Assembly (NCBI GenBank): GCA_051294375.1
Contig: CM119267.1
Location: forward strand, 7,137,205 to 7,201,204
Length of the DNA stretch: 64,000 nt
Direction: 5' to 3'
Source: Paraspadella gotoi
Taxonomy: Eukaryota > Animalia > Chaetognatha
The position numbers and the translations under genes are program-made. Positions 1-64,000 of this stretch are shown here, one piece after another (the first letter of the stretch is position 1; each line of letters begins with the position of its first letter). The notes beneath the pieces are model-generated. The model did not search any database and had not been told where the DNA came from. It saw nothing but the letters and a program-made list of their open reading frames with translations.

Positions 1-1276
1 TTTCTTTTCCAGCGGCGTCGGTGGAATTCGTTATCGAAGGTTTAATGTCGACGCCGACTGAAGCGACGAAAGAAAAAGGAATCGCATCGCCAGCGGATGG
101 ATACCGACTTCCGTGATAAGCGCGAGGGTAACCGGGCGGCGGTTATATAAAAGGCCCAACCAGTTGCCTCGCTCAGTGGCGGTATATTGCTTAATAATGC
201 TTAATAATGCTTAATAATTGCTTATATCTATGCTTAAGCTAACCCATCTTTGAACACGTTGGTCTTTCTTAACGTTGCCTTTTAGACAGCAAGATTAACT
301 TAAATTCTATTTATTATGAATTTAACAACAACGATTAAAAGAATCTTTATACTATAAATTTAAGCGTTGACGCAAACCATAAATAAATTATTCGACAAAA
401 AAAAAGAAGAAAAAAATCCATCCAGGTCACATGACGGATTTAAAACTGCCGCCTGCGCCACAAAAACGAGAAATCCCACGCCAAGATTGACGGAAGTCAA
501 TCGAGGAATCCTCGCACGATCGACTCGGGGAACCTAATTAATCTGATCCACTGCTGCAGAAGTAAAAGACGACGACGACGACGACGATGACGATGACAAC
601 GAAAACGACGTCGATAAATAGACGAGGATTCCACTTTTAATCCATATCATATCAACAGCTTCGCTGACCACCTCAACAACTACATCAGCTACAACAGCAG
701 CAGCTACTGCGGAAGCCTTCAGCCGACCATACGAATCAGCGTAAGTGCCAGCGGCAGCTGCAGCAACTGTGAGGTTCCACGTTTACTCGTTTTCCGTTCA
801 CGGAATTCATCCCTTTACCCCTGTCCGTCAATCCTTCCCGACCAAACGAAGTTCATTCCCATAAAAACCCAGGCGAACGACCCGCCCATTACCCAATACC
901 CACTACCCACAGTGCCCACTACCCAGTCATCCGCAGCCTCTTCACCAGCCCACACCCTATTCCTTTCACCAGCCGATCCCTGGCCCAGCTCGCTCAAGCG
1001 ACGATTGGTCATTCATCACGAGAAATCGAAAATAACCGCGGGTTCGTGCGGCTTTTACGACGACGACGACGACGACGACGACGAAGAAGAAGAAGAAGCC
1101 GAAAATGACGATGACAACGATGACGACGACGACGAAAACGATAGAGATTAAACAGTTGGTTAGAAAAAAAAATTATTTCATTTTCACCTAAGAAAAAGGA
1201 TAATGATTTTTACGAGGTTTAATGCTGAAACATTTGTGGCGGCGACGACGACTATGACGACGATTCAGCGCTTACT

Positions 1277-1308
<32 letters not shown>

Positions 1309-1799
1309 TGCGGCCCTGAAGACCAAAACGAGGCAAAGCAAAACAATCTGCGACCACAACACTGACCATTATGATTCCATCTGTGAAATACATCTGCAAA
1401 GCAATCGTTGCCGGTTCTAACCCGACATTCGAGGTTTGAATTAAATTTTGATTAATTAAATCTTTTATACACGGAATAGGGAAATTGAATTTGATCAAGT
1501 AAAAAATTGATATCGAATGCAAACGCAGAATTGGTCAATACTTCCGATGAGGAAAGAGCCGATTCAGTTTTTCGGGCTAGTTCAAAGAGGGATGAGAGAA
1601 TCTCTCGGTCTAATTGTGGGATTGTTCAATGTTTAATCCCACATAATAATCATTGATTTAATTTTAAAATTTAATATTTATCCATACGAAAAACATTTTA
1701 AAGAGTCCTTGAGTCTTGACTCAACGATTCTGAATCTGGATATCGAAGAGAGAAAAGTTTCGTCCAAATCTTTGATTCTGTGGAAAAGGCGCTAAGTGG

Positions 1800-2007
1800 G
1801 CAGAAGATAACTATCCGTAACTTCTATAACCCTCTCAAGCAGACATGGAACGGGTCCTGGGCTTGGAACCGGGCTTTAGGGTTTGCTACGCCAACTAGGC
1901 GGCTTACGGCCGTCTTCACCCTTCCCGCAGGGTAGGTACCGGGTTGGGATTGAACCCGGTAACTCGTGGTCATGAGCTGATGGCTTTACACAATGAGCCA
2001 CCGGGTC
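1800..2007 (-). mobile_element. tRNA-derived SINE-like element
   Basis: Minus-strand head (about 1936-2007) with A-box-like TGGCTCATTGTG and B-box GGTTCAATCCC, followed by a non-tRNA body; 3' boundary approximate. Confidence 0.55.
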
Positions 2008-2356
2008 ACAACTGAATGAGTCATGCTTATAAGGGGGGTGAACCTAGGCAATGCCCGACCACAATTCTTCTTTTTAGAAAAATCGAGGGGAGCCAAGAAC
2101 ATCAGCTGGTGCTTCGCCGCTTCGGGGATCCGATCGTCTTGGATTGTGACCGGGGGTTCTTTGGGCGTCCAGGGATGTAGGAAAATGTATCGTAGTATCT
2201 CGAAGTGTCTCGGGATTTCGGCAATGGGGAGAGAACGTTACGATCCTACTAAGAAGGGCGGGTCGAGACGCGCGGTCGAGACGCGGGGGCGAAGAAAAAA
2301 GAAGAGTTTTTATGACGGAATTTTACGGCGTCGATTTGCGAGTTTTTGCGAGAAGC

Positions 2357-2421
2357 GCTACGACGGACCGACCGACCGCTACGACGGACCGACCGACCGC
2401 TACGACCGACCGACCGCTACG
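2357..2421. repeat. 21-bp tandem repeat (gctacgacggaccgaccgacc), about 3 copies
   Basis: Read directly; gives the RYDGPTD repeats in the ORF track. Confidence 0.8.
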
Positions 2422-3059
2422 AGGCGGCGAGACGGACGTTGCGGAGGCGCTCAGTCCAAGTTCCTTCTACAGCTCCTTCCCCTTTTCGCCCCTTAATCTT
2501 TAACTGTTTAACACCGCCCTCTCTCCTTCCTCCCTCGCCAGTCAACACTCCCATCAACTTCTCGTCTAAACAGCCAACACACTATAAGAGCTTCGTAGGG
2601 TGGATGACGGAAAATATCACAGGGCCTCGCTATCGAGCCAGAACGACTATAGTGTTGCAACACTCTTCTGTTTCACCGCCCTCGACCAATCGCAACTAGC
2701 TCTCAAAACAGTAAACATCCTTTAACACCCTGTTTCCCCTAGCATCCCATAAGAGTCAAAACTCCCCTTATCCCATTTAACTCCCAACACCCCTTCCCTT
2801 TCACCCCCTTAGGTCTTCACCACCCCCTCCACGCCCACCATGGCCGCCGTAACTCGCGCCTCTGAGGCGTCGAGGCGCCGGGATTTTCGCGCCTCGTTTC
2901 CGGTGATCGATCACGTGACAAACGTGGAGGAAAAAAGTCACGTGATCAAAGTTGCGGAGGATAAAGAGGAAGGGATAAAGAAAGAAGAGGGGGAAAGAAA
3001 AGCAAACTACGATTTTTTTTCTTCTAAAGTTCTATTTTTGTCTACTGCATTTGGATTTG

Positions 3060-3280
3060 TTTTCCAAAAGCGCCCCATTTCTGTTCCTTAATTTCTGTAT
3101 TTAGTTTTAACCCTAATCCCTAGCACTACCTCTAAGCTCTAACATAATCCTTGACCCCCAATCCATAACCTAATCCCTAACCCTCTATCCCTCTAACCCT
3201 GTGACCATAATCCTCTGACCAAATCTTGAAAATACTTACTCGATTCCGAAAGTAAAATAAAATTGGGCATTTTTGGAAAA
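3060..3280. mobile_element. MITE-like element with imperfect ~22-bp TIRs and an internal telomere-like (TAACCC-type) array
   Basis: Left end TTTTCCAAAAGCGCCCCATTT, right end AAATTGGGCATTTTTGGAAAA; interior of degenerate TAACCC/TAATCC units. Confidence 0.5.
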
Positions 3281-3871
3281 TGAGTTTTTTTATACTTGAG
3301 AAAAATGCTAGGCTTCGTCTCTTTTTCTCTCTCTCCCTCATTCCCTCAAATTTGGATGCCGCCTCCGCTGGCGAGATAATAAACATATATCACAATACTA
3401 GTATGTATAGTATATAGTAAATCTTGATTAGGAATCTGGTTTGAGTTTGAGAAACTTGAGTCGGAGCCCCACAACTCTTCCTCTTCTACTAATTATTATA
3501 TTTTTCTATAACTTTTTTTTTTTTCATCGCTCAGCCATTTTTTTTTGTTTTTATTTTTTTTCTGCGTCGTCCTATCGTTTGAATTTAATCTCTCTCTCTC
3601 TCTCTTTCTCTCTCACTCTCTCTTTCTTTTCTTTTTTTTATTTTTATCTATATATTTTTCGAAACTTCGTAACGTAAATTTCACGTTTGACATTCTTCCT
3701 TTCTACAGAAGAAACTGAAAAAAAAATTTATAAAGTTTTATCCACAATTGCATCTACTAAGCATTTAGAATAAGATACATTCAGAGTTTCTTCCTAGGTT
3801 CTTTTTCCTTCAGTTCAAGGCCTAAAGCTAAAGCTAAAACCTACATTATTAACTCGCCCGAGAGCGCAGAG

Positions 3872-3936
<65 letters not shown>

Positions 3937-6900
3937 AAAGAAAAACAGAAAGGATCGCCCTTGAGAGAAAGTGATCCGAAAAAGAACTTACCATTTTTCT
4001 CTCCCATCGTCTTATTGAATATTCGTAACTTACCTTTCCCTCCATCCTTCTTCCTCACCTAAAAAAAACCCCGCGGCTCTAACCTTTTCGAGTTCGTTCG
4101 TCGCCTGTTCGGCGACGTCGAACGTTGTTCTTTTGTTCTTTACTTCCTTTTTCCTCTTTTTTTTTGTTTTACAAAAGTGACTTTGTTTTAGCTTTTTTTA
4201 CAAGTTTACAAAAAATACAAGATTACTTGTAATAAATGACACCGAATAATTTATACATACCAATTTACCAATTTTCCAATGCACCCATTTCATATATTTT
4301 ATATAGAAATACTGAATTTGAATGTATCAAGTTTTTATATATAATTTTATTAATAGTATGGGGAGATAAATGTTAGTTTTGTCTTCTAGATTCATTTCCC
4401 CTCCTTCCTCCACCCTTTCCTCTCTCTCTCTCCCTCTCTCTCTCTCTCTCCCTCCCCCTCCCTTTCCTCCTCCCACTCCCTCTCCCTCTCCCTCCCTTTC
4501 CTCTCTCTCTCCTTCCTCTTCCTGGAGCGCCTCCATTTCATTAATCATCTCAATCGCCCAAGGAATGACTTTACTCGATTTTTTTCCCCTTCAAGACAAA
4601 TCGCCATTTTCTTGGCGGTCATATCCTCCGACGCCGGCGGCGGGGCGGCGGGGCGTCGGCGCTGGCGGCGGTAAGAGCGGCGGCGGCGGTGGGCGGATGA
4701 TACTTGGCAGCGCCTTCTAACGGTCGACGTAGTCGCTGTGAATGTTGTTGTTTGCCAGTTCGGCAATTCTCAGTCTCTCGACCTTTTGATTTGTTTATTC
4801 ACTCGCCCGAGTAGAATGCCAATCGTTGTTACTGTTGTTACGGTAACCTTTACTGTTTGGTACTGGTGATGCTGCTCTTACCGTTGTTTCTCCAGACCGA
4901 TGAAGTCTGAACGGAACGCTGTGCTTTACACAAAGATCGGTACACATGTCGACGACGTCAGCCGCCGATGAGACAACGGAACAGCTAGGATCCGGCGATG
5001 GGACGGATTATTGCGCCGAGACACTCGCCAATACATAAAATACCAATATAATTATTAATTAATTACTATTAATCAATGTTTCTGTGATAGATAGATTGAG
5101 AAAGCGAAAGAGTAGACAGAGAAAGAGAGAGAAAGAGAGAAGAGAGAGAGAAAGAGACTCCGACGATAAACAGAGACCAAGGAAAACAGTGAAAGACAGT
5201 AAAAGCGGGAGAGACAGAGAGAGACATAAAGCGAGGCCCAGGCCCGTTCCGTCGATCCCGTTACGCGCGAAATGATTCGAAAATGCAAATCGGGGAACGA
5301 GATTCCATCCTTTTCCCAACCCTAACGCGTTTTTTCGGTGGCGCGGGTGGGCGCGGCCGAAGGGAATTTCCAACCGGAAGGAAATTAATTTTTTTTTTGT
5401 TGGGGGAGGGGAAGGGGAGAAGGTGAACGAGAAGAGGACAATAGGAATCCAGCGATATAATCTATATTAGTTCCGCCGCGAGTAAATTTTGGATTATCCC
5501 GGACGAGATGTGAGGTTGTGATTGCATTGGGAAACGTGATCCCATAATATAAAGAAACTTTAAAAGAAAAATAGTGAAAATAGAAAAATAATAAAAGTAA
5601 ATAAAAAATAGGGTAAAAAAAGAAAAAGAAAAAAAAATGATAAGGAAAGAAAGAAACATCTGAACCTTAGATTTTCCTTTCGCAATGCAGACTCTCCAGT
5701 TCCGTTCCTCTTTGTCCGCCAAAAAAAAAAATCTGAGATAAAAAAAAAGGAGGAAAATTTAAGATAAGTTTTGCTTTTAGTGACATTTTCATTGACCCCT
5801 TTCATGGCGGGAGTCAAACAAGTGGCTTCTTCGAGGCTCTAGTGCTGCCTCTCGCGGAGAACCAAGTTTGGCGCCGGAAAAAAGTTGGGTGGCATTTCTC
5901 GGCGTTCCCACGATCTCGGCCCTTCTCCCCCGCCCCCACCAATCCGGTAACCCATATATCTCCCAAACCGGCTGCGCTTTAGCTTTTGCTTTGCTTTGCC
6001 TTTGTTTCGCTCCATTTATAATTCCCGTTTTCTTTGTTAGTTAAATAAGATTCATAACCGTTGAACTGGAAAGAAAATCTGGAGAACAAGGCAATCAAGG
6101 CTTCGGATCAACAACATTTGTCAACTCGAATGTTTTTTTCCAGATGAGCCCTTGTCTTCGCCCCTCATTTTTATCCTTGTCGTAACGGTCTAAGTTGTCA
6201 CCGTCGTTTCAGACGCTATCGTCTTTTGCCATCGCCCACCCGTCGTCGTCGTTTTCGTCTTCGTCGTCGTCATCGTCGTCGAAAACTGCAGTCGGCTTTT
6301 TCGTTGGCATTTTTACGGCGACGCTTAAAAACACGAGTCGAAAATGGGAAAAAAAGTTTGGGAACAAAATAGCATCGGAAACCAAACAGAATCCGAAACT
6401 ACGAACAGGTTAACATCGGGCGATTTGGTTTTAAATCAATCCAACTTTGCTGTTAGTATTATAATTTATAAGTAACAAATTACCAGCCAGAAGTACAAAT
6501 TAAACGAAATTTGTAAATCTCAAAACAAGAAATAAAAATAAGCCGCAAGGAATCAGCTCTAATATTTGTGCTAAATAAAAAAAAACAATTTTAAAACTCA
6601 GTTTGAATATGATATGATATGATATGATATGATATGGAATTCAGATTTATGAACTAAATCACATTAGTTATTAAATGCCGAGATACCTTCAGTAACAATA
6701 AAAACCATTAATTCCGCGGAAACCAAAATGCAACAACGAATCCGATTTAGAGAAAGAGTAAGTTGATGCGGCAGAAACGCTTCAAGCGTTTGGGTGCGGT
6801 CGGAAATGATACGATTTGAAATGAACAGGGCAGAAAATTGGTCTTTCTGAAAAAGCGCAGTTAATTGTTACTCATTCTTTCTTGCTTATGTTCACAGTTG

Positions 6901-7088
6901 TCCTGCTGTGAGGTAATATCGCATTGGGTACAATCTCTGCCTCTACTATCACGGTGGAATAAAAACCCTTGAGATCGGAATAAAACCATATAGAAACTTT
7001 TGATGCGAAAATTCAAGAAAATCTTATCTCAATATCTCCCTCTCGTAACGGTGTGTGTCAAAGGTTGATCCTCCATAATGGATGGAGA

Positions 7089-7089
<1 letters not shown>

Positions 7090-7157
<68 letters not shown>
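7090..7157. repeat. (GCC/CCG)~22 trinucleotide microsatellite
   Basis: Read directly. Confidence 0.95.
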
Positions 7158-7519
7158 TCTCGCTCCCGTCGGTTTCTGGCATTTCTTGCGTCTCCGAATG
7201 GCAATCTTCGTGGCGGCGAGCCATCGAGGATTTGTGGCATTTTCGGAGACAAGAATCGAATGGCAAAACAAAGATAAATGAGAGACGACGAGACGAGCGT
7301 CGCGCTTCGTCCGAGCGTCTCCATGGCAGCCACGCCCCCAACCTCCTCCTGCCTGTAGCCACGCTCCCCCACCCCCATCCTCGCGCGACCGATAGGGGGT
7401 TCCTCACTTCGTCTTAATCCCCCTGACGGACTTCTTACTCTCGTCCATCCTTAAATCCACTTCGAAAACTTTCGCACTTTTAGTCCCGATTCACATTTGC
7501 ATCCTATCGTTCTCTGAGA

Positions 7520-7670
7520 CTATTCTACATTCTAAAATCTACTTTCGACAATCTACTTTGCGCAATCTACATTCTACAATCGACATTTCACATTTCAAAA
7601 TCTACATTCTAGAATCGACATTCGACAATCTACTTTCTACCATCTACATTCTACATTTTACAATCTACTT
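7520..7670. repeat. Degenerate ~14-bp tandem repeat (tctacattctacaa-like)
   Basis: Repeated aatctac/attctac units. Confidence 0.7.
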
Positions 7671-9775
7671 TTTTTTTACCAGATGCATTCCGGTTTCCCC
7701 ATCCACCCTTTTTCTCTAACCTCGCCACCCAACCCACTCGGCCTGTCTCCCATCGCTGCCTCCGGAAATGATTTAGGCGTCGGTCATCCCTCGTCTCTTT
7801 TCTTCCTTCCTCTTTTCCTTCTTTCCTCTATTTATTCTATTTCTGTTTTCTATTTCTATTTCCATGTATTTTCTTCTTTTCCATTTATTTATTTCCTTTA
7901 ATTTATTTATTTTTCTTTCTTGCTTTTTTTTTTCTATTTGTTCTCTTCTGTTCTGTGTCACCTTTTTTCTCTGTTCTCTTTCTCAGTTCCTTTTTTCTTC
8001 ATAGTTATGTATCTTTATTTTTTCCCTGAACTTTTTTTTTCGTTTTTTTTTTCTTTTGTTTTTCTTCCATAATTTTAAATTTTTTTTTTTTTCCACACAT
8101 CTTTTCAAACAATGGCTGACAATGTAAAAAATACATATTCATAATGAATCGCGGCTCAGTTATCTCACCGACTCTTCACAGTCAGCGTCCTCTTTGCTTT
8201 CACGCTCTCGTTTATCACGAATTCGTGAAGCGCGTCTTGTGATCGACCTCAAAGAAATTCCCTTCCCCTATCAAGATCTAGCTACACCTAAATATTGATG
8301 AAAATCCAAAATAATTGTTAATTTTTAGTCTCTTTTCCGTATGTTACTTAATTTTTTAACACCTGGATGTAAATTGCCGTTCTCTTTCAGAAATGTGGAC
8401 ACCATGATCCCCTTATTCTAGTAGGCTCGAACGTTTTTCAGATTTCCCTCTCACAAAAGGCGGACGCCTTTATTGTTTAGTCGGCCTTTTCATAGAAACG
8501 TCCGTGTTGTCCCCACTCGTTTTCAAATTCATATTTTAAGGGAGTTATATGGTAAAGTTTGGTTTAAGATTATGTCTTTTTTTTATCTAGTAAAACTTAA
8601 TCTTATTTTTTACTAATTTTCTTCTTCTTTTTCTCTTTTAAAAAATGTTTTCCAATTGTTTTTTTCTTTTTGATTCTCTGCTTCGTTTCGTACCACAGAA
8701 ACGTAATAATCGTTTGAATTGCGTCGCCATCTTTTTGTACCCAAAACCGCCCCCAAAAAAAAAACCGAAATGACAATATTTGGCCCTTAAAGTACAGGCA
8801 ATGTTTCACCCGTCGCCGACGTCGCCCTTACCATTTATTGGCTCCTTTCCGTCCTGGCATGCCCCTCACCTCCTCCTGCCCCTCTTCCTCCACCCCCCTC
8901 CTCCTCCTCCTCCTCCTCCTCCCAATCTCCTCTTCCCAGCGCCAAATATTTCACCCGGTTATTTTATTTCCTTTCCTTCTGCCTCCTATTATTTTCCGGC
9001 GGGTCGTCTCTCCCTCGCCCGGCCGCCCGAATTCCCGGCCGTCCGTTTTTCCGGCCGCTCTCTGACACAGACGCCCGTCTCGGTCCCGGCCGCTAGGGGG
9101 AAACGCGTCTTAGAAATGCGTTTTTGTTTTTACGTTTTCCCAACGATTCGTGGACCTCGATCCACAGCCCAGTTCATGGTTTTCCTTTTCGGCTCCCCTA
9201 GACACCACCTATCCCGCTCCACCTAAAAGCTCCATCAAAACCCCGCTCCTATGCCTGCCCCACGCGCGGTTCCGGTTAATCACGTGACGAGCTCGAGCAT
9301 AATTCATAAGAGCTCTCTGTCTCTCTCTCTCTTTTTATTTTTTATATTGTCTCGCTCCCCTAAACACTCTCTTTCTCTATAGATCTCTGGCTTTCTTTTT
9401 TTACTCTTACTCTCTCTCTCTTATTCGATTTTACTCTTTCTGTCTCCCTCTCTCTCTTTATTTCTCTCACTCTCTTTCTCTATCTCTCTCTCTCGCTGTC
9501 CGTCTGCTTTTTCCGAATATGGGTTAAAGCTTTAAAATCCAGCATTTCTCTGGGTCTAGAATTATTTAAAGTAATAGTTGCTCTTACGTGACTAAAATTA
9601 TTGATACATTATCGTTTGGTCACCGTTACTAAGGACATCATGAACATTGTACAACTTTGCCTTGATTATGAATTTAAAAAATACTCAAAAACTCGCTTCA
9701 GATTTTTGTGGACACTGAAAGTTTATGGGCGGCAGAGAGAGAAGGAATGAATGAATGAATGAATGAATCAACGGA

Positions 9776-9835
<60 letters not shown>

Positions 9836-10666
9836 GACAGAGAGACCGCATCAAGGAACTCAAAGCATTTCCTTTCCTTTCCCTTTGTATTCAGATCTCA
9901 TCTTTCGCTTCGAGTTTGAATTTTTATGTGGTAGCATTAATCCGTCGGTTATACAGGGAAATCTTAACGAAATGGATTTTAGTATTTGGAGTTAATTGGT
10001 TCGATCAATTATTCGACAGATAGATAGTTTCCTTTATGTAACTGAACCTCACCCGAAGAAGCAAGTATGATGTCATCACAGTTGGGTGTACAGAAATCAA
10101 TCGATGCTAATTAAATTGAATTATCTTTTGAACGCTAAATATTAGCGCTTCTAAAGATAAAAAGATATGAAACCCGATAATAAAAAAAAACAAACAGGGA
10201 ATTAATTAACTTTGACTCGAAGGCCCGCATGCCGCGATAAACTCAATCACTGAGGAATTCACCGAAAAGAATCCCGCGATAGTTTGCGTCACCAAAAAAA
10301 ATTACCAAAAAGTCGACAATCCAGGATTTTAAGTCGACCGTTCAGACGGGCAAAATACCCGAGGGAGAAAAAAAAAATCCCAAAACAACCGTTAAAATTT
10401 CAAGTTCCGGTTTTAAATGATCTTCCTGCCACTTCAAAAGCATGACACTTTTGTCGGCAAAACAATGGGAAAAACTATGAGACTAAATCGAAACTTACCA
10501 ACGAACGACCTAAAAATATCAACTTTCATCGATGACGTATTCAAAAGCGTAAAAAAAATATAATATCTGCTAAACGATCAAACGTTCCGATAAGAGTTTA
10601 AATAAAATACAAACGAATTTAACCAATCGTCCAAATCCTCGATTCGCTCTCCCCTCACCTCCAAGG

Positions 10667-10845
10667 ATGTCGTCGTCGTCGTCGTCGCGTCGCAGTCAAG
10701 CGGGGACGAATTCCGAATCCGAATCTCGATGCACCAACTCTCCAACCTTCGTCTTCTTCAAAGGCGCCGTCGATATGATCGTCAATACGATATTCTACGT
10801 CGTCGATTTGGCCTTGAGATGCAGTTTGGTCGCCACATTCGCAAC
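10667..10845 (+). CDS. XK-Rho gene exon 1 (cytosolic N-terminus and first TM helix)
   Basis: ATG at 10667; translates MSSSSSSRR...IVNTIFYVVDLALRCSLVATFA; donor AC|gtaagg at 10846. An additional upstream exon cannot be excluded. Confidence 0.75.
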
Positions 10846-13354
10846 GTAAGGTTTTCGTCGGCGAGCGTTGTTAATCTCTGCCGTCACAACTCAGTGACGG
10901 AGAGTCTGCTGTTCTAAAGGCTGTATGGTTGACTAAAATCCACCAACCGTTCATCAGCGGCCATTGGTGCCGGAGGCAAGTCATTCACCTCCCAATCCAA
11001 AGATCCGGGGTTCTAGCCCGGTGGCCGCCTAGCAGTTAAGAGGGACGGGGCGCTTAACCCGCCTGTAACTCGGTGTTACAGCCTGATCCGAAGCTCAGGG
11101 ACTGCTTATATTGAACGGTTCTGTCTATCTCTTCTATCTCTATCTCTTCAGCTCCAGAGTTTCGATTATGAATGCACTTTTTATACGTATATTGTGGCGA
11201 ATCCTAAATTCGCCTCCCCATAAACACGCCAGTGACTTTGGGTGGTCACTGCAGGTCCAAAGCCCTGAGCGCCAGCTGTCGGGAGATGCCTCACACCCAA
11301 GGCATCACACATGACCCCCCGTTGCCATTATATGATTATTTTGACCTTGAGCCGCTGAGGACCTATAACAGATATGCACGGAGATACAGAAAGATGCTCT
11401 TTCTCGTTTGTGAAACTGTCAAATTTAATCGTGCACCCACTGACAGACCGACTGACAGACCGATAGGTATCACTACAACATAACTATTTCGATCTCATGA
11501 CAATTTTCTCTCCCCCACCCTGTTTGGTTCAGTGAAGTATGCATGGAGGACGGTACTATGGCTCATCCACATTGGACACTGTGGACTCTGTTTCTCATCG
11601 TTGTCCCTGGGTATTTCATCGCCATTTACAACATCATGCGACAATGGAAATGGTAAGGCGGCAAGGGACATTTTAAATGTAACAGTGTAATACCATCGCA
11701 GACGGAATCAAAACCAAAAGATGGAATCGGATCGGTGACTCGGATAAAATTTACCAAGGACTCTGTGATTGGATGAATCATCATCGAAACGGACCAATGA
11801 GAAGAGAGGCTTCATGCCCGTGTCGATGATCCGATTGCGTTGTATAAATACCAGACCATTTTGTATTGAATCCATTCTATCTCAAATTCTGACACCGTCT
11901 TTGCTTGTGACTTTTCTAAGAATAAAATCCACTTTGGTCTCAAGTTGAAATCTCTGTCTACTTACTTAAATGTGGTGGCAGCGGTGGGATTCGAACCGAC
12001 GCCTCCTCATGTTGAAATCTCTGTCGACTTATTTAAATGATACAATAATACTATGTCTATAATCAACTTCACTTGATTCCAGGATGGGCGGCACCCGTTG
12101 GGCTCAGCTGGCGCTCGTTATCTCCAACCTGGTGCTTTTGGGTCCGGCCTTGAATCGGCTGCAGTACGTCGTCAAATCTTGGCGGATCCTCCATCAGGAC
12201 AAGACGAAGAGATCCAAGCAAAGAGTGGATATGCAGATGGAAGAGACGCGATTGTGGAATCTCATTGTGAGGAGAATGAGTGAGGGAAATTGAGGAATTG
12301 AGAGGTCAGGGGGTCAGAAAGTGTGGGAGCAGAAAGTTTTAGGTTTAGAACATAAAAAACATACGACCTATTTAACAAAAAACAAAGCCGACATCTCTCA
12401 TTCATAAAATGGATAATAAAATCGTTGTTTCCTTATCATAAAATCTTAATGCCACTGGACGACAATATGCAAATTAGATGGAAGAACCGATTTTTTTCAA
12501 AAAATCAAAACTATTTTTTTTTTTATTCTTGTTCCCATAGTAAAGCGTTATTACCCTGCTTCTCTGTCCCTACCCCCAACACAAAGGTAATGAGCAAGTT
12601 GATCCAAGCCATCTGCGCCTCGTACCCGCAAGCCCTGTTTCAGGTCTACCTGGCGGTTAGGGAGAAACAAGTGACTTACCTGAAATTCCTCACCATCGCC
12701 TCGTCCCTCGCCACGTTCGTTCATTCCTTCACGGAATCCGAGCTTTACGTCCTCTCGCGAATCTACGAGATGAGCGGAAGGAAATACTTTGGCGCCGCTC
12801 TTGGACACAGATTGCTGACCAGTGAGTGCCACTGTGGTGGCGGGCGATGGAAAAAGCTTTGTGCAATGTGCCACGGTCGAAGGAAGTAAAAAACAAGAAC
12901 TTGAAGAAAGAGATTACTTTTGCCTTTTTGTGTTTTTTTTTTTTTTTCTCGATTAATTATTCTTTACCATCATCTATTATTACGTCTACGACATCATCAA
13001 TTTTCAGAGATGATGTGGCTGACGCTCGTGCTGAGCAGCGCCCTCTCGCTGCCCCTCTTCGCCGCCTACACGTGGAAGGGCGAACTGCTCGCCCTTTTCC
13101 TCCTCATCGTATATCCTCTCTTCTTCGTCGATCACAATGGATACACGATGACCATCTTTGTTCTACACCGTTATCTCTTCTTTCACCAGGGTAAGGACGA
13201 GGCGGAAAAGTAAGTTTCCGACGAGAATTTCTAATTATTTAAATTTCTAATAATTCAGACGAGAACGAAGAGAGTTCGCGTTTCCAATTGTTTTCGAAAG
13301 TCTTGGGGCCAAACTGAAGAAATGAGTTGGAAAAAGAGTCTTTCAATGCAAGGT

Positions 13355-13400
<46 letters not shown>

Positions 13401-14822
13401 AGGAGAAGAGAGAAAGAGACGAAAAACAGAAGAAGGTCTTTTCGTATAGTTCGGCTTTAGGTTTTCGAAGTCGCGCTTAATCAGTCGTGGCATTTATTAG
13501 TGGTTTCATGCTTTCTTTGTATTTCTCTTTCACTTATTTATTCCGTAATAAATCTTCTCTGTTATTTCTTGCAATTTCTCTCCGGCCATCTTCACCCACA
13601 ACCCTTTCTCTCTTCCCATTACCCTCGACCCGGCACGACCCTCCATACCGATCCCAAACCTCCCGCCCACCCTCACTCCCCTCACTCCCCTCACTCCCCT
13701 CACTCCCTCCTAATCCCCTTCTCTATCTCACGACTCCCCTCCCCCCCCCCCAGGTCTCAGCCTTCACGAACGTAACGTGTGATGTACTCTGGTTCCATCG
13801 CTGGTCCGTCTCTTCCGCAGTCACGATCTTCTTGGCCTACTACGGCTGCTTCGCCGCCAACGACGAACTCGATCATTCCGAGAGCTGCGATAACAACACC
13901 GCCGCCGCCTTCAACGCCACCGTCGCTTTCGCCGCAACGAACGCCACCGTGGGCGCCACCGTCGCTACGCTATTCCCCGCCAACGGCACTTTCGCTACCG
14001 ACGTCGATCCGACCGTCCTCTCTAACATTTTCTCTCGGGTCTTCTTCCGCGTCGATTCCAACCGGCGAGATTTCTTCCTCGGCACCCTTTTCACTGCTCT
14101 CGCCTTCGCCATTCTCTGGCAGCTGCGGGTTCGGCAGCATTTGCCGCCGGTGCTGCGGAAACGCGAGCGCCAAAAGAAGGTCGTCCTCATCGGCGACGAC
14201 GGCGTCGGCAAATCCGCGGCGCTCCACGTCTACGAGTCGGGAAGATACGTCACGATGGACCGGACGTGCGCCGAGCGGCCCGTCGAGGTGCGCCGAGAAT
14301 TCTTCGGCGTCGACTTCGATTTCGTCGTGGAGGATTTGCCCGGAGGGAGTCCGCCGCAGAAGTTGAAGGATCCGGATGTGATCGTTGTCTTTTTCGACGT
14401 GTCCAAGTGAGATGGAAAAGAATAGAATGATAAAAGGGGAATTTGCTATGATTATTGATTAAGTATTGTAATCACACGATCACCTTCCACCCACCAATCC
14501 CCATCGCCCTTTTCCAGCCGCACCTCCTTTCTCAACGCCCGCAATCTTTACTGCCCCCAAACGCGCGATTTCTTTCCTTCGGCCAAACTCCTCGTCGTCG
14601 GCGCGATGACGGACAAGCGCGATTTGAAGAACTTCTTCGACGACTTCGTGGGTCAAGCCGAGGTCGACGCCGAGATCAGCGGCGCCGACAACGACGACGA
14701 CAACATCGCCTACGTCGAGTGCTCGTCGAGGGAGTTGAAAGGCGTCGACGAGGCCTTCGAGACGGCCTTCAGGATGGCGATTGGAGATTCATGTTTGAGA
14801 TTCAAGAGGATGTTGAAGATGT

Positions 14823-14827
<5 letters not shown>
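10667..14827 (+). CDS. XK-related (XKR/CED-8-like) multipass membrane protein fused to a C-terminal atypical Rho-like GTPase domain; 7 exons, 618 aa
   Basis: Hand-spliced exons 10667-10845, 11533-11652, 12083-12266, 12587-12821, 13008-13190, 13761-14406 and 14518-14827. All introns are GT-AG with compatible phases, total 1857 nt in one open frame. XK-like motifs: FYVVDLAL, HWTLWTLFLIVVPG, LLGPALNR, KLIQAICASYPQALFQVY (cf. RLLEAFLESAPQLVLQLY). Rho-like motifs: KKVVLIGDDGVGKS, DVIVVFFDV, LLVVGAMTDKR, YVECSS, GVDEAFETA. Confidence 0.85.
10960..11120 (+). mobile_element. Degenerate tRNA-derived SINE-like element in intron 1 of the XK-Rho gene
   Basis: B-box-like GGTTCTAGCCC downstream of TGGTGCCGGAGG; body motif gcttaacc...acagcctgatcc also appears near 38140-38190 (-). 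Confidence 0.4.
11533..11652 (+). CDS. XK-Rho gene exon 2 (second TM helix; absent from the ORF track)
   Basis: Acceptor ttcag|T, donor TG|gtaagg; translates EVCMEDGTMAHPHWTLWTLFLIVVPGYFIAIYNIMRQWK, resembling the XKR WFGLTLxxxxxP segment. Confidence 0.8.
11678..12039 (+). mobile_element. LTR-like segment plus tRNA-Leu PBS plus duplicated 29-bp end, in intron 2 of the XK-Rho gene
   Basis: Starts TGTAA, contains TATAAATA and AATAAA, and is followed by TGGTGGCAGCGGTGGGAT. Direct repeats at 11944-11972 and 12011-12039 match 27/29. The canonical terminal CA is absent. Confidence 0.5.
11973..12006 (-). pseudogene. 3' half of tRNA-Leu (AAG/TAG type) including CCA; on the + strand an extended primer-binding site
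   Basis: Reverse complement GGAGGCGTCGGTTCGAATCCCACCGCTGCCA-CCA matches the conserved metazoan tRNA-Leu 3' end (GGAGGCGTGGGTTCGAATCCCACCGCTGCCA) with one mismatch. Confidence 0.8.
12083..12266 (+). CDS. XK-Rho gene exon 3
   Basis: Acceptor ttccag|G, donor ATT|gtgagg; translates MGGTRWAQLALVISNLVLLGPALNRLQY...RLWNLI. Confidence 0.8.
12587..12821 (+). CDS. XK-Rho gene exon 4 (XK signature SxPQxxxQxY)
   Basis: Acceptor caaag|GTA, donor A|gtgagt; translates VMSKLIQAICASYPQALFQVYLAVRE...FLTIASSLATFVHSF. Confidence 0.82.
13008..13190 (+). CDS. XK-Rho gene exon 5 (hydrophobic TM segments)
   Basis: Acceptor ttttcag|AG, donor G|gtaagg; translates MMWLTLVLSSALSLPLFAAY...LLALFLLIVYPLFF...YLFFHQ. Confidence 0.8.
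13761..14406 (+). CDS. XK-Rho gene exon 6: last TM helices, N-glycosylation-rich loop and G1-G3 of the GTPase domain in one exon
   Basis: Phase-compatible acceptor tctcag|CC, donor AA|gtgaga; continuous frame FLGTLFTALAFAILWQL...RERQKKVVLIGDDGVGKS...EDLPGG...DVIVVFFDVS. Confidence 0.85.
14518..14827 (+). CDS. XK-Rho gene exon 7 (GTPase G4-G5 and stop)
   Basis: Acceptor ttttccag|C; translates RTSFLNARNLYCPQTRDFFPSAKLLVVGAMTDKR...YVECSSRELKGVDEAFETAFRMAI...MF*, aligning by eye with RhoA [32 protein letters not shown]...YMECSAKTKDGVREVFEMA. Confidence 0.85.
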
Positions 14828-14866
<39 letters not shown>

Positions 14867-15155
14867 GATGTCATAGTTGAGTTTTTAATGCTATAAACTT
14901 TCAAATGCACAAAACTCGAAAGGCCGGATTTCATTTTAGATTATCTACTTCCCGCGGGCTTCATTCTCTTTCTGCGGGTCCTAATCACTTTGAACCGAAT
15001 TCGCGAAAAAATTACTTGTTTTTTTTTCTAATTATACATTTATAAAAAAATCGTGATTGTGTATTTCATAATTTATGAAACTAATCATCGCCTTGTAGCT
15101 ACATACTTTTATTTGTCATTAAAGTAACAAATTTTTTATACGTTTTTGATCGCTT

Positions 15156-15161
15156 AATAAA
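15156..15161 (+). promoter_or_regulatory. Candidate polyadenylation signal (AATAAA) of the XK-Rho gene
   Basis: AATAAA about 330 nt after the stop codon; the AT-rich context makes a chance occurrence plausible. Confidence 0.3.
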
Positions 15162-15354
15162 AATCTCTCGAGCTCTTCAAATCCGATGATTAATTTTTTT
15201 TGGGTGGAATCGAATGGAATCGAAAAACAAAAACTTTGAATTTCAATTCTGCGTCACTAAACTTCCCCTCACTGGCTCTCTTCACGATTAGTCACGTTTC
15301 GTCACATTTCTGAGTCATTATTCGTCTCACCAACGCTCATCATTTGGCAATATT

Positions 15355-15821
15355 TTTTCGAAATCGCCCAATTTTTGTTTATAATCCCCGAATTTAATTT
15401 TAACCTAAATATTTCACCTTAATCTTTTTACTGAATATTTAACCAGATCTTTGACCTTAATTCCTAACCTAATCTCTGATCCTGATCCATAACTTTATCC
15501 CCTAACCTTTAACCTTAATTCTTAACCAAATCTGTAACCAAATCTCTGATCCTGATCCATAACTTTATCCCCTAACCTTTAACCTTAATTCTTAACCAAA
15601 TCTTTGATCCTGATCCATAACTTTATCCCCTAACCTTTAACCTTAATTCTTAACCAAATCTCTGATCCTGATCCATTACTTTATCCCCTAACCTTTAAAC
15701 TTAATTCTTAACCAAATTTCTGATCCTAATCCTTAACCTAATCTCATCCTTAACGCTCGCTTTATTTTTAAATTTAAAAACTTGATTATTAATACAAACT
15801 GAAATGGGACACTTTTGAAAA
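15355..15821. mobile_element. Second MITE-like element of the same family, with an internal 58-bp minisatellite
   Basis: Left end TTTTCGAAATCGCCCAATTT, right end AAATGGGACACTTTTGAAAA; interior has about 4.5 copies of taaccaaatctctgatcctgatccataactttatcccctaacctttaaccttaattct. Confidence 0.5.
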
Positions 15822-15948
15822 ATTTTTCCCACCCTTATTCCTGCCGCCAAGCGTGATAATCAAAGTCGCTCGGTTACTCAGATAAAAATTTAAAAGCCAA
15901 CAGGTTTTATTGTCTTTCCCCCCCAAGCCCGAAATTGTCTTTTATATA

Positions 15949-16042
<94 letters not shown>
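15949..16042. repeat. (TAA)~30 microsatellite
   Basis: Read directly. Confidence 0.95.
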
Positions 16043-16354
16043 TATAAATAATTGGTTGTACCAATTTCATAACATAATATAATTCGTTCACACTTCCCAC
16101 CAAGCAAAGATATTTCAATTCACGACTTCATATCGCGTGATCGTGATGACGATACGTCTAATCCGACCGTCGCTTCAGTCACGGTCGTCAGTCTGTCACG
16201 TGACGTTGAGCGAATCACAAGCTCGACTCACAAGTCACTCATCCGTCGAAAAAAAGCATCGACGAGGAAAAACAAACGATGAGATGGGAGAGGCGTTTCA
16301 TCCAAAATTAACAAGGAGAAGAATCCATATTGGCCAATAATTATNNNNNNNNNN

Positions 16355-17410
16355 GGCCAATAAATATAAGAGCGGAGTAATTCCCGAGAGCTCGTCTCCG
16401 ATGGGTCTCTTAGATCCGCAGCGCGACTCGGTAGGCGAAGAAACTTCGCTTCGGAAAAAACCTTCGGCTCGACTCGAGCGGGTGGAGGAAGAGTTCTCCT
16501 ATCGGGATCGAGGCAGATAACGACTAATGGCGCCGCCCTCGAGCATTCGATTGAGGCTCCGTCCGCTTAGGATGCTTAGGATGCTTAGGATGCTGACGAC
16601 GGCGGAGGAGCCGACGGCCATTGGCGGTTAAGATGGTAAATGTAAATGTTAATGTAAATGTAAATGCAAGAAGCAACAATATAAAGAATGCGCACCACCC
16701 TCGTTAATCGCAACGGGAAAAGGAGACGCATCCGTCGTTCCTTGATTTTACGAATATTTTTTTCTTGTTTAGTCCCGCTTTTTATTTTCCTCTCAGTTCT
16801 TCTTCTTTTCTAATCTTTCCTTTCTTTAACTCTCTTCTATTTCTCTTTCTTATTCTTTCCTTTTTTTAACTCTCCTNNNNNNNNNNGGCCAATAAATATA
16901 AGCGCGGAGTAATTTCCGAGAGCTCGTCTACCGATGGGTCTCTTAGATCCGTAGCGCGACTCGGGAGGCGAAGAACCTTCGCCACGGAAAAAACCTTCGG
17001 CTCGACTCGAGCGGGTGGAGGAGTAGGAAGAAGTCTCCTATCGGGTTCGAGGCAGATAACGACTAAGCGAGGCTAATGCCGCTAATGGCGCCGCCCCCGA
17101 GCATTCGATCGAGGCTCCGTCCACTTAGGATGGTGACGCTAAGCGTTGCTGACGACGGCCATTGGCGGTTAGGATGGTAAATGTAAATGCAAGAAGCAAC
17201 AATATAAAGAATGCGCATCACCCTCGTTAATCGCAACGGGAAAAGGAGACGCATCCGTCGTTCCTTGATTTTACGAATATTTTTTCTCGTTTACTAAACA
17301 ATGTTTAGTCCCGCTTTTTATTTTCCTCTCAGTTCTTCTTCTTTTCTATTCTTTCCTTTCTTTAACTCTCTTTTATTTCTCTTTCTTATTCTTTCCTTTT
17401 TTTTTAACTC
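16355..17410. repeat. Direct duplicate pair (16355-16876 and 16887-~17410) separated by a 10-N gap; probably uncollapsed haplotypes
   Basis: Both copies start ggccaataaatataag immediately after a 10-N gap and differ by SNPs and short indels. Confidence 0.8.
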
Positions 17411-17520
17411 TCCTCTATTTCTCTTTCCTATTCTTTCCTTTTTTTAACTCTCCTCTATTTCTCTTCCCTATTCTTTCCTTTTTTTTAACTCTCCTCTATT
17501 TCTCTTTCTATTCTTTCCTT
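17362..17520. repeat. ~40-bp pyrimidine-rich tandem repeat, about 4 copies
   Basis: Unit ttaactctcctctatttctctttcctattctttcc(t)n. Confidence 0.8.
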
Positions 17521-18227
17521 CAGTTTCCTTTTCACACTTTTTCTTCGTTTTCCATTTTTCTCGACGAAATTTTTTTTTTTTCGAAAAATTATTTGTATTT
17601 TTTTCTCAGCCTCCATAATGCGTCCCTTTTTTTTGTCGTCGTCGTCGTTGTCGTCGTTTTTTTCCCTAATTTTTGGTTTTTAATTACCCTCTTTAACGAT
17701 AAATTATTGCCAAAGTCATTTTTTTTAGTTTCTCCTCCACTAAGTGATTATGAAGTTTTCGTGTATGAACATTATACCGAAATAACAACACAAAATCAAT
17801 ACTTTGTTAGAAACTTAGCAACTAGCAAAGCGGATAAAAGAAAACATAGGAAAATATTATACTTCTAATAACCGGCCTAGATCCGCCGACTTTCCCATCT
17901 TCACTGCATCGAGACTGCATCTCGTTGTTGTCGTCGTCGTCTTTTCCTTTTTTTTTTTCTATTTTGCCACAACCGAAAGGAGGAAACGAAGCCAAGAAAA
18001 ACGACTCCTCCTTATTTTCTTTTCTCGCCTTTACTCCCTCTCCCTCTCTCTCTCTCCCTCTCTCTCTCACTCTAGCCAAGATAAATGAAGGATTTTCTAC
18101 GGAGAAACCGAATCCGAATCCAATTTTCGGTTTCTTCTCCTTCCAAATAAAAAGAAAAATAAAAATGACTCCCGACCAAATAAAACGAGATAAAAAATCG
18201 ACTTCGCCAAAATAAAACAAAACAAAA

Positions 18228-18577
18228 AACAAGGTCGGTCCATCCAATGTGTTGCGCCGCTGTGACTTTCTTTTCACGTGTATTTTGACTACATGACTAG
18301 GAAATTTTATGATTAACAAACGTCTTTATATTGTATTTGTTTTTATGACACTGAACTGCATTAGAATTTCGTCTTTTATTCTTTATAGTTTTATATTTTA
18401 TATTTTTATATTTTTATATTCTTTATAGCGGTCACTTAGATTTGATTTTTTTTTCTTGTCTTAATAAATGAGCAACCAACTATATGCGAGTAATGAGAAT
18501 TTTTAATGTAAGTAGGACAGACCGACGGACCGACATACCGACCGACCGACAGACGGACTCGCGGCGAAACTAAAAAA
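18228..18577 (-). mobile_element. Non-autonomous Helentron/HINE (DINE-1-like) element
   Basis: Minus strand begins TTTTTAG, has a (GTCN)n microsatellite and ends CCGACCTTGTT; homologous to the copies at 56427-56717 and 59973-60368. Confidence 0.65.
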
Positions 18578-18915
18578 CGCTTTACCTACTGCCATCCCCT
18601 CCCCTCCCCTTAACTCCCCTATTTTCCCCTCTCTCTCCCCACCGCGCGCCCAAGAGAGAGAGAGAGAGATAAGTTAAAGATAGAGAAGAGGTTTTTTTTT
18701 TTTGGCTCCTTTCAGTAGTAGGTTCCCTGGCGCGCCACGTTTCCGCCACGTTTCTCTGCCACGTCGGCGGCCACGCCCAAAAATCGGAAACGAGTGCCAA
18801 AACGAAAGAGTTTTTCTTTGCGACTTTATTTTGGGTTTTATTTAATCAAAAGTGAGAAGCGGAATTAGAATAACAAAGAGACGAAGCGTTAAGCTTTGAG
18901 GTTGAAGCTCGTTCG

Positions 18916-19231
18916 TCTTGCCTTGCCTTGTCTTGTCTTATCTTATCTTATCTTATCTTATCTTATCTTATCTTATCTTATCTTATCTTATCTTATCTTA
19001 TCTTATCTTGACTTGACTTGACTTGACTTGACTTGACTTGACTTGACTTGACTTGACTTGACTTGACTTGACTTGACTTGACTTACTTGACTTACTTGAC
19101 TTACTTGACTTACTTGACTGACTTGTCTTACTTGACTGACTTGTCTTGTCTTGTCTTGTCTTGTCTTGTCTTGTCTTGTCTTGTCTTGTCTTGTCTTGTC
19201 TTGTCTTGTCTTGTCTTGTCTTGTCTTGTCT
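18916..19231. repeat. Compound pentanucleotide microsatellite (CTTAT)n(CTTGA)n(CTTACTTGA)n(CTTGT)n
   Basis: Read directly. Confidence 0.95.
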
Positions 19232-19460
19232 AGTTTAAAATGGAAGCGGTGAAAATTCTATTTAATCTTAGAACGTACTATTTTAAGAGAACAAGTTTTT
19301 CCGAAAGGAACAAAAGTTTTTAGTCTATAGAATATATAATATATATAGTATACTATATAAGACATTGTATTAATTATTATTCATAGAATAAACCCTGGTT
19401 AACAATGGTAAAAAGGAGAAGAGGCATTGTCGTTGACAATCGGTCTGAAAGAGCGTGACC

Positions 19461-19528
<68 letters not shown>

Positions 19529-19578
19529 GAAAGAGAGAGAGAGCAGAGAGAGCAGACGAGAGAGGAGCGATAAGACGA

Positions 19579-19621
<43 letters not shown>

Positions 19622-20070
19622 TCGAGATTCGCGTCACGATTGAGGGAAATTGGGTCAAAATCCAAGTGCCCGAAAAAATACATATCCCTTTGTGAGTCTC
19701 GGAGCAAACGATTGTAAAGAGTTTTTTCCTGTTTAAATCACAAAATGGTTTAATTCTTTTGCACATGATATGTATAATATTGTATATATATATAAACAAA
19801 CAGACATTTCTTAACAATTCTGGCACCGCGCCGGCCCCTTTTTGTTTGTCTCCTCGCCCGTCAATCCTAGGGGCCGCCCTTTGTCCCTTTCTTTCTCTCC
19901 CGCGAATCCCGGATTCTAGTTTCGCCCGCGGGGCCGACAGAGGCGCTGGGGGTCGTCTGAGTCGATCCCGCGGACCGAAACAGGGACTCGCATTAGCGAT
20001 TCGACAAAAGGACAACAAACGAGCCTCGGAGAGAGAGAGAGAGAGAGAAGAGAGAGAAGAGAGAGAGGAG

Positions 20071-20138
<68 letters not shown>

Positions 20139-20675
20139 GTTGACCATGCTTTTAATTCCAAAGGGAAAGGATGATATTAAAAACAAAAAATAACCATCCT
20201 GGACATTCGATATTCTTTAGCTAATAGAAAACTAAAATGTCAAGGAATTAACAGACTTATTAACTTAATTTTATTAACTCAACTATATGAACTTTATTAA
20301 CTTAACTTACCAACTTATTAACTCGAGCCTCGACTTATTAACTCGAGCAGCGACTTATGATTCAGTCTGGCGTCTGCCTCTTGTTTTTTCCCTTTTTTTT
20401 TCATTTTTGTTTATTACTTAACAGGGAGAGACGTCGACCTCTTTGATTGATGGCGATTCAGTTGGGGGGGGAGAAAGGAAAATCGCGCGACGCAGATGTG
20501 TGATGTTGTGTGTGGTGTTGGGAGAGAATGTGTGGGGTGAGGGGCGAGGGAAAAGATGGCGGGCCGGGAGGAGGAGGAAAAGGAGTAGGAGTCGAAAAGT
20601 AATTACGGCGGAACAGCTGCATTATCGAATTCGGTCCGTTCGTCGAAAGAGTCTGGGTTTCGTTCGAGACACTTA

Positions 20676-20763
<88 letters not shown>

Positions 20764-22709
20764 CCCCTGTACCACTCTCCTGTTTGATCCGCCCCCTTTT
20801 TCCTCAGCTCTTTAAATCCGATTCTTCACGTAAGTCCAACAAGGAATTATTTATTCCACCGTCATTTCCCAAATTAAATCATTAACCGTTGCGCTTTACC
20901 CATCTGCTATCGTTCCCAACTTTCATTTAACAGTCTTAACTTACCTTTCTTCTACCCTACCTTCTCTCTTTTGAACCGACTGCGTGCGACGAACTGAACT
21001 TTTCACTCTGGCGCTTTTCTCTTCTACCACATAGATACGTTTTTTACCTCACCAAACCTTTTTCATCGCCTTTTTAATCTGCACCTAAGATTACTTAATT
21101 ACTTACATTACCCAATTACATTACTTTACATTACTTACACCTGAGATTACTTAATTACTTACTTACTTAACCTAAACGGTATTCTTAAAAATTCCATTTC
21201 CCCTTTCAACTCCCTTTTCCCTCCTCATTCCACAAACCCTTCCATTCCCCTTTCCCTTCTTTCCACTCCCCTTCCACCTCCATTTCTCTCCTCTTTCCAC
21301 TCCTCTTTCCACAGTCCTTCCCTCCCCATTTTCCATTCGTCCTTTCCACTTCCCCTTTCCACTCCCCCCTCCCTCTCCCTCTCCCTCCCACCACAACCCC
21401 CTCCCCCTTCGTCCCGGAATCCGCGCCTGTTTCTTTGCTTCCCATTTATTTTCCTCTTTAACCTTCAATCTTCGTCTTTTGTAGTTTGTCGTCGTTATTC
21501 GTCGTCGTCTTCGTCGTTGTCGTCGTCGTAGTCGTTCTCTACTCGTCGTTTACATAGTCATCATGGAAAATTGTTACCATCATGTCACGTCACGTCATGT
21601 CTTGTCATGATATTATGAAATTGTAACAACCAATGTGAAAATCATCCATTTATTCAATGAATAAGGTATCTTGCCCCCAACTTTAAGCAATGGACAGGCG
21701 ATGAAGGGCTAAGGCCTCCCTCCCTCTTACAAGACCCTGCAAGCTTTCAATCAGGACTCTCTCGCAGTCTGATTTATTAGCACCCATAGTGCCTGGCTTG
21801 CATAGGTATCAACGTAGTGGTATCGGGTATGACATTTCAATAAACTGTTTAAATTGTATAAAAGGATCTCTCCCTCAAGTATCACGTCTGGGAATACTAT
21901 ATTGTACCCCGCAATAGCTTCAAACAGACAAACGGACATACAAGGACGTTAAAAGAAACAAAAAAACACGCTTGGAGAGCCAGACAAAACGGGATGGGAA
22001 AAAAACTAATCAAAAACTAAAACTGAAAAAAACAAAAAAACAAAAGGTAAGCAACTTCCGTAACCTGGAATGCGATTTGATTTTTTTGGTTGGAATGAAA
22101 TGAAATGAAATCAAGTAGTCGTTGATCGATCTTATCTATTTTATTACAAATTTGGTGCAAAGTCGATCCCCTAATCATTCAAATCTTCGTTTCGAAGATT
22201 AGAGAAGTTAGTAATTTATTTTTATGCAGTGAATTACTAGTTTTCTTTTTTCGTTTTTTTTTTTTTTTTGACTAAAATTCCTTCTTTTTTTTTTTAACTG
22301 AAAGAAAAAAGCCACTTAAAATTTATATATCCATGGTCATGGCTTTTGTTTTATTGTTTTTTTTTTTAGTTTCTTTTAATCATGTGAATCAAACGATACT
22401 CAGAAAACACCAATCAAAAATATTTATGTAAAAAGGAAAAAGGATATAAAACGAAAAAAAAAACGTCATCGGGTAAAAATCACGTGAATTTGATAATCTT
22501 GATAACTGAATAACTGACAAAAGATCAAACTATCTAAACTTGTTATTGCGAGTTTGCTGTTTATATAAACTAACGATAAGCGACCTCGGCACCGTGACCA
22601 GCATCAAATCAAACTCCCCCACAAGAGCAACAACAGCAACATCCCCAGGCCGTCTCCATCTCCGACCTCGACGTCCGCTCGCCCCGTCTCACCGACTTCT
22701 CTCACTCCG

Positions 22710-22901
22710 ATGGGTTCCAACCACTCGCGCGACTTCGAGTCCGAGCGAGAGATCTTCAAATCCAAGTTCGAAGCGAATCGGCGCGCGTCGACGAGCCTCT
22801 CCGTGCAGGACTTCGACCGCGTCGCCACCGTCGGCACCGGAACCTTCGGTCGGGTCGTCCTCGTCCGGAGGAAGGGCGAGAAGGGGGTCTTCGCCTTGAA
22901 G
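22710..22901 (+). CDS. PKA-C-like exon 1 (MGxxxS myristoylation motif, Gly-rich loop, catalytic Lys)
   Basis: Translates MGSNHS...[31 protein letters not shown]; donor AAG|gttctt. Confidence 0.85.
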
Positions 22902-25900
22902 GTTCTTGGAGACGGTGGGAGGGCGTGAGAGGAAGGTCGTTGTTGTTGTTGTTTGTTTGTTTTTTAATGTGAATTTAAATAAAGTTTAAACGTTTGTTCT
23001 TTATTTAAAGCGCAGCAGTTCTTCTTCTTCTTCTGCTTTTTTTCCATTTTTTTTTCTTCCGCGAAATTTTTTTCTTCTTCTTTAAAAAAAAAGGATTTTC
23101 GGCGTCGAGTGAAATTCAAAAAAAAAAAACATCTGCCGTTGAAAATGGTTGGGTTGGTGAGCGATGGAACTCTGCGGAATATTCATAATATGGCCCAAAA
23201 AAATAGGGAAAGAGTGCAAAATGTGCATTGTGCAAACTACGGAGCCGAGCATCTAGAGGTTTTAATGTTGTTTGAAAATTCAATTCGTTTTTACTAATAA
23301 GTATCAGGCGTTGCGTTTAAAACACAGTTAAAGATGAAATCGTTTTTTCATAAGTTTTTTTTTCCGATTCGAATCTCAATGACGGATAATTCCAGGACCT
23401 TTGGGGGTTCCGTTTAAAAAATTCAGTAAAAGATCATGTGATGTAAGCAAACCCGTTTCCACCGCCGTCTGCGATTACATCTGCAATCCTTACCATTCGC
23501 CATCGGTCATTCCGTCTGCAAATATATATTATATATGCAATGCCTTTCGCTTCGCCATCTGAGATTCCGTCTTTGCTTCTACAAAATGAGTCCAAGACGA
23601 ACGTGACTTTGACTCTCACAAATTTATGCGAAATAAGATTCATTCTTCTTCTTTTTTATATGGAAAAGAGGCGGGGAAATGGACGCCGACGACGACGACG
23701 ACGACAACAACAACAAGGAAGATTATATAATAATGTCAATGACGACGACGACGAAAACGACGTTAAACAAGACGAAAAATCCGTTTTCCACCGACACCCC
23801 AGGTCTTAAAAAAGTCGGAAGTGGTGAGACTCCGCCAAGTGGAGCACACCCTGTCCGAGAAGCGCATCCTGCTGAGCGTGGAATTCCCCTTCATCGTCCG
23901 TCTGCTCCACCACTTCGTCGACAACGTCAATCTCTACATGGCGTTGGAGTTCGTCCCTGGCGGAGAGCTCTTCACGCATCTGAGGAAGAGCGGACGATTC
24001 GGCGAAGCCAAGTCGAGGTTCTACGCGGCGCAGGTTGTGTGAGGGGAAGGGCTCGACGTTTGGCTTTTCTTTCTTTTGTTATTTCTTTTTCTTTATTTTT
24101 TTGTTTTATTTTTTTCTCTCTTTTCTTTCTTTGTGTTATTTTTACTTTCCTCTCTCTTTCTTTCTTTCGGTCTTTTTTCTTTCTTTTTATCTTTCTTTCG
24201 TTCTATAATTTTTTTTGTCTTTTATTTACTCTTTTTTACTTAACTTTTTTAATCCCTTCTTTGCTTCTTTGCTTCTTGATCACTTTCTTTTTCTTCTTCT
24301 CTTTCTTCGTAATATTTTCAACTGTTGATTTTTTTTCTCAATCAGGTTGTCATGACGATAGCGTATCTCCATCACCTTCACATCGCCTACAGAGACATCA
24401 AACCGGAAAACCTTCTGATCGACGCACAAGGGTGAGGAAAGAAAAAAAATGACTGGAAAAGTAAAAAAAACAAAAAAAATTAATGTAAACAAAAGAAATC
24501 AAAAGAAAAGTTAAGAAAACAAAGTGTAGAAAATTGTCTATGATTTTCCATGCTTTTGGGTCGCGCGTTTGTGGCATCGCCCGTACAAAATGTACGACAA
24601 GAGTTGATGAAATTGAATATTTTATTATTACATCCAAAAAAACTCATATAAATTTATTTTTATACGGGCAGACGTTTCAAACTTTCAATAATTCGAAAAT
24701 TAGTTTGAATGACAATATCACGGGAAATCAGACTAAAAATTGACTTTAAAACGGGCGGTTTTAATAACTATTAAGTTTGTTGTCAGACGGGGTTGAACAG
24801 GTTAAGTGAGAGACTCAGATAGAGAGTCTATATTTCTACTCAAAGAAAACTAAAAATAAACTGACCCCCACCCCCCCCACTAGAGTTACCCAAATTTTTA
24901 ATTAAACCAGCATGAAGGGTCACGATCTCTTATTAGGTTCTTTCTTTGTCTAGAAGGAACATTGACTGCATAAAACCTGAAAAAAACTTGCACCGGAAAG
25001 GAACTCTCCAGATTTCCAATGATCGATACTTTTGCGGTTTTCTTGATCGTAATCTTATATGTGAAATTAATTAAAGGCATTTTTTTAATCAAAAAATGCA
25101 TTAAATCAATACCTTGATTTTGATTTTGAAATATATTTTTGTTTTGTTAAACTTTATATTTTTATTAAACCTCGTTTAATTCTTTATATAAATTTCTAAT
25201 TAATAATATAAAGTATATAATATAAAAATATTAAAGCATGATCATTAGTTTTCTTGAATAAAATACTTACCTAAAAGTATTCCTAAAATTTTGTGAAGAA
25301 TACAATATTAAAATAATAATATTTAGCAGTACTTACTTAAAATAAAATCAAAATACACAATATTAACTTTTAAAAACTAAAAAAAAAGATTAAAATTTAT
25401 AATTATTCTCCATAACTTTTTTTTAAATTTTTGAGTCTTTATGCTTAAGATTATGCGCCTTTATTACCAGAGAACTGTCAAATTTTAGATTAAAATATCA
25501 GATATTTTCAGAATACCTGCCCTAAGTCTTTGCTTTTAGTAAAATAACAAGAACTGTTTGGAAAATGGCCCAAATACTACTTTTGTGGCTATGAGTTAAA
25601 TTGTTTTTCTCCAGAAATTATAAACTTTTATTGTCTTTAAAAACAAGATTTAAATCTAAAACAGTATTTCATAAAAACATTAAAGTAGAAAATTTTGAAT
25701 TACTTGGTTTTTGCCTTTTATTAGATAGCTAGATTGCATATATTATTGATTTCAAGTAATGTTTTGTGAATATGTATCAACATAATAACAATCCCCAACG
25801 CGCGCCACAAATATTATATTTATTAATTAGTATGGCATAGTTATAGAGTTACAAATGCGCCAAGAATCTCTCTCCNNNNNNNNNNNNNNNNNNNNNNNNN

Positions 25901-28900
25901 TACGCCCCCTTTTCCGGCTCATCGCCCATCGCCATCTACGAGGCCATCGTCGCCGGCGTCTACAAGAATCCGCGTCACTTCAGCNNNNNNNNNNNNNNNN
26001 NNNNNNNNNNNNNNNNNNNNNNNNNNNNNNNNNNNNNNNNNNNNNNNNNNNNNNNNNNNNNNNNNNNNNNNNNNNNNNNNNNNNNNNNNNNNNNNNNNNN
26101 NNNNNNNNNNNNNNNNNNNNNNNNNNNNNNNNNNNNNNNNNNNNNNNNNNNNNNNNNNNNNNNNNNNNNNNNNNNNNNNNNNNNNNNNNNNNNNNNNNNN
26201 NNNNNNNNNNNNNNNNNNNNACTATCCATGTACAAGTATTACGAATAAAAGTATACATTAGTTTGAAAATTTAAATTTAAATAATAATTGAATAATATTT
26301 AAAGAGACAGAGACAGAAAAAAAAAACAAGATGCCATCAGAAGATGTCTCTGAAAACTAAAAAAAGCCCAAGAGATAAGGCTTGCGACGCTGGCGTCCAT
26401 TAAACACGGCGTTCGGTAATTCATTCCGATTTTAATTTCCGCCCGCGGACATTTTCTGGTTTAAAGCGAGTCCGAGTGGGGGGAGAGAGGGAGAAACGAA
26501 ATGTGTTTTCGCGGCAAAAAGATAAGCGAAATATGAAAAGCGGAAAAAATAGGAAGAGAGAGAGTAAAAAAAAAAAAAACCGCAAAAAAAATCATCTCGC
26601 TGACTTTAATACGGAATCACATTATGATTATTGTCGTTGCCGTTTTGAAGCGTTGCTTGCTGTAGCTTCGCCGTTGTCTACGAAGATTCTAAAATTAAAA
26701 GTAAATAAATATATATAAATAAAAAAAATGAAATGTACCTTCTCGTATTTCTTGTTTTCCTTTTGTCTTTGACGTCAATAATTTCCCCTTATTCAAAAAT
26801 TAGATTTCCAGATTTAAACCAAAAATGCTAAATTATAACCAAAAATCTCATCTCACTTTCCCACGAAAGAAAATAAAAAAAAGTGTCCCATCTTCTTGTT
26901 TGCGACGGACTCACTTATTTATCCCCCCCACAGTGATCCAAAAAAGAATTAAAACCGGATAAAAGCCACTTGAACATACGGGCATAAATAGCTATTCAGT
27001 CTTTCCATAGTAATGCTACGAAGTCTTAGGTAAGATTACAATTTCAAAAAATTATTCTTTCTCAAGTTATAAGCAAATCTCTATTTCGCGGTGAGTTCTC
27101 GCTTGAGTAGGTTTTTGTTCACCACACGTGGGTGGAAGAGGAAAAATTATTTGACTTTGTTATGGTTATCAGCACGTTGTCTAGTTTGTTAAACAATAAA
27201 AAAGATTTTCATAATATGTCACTATGTATGATATAAAAAACATAGTAAAACTCATAGAATTTCAGCCGATTTCAATCAACCAGATTTAATTCTAATGATA
27301 CATCTTATCACTCGTCAGTTATTAATTAAATCTAATCCGCATTCGTCCGCCCTTTTGAGAAATCTAAAATGCTTTTCTTGCAAAAAATAATTTAAAAAAA
27401 ATTCGATATTCCTTCAAAAATTACCTTAATGATTCTTTTCTTTGATCGATTTTCTGATTTTAATTTGCTTAGCGCACTTTTAAAAAGATTAAATTATAGA
27501 TTTTATATTTTAGCAAACATACATCTATTACTTATAATATAAATATTAAAAAAATATTAAGTGGAGGTCAAATTTCTTTTTAATGTAAAAATTATAAATC
27601 AAAATTCGTTCAACTACGCATCAATAATTTCTTTAAGACCAAATTTGTTGGTTAATGAATTTTTTCTCCATATTTTTTCAAATCAATCTTAAAACATTTG
27701 AAACTTTTCCAACAACTTCGAGAGGGCTTCTATGATAATCAGCATATGAGAAAAAGTTTGTTTTTGCCTAAAAAGAGAGGTTTAATCCGGAAATTTTAGT
27801 CCATTTGGATCACTGTGCCCCCCCCCGAAAAAAAAACAAATTCGCCGCTTATGACCCGAGAATGACGCGAACGTCGGCGTTGTCATGGAGACGATATCGG
27901 ACGCGCGTGACGACGCATCTCGCTGGAAAAAAAATGGGTGGCCCTAGTTTGAGGGGGGGCGTAGGATATCGATCTATCGAGGTAGGGGTAGCCGCACTCA
28001 ATGGGGTGAGTCAGTGAGTACATGCTCAAAACGAAAATTTATACATTTTTAAGTATACTTTCAATGGACAAAAAATTTCTTATATGGTTCAAAACCCTAG
28101 TAATAATTTTTTTATATTTATTTATAGGTAGGAAAGGCCAAAATTTTTTTATTAATTTTAAGACCAGATTTAGATAGTTTATAAAAGTTGACTACACAAA
28201 GTATAATTCTTTTTTAAATATTTTTATGATAAGTGAGTCAAAAATAATAAAAACAATAATAAATTGTCATCATCATCATCTTTCGATGATTTTATCAGTT
28301 ATTTTATATTTTCACTAACATAAAATTTTTTAAAAGGTGTAATTATATTTGTTGTTTAAATTTTTTCTCTATATAGTAATATAATAATTTTAATTAGACT
28401 AGTACCCTCAGAAAAAAGCATTTTTGACAAAAAATATTTTAATACCATTAGCTATGCTCATGATAGATTATTTTAACACTGTATACATTAACATTTAAAT
28501 TTCATCGGCTATGTCTAATCCAGGAAGGGGGTAAGTTGGTTCAACGTTAAGGAAAGATGGCGCGAATGAGAATGGAAAAGGAATCTGTAAAGCGTCTGTC
28601 GATCTGAATGGAAACGAATATTTAAGGCGGTCATTGAAAATTCGGGATGTTGGCTCGAGGAGTGACTTTAACTAGACTGTGAGAGAGTCTTGATTGACAG
28701 CTCAATGGGTCCTGCTATGTTTTTATCTAGTAAGAGGGATGGAAACCTTAACTGAAGCGTGCCCAAAGTCAGGGTCAAGATAGCAAGATATTTATTAGAT
28801 GAATGGATAATTTTCCTACTGGTTGTACCAATTTCATCACTGTTGAGATGTGAATTGGGGGGGGGTTACCAGGTAGTAAAAATAGGTCTTGGTCGAACGC

Positions 28901-31900
28901 CTTTTGTTTTTTTGGCAAACATGTCTCTCCTTTCATCGACGAAGCGCATGCGCGTGATAGCGATTGGTGAAAAGCGTTTCCGAAGCCGTTTTTTTTTGGG
29001 GGGGGGTCACTAAAGTGAAAAGAAATGACTAAATAATAAATGAAGATCATCAGCTTTAGTCTTTGCAGATGTACATGTTGGGGAGTTGAGAAAGAAAGAG
29101 AAATCCGAATTGGAGATTTTTCCAGGAATAAAATGAAAAGAAAAGCTGAAGGGAAGATGCAAAGGACAGGGTTGAGAACTGCCCACCGAGTTGACAGCTT
29201 CAAAGGTGAGAAGAGTAAAATAGATTCAAAGTTGTCGGAGGGAAACCAACGACTTTGAACCGAAAGAAGAGAAAACAAATAAACAAACAAAAACACAAAA
29301 AAAAACAAAAAAACAATCGTACAAAAGAAAACGGCTGCACAAAGGAAGGAGGAACAAGTCGAACCAGGCTTAGAAAAATGAGAAAAAAAGGGGGACAAAA
29401 AGAAAAGACAAGGAAAATGAAAGTTGAAGTAGAAGGTGGAGAGAAAAATATCCACCGGAATAAATACGTAGAGGGAATGATACTAGAAGAGGAAATAGAG
29501 GAAAAGAAGAGTTGATAGTTTCTTAACCTCATTTGCATATTTTAGAAATTGATTATTGGTTATCAAGTATGTTAAGGAAAGGGCAACGCGAGCTGATAAC
29601 ACGAGATAGGACAGTAAATTTAAATACCAAGAAGCTGGGTGGGTATGATGGATGAAGTTGGTGAAGAGTTGTGACTTGTGAAAAGTATTGAATGTGAAGA
29701 AATCTTTAGGAGAAGTGGTTTGAAGAAAGTAGAGGAAAAGATGAGGAAACTGAGAATAAAAAAGGGTCACGTTTTCTTTTTTTTTTTTCTCTTTTTTTTT
29801 TTTTTTCGAATGCCGTTTATGAAAAACGAAAAGAGGAGGAGGGGAAGAGGAGGAGGGGAAGAGGAGGGGAAGAGGAGGAGGGGGAAGAGGAGGAGAAAGG
29901 AGCTTTGGGGAAAGAAAGAAAAGCGGAGGTGGAAAGCAATCACGTGACAAGGAGAAAAGCTCCGAGAGAAAAAAAAACCGTGAATCCGTGGAATCACAGG
30001 AGAATTGAATCGGAGGGGTTGGGTGGGACTGAGAGGGAGAGAGAGGGGCAGAGAGAAAGATAGAGAGAGAGTGAAAGGTGAGTGACTGCAGGCGCTGTTG
30101 AATGTAGAAAGGGAAGTCGGAAAAGGAAAAATTCTTAGATGAATGTGTGGAAAAAGCGAGCGAGAGTTTCATCAATACACTGATAGAGAGAAATAATTTG
30201 AGAGAGAGAGAGAGAGCGAGAGAGAGAGAGAGAGAGAGAAAGATAGTGAGAGCGAGAGAATCAGGGTATTAATGGGGGGGACCGGGGGTGAAGAAAAAAA
30301 ATAGCGAATCCTTGATGGAAAATCTTTGAAGGCGAATTCACGAGAGTCTAATAACCTTCTCGATGATACTCTTCTTTTTTTTGCATATTGCCCGTTGTTT
30401 AATATTACTATTCGTTTGTTGTACATAAGATAAAATAATTCGCTATTTGTAAGATAATACTCAGAAAAGATTATACCTTCTTCTTTTTTTTTTTTTTGTT
30501 TTTTTTTTTTTTTTTATTTTAAAATGTGATTAGATTTAGGACTAAGAAGTTGATCACTCGCTATGGAGTGGCTCGGAAGTGTGTGGGAGTGGATCTTACC
30601 TTTCCTTTGTGTAGAGGCAACCGCATTTCTACAAAATTTGGCTTCAGAAACAAGTAAGATGGATTCTTAAACTTTATATATAATATTGCTGAGTGTGTAT
30701 TAATGTTTGTTATTCTTGCCAAAGCTCTATCTCATACTCTACACTCCAATCTCATCAACTTTAGATTAGAAGTGCTGGCTTCGACTTTGTCGTCAGATCC
30801 ATCTTGACGTCAAAGACCGGGCGCCATCGTCTCGTTCCGCGCCATCTAAACTCGCATTCCTCGTTTTGATTAGCGCAGGATCAGCTTCAGCCAGTTAGTT
30901 GTCAACGACAGCCACTCACGAACATTGTTTCAATACACAAATCAAACATAACAAATCATACAGACTTCTTAATAAATCTATGAAAAATCTATAAATCAAA
31001 TGATCTATTTATCATTACCAGTAGATGCCGCATAATTTGGTCAATAGGAATAATTTGGACAACTAGCATATTTGGTCAACTGGCATAATTTGGGTAAATT
31101 TGCATAATTTGATGAACTTACCATAATTAATCAACTTGCATTATTTGGTCAACTGGCATATATTGTCTTTGATAACCATTAACAATATTTAACCGGACTC
31201 TGTTAGTTTGTACCTGTTCCGCCTTACTCATTATCGTCGGGACAGATTCCGACATTGTTGCTCAGAACTTGTTAATAAAAAGTTTAACTATTATTTAAAA
31301 TTTGGATAAGAAGAACTCACTCTCTCGATCTTTTTCGAGTGAGAATTCTCAAAGCGAGAGTCGGGTTTGATGAAGATCAGGCGCCCGCAGTTCCGTTTGC
31401 CCTTTAAGGGGAATGGAGGGTTAAAAAATGGGTTGTCTGTTATTATTTTTTTTTAATATCAATAAAATATATTTCCCTTTTAAAACTCTCTCTCCTCTCA
31501 TTTTAATCGTTCGTCTACAGGGGTGGGACTCTATTATCAAGACAATTTAAAAAATCATTACTCTAAGCTATGATTTGTAAAATTTTGAATAAATATTTGT
31601 ATAGTACGCTCTCTTAGCTTTTTAGACGATATATCATTATTTTGAAATTTCTTTGATATTAGGCTTTTTTGATGCAGCAAAAGGCAACTGCTCGTGTTAG
31701 GGCGAATCCTGCATGCCCTAACGGGTAAGGATGAGTGTGGGGGTGACCAAAGGAGTGTCATTAAAGTCAAGGCGTGGCAGACAAGTCTCGCTCCAGAACG
31801 GGCGGCCGTGGCATTGGGACAGTGCACCCTGGAATCTACACTGTAATAGATCGAAGAGAACAAATGATCAAGAACCACGTAACCTATCAGTAACGCCAAC

Positions 31901-32128
31901 CACTTCTCCTATATCATTGATAACTAAATAATAATGATAGGCTGAAAAGGAAGACATTGATGATAATATATCCAATGAATAATAAATGAATAGATACCGT
32001 GGTGAAATGTTTTTTTTGTCAATGAATAAATGAAATAATATGAATAAAGTCGATGATTAATCTTCACGAAAGTTTCTTCCCGACATCGGGTTTCCTACGG
32101 TCCTGGAATAAGACTTTGAAGGACAAAG

Positions 32129-32213
<85 letters not shown>

Positions 32214-32323
32214 CAAACCTTCCATCGGGTGAGGAGAGTGAACCTGACCTCGAGCGAAGGAGGAGGGTGAGTTTGTCTTTGATGAATCGAGCACGAGATC
32301 TAACTCGAGAGAGAGAAGAGACA

Positions 32324-32401
<78 letters not shown>

Positions 32402-33127
32402 AGGACGAGGAGGAGACGGCCTTGGGTAAGTAAAACGCTCGATCCGCCTTTTTTCCCTTCGCCTTCGAATTCGTAAAAATAAATTTTCCCTCGTTTTTTT
32501 ATTTATTTATTTTTTTTTTTTTACGGGAAACATAAACAAAGACGTAAAACGATTCTTCTCCTTTTTAGAATTGAGGGTAGGCGTCACTAGCGGCTGGTGG
32601 CGGCTGGCGGCGGCTGGCGGCGGCTGGCGGCGGCTGGCGGCGGCTGGCGGCTGGCGGCGGCGGGGATGGAATGAAAATTTTCAAATCAATGTAAATCTGT
32701 CGCGATGACCGAGAATGACCACAAACATGAAAAACTCCGCTGATTGGTCCATTGCAAAGCCACGCTTCGGCCCGTCCAATCCCAAGTTTATCCTAATTCT
32801 CTCGTAGATTCTGAATCTAAGAAAGGCGGAATATGTTTCTAAAAATAGAATCGGTCGATTCTTTTTCTCTTTGGAATTTTTAGTTCCGCCGTATGTTTCA
32901 TAGAAGTCTAAAACAATTTTTATGGACAATTGATTTCTACGAACGAGGATCATTTCCCCATTTATGTCTTTTGTAATTCGCTGTTATTAAACTCGATGAC
33001 TTTTTTTTCTAAAATAATTCTCAATCAGAGAATCAATCCCAAATTCCACTTTTTAAACATTATTCATCATCACCCATGATATTCACGTAAACATGAGAAA
33101 GTCTTTAATCATTTCACGTTCTCATTT

Positions 33128-33158
<31 letters not shown>

Positions 33159-34071
33159 GAGAGAAGAGATTGTATTGGCTTCGGCCCAGACAGCAAAAGA
33201 GAGAGAGAGAAGATGAGGGAGAAGCCGTCTTTTTCTACATTTTTTTCTGAAAACCGGAGTCTGGCGAGAAGTTTAGACGGAAAATTTGCCAACTCGGTCA
33301 AGGAGAATTTCGAAATTCTCACAGTAGACCAACATAAAAGCTAAGGTAAGAAATATAAACTATCTACTTCCACACAATTTTTGCTGAAAACACGGAGTCT
33401 GGCACGAGAAGTTTTAGACGGAAAAATTTGCAACTCGGTCAAGGAGAATTTCGAAATTTCTCCACAGTCCAGACCACTATAAAGGAACTAGAATAAACAA
33501 TATAACTATCTACTTCCGCAAATTTTTTCTGGAACCCGGAGTCTGGCGCGAACTTTTGGCCGGGAAAATTTCCAAACCGTGGTCAAGGAGAATTCGAAAC
33601 TCTCACGGACCACCCCCCCTTAACCCCTTAGACCCACCTTCACTTCCGGACACCCACATGGGTTACTATGGCCAACGCTCCGGCCACTAATACCCACTAC
33701 TAACATATTTCACTGGTCAATTCTCTGCCTCTAACAAAAGTAATATCGATTAACTGGTCCTCATATACTGACTACTCTCGTCTCTCTCTCTCTCTCTCTC
33801 TTCTCTCTCATCTCTCTCTCCACACCCCGCAGACGCTACGGCTGCAATGAAACGCGGCGTACAACGACATCAAAGAGCACAAATTCTTCTCCGCGGCGCG
33901 ACCGATTGGCGCCATCTACGAGCGCCGCGTCCGGCGCCCTACGTCCCTCGATGTCAGGGCGCCTGACTGATGCCGCGAAATATACCCGCAAGAGTACGAA
34001 AGAGACGCGCGTGGTGGCGAATCCGGTCATCTCTGGATAAGGTTCCTGGTGCCGCTCTTGTGGATTTTTGA
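22710..34071 (+). CDS. PKA-C: cAMP-dependent protein kinase catalytic subunit-like kinase (PKA-C/PRKX family); multi-exon, incomplete in this assembly
   Basis: Exons 22710-22901, 23803-24033, 24346-24431, a fragment at 25901-25984 and a last exon at about 33833-34071. Motifs [55 protein letters not shown], terminal DF*. The DFG/activation-loop exon(s) are not visible and probably lie in N gaps. Confidence 0.85.
23803..24033 (+). CDS. PKA-C-like exon 2
   Basis: Acceptor cccag|GTC; translates [32 protein letters not shown]...[14 protein letters not shown]...RFYAAQ; donor CAG|gttgtg. Confidence 0.9.
24346..24431 (+). CDS. PKA-C-like exon 3 (catalytic loop)
   Basis: Acceptor atcag|GTT; translates [29 protein letters not shown]; donor GG|gtgagg. 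Confidence 0.9.
25901..25984 (+). CDS. PKA-C-like exon fragment (alphaG region) isolated between two N gaps
   Basis: Translates [28 protein letters not shown], cf. PKA [28 protein letters not shown]. Confidence 0.85.
27985..28830. repeat. Diverged dispersed repeat; segments match 57090-57430 (inverted), 58760-58877 and 59258-59370 (direct)
   Basis: Shared blocks include agtaccctcagaa..gcatttttgacaaaaaa..ttcatcggctatg, actagactgtga.agagtcttgattg and cactcaatggggtgagtca. Differences are mainly substitutions. Confidence 0.55.
31030..31160. repeat. Degenerate ~19-bp tandem repeat (gcataatttggtcaact-like)
   Basis: About 6-7 imperfect units. Confidence 0.7.
32590..32663. repeat. (GGCGGCGGCT)n 10-bp tandem repeat
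   Basis: Read directly. Confidence 0.85.
33232..33610. repeat. ~135-bp tandem repeat, 3 copies; later copies indel-rich
   Basis: Each copy contains cggagtctggc...ggaaaatt...ggtcaaggagaattcgaaa. Confidence 0.8.
33833..34071 (+). CDS. PKA-C-like terminal exon (AGC C-terminal tail) with multiple indels, probably sequencing errors
   Basis: Acceptor ccgcag|; pieces across frames read [37 protein letters not shown], matching the PKA tail RFGNLKNGVNDIKNHKWF..AIYQRKVEAPFIP..DYEEE..EF*. Confidence 0.75.
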
Positions 34072-34188
34072 AAGGGGGAGGGCGCGGGGTTAGGGGGTGG
34101 GGGGGTGGGTTAGGGCGAGGGTGTCGGGGCGAAGAATGGAGACAAGGGTGAGAGAAGAGGGGGNNNNNNNNNNNNNNNNNNNNNNNNN

Positions 34189-34675
34189 GAGAGGTGTGAT
34201 CTTAGGGCAAATATGGGAAATAACTTAGTTAGGAAAATCTTTTGTCTATTCGCAATCGAGAGACTAATTTTTTTTAGTCGGCCGCATTCTTACTATTTGT
34301 GTATTGTATCTTATGGAATATCCGTTTCGTTTGATTGTTCTTTCCTTGTTTGTTTACTTTATAGTTTTTTGTAGTACGCTTTCGTATCTTAATTATTTTT
34401 AAAAAAACGGTGTTGATTCCTTAAGTTGAAAAAGTGGAAATTGTGCTGAACTTTTCCAACAAAATATAACGAAAATAAAAGTCAAGAAAATATTGGAGAG
34501 AATCGACGGAAGAAAAGAGAGAAAAAGTCACTCGATTCGCGAATCGCGTTCACCTTCAAAATCTTTGTTTGTTTTTACAGAAAAAAAAATTTGTTTTTCG
34601 TGTTGACATAAAAAATGATTGAATAAAAATACAATGTTATGAAGTGTTTACCTCGACAACGAATTAAACCGGCGC

Positions 34676-34725
<50 letters not shown>

Positions 34726-37506
34726 GTAATTCGATTCCATGAAAAAGAGAACCTATTTTGTTGATGTCCAGGATCTGAGTGAAACCTGTTCTCTGAATGA
34801 CTTTCGTTTTTTATTCGTATTTCCTCATTAGTATCAAACATCAAAAATAGGGACTCAACTGTTATCTGTTACACATTCAACTAGTCTACTGAACTAGCTT
34901 AATCAATATTTTTTTTTATTTAATTTTCTTAATAGAATAGGATAAAGTTGGATAGCATTGAATAGGATTAGATAGAATTTTAGTAGGTTCTTATATGAAA
35001 TTTTTTTTTTCTATAGCCCTTTCGCTATTTTTGTCTTTTAGCTTTTTGCATTGCGCGTTTTACAAATGGTTATTCAAAAAAATGGTAGGATTAAACCTTC
35101 TTTCTCTGAGGAAGTGGTAATACAAGTTTGCTCTCCGCAGAGAGAAGGGTCAATTCCTGAGCAGAAAACAAAACCGAGTTTCTCGAAAAAGACGACGACG
35201 ACGGCGACGACGACGGCGATGACGTAAACAAAGATAAAACAGAGGTAAATACCGAAGGCGTCAGAGTCCGCTGAACGTCAAAATATCAGAAAGCGGCCAA
35301 GCTCAGGGGATGGCGCTGACCAAGGGGGCGTGACCAAGCGATGCGGCGTCTGACGCCGAGAGAGTGACGCGGCAATGCGTGACTCAAAGTCTGACGACAA
35401 ATGTGACGCAAAGACTGACGCCAAAAATGTGTTGGCGTTTTATGTCGACGCGGTTGCTTTGTTTATTGGTTCCGTTTTTATCCGTTGAGTCTAAGGACAT
35501 TGACCTTTTTTCATTTTAAGCCATAAAAGTTAATTAAGTATGAGAATCTGTTTTTAGTTAAACAGATTCTCATACTTAATTAACTTTTATGGCCGTTGGC
35601 TTTAGTTTGTTTCGCTAATACTATAATAATCTAAGGACATAGGCTTCTTTCATTGTCTAAAAACAGATACTCATACTTAATTAGGCTATTGTTGTAGTTG
35701 GCTTTAGTTTGTTTCGCTAATACTTCACTACTGCAGTTATTTAAATTTAAAAAAAAACTTATTACCATGTAAAAAAATATCTCGACATTCGTTCGAAAGT
35801 TTTCAACTGGAACTAATTAAATTCTTTTTTTTTTCATAATAAAAAAAAAAGTGTAAAACAAAATTTCGATGCGTCTCGAAAGGAAAGAAGTCATTTATCA
35901 AAACGCATCCTTCTTTCCAATAAACTCAAAATTGTCGCTCATTAATCAACGCGGATTCTTTCGAAGAATTTTTAAAAAGTGAAAACCCTTTTTTTTTTCC
36001 TTTTTTTTTAAGTAAATTTCAAATCAGGATGTTTTTGTTTTAATCATTTTTTTTTTTGGGGGGGGGTTTCTTTAATTACCGTTTTTAGGTACTTACACCA
36101 CAACATTCAGACAGTTTTTAGTCGTTAATAATGAAGAAATTTTGATCATTATTCAATTCGTCGCCTTTGTAGTCTGTAATTTTTTTTTCCCGTGTAGCGA
36201 TGCGGCTGAGCCTCGACTTGATTTGAAAAGAATTCGTCAAACTCCCAAAGCTGGGCAGTGCCTTCGTCGACGGCGTCGTCGTCGTCGTCTTCTTCATCAT
36301 CGTCGTCGCTGACATCATTGTGTTCCTCGTAGCCTAAGACTTTTCTTCTTTTCGATCCTGCCCATTGCCCATCGATAACTTGTGTCGATATTCAGATCAA
36401 ATCGACAACGTTTCGGTCTTTGATCATTCACGTGAGCCAGCTTTTTTTTTTTCATTTCGTCTCTCGTCCTGTCACTTCATCAACTTTATCGCCGTTGATC
36501 GTCGTCGTCGTTGTTGTCGTCGTTGCTGACACTCAATTTTTCCATGATTCGTCTATCAGTCGTCGTTACCGTCCGTAGAATCGTTTCCCTTCTCGCTTCC
36601 TTCCCTTCTCGATTATCCTTCTTTCCTATTCTTCCCCAGTCCCCAGTCCCCATTTATCCCCAGTGCCCTCTATCCTTCCCCACCCCCACTTTCCCTAGCC
36701 TCCCCTCGATCTCACTCCAGCCTCGTTTCTTTATCCAATCTTCCTCAAGATCTACTTCCTTGTTGTCGATTCTTCGGAGCAAAGTTCGGATATATCGGAT
36801 CTGGGGAGGAGGAGGAGGAGGAGGGGGAGGAAGAGGAAGAGGAGAAAGAGGGTAGGGACCTCAGATAAGTAAGGAAAGCCTGGGAAAAGTGAGGCGTTGA
36901 GTGAGGGAGAGAGGGGGTGTAGAGAGAAAGGGGAGGGTGGACAAAGATCGGGTGGTTCTCGCTGGAATTCAAGATGGCAGAAAGTACTAATTGGTTACTC
37001 TGTGTTTGAATGCGTCCTTCCTTGAAAACGAATCAAGCTCAAACCATTTTTTTTCTCTTCTTTCCTTTATCACAATTTTTTTTTTAAAACAATTTCCCTC
37101 ATTATTGTTAATTTACATTATTATGAAGAGTAGTGGCGTGATTAAATTACGCCTGTGGAAAATAACGCTTTTAACCGGGAGATCGTTCACCTTTGATTCA
37201 ATTTCCGGTTTTTTTTTTTTTGTTTTGTTTTTTTTTTTGTTGTTGTTATTTTCGGGCCAAAAAGTTTTAAAAAAAGCGGATTAAGTTGTGTTTCGAACGT
37301 AATTAGAGGAAAGTAAACGACCTGAGAAGATGAAAAGACATTAAAAAAGAAAGCCAAATGAAGTATAAAATAGACGCTAACGACGACGACGACCGACGAC
37401 GCTTAGAAAAAAAGTTGAACCCGAACTGGTTTTCACGTCATCATCGCTTAACTGATTTTACCATGTTGGACCGCACGGCTAAGACGTCATTGCTCTCTCT
37501 CTCCTC

Positions 37507-37549
<43 letters not shown>

Positions 37550-37559
37550 TCTCTCTCTG

Positions 37560-37635
<76 letters not shown>

Positions 37636-38248
37636 TTTTTTTTTTTTTTTTTTACTCCGCACTTCATTTTGTTTTCTTATTTTGAGGCGAAACATAAATT
37701 TGCCGGAGCATCTGTTCTCTGTTCCCTCGAGGAGATATGGGGAAGGGATGCTGAGGGTTGCGATGGGGTGAAGGGGAAGAAAGAAGAACCGGAATGGGGG
37801 GAAGAAAGAAGACCGGTGGGAAAGGGGAGAAAGAAGATGTGAGAGAACGTTGACCAAGGGGGTGTCACTGGGTCAGAGAGAAGGTGGGTGGTTTAATTAA
37901 TATTAAAAGGTGTAGTAACTAAGAATGAACAAGAATGGGTCGAGCGAGTGGTGGAATGAAAATATGACATTAATTAATTAATAAATGGTTAAGTAAATTC
38001 TTTCCAACTTTTTCCCTCTTTTCGAGACGGAAAGAGAATTCATCAGGGTCGAGGTCAAAGCCGCCGCTCCGGGTCGTTGGCCCCGATATGTCTCTCCGGT
38101 GTTTCCGACCCTCGGGTCACTTTTGAGCACCGGTGCATGAGTACTGGATCAGGCTGTCATGTCCCGTAATCTAGGTTAAGCCGCTCCAACTATTNNNNNN
38201 NNNNNNNNNNNNNNNNNNNTTTTTCCGTCTCCGAAGGCGACTGCTCTT

Positions 38249-38287
<39 letters not shown>

Positions 38288-38942
38288 ATCTCTCTCTCTC
38301 TCCCTCTCCTCTCTCTCTCTCTCCTCTCTCTCTCTCCATTTCGCGTCTCAGACTCATCAAACTTTTTTTTTCAAAATAGTTGGAGCGGCTAACCTAGATT
38401 AGCGGGAAATGACAGCCTGATCCCCAGTACTCATGCAGCGCGGTGCTCAAAAGTGACCGAGGTCGGAAACACCGGAGAGACATATCGGGGGCCCCCAACG
38501 ACCCGGAGCGGCGGCTTTGACCTCGACCCTGATAAATTCTCTTTCGTCTCGAAAAGAGGGGAAAAAGTTGGAAAGAATTTACTTAAACCATTTAGTAATT
38601 ATTATGTCATATTTTAATTCCACACTCGCTCGACCATTCTTGTGTTCATTCTTAGTTACTACAACCTTTTAATATTAAGTTAAACCTACCCACCTTCTAA
38701 TCTGACCCAGTGACACCCCCTTGGTCAACGTTCTCTCACATCTTCTTTCTCCCCTTTCCCACCGGTCTTCTTTCTTCCCCCCATTCCGGTTCTTCTTTCT
38801 TCCCCTTCACCCCATCGCAACCCTCAGCATCCCTTCCCCATATCTCCTCGAGGGAACAGAGAACAGATGCTCCGGCAAATTTATGTTTCGCCTCAAAATA
38901 AGAAAACAAAATGAAGTGCGGAGTAAAAAAAAAAAAAAAAAA

Positions 38943-38976
<34 letters not shown>

Positions 38977-39000
38977 AGAAGAGAAAGAGAGGAGAGAGAG

Positions 39001-39063
<63 letters not shown>

Positions 39064-42000
39064 AGAGACGAGAGAGAGAGAGCAATGACGTCTTAGCCGG
39101 CGTCTGTAAAATCAGTTAAGCGATGACATGACGTGAAAACCATTCGGGTTCCAACTTTTTTTCTAAGCGTCGTCGGTCGTCGTCGTCGTTAGCGTCTATT
39201 TTTACTTCATTGGCTTTCTTTTTTAATTCTTTTCACTTCTCAGGTCGTTTACTTTCCTCTAATACGTTCGGAACAAACTTATCGCTTTTTTTAAAACTTT
39301 TTGGCCCGAAAATAACAACAACAAAAAAAAAAACAAAACAAAAAAAAAAAAACCGGAAATTTGAATCAAAGGTGAACGACTCTCCCGGTTAAAAGCGTTA
39401 TTTTCACAGGCGTAATTTAATCACGCCACTACTCTTCATAATAATGAAATTAACAATTACTGAGGGACCGATTGGTTTTAAAAAAAAATTGTGATAAAGG
39501 AAAGAAGAGAAAAACAATGGTTGAGCTTGATTCGTTTTTCAAGGAAGGACGCATTCAAACACAAAAGTAACCAATTAGTACTTCTGCCATCTTGAATTCC
39601 CAGCGGGGAATTAAAAGAAACACCCCCCCGAAAAAATTTCCTTTGTCCACCCTCCTCGCGCTTTCTCTCTACACCCCTCTCTCCCTCACTCAAACGCCTC
39701 ACTTTTCCCAGGCTTTCCTTACTATCTGAGGTCCCTACCCTCTTTTCTTCCTCTTACTCTTTTCCTGCCCGCCTCCTCCTCTCCTCCTCCCCAGATCCGA
39801 TATATCCCCCCCGACTTTTGCTCCGAAGAAACATCGACAACAAAGGAAGTAGATCTTGAGGAAGATTGGCTAAAGAAATACGAGGTGGAGTGAGATCGAG
39901 GGGAGGCTAGGGAAAAGTGGGTGGGGAAGGATAGAGGGCACTGGGGATAACATGGGTGACTGGGGACTGGGAAGAAATAGGTAAAGAAGGATAAATCGAG
40001 AAAGGGAAGGACAGCGAGAAGGGAAACGATTCTACGGACGGTAACGACGACTGATAGACGAATCATGGAAAAATTGAAGTGTCAGCCAACGACGACAACA
40101 ACGACGACGACGATCCACGGCGATAAAGTTGATGAAGTGACAGGACGAGAGACCGAAATGTAAAAAAAAAAAAGCTGGCTCACGTGAATGATCAAAGACC
40201 GAAACGTTGGTTCAGATTTTGATCTGAAATAATCGACAAAGTTATCGATGGGGAATGGGCAGGATCGAAAAGAAGAAAAGTTTAGGTACGAGGAAACACA
40301 ATGATGTCAGCGACGAAACCGATGATGAAGAAGACGCACCGCGACGAACGGCCGTCGTACGAAGGCCACTGCCAGCTTTGGGAAGTTTGACGAATTTCTT
40401 TCAATCAGTCGAGGCTCAGCGCATCCGGTACACGGGAAAAATTACAATGATACAAAGTGCGACGAAAATTGAATAAAATGATCAAATTTCTTCATTATTA
40501 ACGAACTACTGCTGAATGTTTGTGGTGTAAGTACTAAAACGGTAATTAAAGAAACCCCCCCCAAAAAAAATGATTAAACAAAAAAATCCTGATTGAAATT
40601 TACTTAAAAAAAAGGAAAAAAAAAGGGTTTTCACTTTTTTAAAAAATTCTCGAAAGAATCCGCGTTGATTAATGGAGCGACAATTTTGAGTTTATTGGGA
40701 AAGAAGGATGCGTTTTGATAAATGACTTCTTCCTTTCGAGACGCATCGAAATTTTTGTTTTAGCACTTTTTTTTTTATTTGAAAAAAAAGAATTAATAGT
40801 TCCAGTTGAAACTTTCGAACGAATGTCGAGAATATTTTTTTACATGGTAATAAGTTTTTTTTATTTAAATACTGCAGTAGTGAAGTATTAGCGAAACAAA
40901 ACTAAAGCCAACTACACAATAGCCAATTAAGTATGAGTAAATCTGTTTTAGACAATGAAAGAAGCCTAATGTCCTTAGATATTATATATTAGCGAAACTA
41001 AACTAAAGCCAACGGCCAATAAAATTTAATTAAGTATGAAAATCTGTTTAAACTAAAAACAGATTCTCAGTACTTAATTAACTTTTTATGGCCTTAAAAT
41101 GAAAAAAGGTGCATGTCCTAGACTCAACGGATAAAAACGGAACCAATAAACAAAGCAACCGCGTCGACATAAAACGCAACAATTTTTTGGCGTCAGTCTT
41201 TGCGTCAACATTAGTTCGTCAGACTTTTTGAGTCACGCATTGCCTCGCGTCAACTCTCTCGGCGTCAGACGCGCATCGCTTGGTCACGCACCCTTGGTCA
41301 GGCGCCATCTCCCTGACTGGCCGCTTGTCTTGATATTTTGACGTTCACGGACTCTGACGCCTTCGGTATTTACCTCTGTTTTATCTTTGTTTTACGTCAT
41401 CGGCGTCGTCGTCGCCGTGGCGCGTCGTCTTTTTCGGAACTCGGTTTTGTTTTCTGCTCAGGAATTGACCCTTCTCTCTGCGGAGAGCAAACTTGTATTA
41501 CCAAACTTTCCTCAGAGATAAGAAGGGTTTAATCCTACCATTTTTTTGAATAACCTTTGTAAAACGCGCAATGCAAAAAGCTAAGACAAAAATAGCGAAA
41601 GGGCTATAGAAAAAAAAAATTTCATATAAGAACCTACTAAAATTCTATCTAATCCTACTTTCAATTGCTTATCCAACTTTTCCTATTCTCTATTAAGAAA
41701 ATTAAATAAAAAAATTTTATTGATAGCTAGTCAGTAGACTAGTTGAATGTGTAACAGATAACAGTTGAGTCCCTATTTTTGATGGTTTGAATACTAATGA
41801 GGAAATACGAATAAAAAACGAAAGTCATTCAGTAGAACAGGTTTCACTCAGATCCTGGAACTCAACAAAATAGGTTTGCTCTTTTCATGGAATCGAAATT
41901 TACATTTGAGAAGAGAGAGAGAGAGCAGAGAGAGAAGAGAGAAGAAAGGGCGCCGGTTAAATTAAGTTGTCAGGTAAAACACTTCATAACATTGTATTTT

Positions 42001-42448
42001 TATTCAATCATTTTTTATGTCAACACGAAACATAATTTTTTTTTCTGTAAAAACAAAACAAAGATTTTTGAAGGTGAACGCGATTCGCGAAATCGCGTGA
42101 CTTTTTCTCTCTTTTTCTTCCGTCGAATTCTCTCCATATTTTCTGAACTTTTATTTTCGTTTATATTTTTGTTGGAAAAATTTCAGCACAATTTTCCAAC
42201 TTTTTCAAACTTAAGGAATCAAACACCGTTTTTTTAAAAATAATTAAGATACGAAAGCGTACTAGCAAAAAACTATAAAAGTAAAAAACAAGGAAGAACA
42301 ATCAAACGAACGGATTTCCATAGATACAATACACACATAGTAAGAATGCGGCCGACCTAAAAAAAAATTAGTCTCTCGATTGCGAAATAGACAAAAGATT
42401 TTCCTAACTAAGTTATTTCCGCAATATTTGCCCTAAGATCACACTCTC
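34189..42448. repeat. ~4-kb inverted duplication (34189-38194 vs ~38375-42448) around a 25-N gap; likely assembly artefact
   Basis: End-to-end reverse-complement match; the second arm carries scattered 1-bp indels. Confidence 0.85.
35520..35593. repeat. Perfect 34-bp inverted repeat with a 6-nt loop
   Basis: gccataaaagttaattaagtatgagaatctgttt-ttagtt-aaacagattctcatacttaattaacttttatggc. Confidence 0.9.
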
Positions 42449-42894
42449 CCGTGGTGTAAAAAAGAAAGTTTGAAGCGATGAAGACTCTTGAAGACTCTTG
42501 AAGACTCTTGAAGAGGGAGTTGGAAGCGGAAATCTTGAGTTAAAAGCGGAAAGATATCGTAAGATTTGGAAGCGGAAATTGAAATGATAGGACGAGAAAG
42601 AGAGTAAAAGTTGGTAGCTTTTGGATTATAATCTGAAGTAGTAAAAGGAGAAGATCTTCTGGATGAAGAATAAAAACTTTGATTAACTGGGATTGAATCA
42701 TATTGTGAAAATTTAGGAAGACAAACCAATGCAATAGTATATTATATATATATATATATATATTAAATAAACAAATTTTTTTGACCCTGACTGGACTGAC
42801 AAAGAATCCGCTGTTCACATGATCGCAAAGGTTTACATAGATATGAGAAAGCGACAGTACAATTATAAAATATGCGGTATTTTTTTGTAATTAA

Positions 42895-43120
42895 TCATGG
42901 TATTATGGCAACGGGAGGATAGCCTGTGATACCCGGGGCGCGGAGTATCTCACCAACTGGCGTAGGGGCTGCGGACCCTCAGTGACCGCCTCCTGTCACT
43001 GGCATGTTTATACCGGCACCGTCACATTTAAGCCAGAACCGGGATACCCAGGGATTGAACCCGGGACGCACGGATGGAATGAGATGATTTAGCCTGCTCA
43101 GCCATTGAGACGAGGCTGAG
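42895..43120 (-). mobile_element. tRNA-derived SINE-like element
   Basis: Minus strand has A-box-like TGGCTGAGCAGG and B-box GGGTTCAATCCC, then a GC-rich body within AT-rich flanks. Confidence 0.5.
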
Positions 43121-43857
43121 GATGGACAGCAGTGAGGCAGCTTTAAGTCTTGCTGCCACAGTATAATCCTTTTTTTCGTTGTTTTTGAGAGAATAACAAA
43201 GTTGTACAAATTAAATCAAAACTTTGTAATTAATCATAAAATTAAATTACGTTTTCGTTTGGCATCAGGAAGAATTGTTTTATTTTGGAACGATAATTTT
43301 TATTTCTGCGCACACGCTTCGGTTATGATCGTACTCAATAAACATGTATGTACTAATGTAATAAAATTAAACAATTCTTTATAGTAGATATAAAATTAGA
43401 ACTATTTAATTCGGAACATCGTGTCTTTAGCAGTAAAACAGAGTTCGGATTTATCAATTAACTTTCCTGTTTCTCCCCCCTCCTTTTCTCTTGGATGTTT
43501 CGCCAATTTGTTTCGCCGTTTCGCTCATTTCTCTCTCTGTTTTTTCCTCTTGTTTTTTATTTGTTTCGTCGTTTCGCTCATTTCTCTTTCTGTTTTTTAT
43601 TTGTTTGTCGTCGTTCGAACTTTCACTTTCGTTTCTTTAATTTCCTCCTTTCATTCCCTGCCATTCAGAAAAGGAGAAGGAGGCATGAAGCCGGGAGAGT
43701 GAGAAGAGAGAGAGAGAGAGAGAGACGAGGTGAGTTGCTTTTTTTTTATTTTTTTTTAAATTTTTCGTCTAAACTCTATTTGGGTCATTCTGTGGGAAAG
43801 AGAGGACAGACAGGAAAAAAGTGTAAGGGAAAGAAGAGAGAGGAGGAGAGAGAGAAG

Positions 43858-43915
<58 letters not shown>

Positions 43916-44715
43916 GGAGAGAGAGAGAGAGAGAGAGAGAGTGTGTGTATCTGTGTATGTATCTGAATCATCTAAATAAATAAGTCAATAATACAAAAAA
44001 TAAAACCTTTTTAACACTATCTTAAATTTAGGAATCTTCATAAGTTTAATAATATATAAAAAATAAAACAATCTTTACGATTATTTTTCATCAAGGATTT
44101 CTCGGGCTCATGTCTTCGGCTACAATTCTTCCACGGGCGTCCGCTAGCTTTTATGAGAATAAATACGTAAAGCGACTGCGGAGCGCGAGGCGGTGGCGGC
44201 GGTGGGGGCGGTTGGCGGTGTGCGCGGGTGGTCGGTGTGGCGGCCGGTGGCGGCGGCGTGGTGGCGGCGGGTGGCGGCGGCGGTGGTGGCGTGTGTGGGT
44301 AGCCGGTATTGCAGCTGTTGTTTGTGATGGCAAAGGAACGAAGAAAAAAGGAATAGGTATAGTAGAATAGAAATAACGGAGAGTGGGAAGGCGGGATCGA
44401 TGTGGTATGGCTCTGGTGGTTTCAGTGGTTCTGGCCCGAAGTTTTTTAGCGTATCTCTTACGACGTCTTGCCCGGAGGGAAAATTCGCAAAATCAAATTT
44501 ATTGCCACCTGAACGGGGAAAGAGCGAGAAAAAAAAGAGATGAAAGAGAGAGGGAGAGAGAACGAGGAGAGAGACGAGAAAGAAGAGGGAGAGAGAGGAA
44601 GAGAGAGAGGGGAGAGAGAAGAGAGAAGGGAGGGGAGGACGGGAGAGAGAGGAGAGACGAGAAAGAGAGGAGAGAGGAAGAAGAAGAAGAGAGAGAGAGA
44701 GAGAGAGGAGAGAAC

Positions 44716-44757
<42 letters not shown>

Positions 44758-45534
44758 CGAGAGGAGAGACAGAGAAAGAGGAGAATGGATGAGAGAGAGC
44801 AGAGAAGAGAGAGACAAGCAAGAGAGAGGAGAAGGAGAGACAGAGAGGAGAGAGAGAGAGAGAGAGCAAGGGGAGAGAGGAGAGAGAGGGAGAGAGAACA
44901 GTGAGATGTCTTCAGGCTTCATACAGTTTCGAAATTTAAAATTAAGAAATTAATCTGATTACTAGTGTATGTATTTAAACGCCAATTATAAGATTAAATA
45001 TGCATACGATAATATAGAGTTTTTAGCGTTTTTGTCCAATTTAATAAAATAATTTTTAAAATAATTTTTTCAAGAATCCAACTCTGGCCTTAGAATTTTT
45101 AAAAAGGTTATTTTCAGCTTTTGGCTTATTATATGAATATTACTCTTCACAGTTTAATTATATAGTCTGTCTGATTTCCTGTCTTATATAATCACACAAA
45201 TTATTATCTCCGTCTCGTCCTTTTTAAAAACTTCTCAATTCTCATCTTTCAACTATCCTCGATTCTTCTCATCAACTAATTTTTTTTTTAGACCGATTCA
45301 AATTCGATTCCTTCTTTCTCATGTTCTTTTGTTTTAGAATTCGCTGACTCACGTCGATCCTCGCCGCTTGTGGCGCCGTCTACGACGAACTCGGCCATTT
45401 TCGCTCCTACGTCTTCGTCGGGGGTAAAGGGAGCATGACTTGGAATCACCCACTAGTTGGGCCATAGCCAGGCCGAGTTTCCTACAATCGGGCAGTATTT
45501 TTCGCCTTCGAGACTCGGCATCCCGAAACGTTGG

Positions 45535-48500
45535 CTCGTGTGGGAGTCCGTTTTTTTTATCGCTTCCCTTTTATCGCCCTTCGTGGGTGTCCGTCGGTCC
45601 GTCGGTCCGACGGTCTTGACTGTCCGAATGTCCGTTTTTATGTCCTTTCTTTTTGCGAGGCGAAGGAGCCGGGCCGTGCGATGTGGATGTGCCAAGAATG
45701 AAGACGGCCGACGACGGGGGCCACGACGAAGACGACGATGAACATGATGACGAAAACTACGACAATAGCGTCCATGACGACGATGAAGATGACAGAGATC
45801 ACAATTAAGAACGAAGAAGACGAAGATGATGAAAATATAAGTGACAACCGAGACGATGATACAGACGATAACGAAGACGAAGATGAAGATGATAACATAG
45901 ACGACGAGGACAAGCATGAAGAAGACAATGAAGAGTTGAAGACCATGCCGTCAATGAAGACGACGACACTAATGACAAAGACGACGTTGACAACAAGAAC
46001 AGATCTGATGAAAGAGACGACAACGAAGACGACGATGATGACAACGACGAAGACAACGACGAAGACGACAAACGGAAGCGACCATTGACGACTGAACGGC
46101 TGACTGACTGACAAGACTATTGACTAATCGAATTTACAGGAAAATTCTTATTTCTTCTTTTTTTCTCTCTCTCTCCTCTTTTAAATTCTCCATTTTCCGA
46201 TTAAAGGAAAAAAAATAAGATAAAAGTCAGAACTCATCAGTTGAAAAACTTTTTTTCCTCGATGCGGAAGAATGCACTGATTTGAATAATTGTTGGACAA
46301 GCTATGCAAGCTATATTCAAACTTGTTATAATTATAGTCAAATATCGGAATTATATAATCTGTAAAATATAAACCAATGTACAATGGCACCAGGACTTCG
46401 CAATTTATAAAAGATAAATTTAAATGACGGCAACAAATTCGTATTTGTTATTCGTATCAAGGTTTTGAAACGTTAAAATTATTTTTCATTAGTATAATTA
46501 ATGGATTATAATCCTTGCGCCTCGCGTTCGATTGATCGCAATTTCTCCGCCTCCGCTCTTTTTTTTCAATCCTCGCGTTTGTGGGCGTCGGCGTCGATTA
46601 GCCGCCGCCATTTTCCGCGGAAATCAGCGCCGCCGGGGCTTTATTTCCTTTTCCGCCTTCTCGCTTCCTTTGGCACTGCAGAAACGCGGAGGCGCGCGCC
46701 AATGCCGAAAAAAACTTCTTTTTCCCCGCTCAATATTTTCAAGTTGGGCGGGAAGAGAAAGCGAGTGCTGTGGCTATTAAGAGGTATGGAGAGATGAGAG
46801 AGAGAGAGAGAGAGATAGAGAGAGAGAGGAGAGAGAGAGAGAAATATTTAATCGTCAAGGGAGAATTTGTAAATATAATTATTAATAAAGTTTAAGTAAA
46901 AAATGGCGAAATGAATGTCATAAGCATAAAAACAAAACTACGATGGACGGGACGTTTGGATGTTTTTACTTTCTTTCAGATCTTTGGCCTCGAACCAAAA
47001 AGGGCTCTGGTAATGCGTTTTTCGGTCGCGTTTCAACGGGTGGGTGGGAATTTTTTTTTCTTCTTCTTCTCTTTCTTCTTGTTGCGCCTAACTTACCCTT
47101 TACTTTCCTCGATTCCTTTTCCATTTATTCGAGATTCTTTATGGCGCATTTTCTTTCTAACCCTCTGTCCCTCCTCACTTAATTTACTCTCCCTTCACTT
47201 ACCCTTTTTCTGAAACTTACCCTAACATTCTCCCCACCCAACACAATTCATTTTCTCCCTTATTTTTTCTGTAGATTTTCTCAAGATTTCTCGTGTGGGA
47301 GTCCGTTTTTTTTATCGCTTCCCTTTTATCGCCCTTCGTGGGTGTCCGTCGGTCCGTCGTCGACGGTCTTGACTGTTCGAATGTCCGTTTTTATGTCCTT
47401 TCTTTTTGCGAGGCGAAGGAGCCGGGCCGTGCGATGTGGATGTGCCAAAGAATGAAGACGGCCGACGACGGGGCCACGACGAAGACGACGATGAACATGG
47501 ATGACGAAAAACTACGACAATAGCGTCCATGACGACGATGAAGATGACAGAGATCACAATTAAGAACGAAGAAGACGAAAGATGATGAAAATATAAGTGA
47601 CAACCGAGACGATGATACAGACGATAACGAAGACGAAGATGAATATGATAACATAGACGACGAGGACAAGCATGAAGAAGGACAATGAAGAGTTGAAGAC
47701 CATGCCGTCAATGAAGACGACGACACTAATGACAAAGACGACGTTGAACAACAAGAACAGATCATATGAAAGAGACGACACGAAGACGACGATGATTGAC
47801 AACGACGAAGACAATAACGAAGACGACAAACGGAAGCGACCTATGACGGACTGAACGGACTGACTGACTGACAGACTAACTTGACTAATCGAATTTACAG
47901 GAAAATTTCTTATTCTTCTTTTTTTTCTCTCTCTCTCTCTTTTAAATTCTCCATTTTCCGATTAAAGGAAAAAAAATAAGATAAAAGTCAGAACTCATCA
48001 GTTGAAAAAACTTTTTTGCCTCCGATGCGGAAGAATCGGACTGATTTGAATAATTGTGGGACAAGCTATGCAAGCTATATTCAAACTGTATAATTATATT
48101 CAAATATCGGAATTATAATTGTAAAATATAAACCAATGTTACAATGGCACCAGGACTTCGCAATTTATAAAAGATAAATTTAAATGACGGCCAACAAATT
48201 CGTATTTGTATTCGTATCAAGGTTTTGAAACGTTAAAATTTATTTTTCGATTAGAATAATTAACGGATTATAATCCTTGCCGCTCGGTTCCGATGATCGG
48301 CAATTTCTCCGCCTCCGCTCTCTTTTTTTATCCTCGCGTTTGGTGGGCGTGGCGTCGATTAGCGCCGCCATTTCATGGGAAATCAGCGCCGGGGGCTTAT
48401 TTCCTTTTCCGCCTTTCTCGCCCTTCCTGGCACCGCAGAAACCGCGGCAAGGCGCGGCCAATGCCGAAAAAACTTTCTTTTTCCCGCTCAATATTTTTTA

Positions 48501-48826
48501 AGTCTGGGCGGGAAGAGAAGCGAGTGCTGTGGCTATTAAAGAGCGTATGGGAGAGGACTGAGAGAGAGAGAGAGAGTCCAAGATTAGGAGAGAGAGAGAG
48601 AGAAGAGAGAAATATTTAATCGTCAAGGAGAATTTGTAAAATATAATTATTAATAATAGTTAATGTAAAAAATGGCGAAATGAATGTTCATAAGCATAAA
48701 AACAAAACTCGACGGGGGGAAACGTTTGGGTATGGTTTTTACGTTCTTTCAGATCTTTGCCCTCGCAACCAAACAAGGGTCTGGTTAATGCGTTTTCCGG
48801 TTCCTGCGTTTCAAACGGGTGGGTGT
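45535..48826. repeat. ~1.5-kb direct duplication (45535-47046 vs 47290-48826)
   Basis: Colinear match; the second copy is indel-rich and ends just before the 25-N gap at 48836. Confidence 0.85.
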
Positions 48827-51004
48827 TCTCCTCTTNNNNNNNNNNNNNNNNNNNNNNNNNGCTTCTTCTTTTAACGACCTTTCGGTCGGCTGAGCTTTCT
48901 AGGACCGCGGAGCCTGAAGACGCGTCACGGCGCCTTAAGAAGCGACGCAGCGCCCGCAGCGCCGCCTGGACGACCTTCACTGCCGACCCTCAACTTTTCA
49001 CCTGAGCGCTCGCTAGAGTTCACACTTTTCCTTTCGCATTGTCGCAATCGCCTTTCACAATATCATCTCACTGCTCTTACAATCATGATTTTCACAAACC
49101 GATTTCCGTTTCGAATTCACTTGAAGCAGAATTTTCAGAAAACTTTTAAAACTACCAACATTTTCATATTTAGTTTGCCCTGGAGTCTGGACTAGTCGAG
49201 CTACCGTTGATACCTAACCCAAATATTCATTCGGACTCGTTTCCCCTTTATCGTTAATTTCGGCGATGTCAGAGTTCCACCTCCCCAACCTCCCGTTCCA
49301 TCTTTCCCAGCCTCGAGCCGCAGCCACTTAAAAGGATCTTTTTACATCCGTTAAAAACTCATTTGGAGTTTCTCGAAGAGTCACATATTCTCTCTCCTCT
49401 CCTCTCCTCTTCTCTCTCTCTCTCTTTCATCCTTGAGGGTATTCTCCCTCTCTCTCTTCTCTCTCTCTCTTTTTCTTTTGAAGTTTTCATTTTTTGAGCC
49501 GATGTGTCGGAGAAGAAGAAGAGAGAGAAGAAAATTATATATATATATATAATAAGCGAGTCTACGGTGTCTTAGAATCGAGGAAGATTTTTAATGGAGA
49601 CTTTTCGTAAAATCTGACTACCTATAATTTGCAACGCCCTGGGAAAAATTCGGGTAAAAAGTCAGATGTAAAACACTGCGATTCCGATCCTGTTGTACTC
49701 CTCGAAGGCTGCATTTTTGTTCTCTGACAAGTTAACCATATTTTGACATCAAACCAAGATCAAATAGACTGGTCGACTCGGGAAAATATTTATTGACGCA
49801 ATTTGTATCATATAAATCTAAGGGATTTCTCAACTTCAATCAATTACGCATTTTAAGGTATGTTTGTCATTTTACAATAAACTTCAAATTAGGAATCCGC
49901 AATAGCAATTATTGTCTGAAGGCTAATCAAGAATCTTTTTCTTCACATCTTTTATTTGGTTATTTTAACTATGATACGACAGGTAAAGGTGAATTAGTCC
50001 ATTTTGGTGAAATTTTATTTAAAGGTAAAAGGTAAAGAGGATGCTAAGGATCGGAAATGTCTAAAGTTTTCAATAACCGGGAGTCAGATTCGGAAAAAAT
50101 CTATATGGCGAAATCTCCAAAGAAGGGGTGGATTCCGAAGATTTTTGGTTAATTATTTCATATTTTGTCGGAATTTTTTGTAAACTTTAACAATAGCAAT
50201 GTTGCATAATTCTACATTGTCCGGTCAAAGAAGATATTAGAAGATCTGACTTTTTCGTCAGAGCTTAAGTCCTAATATATATATGAGAGAGAGAAGAGAG
50301 AGAGAGAAGAGAGAGAGAGAAGAGGAGAGAAAGGTTTCCCCTTTTATGCTTTTCCGAACTTTTTCACTGATTTGCACCTTTTTTTTTCTTTTAATCCGCT
50401 TTTCCTTTCAACGCTTTTTTCTCTTCGGTTCGACGTTTAAACTCTTATTTCATTACAAAACATATTTTCAAACGCATTATAAGCATTCACAACAACGCTC
50501 CACTAATTAATCTTTGCCTTAACAAAGTCTTCTCTATTCATCGTCCCCTTTTCTTTCTCTCTTCTTTTCTTTCACTCCCTTTTCACTCCCTTCACAAGTT
50601 CACAGGCAACAACACCCCTCCGTCCCCCGCCCAAGTTCTACGCGCAATCTTTCACTGTTTATACTAGCGTCAAAAATCTCCCCGTAAATCTTTCCTCGCT
50701 CGCATTATCGACTTCTGAAGGGAGAGTGAAAAGAGAAGAAGAGATGAGATGAGGTTAGAAGGAAGAGAGAGAGAGAGAGAGAGAGAAGGAGTTATAATCT
50801 AGANNNNNNNNNNNNNNNNNNNNNNNNNGCGCGCCACCCCCCTGAGAGACATGAGAGAGCAGACATGACAGCAGAGCACATGAGAGACATGCGACGACGA
50901 GAGCGATGACCAGAGAGAGGACAGAGAGAGGAGAGGAGAAAGACGGCAGACGATGCGAAGAGACGAGAGGCAGAGAGAGCGCGCGGAGCCGGACGCGCGA
51001 CGAG

Positions 51005-51950
51005 AGAACAGTGAAGATGGTCTGGTCAGACTTCATACCAGTTTCGAATTTAAAAATTTAAGAAATGATATCTGGAATTACTAGTGTATTGTTTAAACGC
51101 CATATAAGAATGGTAAAAAAATATGCATACGATAACATATAGTTTTTTTAGCGTTTTCTGTCCAATTTAAATAAAAATAATTTTTTAAAATAAATTTTTT
51201 CAAAGAATCCAACTCTGGCCTTAGAATTTTTAAAAAAGGTTTATTTTCAAGCTTTTGGCGCCTTATTATAATGAATAATTACTCTTCGACAGTTTTAAAG
51301 ATTATTCTGTCTGAATTCGGTTGTCTTATATTATCACCTACACCAATTATTATCTCCCGTCGTCGTCGCTTTGTTTTTTAAAAAAGGCTTGCTCAATTCT
51401 CATCTTGTTCAACTATGCCTCGAAGTTCTTCTCCATAACTTAATTTTTTTTTGTTTAGACGCGATTTCTTTCAAGATTGCGGATTTTCCTTTCTTTCTCA
51501 TGTGCTGTTGTGTGGTGTTTCTAGAGACTTCGCTTGAGCTGCGACGTTCATCCTGCCGCCGCCTTTGGCGCCGGTCGGCTACGACGAACTCGGGCCATTT
51601 TCGCTCCACCTGGTTCGAGCGTTAACGTCTTAAATTACAAAACATATTTCAGACAATCCCATTATAAGCATTGTAGCATACAACGCTCCCACTAATTAAT
51701 CCTTTGCGCTATACAAAGTCTTGCTCTATTCAGTGCGTTCCCGTTTCTTTCTCGCTCTTCTTTTCCTTTCGCTCACGCTTTCACTCGCTCTCACAAGGTC
51801 ACACGCAACGAACACACCCTCCGTCCACCGCCCAAGTTCTGCACAGCGCATCATCTTTCAACGGTCTTAGTACGTAGCGTCAAAAATCTCCCCCGTAAGT
51901 TCTGTTGCCCTCCGCGCTGCGCAGCAGATGTATTCAGAAACTTTCTAGAA
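51005..51950. repeat. Noisy copies of 44895-45410 and 50455-50730 joined together
   Basis: Colinear matches with heavy insertion noise after the N gap at 50804-50828. Confidence 0.7.
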
Positions 51951-52474
51951 GGGCAGGAAGGAAGAGTGAGATGAGTAGAGAGAGAGAGAGAGAGACGCAG
52001 ACGTACTGCGAACAGGAAAGTAGAAGAACAGAGAAGAGAAGAGAGAGAGATGCACGACTTCGGAGGAGAGAACGAGAGATGAGAGAGAGAGTGCAGAGCC
52101 GGCGGAGAGAGAGTGAGACCAGAGAGAGAGAGAGTCCACTAAATTCCTAATTTTCTTTCAGCCTCAGCGTTCTTTAAGAGCGTGATAAGAAAACATACGA
52201 GACAGTTTGCTCTCGAGTGACGGTGTCTCCCTCGGTACCGGCCATTTTTTTTTTTTTCTACATTAATGGTCGTCTTTGTTTTTTTTCCGTTTAGCTTTAT
52301 ATTTACGACTTAACAACATTTTTTTTATCCCGCTTTTCCCATTGTCGCTATTTATTTTAGACTTTTTAATTTTCCTTTTTATTCTTTAATATTATTTGAA
52401 ATTTTTCATTTAAACTCTTTTTCTTTCATTTGTCATTTTTTTAAAATGTATTGTATTCGTTTACTAAGTCTCAA

Positions 52475-55190
52475 TTTCCGGTCCTTTTGTTTTTGTTAAC
52501 AAGTTCTTTCATCGCTCCCGCGAGAGGTCGCCCGGGAAAAAATGGGCAAACCGGCCTAATCCTCGGATTTCAACTGGTGGTGATAGAGAGGGGGGCGGGC
52601 GCAGGGGGGGGAGTTAATTGGTTATTCATTCCACCTTAAGCTTCGCGCCAAATTCCCGCCCCTTACCCACCTCCTTTGAAGGTCTTTTTCTAAAAAAAAG
52701 ATGTAATATGTAGAAAAGTTGAAAAATATAAATTTTTTTCCCAGTATTATACTTTTTTTGGACATAACTTCAATTTTATTCCGCTAAAAAAAAAATTTAC
52801 GACCACTATAAAAAAAAATTGACTTTTCAAGAGAAAAGTTTATGAGATACAACTTGCTGCTTTATGCTAATGAGATTTTATGTTCGCTTCTTTAACCCGC
52901 CCCGAGCCGAGAGTCGAGCGTCGTTGTCTCACGAGGTATAACCTTAGCAAAAAAAAACCACCAAACCCCACCATTTCTTGCACCCGGCCAACCACCCTAG
53001 CTCCCACCCCCAACCAACGCCGCCTCGAATACCGGAAAAAAACGTGAAGAACAAAAAGGTTTGCTCGGCGACGACTAACGAGCCTTTGATGGAGGCTCCC
53101 ATCGAAGCGGAGGAGAAGGGACCGACAGAAACGACCGACAAAAACGAAGGGTTTGTCGTTGGCGACGGCCGACGGGCGCAGTCGTGACGGGCCCGACACA
53201 CGGTAGTGAAGAAGGAGATGAAGGAAGGAAAAGAGGAGAAAAGAAAAGAAAATAAAAAAGGAAATTAAAGAAAAAGAAAGAATATGAAAGGAAGGAAAAT
53301 ACAAAGAGAAAAGGAGATTAAAGGAGAGGAAAGGAAAAAAAAGAAAATAAAAAAGGTATAACAATTCCTAAGCCCCGTTATTAATAAGATAAAAAAGAGA
53401 GAAAAGTTATAGCATTTCCCAAGAAGAAGAAAAGAAATAAAAAAGAATATAAAGAAAAGTATTGCGGTTTTCTGAAAAACGAAACCATAGTCATAGAGGA
53501 TTTGGGTTTAAAATCGGAAAATTGAAACTTGGCGCGCATTTTTTTTCCTTTCAAACTCAAAAGTGAAAAAGTCCATAATCGAAATAGTAAAGTCAATAAA
53601 TTAAGCGGAATAGACGTTTCTTGTGGGAACAAAATTAAGCGGGAGTTAACAAGATAATAATTTTGCGCTACAAACTCGTAAGACGTCGCTGCCCGCGCGT
53701 GGAGCCGTTTTTGTTTTTAAATCGGGCCAGAGACGACCGATTCATTTTCCGTCCTTTCTGTTTTCTTGTTAAAAGTTCTCTTCAATCCGGCTCCGCGAGC
53801 AGCGTCGCGCGCAAAAACACTGGCGCCGCGCTAATCCTCGGATTCAACTGGTGGGTCGCATAGCAGAGGGCGGGCGAAGCGGGAGCGAGCTTCACTTCTG
53901 TTATTCCATTCCAGCTTCAGTTGCGCGTCACATCTCCGCACGTTACCCCAGCTTCCTGCTGAAGTTCTTTTTCTCAAAAACCAAATGTAATATGGTAGAA
54001 AGTTGAACAAATAAAACTATTCTTTCAGCATTTATACCCTGTTTTTTGGACATGACACTTCATTTTATATCCGTCGCTTAAAAATAAATTACGACACTGA
54101 TAACAACAAAACCAATTTGACTTTCAAAGTACGATGTTTTGACAGATACAACTTGCCTGCTGTATCATACTACTGAGATTTTATGTTCCGCTTCTTTAAA
54201 ACACGCGGACCGAGCCGCCGAGAGTCGAGCGCTCCCGTTTGCTCTACCTGAGGTATACTCTATGCAAAAAGAAAACCACCAACAATGCCCCAACCCAATT
54301 TCTTCCACCGCGGCCGGGCAAAACCACGCCTAGGCTCCGCCACCTCCAACCAACGCCGCCCTGGAATAACCGGAAAAACGTGGAAGAACAAAGAAGGATT
54401 TGGGCTCGGCGACGGACTAACGGAGCCTTTGATGGAGGCCTCCCATCGAAGCGGAGGAGAAGGCGACCGTAGGACAAGAACGATAACGAAGACAACAAAG
54501 GCTCTGGGTTTGGCGTGCTGCCGGAGGCATCCTGCGGCGCAGTCGTGACGGGGCCCGACCACGTAGTGAAAAGAGTAAAGGAAAAAGGAAAAGAAGGGGA
54601 GCAAAGAGAACAGTATAATGAGAAAAAATAAAAAAAAGTGAAAATTAAGAAAAGAGAAGAAAATGAATACGCCCGGCAAGGAAAATACCAAAAGAGAAAG
54701 GAGAGTTTAAAGGAGGGAGAAAGGAAAAAAGAAATATAGACAAGCAATTCAGCCGCTAAGCACCGATTATTATAAGAATACATAAACATGATAGCACAAC
54801 GGCATAAAAACAGTGAAACGCGTTAGTCAGCATTTTCCGCCAAAAGAAGAAAGAATAAAAACGAATATTACAACGGAACACGAGATTGCGGTTTTCTGAA
54901 AAACGAACGCATGAGAGGAATTTGGGTTGTAAAAATACGAAAATTGAAATTTTGGTCGCGCATTTTCTTTTTTTCGCGTTTCTAGAACGTCAAATAGAAG
55001 TGACCAAACAGCTCCATAAATCAAATGTAAAAGCTAATGAAAATTACAAGCGGCAACTCGGACTTTCTTGTGGGAACAAAACTTAACGCGGATCAGTTAA
55101 CGAAAAGTATAACTTAATATTTGCGCGCTCGTAACAAACTCGTAACGACGTCGCTCCCGGCATGGCGTGGAGCACGTTTTGTTTGTTTTG
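52475..55190. repeat. ~1.3-kb tandem duplication (52475-53720 vs 53735-55190)
   Basis: Colinear match; the second copy has many single-base insertions. Confidence 0.8.
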
Positions 55191-56111
55191 AAAAATTGCG
55201 CGAGAGATGAGCCATCTCTCTCTTCGGTCTTCTCTCTCCGCCTCTCTCGTCCTCATCTCTAGCTGCTCTCTGCTCTCGTTCTCTCGCTTCTCATTCTCTC
55301 GTCCTCCTCCGTCGTGGTTCCTCGTCTCCGCTCTCTCTCGGTCGGTTGTCGATTTAGTTGTATTCTCCGCGCGTGAAATTCCGGTTTTGCCCCTTCTCCA
55401 ACGGTTTGAAGATTGCCTTTCAGGTGGCGAAACCCAACAGAAAAGCTGCTTGAGTAGAAGTGAAGAGGAAGAGGATTGTTTGTACGCAGGAGGGGTGTTG
55501 AGAGCAAGAATGNNNNNNNNNNNNNNNNNNNNNNNNNAAGGATTTTTAAGCAGAGGTGTTGGAGACAGAATGACGATGACGACGACGACAACGATAATTA
55601 TGACAGCGATGATGACGACGACAGTGCCAAGAGTAAAATGAAATATTTAAACAACGAAAATCACAATATCCTTTTGATTTTCAATTTTGGCCGGAATTCA
55701 TGAAAAAGCTCAATTTCAGTTTATATTACCAATTATATTATTAGTTATTATATATATATATATATATATATTAGTTATTATATCATTTTTTTAGTATTAT
55801 TGAATTTAACAAAAAACAAAAGTTTTTAAAGAAAAAAGCTGATGAAGACTCAAAAAACATTTTAAATAAATTGTTATAAAAGCCAATAAAAACTCTTGTC
55901 TTTAATTAAATATATTAGCTAAAAATAAGTTAAGGGATTAGGAACAGAAATGGGGAACATTTGGAAAATAGTGCTACGATCTCTTCGAGACCAACAACAA
56001 CAACGACGACGACAAAACGAGAACGTAAGAGTCTCTCGTAGAAACAAAAGCGACGAAGCAGAAAGAAAATCTCTGTAAAGAGAAGAAACAGAAATAGATT
56101 AAGGGGAAGAA

Positions 56112-56420
56112 GAAAGGAAAATAAGGAAGAAGTAAAAGATAAAAGAAAAGAAAATAAGGAAGAAGTAAAATATAAAGGAAAAGAAAATAAGGAAGAAGTA
56201 AAAGATAAAAGAAAAGAAAATAAGGAAGAAGTAAAAGATAAAAGAAAGGAAAATAAGCAAGAGGTAAAAGATAAAAGAAAAGAAAATAAGGAAGAATAAA
56301 AGATAAAGGAAAAGAAAATAAGGAAGAAGTAAAAGATAAAAGAAAAGAAAATAAGGAAGAAGTAAAAGATAAAGGAAAAGAAAATAAGGAAGAAGTAAAA
56401 GATAAAAGAAAAGAAAATAC
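56112..56420. repeat. 33-bp purine-rich minisatellite, about 9 copies
   Basis: Unit aagaaaataaggaagaagtaaaagataaaagaa; gives the FFLIFFSFIFY repeats in the ORF track. Confidence 0.9.
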
Positions 56421-56426
56421 GAAAGA

Positions 56427-56717
56427 AGTACTCGCGGAGCAACTCTATAAGTCACTTTTCGGTCGGTCTGTCGGTCGGTTGGTCGGTATGTCTGTCTGTC
56501 TGTCCTACTTACGTTAAAAATGATCATAACTCGCCTGTAGTGAGTTGCTCAATTTTAAAAATCCTCAAATTTAAGCCGCCTCCAGGAAATAATACAACTA
56601 TAAAGAATAAAAAAAGTTATTGAAGTCATGTAGTAATGTAATGTCATGTGATCAGAGGGAAATACTCGTGAAAATAAAGTTACTGCGGTGCAACACGTTA
56701 GATTAACCGATCTTGTT
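56427..56717 (+). mobile_element. Non-autonomous Helentron/HINE (DINE-1-like) element, 5' end truncated
   Basis: AGTACTCGCGGAGCAACTCTATAAGTCACTTTTC, then (GGTC/TGTC)n, ending CCGATCTTGTT. A noisy inverted duplicate lies at about 57977-58265. Confidence 0.65.
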
Positions 56718-58997
56718 AAATTTCCAAACTCGCGTTCAAACCGTGTAGCGCCAGAGGTCAGGTCAGCGTCAAGATAATTCCAAAGGCGCTCAGAACTAAA
56801 TTATCTCTGAGTAAAAACTTGAATGAAAACTAACAAACTTAGAATTTGAATCTCAATTCGTCTGGCATCTTAAAATGATTTAACGAAGTCTCCACGTTTT
56901 TATCCAAATTTTTTTATTAAAGCCGTATTCTTTTTTTTTTTAAATTCGTAAAAGTTTTTTTTTCGATCCTCGTAAAGNNNNNNNNNNNNNNNNNNNNNNN
57001 NNTTCCTAAAATTTTTGATGGATTCTTGATACGAGCAAAAAAGGAAACAAGAAAATATTAATTCAGCTTTTAAAAATTCTACTTTTCGATTGAAAATATA
57101 AAAGAAACTGATTAAAATCATCGAAAGTGACGATGATGATGATTTTTACATTTTTCTTATTTTACCCACTTATCGTAAAAATAATTTAAAAAGAATCAAC
57201 TTTGCAGACAACTTTTTAGAGCTATCTGAATCTGTCTTAAAATTTAAAAATGTCACAAAAAATTTACCTTTCCTATCTATAAATAAATATTAAAAAATTA
57301 ATTACTAGGTATAGCAGCCTTATTAGAAATTTTTTGTCCTTGAAAATTCTTTTAAAAAATGTTCTAATTATTCGGTATGAGCATGTACTCACTCTTAAAT
57401 TTTGACTCACCCCATTGAGTGCCTACCCCTAACAAACTTAAACTTAAACTTCAAGTTAACTGAAGCTGCCTTCATAACGACTTACCAGACGTCAATAATA
57501 CCTAATATTTTAAAATCTTTCCAACACCAACGCCCCCCCGTGAAAAAAAAAATGGCGATGCGATCAACCCTAAAAATCAATTTCCGTATCGCCATTTTCC
57601 TCCGCCCAAAAATTCTTCACCGATTACCGGAATTTTTCTTTTTTTTTTTTTTTGCCGGAAATCGATCCTCGGCCGACGATCCGCCGAGATTCTTTTCCGG
57701 CGCGCCAAGAGAAGTGACGTCTCCTTTTACGAGGATCGAAAAAAAAACTCTTTACGAATTTAAAAAAAAAAGAATACGCTTATATAAAAAAATTTGATAA
57801 AAACGTGGAGACTGTCGTTAAATCATTAACGATGCCAGACGAATTGAGATTCAAATTCAAGTTTGTTAGTTTCATTCAAGTTTTTACTCAGAGATAATTT
57901 ATTCTGAGCCTTTGGAATTATCTTGGACGCTAACCTGACCTTCTGGCGCTACACGTTTTGAACGCAGATTTGGAAATTTAACAAGTCGATCTTAACGTGT
58001 TGCACGCATGTAACTTTACTTTTCCGATATTTCCCTCTGATACATACATTACATTACTACATGACTTCAATAACTTTTTTATTTCATAAATATAGTGGTA
58101 TATTTTCCTGGAGGCGGCTTAAAATTTGAGACTTTTAAATTGACAACTCACTACAGGCGAGTTATAATCTATTTTTAACGATAGTAGGACAGACAGAAAA
58201 CTCATACCGACCAACCAGACCGACAAACCGACCGAAAAGTGACTTAAATGTTCTCCGCGCAGTACTTCTTCTACTATTCTTTTCTTTATCTTTTACTCTT
58301 CCGTTATTTCTTTTCCTTTATCTTTTACTTTTCCTTATTTTCTTTCTTTATCTTTACTTCCTTCCTTATTTCTATTTTCCTTGTATCTTTTATTCTTTCC
58401 TTATTTCTTTTTTCTATCTTTTAACTCTTGCTTATTATTTCCTTCGTTATCTTTTACTTCTTCCTTATTTTCTTTTCTTTTATCTTTTACTTCTTCCTTA
58501 TTTTCTTTTCCTTTTATATTTACTTCTTCCCTTATTTTCTTTCTTTTATCGTTTACTTCTTCCTTATTTCCTTCTTCTTCCCCTTAATCTATTTCTGTTT
58601 CTTCTCTTTTACAGATGATTTTCCGTTCTGCTTCGTCCCTTTGTTTCTACAGAGACGTCGAATTTTAAAAAAATATTTTTTGCTCTATATAGTAATATAC
58701 CAATTTACCAATTTACCAATTTACCAATGTACCAATTTCATAATATTTTTAATTAGGCGAGTACCCTCAGAAGAAAGCATTTTTGACAAAAAAATATTTT
58801 AATACCATAATCTATGGTCATGATAGATTATTTTAACGCTGTATACATTAGCATTTAAATTTCATCGGCTATGGCTAGTTATGTTAGTGTTAAAACTAAG
58901 TTAATTTGAAGTTTAATGTAAAATCAAAGTTGGTACTAGATTTTTTATTAAAGTGAAAACCGAACCGTACGGAGTAGACAAGCTGGGGACGAGGACA

Positions 58998-59150
58998 AAT
59001 GAATGAATGAATGAATGACTGAATGACTGAATGACTGAATGAATGAATGAATGAATAAATGAATGAATGAATGATTGAATGAATGAATGAATGAATGAAT
59101 GAATGAATGAACTAATGAATGAATTAATTAATAAATGAATGAATGAATGA
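58998..59150. repeat. (GAAT)n microsatellite
   Basis: Read directly. Confidence 0.9.
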
Positions 59151-59972
59151 AAGAATAAATGATTGATTTATATATTTCATAACATTCAGCTCCTTGTATT
59201 TTGACGCTAGTGCTTACAAAAATAATTCACCGATCTATTTCTTAAGGGATATTAATCAACTAGACTGTGAAAGAGTCTTGATTGCGAGCTTCCAGGGCCT
59301 CTCCAACGTTGGGAGATAAGATAGCTAATTCATTGAACGAATAGATAATTTTTTTTACTGGTTGTTCCTCCTTCATAGCCTCAACATCAACAGCAACAAC
59401 AGCAAACCAACAGCCCTTCAATCGCGACAAAACTTCGAAACAGAGAGTCGCGCGAATTCGCATCCTTAAAAGAAAACGGAATCGCATCTTTTCCCTCTCG
59501 ACGTTCATTTTTTACGGTTTTTCATTTCGGAGAAAATTTATTTCTTTAAATTAAAAAAAAAAAGTTTACTTGCTCCGTGGAGACGGTGAATGGGACGCGG
59601 AATGGGAGGAAGGAAGGTGTGAGGAAGAAAGGTGAGGAAGAAAGGTGAGGAGAGGAAAGGAAAGGAAAGGAAAGGAAGATTGAAGAGGAGGAAAAGAAAA
59701 GAGACGACAGGAAAGGCAATGAATGGAAAGGAGATGAAAGGAAAGCAAAGGAAAGGAATGGAAAGGAGATGAAAGGAAAGCAAAGTAAAGGAAAGTAAAG
59801 GAAAGGAAAGGAAAGGAAAGATTAGAAAAAGAAAGGAGAGAATAGGAAAGGAAAGGACAGTACAAAATTAAAGAAATAGAAAATATTAGAAATAGAAAAC
59901 AGAATTAAAATGAGAAACAAGAAAAAGATCATAAAAAAGAATGAAAAAGAAGAGAAGATATAAGAAAAAAGA

Positions 59973-60368
59973 AACAAGAACGGTAATTCAAATGTGTGTC
60001 CCTGAAGCGACTGCCTTATCACGTGTATTTCTCGTGACATGATATGACCTGACGTGACATGACATGAATATATACAATAACTTATTAACTTTCTTAGGCC
60101 GTGTATTTATGAAATGCACTGCATCAAAATTCTGTCTTTTATTCCTTATAGTATTAGGATTTCCTTAAGGCGGCGCTAGCAGACCCTTAGATTTGAGGTT
60201 TTATCCTGTCTTAACAAATGAGCAAACAACTATTGGCATATTATATGCATTTTTAATGTAAGTTGGACAGACCGACGGACAGACATAGCGACCGACCGAC
60301 CGACCGACCGACCGTCCGAAAAGTGAATTATAGAGTTGCTCCGCGAGTACTCGCAGCACAACTAAAAA
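59973..60368 (-). mobile_element. Non-autonomous Helentron/HINE (DINE-1-like) element
   Basis: Terminal T-run, hairpin AGTTGCTCCGCGAGTACTCGCAGCACAACT (60334-60363), (GACC)n array; the other end reads CTTGTT on the minus strand. Confidence 0.65.
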
Positions 60369-60671
60369 GAAAAAATAGTAAGAATTAAGAGAAGAGAAAA
60401 TGAGAAGAGGGTAAATTTTCTTCGCACCTGAACTCCGATTAAAAAAGATTTAAATTTCCGCGGGTAAAATACGATGTCCGGATGAAACTCATAAAAAGGG
60501 AAGAAAAAAAAGAAAGAAAAAAAGAGAAAGCGAAAAAAGCAAAAAGTAAGAGAGGAGAGTTTAAAAGTAGGAAAAAATGTAATAAAAAGTAATAAGAGCC
60601 AACGAGAAATGGCCCTTAAATGCCCCGACGCGGTAATTTGCCTCTCGGGGTCTCAGGTTTTCTTTTTTGGA

Positions 60672-60714
<43 letters not shown>

Positions 60715-60949
60715 AGAGAGAGGAGAGAGAGAGAGAGGAGAGAGAGAGAGATGAGTCGATACTAATCTCGAAAAATACGAGAATATGAAGAGTTAGAAAT
60801 TAAAATCAGCACACATTCAAGTTAAGAAATTTTTGAAAGAAATAAGCTGAAAAAAAAACTGATGTGTAAATAACTGTTTTATTATTTTACATGCGCCTTA
60901 TGCTACACTGATTGTAATTTTTGAACTTTTGTGTCCCTAATTTTTCTGT

Positions 60950-63900
60950 CGGAAACATTTAACAACTTCTTTATTTTATTTTCCAGACAAAAAAAATAGT
61001 TTGGAATTTTTCCACCAAATTTTGCTGTCAAGTTTACATTCAAACTATTTTTTCCATCTCTTTTTTACAACACCACTCGAGTCGTTTTTAATCTTCATTT
61101 AACAGAAATTCCTTGTTCATCCTCATCTTATTTTTTCATTTTTCATCTTTTCTCTCTTTTCTCTTCATTCTCTCCTCCTTTTTCCTTAAATTTCTTCCGC
61201 ATTAAAACTATTATTCGACTCATCAAATTCTTTTCATGGACTTTATTTTCATCTTTCTTTTTCCTGAGCGATTTTTTTTCGCAGAGTTCAGAACAAACGA
61301 ACGAAGAACGAAACGAGCAAGGGAACGAACGAACGAACGAAACGGAACGAACGAACGAACGACGAACGAACGAACGAAACGAACGAACGAACGAACGATA
61401 CGAAACGAATGATAACAAATAGACGAACGAACGACGAACGAACGGAAGAAACGAAACGAATAAACGAACGAACGNNNNNNNNNNNNNNNNNNNNNNNNNG
61501 AAACATTTACACTTCTTTTATTTTATTTTTCAGAAAAAAAAATAGTTTTGGAAGTTTTTCCCCAAATTTGGTCAATTTACTTCAAACTATTTTTTCCATC
61601 TCTTTTTTAAACCACTCGAGTTCGTTTTTACTTCATTTAACAAGAAATTCTTTTTCATCCTCTCTTATTTTTTTTTCTCTTTTTTCTCTCTTTTTTCTCT
61701 CTTTTTCTCTTCATTCTCTCCTCCTTTTTTCCTTTAATTTCTTCCCATTAAAATATTTTCGACTCATAAATTCTTTTCATGGACTTTATTTTCTCTTTCT
61801 TTTTCCTGAGCATTTTTTTTTCCAATTCAGAACAAACGAACGAAAGAACGAACGAACGANNNNNNNNNNNNNNNNNNNNNNNNNTGGCGCTTACTATTTG
61901 TAATTGGTAAAAGTGCAATCGAATCGTTCGGTTCGTTCGTTCGTTCGTATCGTTCGTGTGTTCGTTCGTTCGTTCGTTATTTCGTTCGTTCGTTGTTCGT
62001 CGTTCGTTTCGTTATTTCGTTATTTTCGTTCGTTCGTTCGTTCGTTGGTGTCGTTTCGTTCGTTCGTTTCGTTCCGTATCGTTCGTCGTTCGTTCGTTTC
62101 AGTTCGTAGAATATATTAAGGAGAAGTAAAAAAATTACAGAGATAAAAGAGTATAAATACGGAAGAAGTTACTTTGCGCAGGAGTCTCAACATCTATTAT
62201 GGAAAAAAAATGCTCAGGAAAAAGGAAAGGATGATTAACTATAAATTTGAGAGCACGCTCCCAGGTCTGATCAGAGTCAGGGAATTGTTGTTATCGGTTA
62301 GAGAGTCGAAATACTTACTCTTGACTGCATCTGGAGCGTAAGCGTTAAAAATGAATTACATATACTAGCAGAAAGGCATGGTAGAGGGAGTAGGTATGAC
62401 TCAGAGAAAGAAATGAAAGAGAAAGAAAAATAGAAAAGATAAGAAAGAAATAAATTATAAAGAGAGACAATGATGATATGAATTTCTGAGATTTTAAGTA
62501 GATATAAATAAACGAACCTCGAGTATGGGATTTAAACAAGAGATGGAGAAAATAGTTTGAAGTAGAAAAGTAACTCCAAATTTGAAGAAAATAAAAGTCA
62601 AAGAGACGAGTCTTTTCTGCAGCACAATCACACAAACATATAAAGAAGTGTTATAAACTCGATCCGTTTGTTAACATTGTCAAGCTAACATTAGACGGTA
62701 CACAAACCGAATAGTATTGACAAAATTGACCCAGGTTCAGGGTTCGAGAGGCGATCAAAGATAAAGGTCACATAGAGTAGCACGCATCCAGAACACATTA
62801 CTTACACATTATTCTCATATGTAGTATTTAATTACTTTCTAGGAAATCGCATAATTTACTTACACACTAAAAATTTACCTATAGCATATTTGGATAATTC
62901 AGTGACGTTACATGAACTATCTTATAATATAGATATTAACACTTTTCAACTCAAGTCACAGTATTTTTTCTGAGAGATTGCATCACTGATCTCTTTCTTC
63001 CATCTCTCCATCAATTCTCTCTCTCTTATCTTACACAGCCGCGTACTCTCTTTCTTTTTTTTTGTAACTTCTCGGCATCGAATCGTAAAATGCTTTTTTT
63101 CTTCCGATCATCTTCCGTTCAAAGCGAGACGTCACTCTCTCTCTCTCTTGCTCGCTGCCCTCGGCAAAGTCAATCTCGAGCGGAATCGTAGCCGGAGGTC
63201 ATCTCGATCTCTTTCTCACGTCGCTGCTCCAACAAACTAAGAGGAGCAATGAGATAAGACACTTTGGGCGGAGGAATGAGAAAGACGGAAATTCGATTTT
63301 AGCGAGAGGCAAGGAGTTAACCTGGACGTCTGGGGCAATTTAAGGGTCCATTATCTCATCGTTGTGCTCTATTACTTTTATTACATTTTTTCCCTACTTT
63401 TAAACTCTCTCTCTCTTCTTTTGTTTTTTTCGCTTTCTCTCCTTTTTTTTTAAATATCTTTTTTTTTTTGATCTCCTGGGGTAGGCGGGGGTGGTAAATG
63501 ATAGTTATTATATTCAAAAGTTATTATTCCGGACAGTCTGTCGTGATAGAATTTTACCGTTAAACCTGAAGGCGCCCAGCGGATAATCTAGTTTAAATAA
63601 TTTGTATATGTTTAAGCGGTTGAAGTTTATAGTAGAGAGTTAAAAACACTAATGTAGTAGCTGAAATTAGAAATTATTAATTGTTAGACACTCAAAGCTC
63701 TGAAACTCCGTATATCCCAATTTTCACTCTTCCGGAGTTTGACGCAACACATGGGCGACTTACTATTTGTGGATCATCATATTGTATATGATATTGTAAC
63801 TTGATTATTGAAAAGATTTGTGAATGAACGAGCGAGTGATATAGAATGCATACGTCGGAGAGAACAGAACTCTAATTAAGAATGTAATGAAACGAAATGA

Positions 63901-64000
63901 ATGATAAATTTGAATTGTACAGAGGCACTGGGCTATGTTTTCACTTAGGTTTTCCCAGAGTTCAAGGCATTCAGTCCGGCTTCGTTTGGTATTTTGACGC
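60950..64000. repeat. Direct duplicate (60950-61310 vs 61500-61859) plus a very noisy inverted copy of about 60000-61470 at 61885-64000
   Basis: For example, 63300-63420 is the reverse complement of 60540-60660 with many insertions; adjacent to 25-N gaps. Confidence 0.7.
61290..61474. repeat. (GAAC)n microsatellite; inverted copy (GTTC)n at about 61925-62105
   Basis: Read directly. Confidence 0.85.

Follow-up and report, generated by a model that had tools for sequence, protein, structure and literature searches.

What is left of a small GTPase when its switches have eroded but its nucleotide-contacting residues have mostly survived? A gene of the chaetognath Paraspadella gotoi raises this question: it lies in an intron-rich, 64,000-nucleotide stretch of contig CM119267.1 (assembly GCA_051294375.1; hereafter the window), and its last two exons encode a Rho-like G domain with altered motifs. 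An earlier note on this DNA called the domain GTPase-dead or a pseudoGTPase, likened it to Rnd, RhoH and oncogenic Ras, and offered three states for it: constitutively GTP-bound, fast-exchanging, or a nucleotide-free scaffold. With moderate confidence, we read it as a non-cycling, switch-less Rho-derived tail module, probably binding nucleotide loosely, on an XK-like membrane protein.

After splicing, the domain has 182 residues on the plus strand (Table 1), and by its sequence relationships it is Rho-derived. The Pfam Ras family is matched at 40.1 bits (E=3.6e-10), and among the best 60 of 156 PDB sequence matches at E up to 0.01, plant ROPs, Rac2, RhoA and RhoD stand at the top (best E=2.4e-8). 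A HMMER search of 1.84 billion representative proteins returned 48 at E up to 0.001, with no close relative or full orthologue among them. Four were excluded by hand (two repeat proteins, a GIMAP and a fragment, P0028), and 35 of the remaining 44 supplied, by motif, the 42 complete G domains used here for comparison. A Rho profile made from this set with the query left out aligns to the spliced domain from end to end (95 bits, profile positions 1-171), and a global alignment to fish RhoB, in which G4 is slightly off, has 51 of 182 positions identical (about 28%). A Rho insert is present, with 37 residues from G4 Asp to G5 Ser (comparison range 29-42, mode 40). The 199-residue exon translation matched generic small-GTPase clusters only in the ESM Atlas (0.84-0.86), and no second Rho-like sequence was found inside the window. 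All Foldseek matches listed for an AlphaFold model (mean pLDDT 61) are Rho-family chains, which partly reflects the Rho alignment fed to the model, and a helix at model residues 154-160 was taken as the Rho insert. The model was built on the unspliced in-frame reading and is uninformative on the switches, because the alignment placed intron-derived residues at switch II/beta4. As a separate observation, several HMMER matches, including P0002, P0007, P0020 and a 1207-residue Macrostomum lignano record, contain two to four tandem Rho domains, many without Gly12 and Gln61; tandem atypical Rho proteins look common.

Table 1. Features of the gene, in window coordinates
Feature	Position	Strand	Remarks
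Predicted exons 1-5	10667-10845, 11533-11652, 12083-12266, 12587-12821, 13008-13209	+	All GT..AG; junctions predicted
Predicted XK-related exon	12587..12821	+	Pfam PF09815, E=5.2e-5, 22.8 bits against a cut-off of 24.8
Preceding exon	13259..13352	+	3' end matches loose 5' end of X8 contig with two differences; frame broken in window, probably by assembly errors
5' part of G-domain exon	13754..14167	+	Hydrophobic segments, four-sequon loop, final predicted membrane helix (about 14069-14131) and basic linker; frame shared with G domain from 13808
G domain, first exon part	14168..14406	+	beta1, P-loop, alpha1, eroded switch I, beta2-beta3, G3, shortened switch II, beta4
G1 P-loop GDDGVGKS	14192..14215	+	Asp in Ras Gly12 column (14198-14200); Gly-Lys-Ser kept
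G2 region RTCAE	14261..14275	+	Cys in Thr35 column (ungapped alignment), Thr at the residue before it; effector loop not recognisable
G3 DLPGG	14333..14347	+	Asp57 and Gly60 kept; Gln61 replaced by Gly; then proline-containing switch II, 5 residues short
Intron inside G domain	14407..14517	+	111 nt, GT..AG; skipped in X8 contig, present in DNA runs
G domain, last exon	14518..14827	+	alpha3, beta5, G4, insert, acidic alpha4 region, beta6, G5, alpha5, tail, stop
G4 GAMTD (GAMTDKR)	14600..14614	+	Guanine-reading Asp kept; Ala and Met in 116 and 117 columns
G5 ECSSR	14717..14731	+	Ordinary Rho-family variant
C-terminal amphipathic basic tail	14777..14824	+	No CAAX box; common to fragment P0028
Stop codon	14825-14827	+	

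The motifs described earlier are all found where they had been placed on the plus strand: G1 with Asp at the Gly12 column, G3 without Gln, and the AMTD form of G4. How unusual they are varies. Gly occupies column 12 in 21 of the 42 comparison domains (Asp in one) and Gln occupies column 61 in 19 (Gly in two), and both residues are missing together from 18. The shortened insert and the Ser-Ser-Arg form of G5, which had been listed with the losses, do occur here but are ordinary, with no sign of loss: a shorter span is found in 20/42, Ser at 146 in 15/42 and Arg at 147 in 8/42. With the 12/61 pair often changed among divergent Rho domains, and with nothing remarkable in G5 or the insert, what is rare comes down to G4 and the switches. 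Neither Ala at 116 nor Met at 117 occurs in any of the 42, where column 117 holds Lys in 35 and Gln in four. Lys16, Ser17, Asp57, Gly60 and the G4 Asp are kept and the Phe28 column holds Tyr (as in 3/42), and with Thr displaced by one residue from the Thr35 column G2 is ambiguous. Eleven columns have textbook roles in nucleotide contact; seven are identical here, two conservatively changed (T to S, F to Y) and two lost (G2 Thr, G4 Lys). Other conserved columns outside the switches are kept at 19 of 29, so the nucleotide contacts are retained no better than background and give no sign of selection on binding.

Divergence is concentrated in particular segments. Switch I matches the consensus at none of 13 positions (identity 0.00, median of the set 0.54), the lowest value of all, and switch II at 3 of 19 (0.16, median 0.63; 2/42 as low). 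The stretch between G3 Asp and beta4 Asp measures 14 residues against 19 in 31 of the 42 (one is shorter), in agreement with the shortening by about five residues that the earlier note had described; the deletion takes in the Arg and Tyr of switch II, which 38/42 and 37/42 domains retain. Identity is also low in insert-alpha4 (0.17, median 0.40; 1/42 as low), beta2-beta3 (0.12, median 0.38), beta4-alpha3 (0.33, median 0.52) and beta5-G4 (0.42, median 0.75). The values for beta1-alpha1 (0.50, median 0.58) and beta6-alpha5 (0.54, median 0.54) are inflated, the comparison domains, a set biased to divergent ones, having been picked by likeness to the query and cut at G1 and G5. On this alignment the switches are clearly gone, G2/switch I is the most eroded part, and the P-loop and the strand of G5 show normal conservation. 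The erosion of the switches, seen in switch I at 0/13 and in the lost switch II Arg and Tyr and accompanied by the change of the G4 Lys to Met, had been overlooked. The proposal to place the domain by phylogeny among Rho-like domains was taken as far as a quick tree (careful search unfinished, no non-Rho outgroup), which leaves it on an end branch of 3.12 changes per column in no supported group. Nor does it group there with P0032, a protein without a name in its record that we take, by eye, to be RhoH-like. The domain thus resembles canonical Rho proteins (RhoA/B, Rac, Cdc42, plant ROP) in its best PDB matches, its Rho insert, its ECS motif and the spacing from P-loop to G3. It differs from them in Gly12, Gln61, the G4 Lys and probably the G2 Thr, in two unrecognisable switches, in an acidic alpha4 region, in the missing CAAX box and in its fusion behind a predicted membrane helix.

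The unusual motifs are genuine, and the G domain is no assembly artefact. Nine of 11 sequencing runs, from three studies, contain the stretch, and four of these nine were aligned to positions 13425-14826. Within the G domain the four runs differ from the window at a single letter, 14191, a silent change, and no indel inside the domain is among those listed. Its two halves sit in the stop-to-stop frames 13481-14410 and 14459-14827, and only one donor/acceptor pair keeps the frame across the domain. That pair is used in a 2327-nt contig of run X8, which covers 13752-14406 and 14518-14826 and omits 14407-14517; all three DNA runs cover the intron. The X8 contig is transcript-like, its RNA nature being a tool's guess and no run being on record as RNA, and the gene is likely expressed on the evidence of this spliced contig alone. 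Each of the 14 gap letters in the X8 pieces can be assigned to sequence upstream of the G domain, and the last exon has none. There, four of four runs carry one base more than the window near 13780 and again near 13806, both sites lying ahead of the domain. These single-base deletions in the assembly, together with those at 13259-13352 against the loose end of the X8 contig, interrupt the frame before the G domain, and gene models drawn from the assembly therefore need care.

The gene is also under constraint. All six coding substitutions between the runs and the window are silent, where chance would make 23-29% silent (P 2e-4 to 6e-4 under neutrality); the six lie on one haplotype (X8, X6), and as one of them falls inside the G domain, constraint on the domain itself is weakly supported. 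GC3 is 0.82 in the domain (0.82 and 0.81 in its exons), against 0.35-0.40 in three introns, and 0.81 in a neighbouring kinase exon. Agreement of the letters across four runs from three studies, the silence of all six substitutions and this GC3 together argue for a constrained gene over an assembly artefact.

One possible relative was found. P0028 is an unnamed, singleton fragment of 110 residues that matches the query at E=1.1e-4; the two have G5, alpha5 and the tail in common. In local alignment it scores 113 and the runner-up protein 89; over just the final 16 residues the scores are 50 and 30. Both tails are amphipathic (moments 0.59 in the query and 0.61 in P0028). By these similarities P0028 is probably an orthologue; it has no G1-G4 and is uninformative on motif conservation. 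A Gly/Ser/Thr-rich stretch stands in P0028 where the Rho insert and G4 would be, and this relative may be more degenerate still. Word-indexed searches with either exon returned no relative among longer proteins (47 and 1976 candidates), which is weak evidence, and a profile of the last exon plus P0028 recovered only P0028 among 205 candidates of 56-193 residues. Metagenome scans gave 595 pattern matches, none confirmed, and motif matches there were rejected as relatives, six of six being unrelated sequence without a G domain.

Elsewhere in the window, exons of an AGC protein kinase lie at 22569-24039 on the plus strand (Pfam Pkinase, E=4.8e-12 at 23803-24039); this is presumably a PKA catalytic subunit or PRKX-like kinase, and only its N-terminal exons fall within the window. 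A 4.2-kb inverted repeat of 92% identity (34189-38194 and 38375-42448) is centred on an N gap (38195-38219), and a similar 0.97-kb inverted repeat occurs at 56031-58656; they may be assembly artefacts or palindromic elements. Tandem duplicates of 0.4-1.6 kb and 83-92% identity at 16355-17414, 45535-48825 and 60952-61855, several adjoining N gaps, are probably repeats or haplotypes assembled side by side.

To what is the domain attached? A predicted hydrophobic helix lies about 12 residues before beta1, and a loop rich in Ala, Thr and Asn (13871-14060) contains four N-glycosylation sequons. A polymorphic 12-nt in-frame indel at 13911, in this loop, implies a variable extracellular loop. Joined, predicted exons 1-5 read open through 306 codons and encode four hydrophobic windows; the six upstream exons total 1014 nt, within the 1325 nt of upstream sequence in the X8 contig. 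Read support for this structure consists of the last upstream junction, that of exon 13259-13352, and the exons before it are predicted. The XK-related exon, two exons upstream of that junction, matches human XK as its sole PDB hit (E=0.18); the other exons, each tested singly, gave no XK match. With this match and the multi-pass profile, the gene likely encodes an XK-family membrane protein fused to a G domain. A loss of helix-3 acidic residues in the XK part was considered and dropped, human XK carrying the same IQA motif. In intron 2, a 35-nt stretch on the minus strand (11972-12006) resembles a tRNA 3' end by eye and is possibly a SINE remnant; ARAGORN called no tRNA there. Known XK/XKR members carry a short tail through which they are regulated, by phosphorylation or by caspase cleavage (PMC10938166), whereas here the tail would be a G domain. 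Among the papers listed in full-text literature searches, with subscription journals mostly beyond their reach, no title or abstract describes an XK-GTPase fusion or G-domain tail.

Which kind of degenerate GTPase this may be can be judged against known ones. PseudoGTPases are sorted into non-binding, binding-only and still-active classes in PMC5593906 and PMC12490416, with septin-specific classes in PMC10731463. With G2 and G4 degenerate and the G3 Gln lost, the domain falls within the sequence definition of a pseudoGTPase given in PMC5593906. Loss of the canonical Rho cycle, as the earlier note proposed, is likely from the changes at Gly12, Gln61, switch I and the switch II Arg and Tyr; 'GTPase-dead' is more than a sequence can tell. 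Rnd1-3 and RhoH, the binding-only representatives, also lack Gly12 and Gln61 and are GTPase-deficient (PMC8305018; PMC13236570), which makes normal GAP-driven cycling unlikely here. These proteins are free G domains that signal through effectors, whereas this domain no longer has an effector loop or a switch II helix and forms the tail of a membrane protein. That it stays permanently and tightly GTP-bound and addresses Rho-type effectors is very unlikely in our estimate: it shares both substitutions that define Rnd and RhoH, but the effector loop agrees with the consensus at 0 of 13 positions, the G4 Lys is lost and there is no CAAX box, whereas RhoH-like P0032 keeps its effector loop. The analogy to Rnd, RhoH and oncogenic Ras, and with it a constitutively on state, fits poorly because the effector surface itself has been lost.

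The pocket may instead be empty. In Ras, conservation is stronger at positions 117 and 119 than at 12 and 61, and substitutions at the former pair, those of Lys117 included, accelerate nucleotide release and cost the protein about 25 kJ/mol of stability (preprint 10.1101/2022.01.06.475190), so the alternative has to be weighed that the fold persists without nucleotide, as a scaffold or a module for protein binding in the manner of AAGAB or p190RhoGAP pG1. The changed G2 Thr and G4 Lys, an Ala-Met pair seen in 0/42 domains, the Asp-Asp of the P-loop, a branch of 3.1 changes per column and nucleotide contacts retained no better than background all accord with it. The class, with p190RhoGAP pG1/pG2, AAGAB and CENP-M, likewise presents a degenerate G fold inside a larger protein; there, however, most or all G motifs are degraded (all five in p190 pG1), whereas GKS, DxxG, the G4 Asp and the G5 Ser are kept here, and we regard this outcome as possible but rather unlikely. 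It is unlikely that the domain remains a slow, non-canonical hydrolase, possibly assisted by a partner protein or by the membrane portion of its own chain. The models for such an enzyme are Miro domains, which hydrolyse without Y32, T35, G60 and Q61 (PMC6321465), and RGK proteins, which do so despite divergent motifs (PMC5593906); a Thr one residue from the G2 column and the kept Asp57 and Gly60 would suit it, set against two hydrolysis hot spots changed together and a switch II five residues short with its Arg and Tyr deleted. Miro is also membrane-anchored and has lost more of G2 and G3 than of G1, G4 and G5 (PMC6321465), but it has two G domains of its own, EF hands and a C-terminal anchor, whereas a single Rho-insert domain here follows a multi-pass membrane part; no Miro chain is among the best 60 of 156 PDB matches. 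Capture of a Rho domain as the tail of a still functional membrane protein, followed by decay as selection relaxed, would explain the very long branch, the missing full orthologue among 1.84 billion representatives and the lone polymorphism in the domain. We hold it to be highly improbable: the frame is open through both exons in four runs, GC3 equals that of the neighbouring kinase exon, divergence is uneven and the tail is common to P0028. For the gene, the six silent changes of six disfavour decay; the domain itself, with one polymorphism and no full orthologue, is weakly probed.

Of the three states first offered, loose binding with fast exchange thus likely fits best, the nucleotide-free scaffold is kept as its rival and constitutive GTP binding fits poorly. 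Retention of GKS, DxxG, the G4 Asp and the G5 Ser, unlike p190 pG1, together with loss of the effector surface, unlike Rnd and RhoH, favours weak, fast-exchanging binding. In the favoured reading of a non-cycling tail module, the domain, with both switches, Gln61 and the G4 lysine gone, would probably no longer run the Rho cycle of GEF, GAP and effector. By the precedent of Ras and Rho biochemistry, Gly12 to Asp, Gln61 to Gly and a displaced or lost Thr35 should leave little or no hydrolysis and insensitivity to GAPs. Nucleotide would be held weakly and exchanged fast, given the kept P-loop GKS, Asp57, Gly60, Asp119, Ser145 and an aromatic residue at 28 alongside Lys117 to Met, and canonical Rho effectors would presumably not be bound. 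What the module acts on is more speculative. XKR8 is held inactive by a C-terminal tail that plugs the scramblase (PMC10938166), and the position of the G domain at the place of that inhibitory tail suggests that it might act on the membrane part in cis, perhaps with the conserved amphipathic helix at its C-terminus as a contact or a membrane anchor. The boldest version, in which this lineage grafted a Rho GTPase onto an XK scramblase and stripped its switches, so that a nucleotide-sensing plug gates phosphatidylserine exposure in place of a caspase-cut tail, is tentative and, we think, quite unlikely to hold as a whole.

Atypical Rho domains without Gly12 and Gln61 are common (18/42), so on their own the altered motifs say little that is new. 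The unusual point is that erased switches occur together with a kept P-loop and guanine-reading Asp at the tail of an XK-like protein, an architecture that our searches did not find elsewhere. Among atypical Rho domains, themselves a known kind, this switch-less form is represented by one species and one fragment. If its pocket is empty, it would be one more pseudoGTPase scaffold from a single species; if it binds nucleotide and controls scrambling, it would reveal a new mode of XK regulation and provide a natural test of what a G domain can do without switches.
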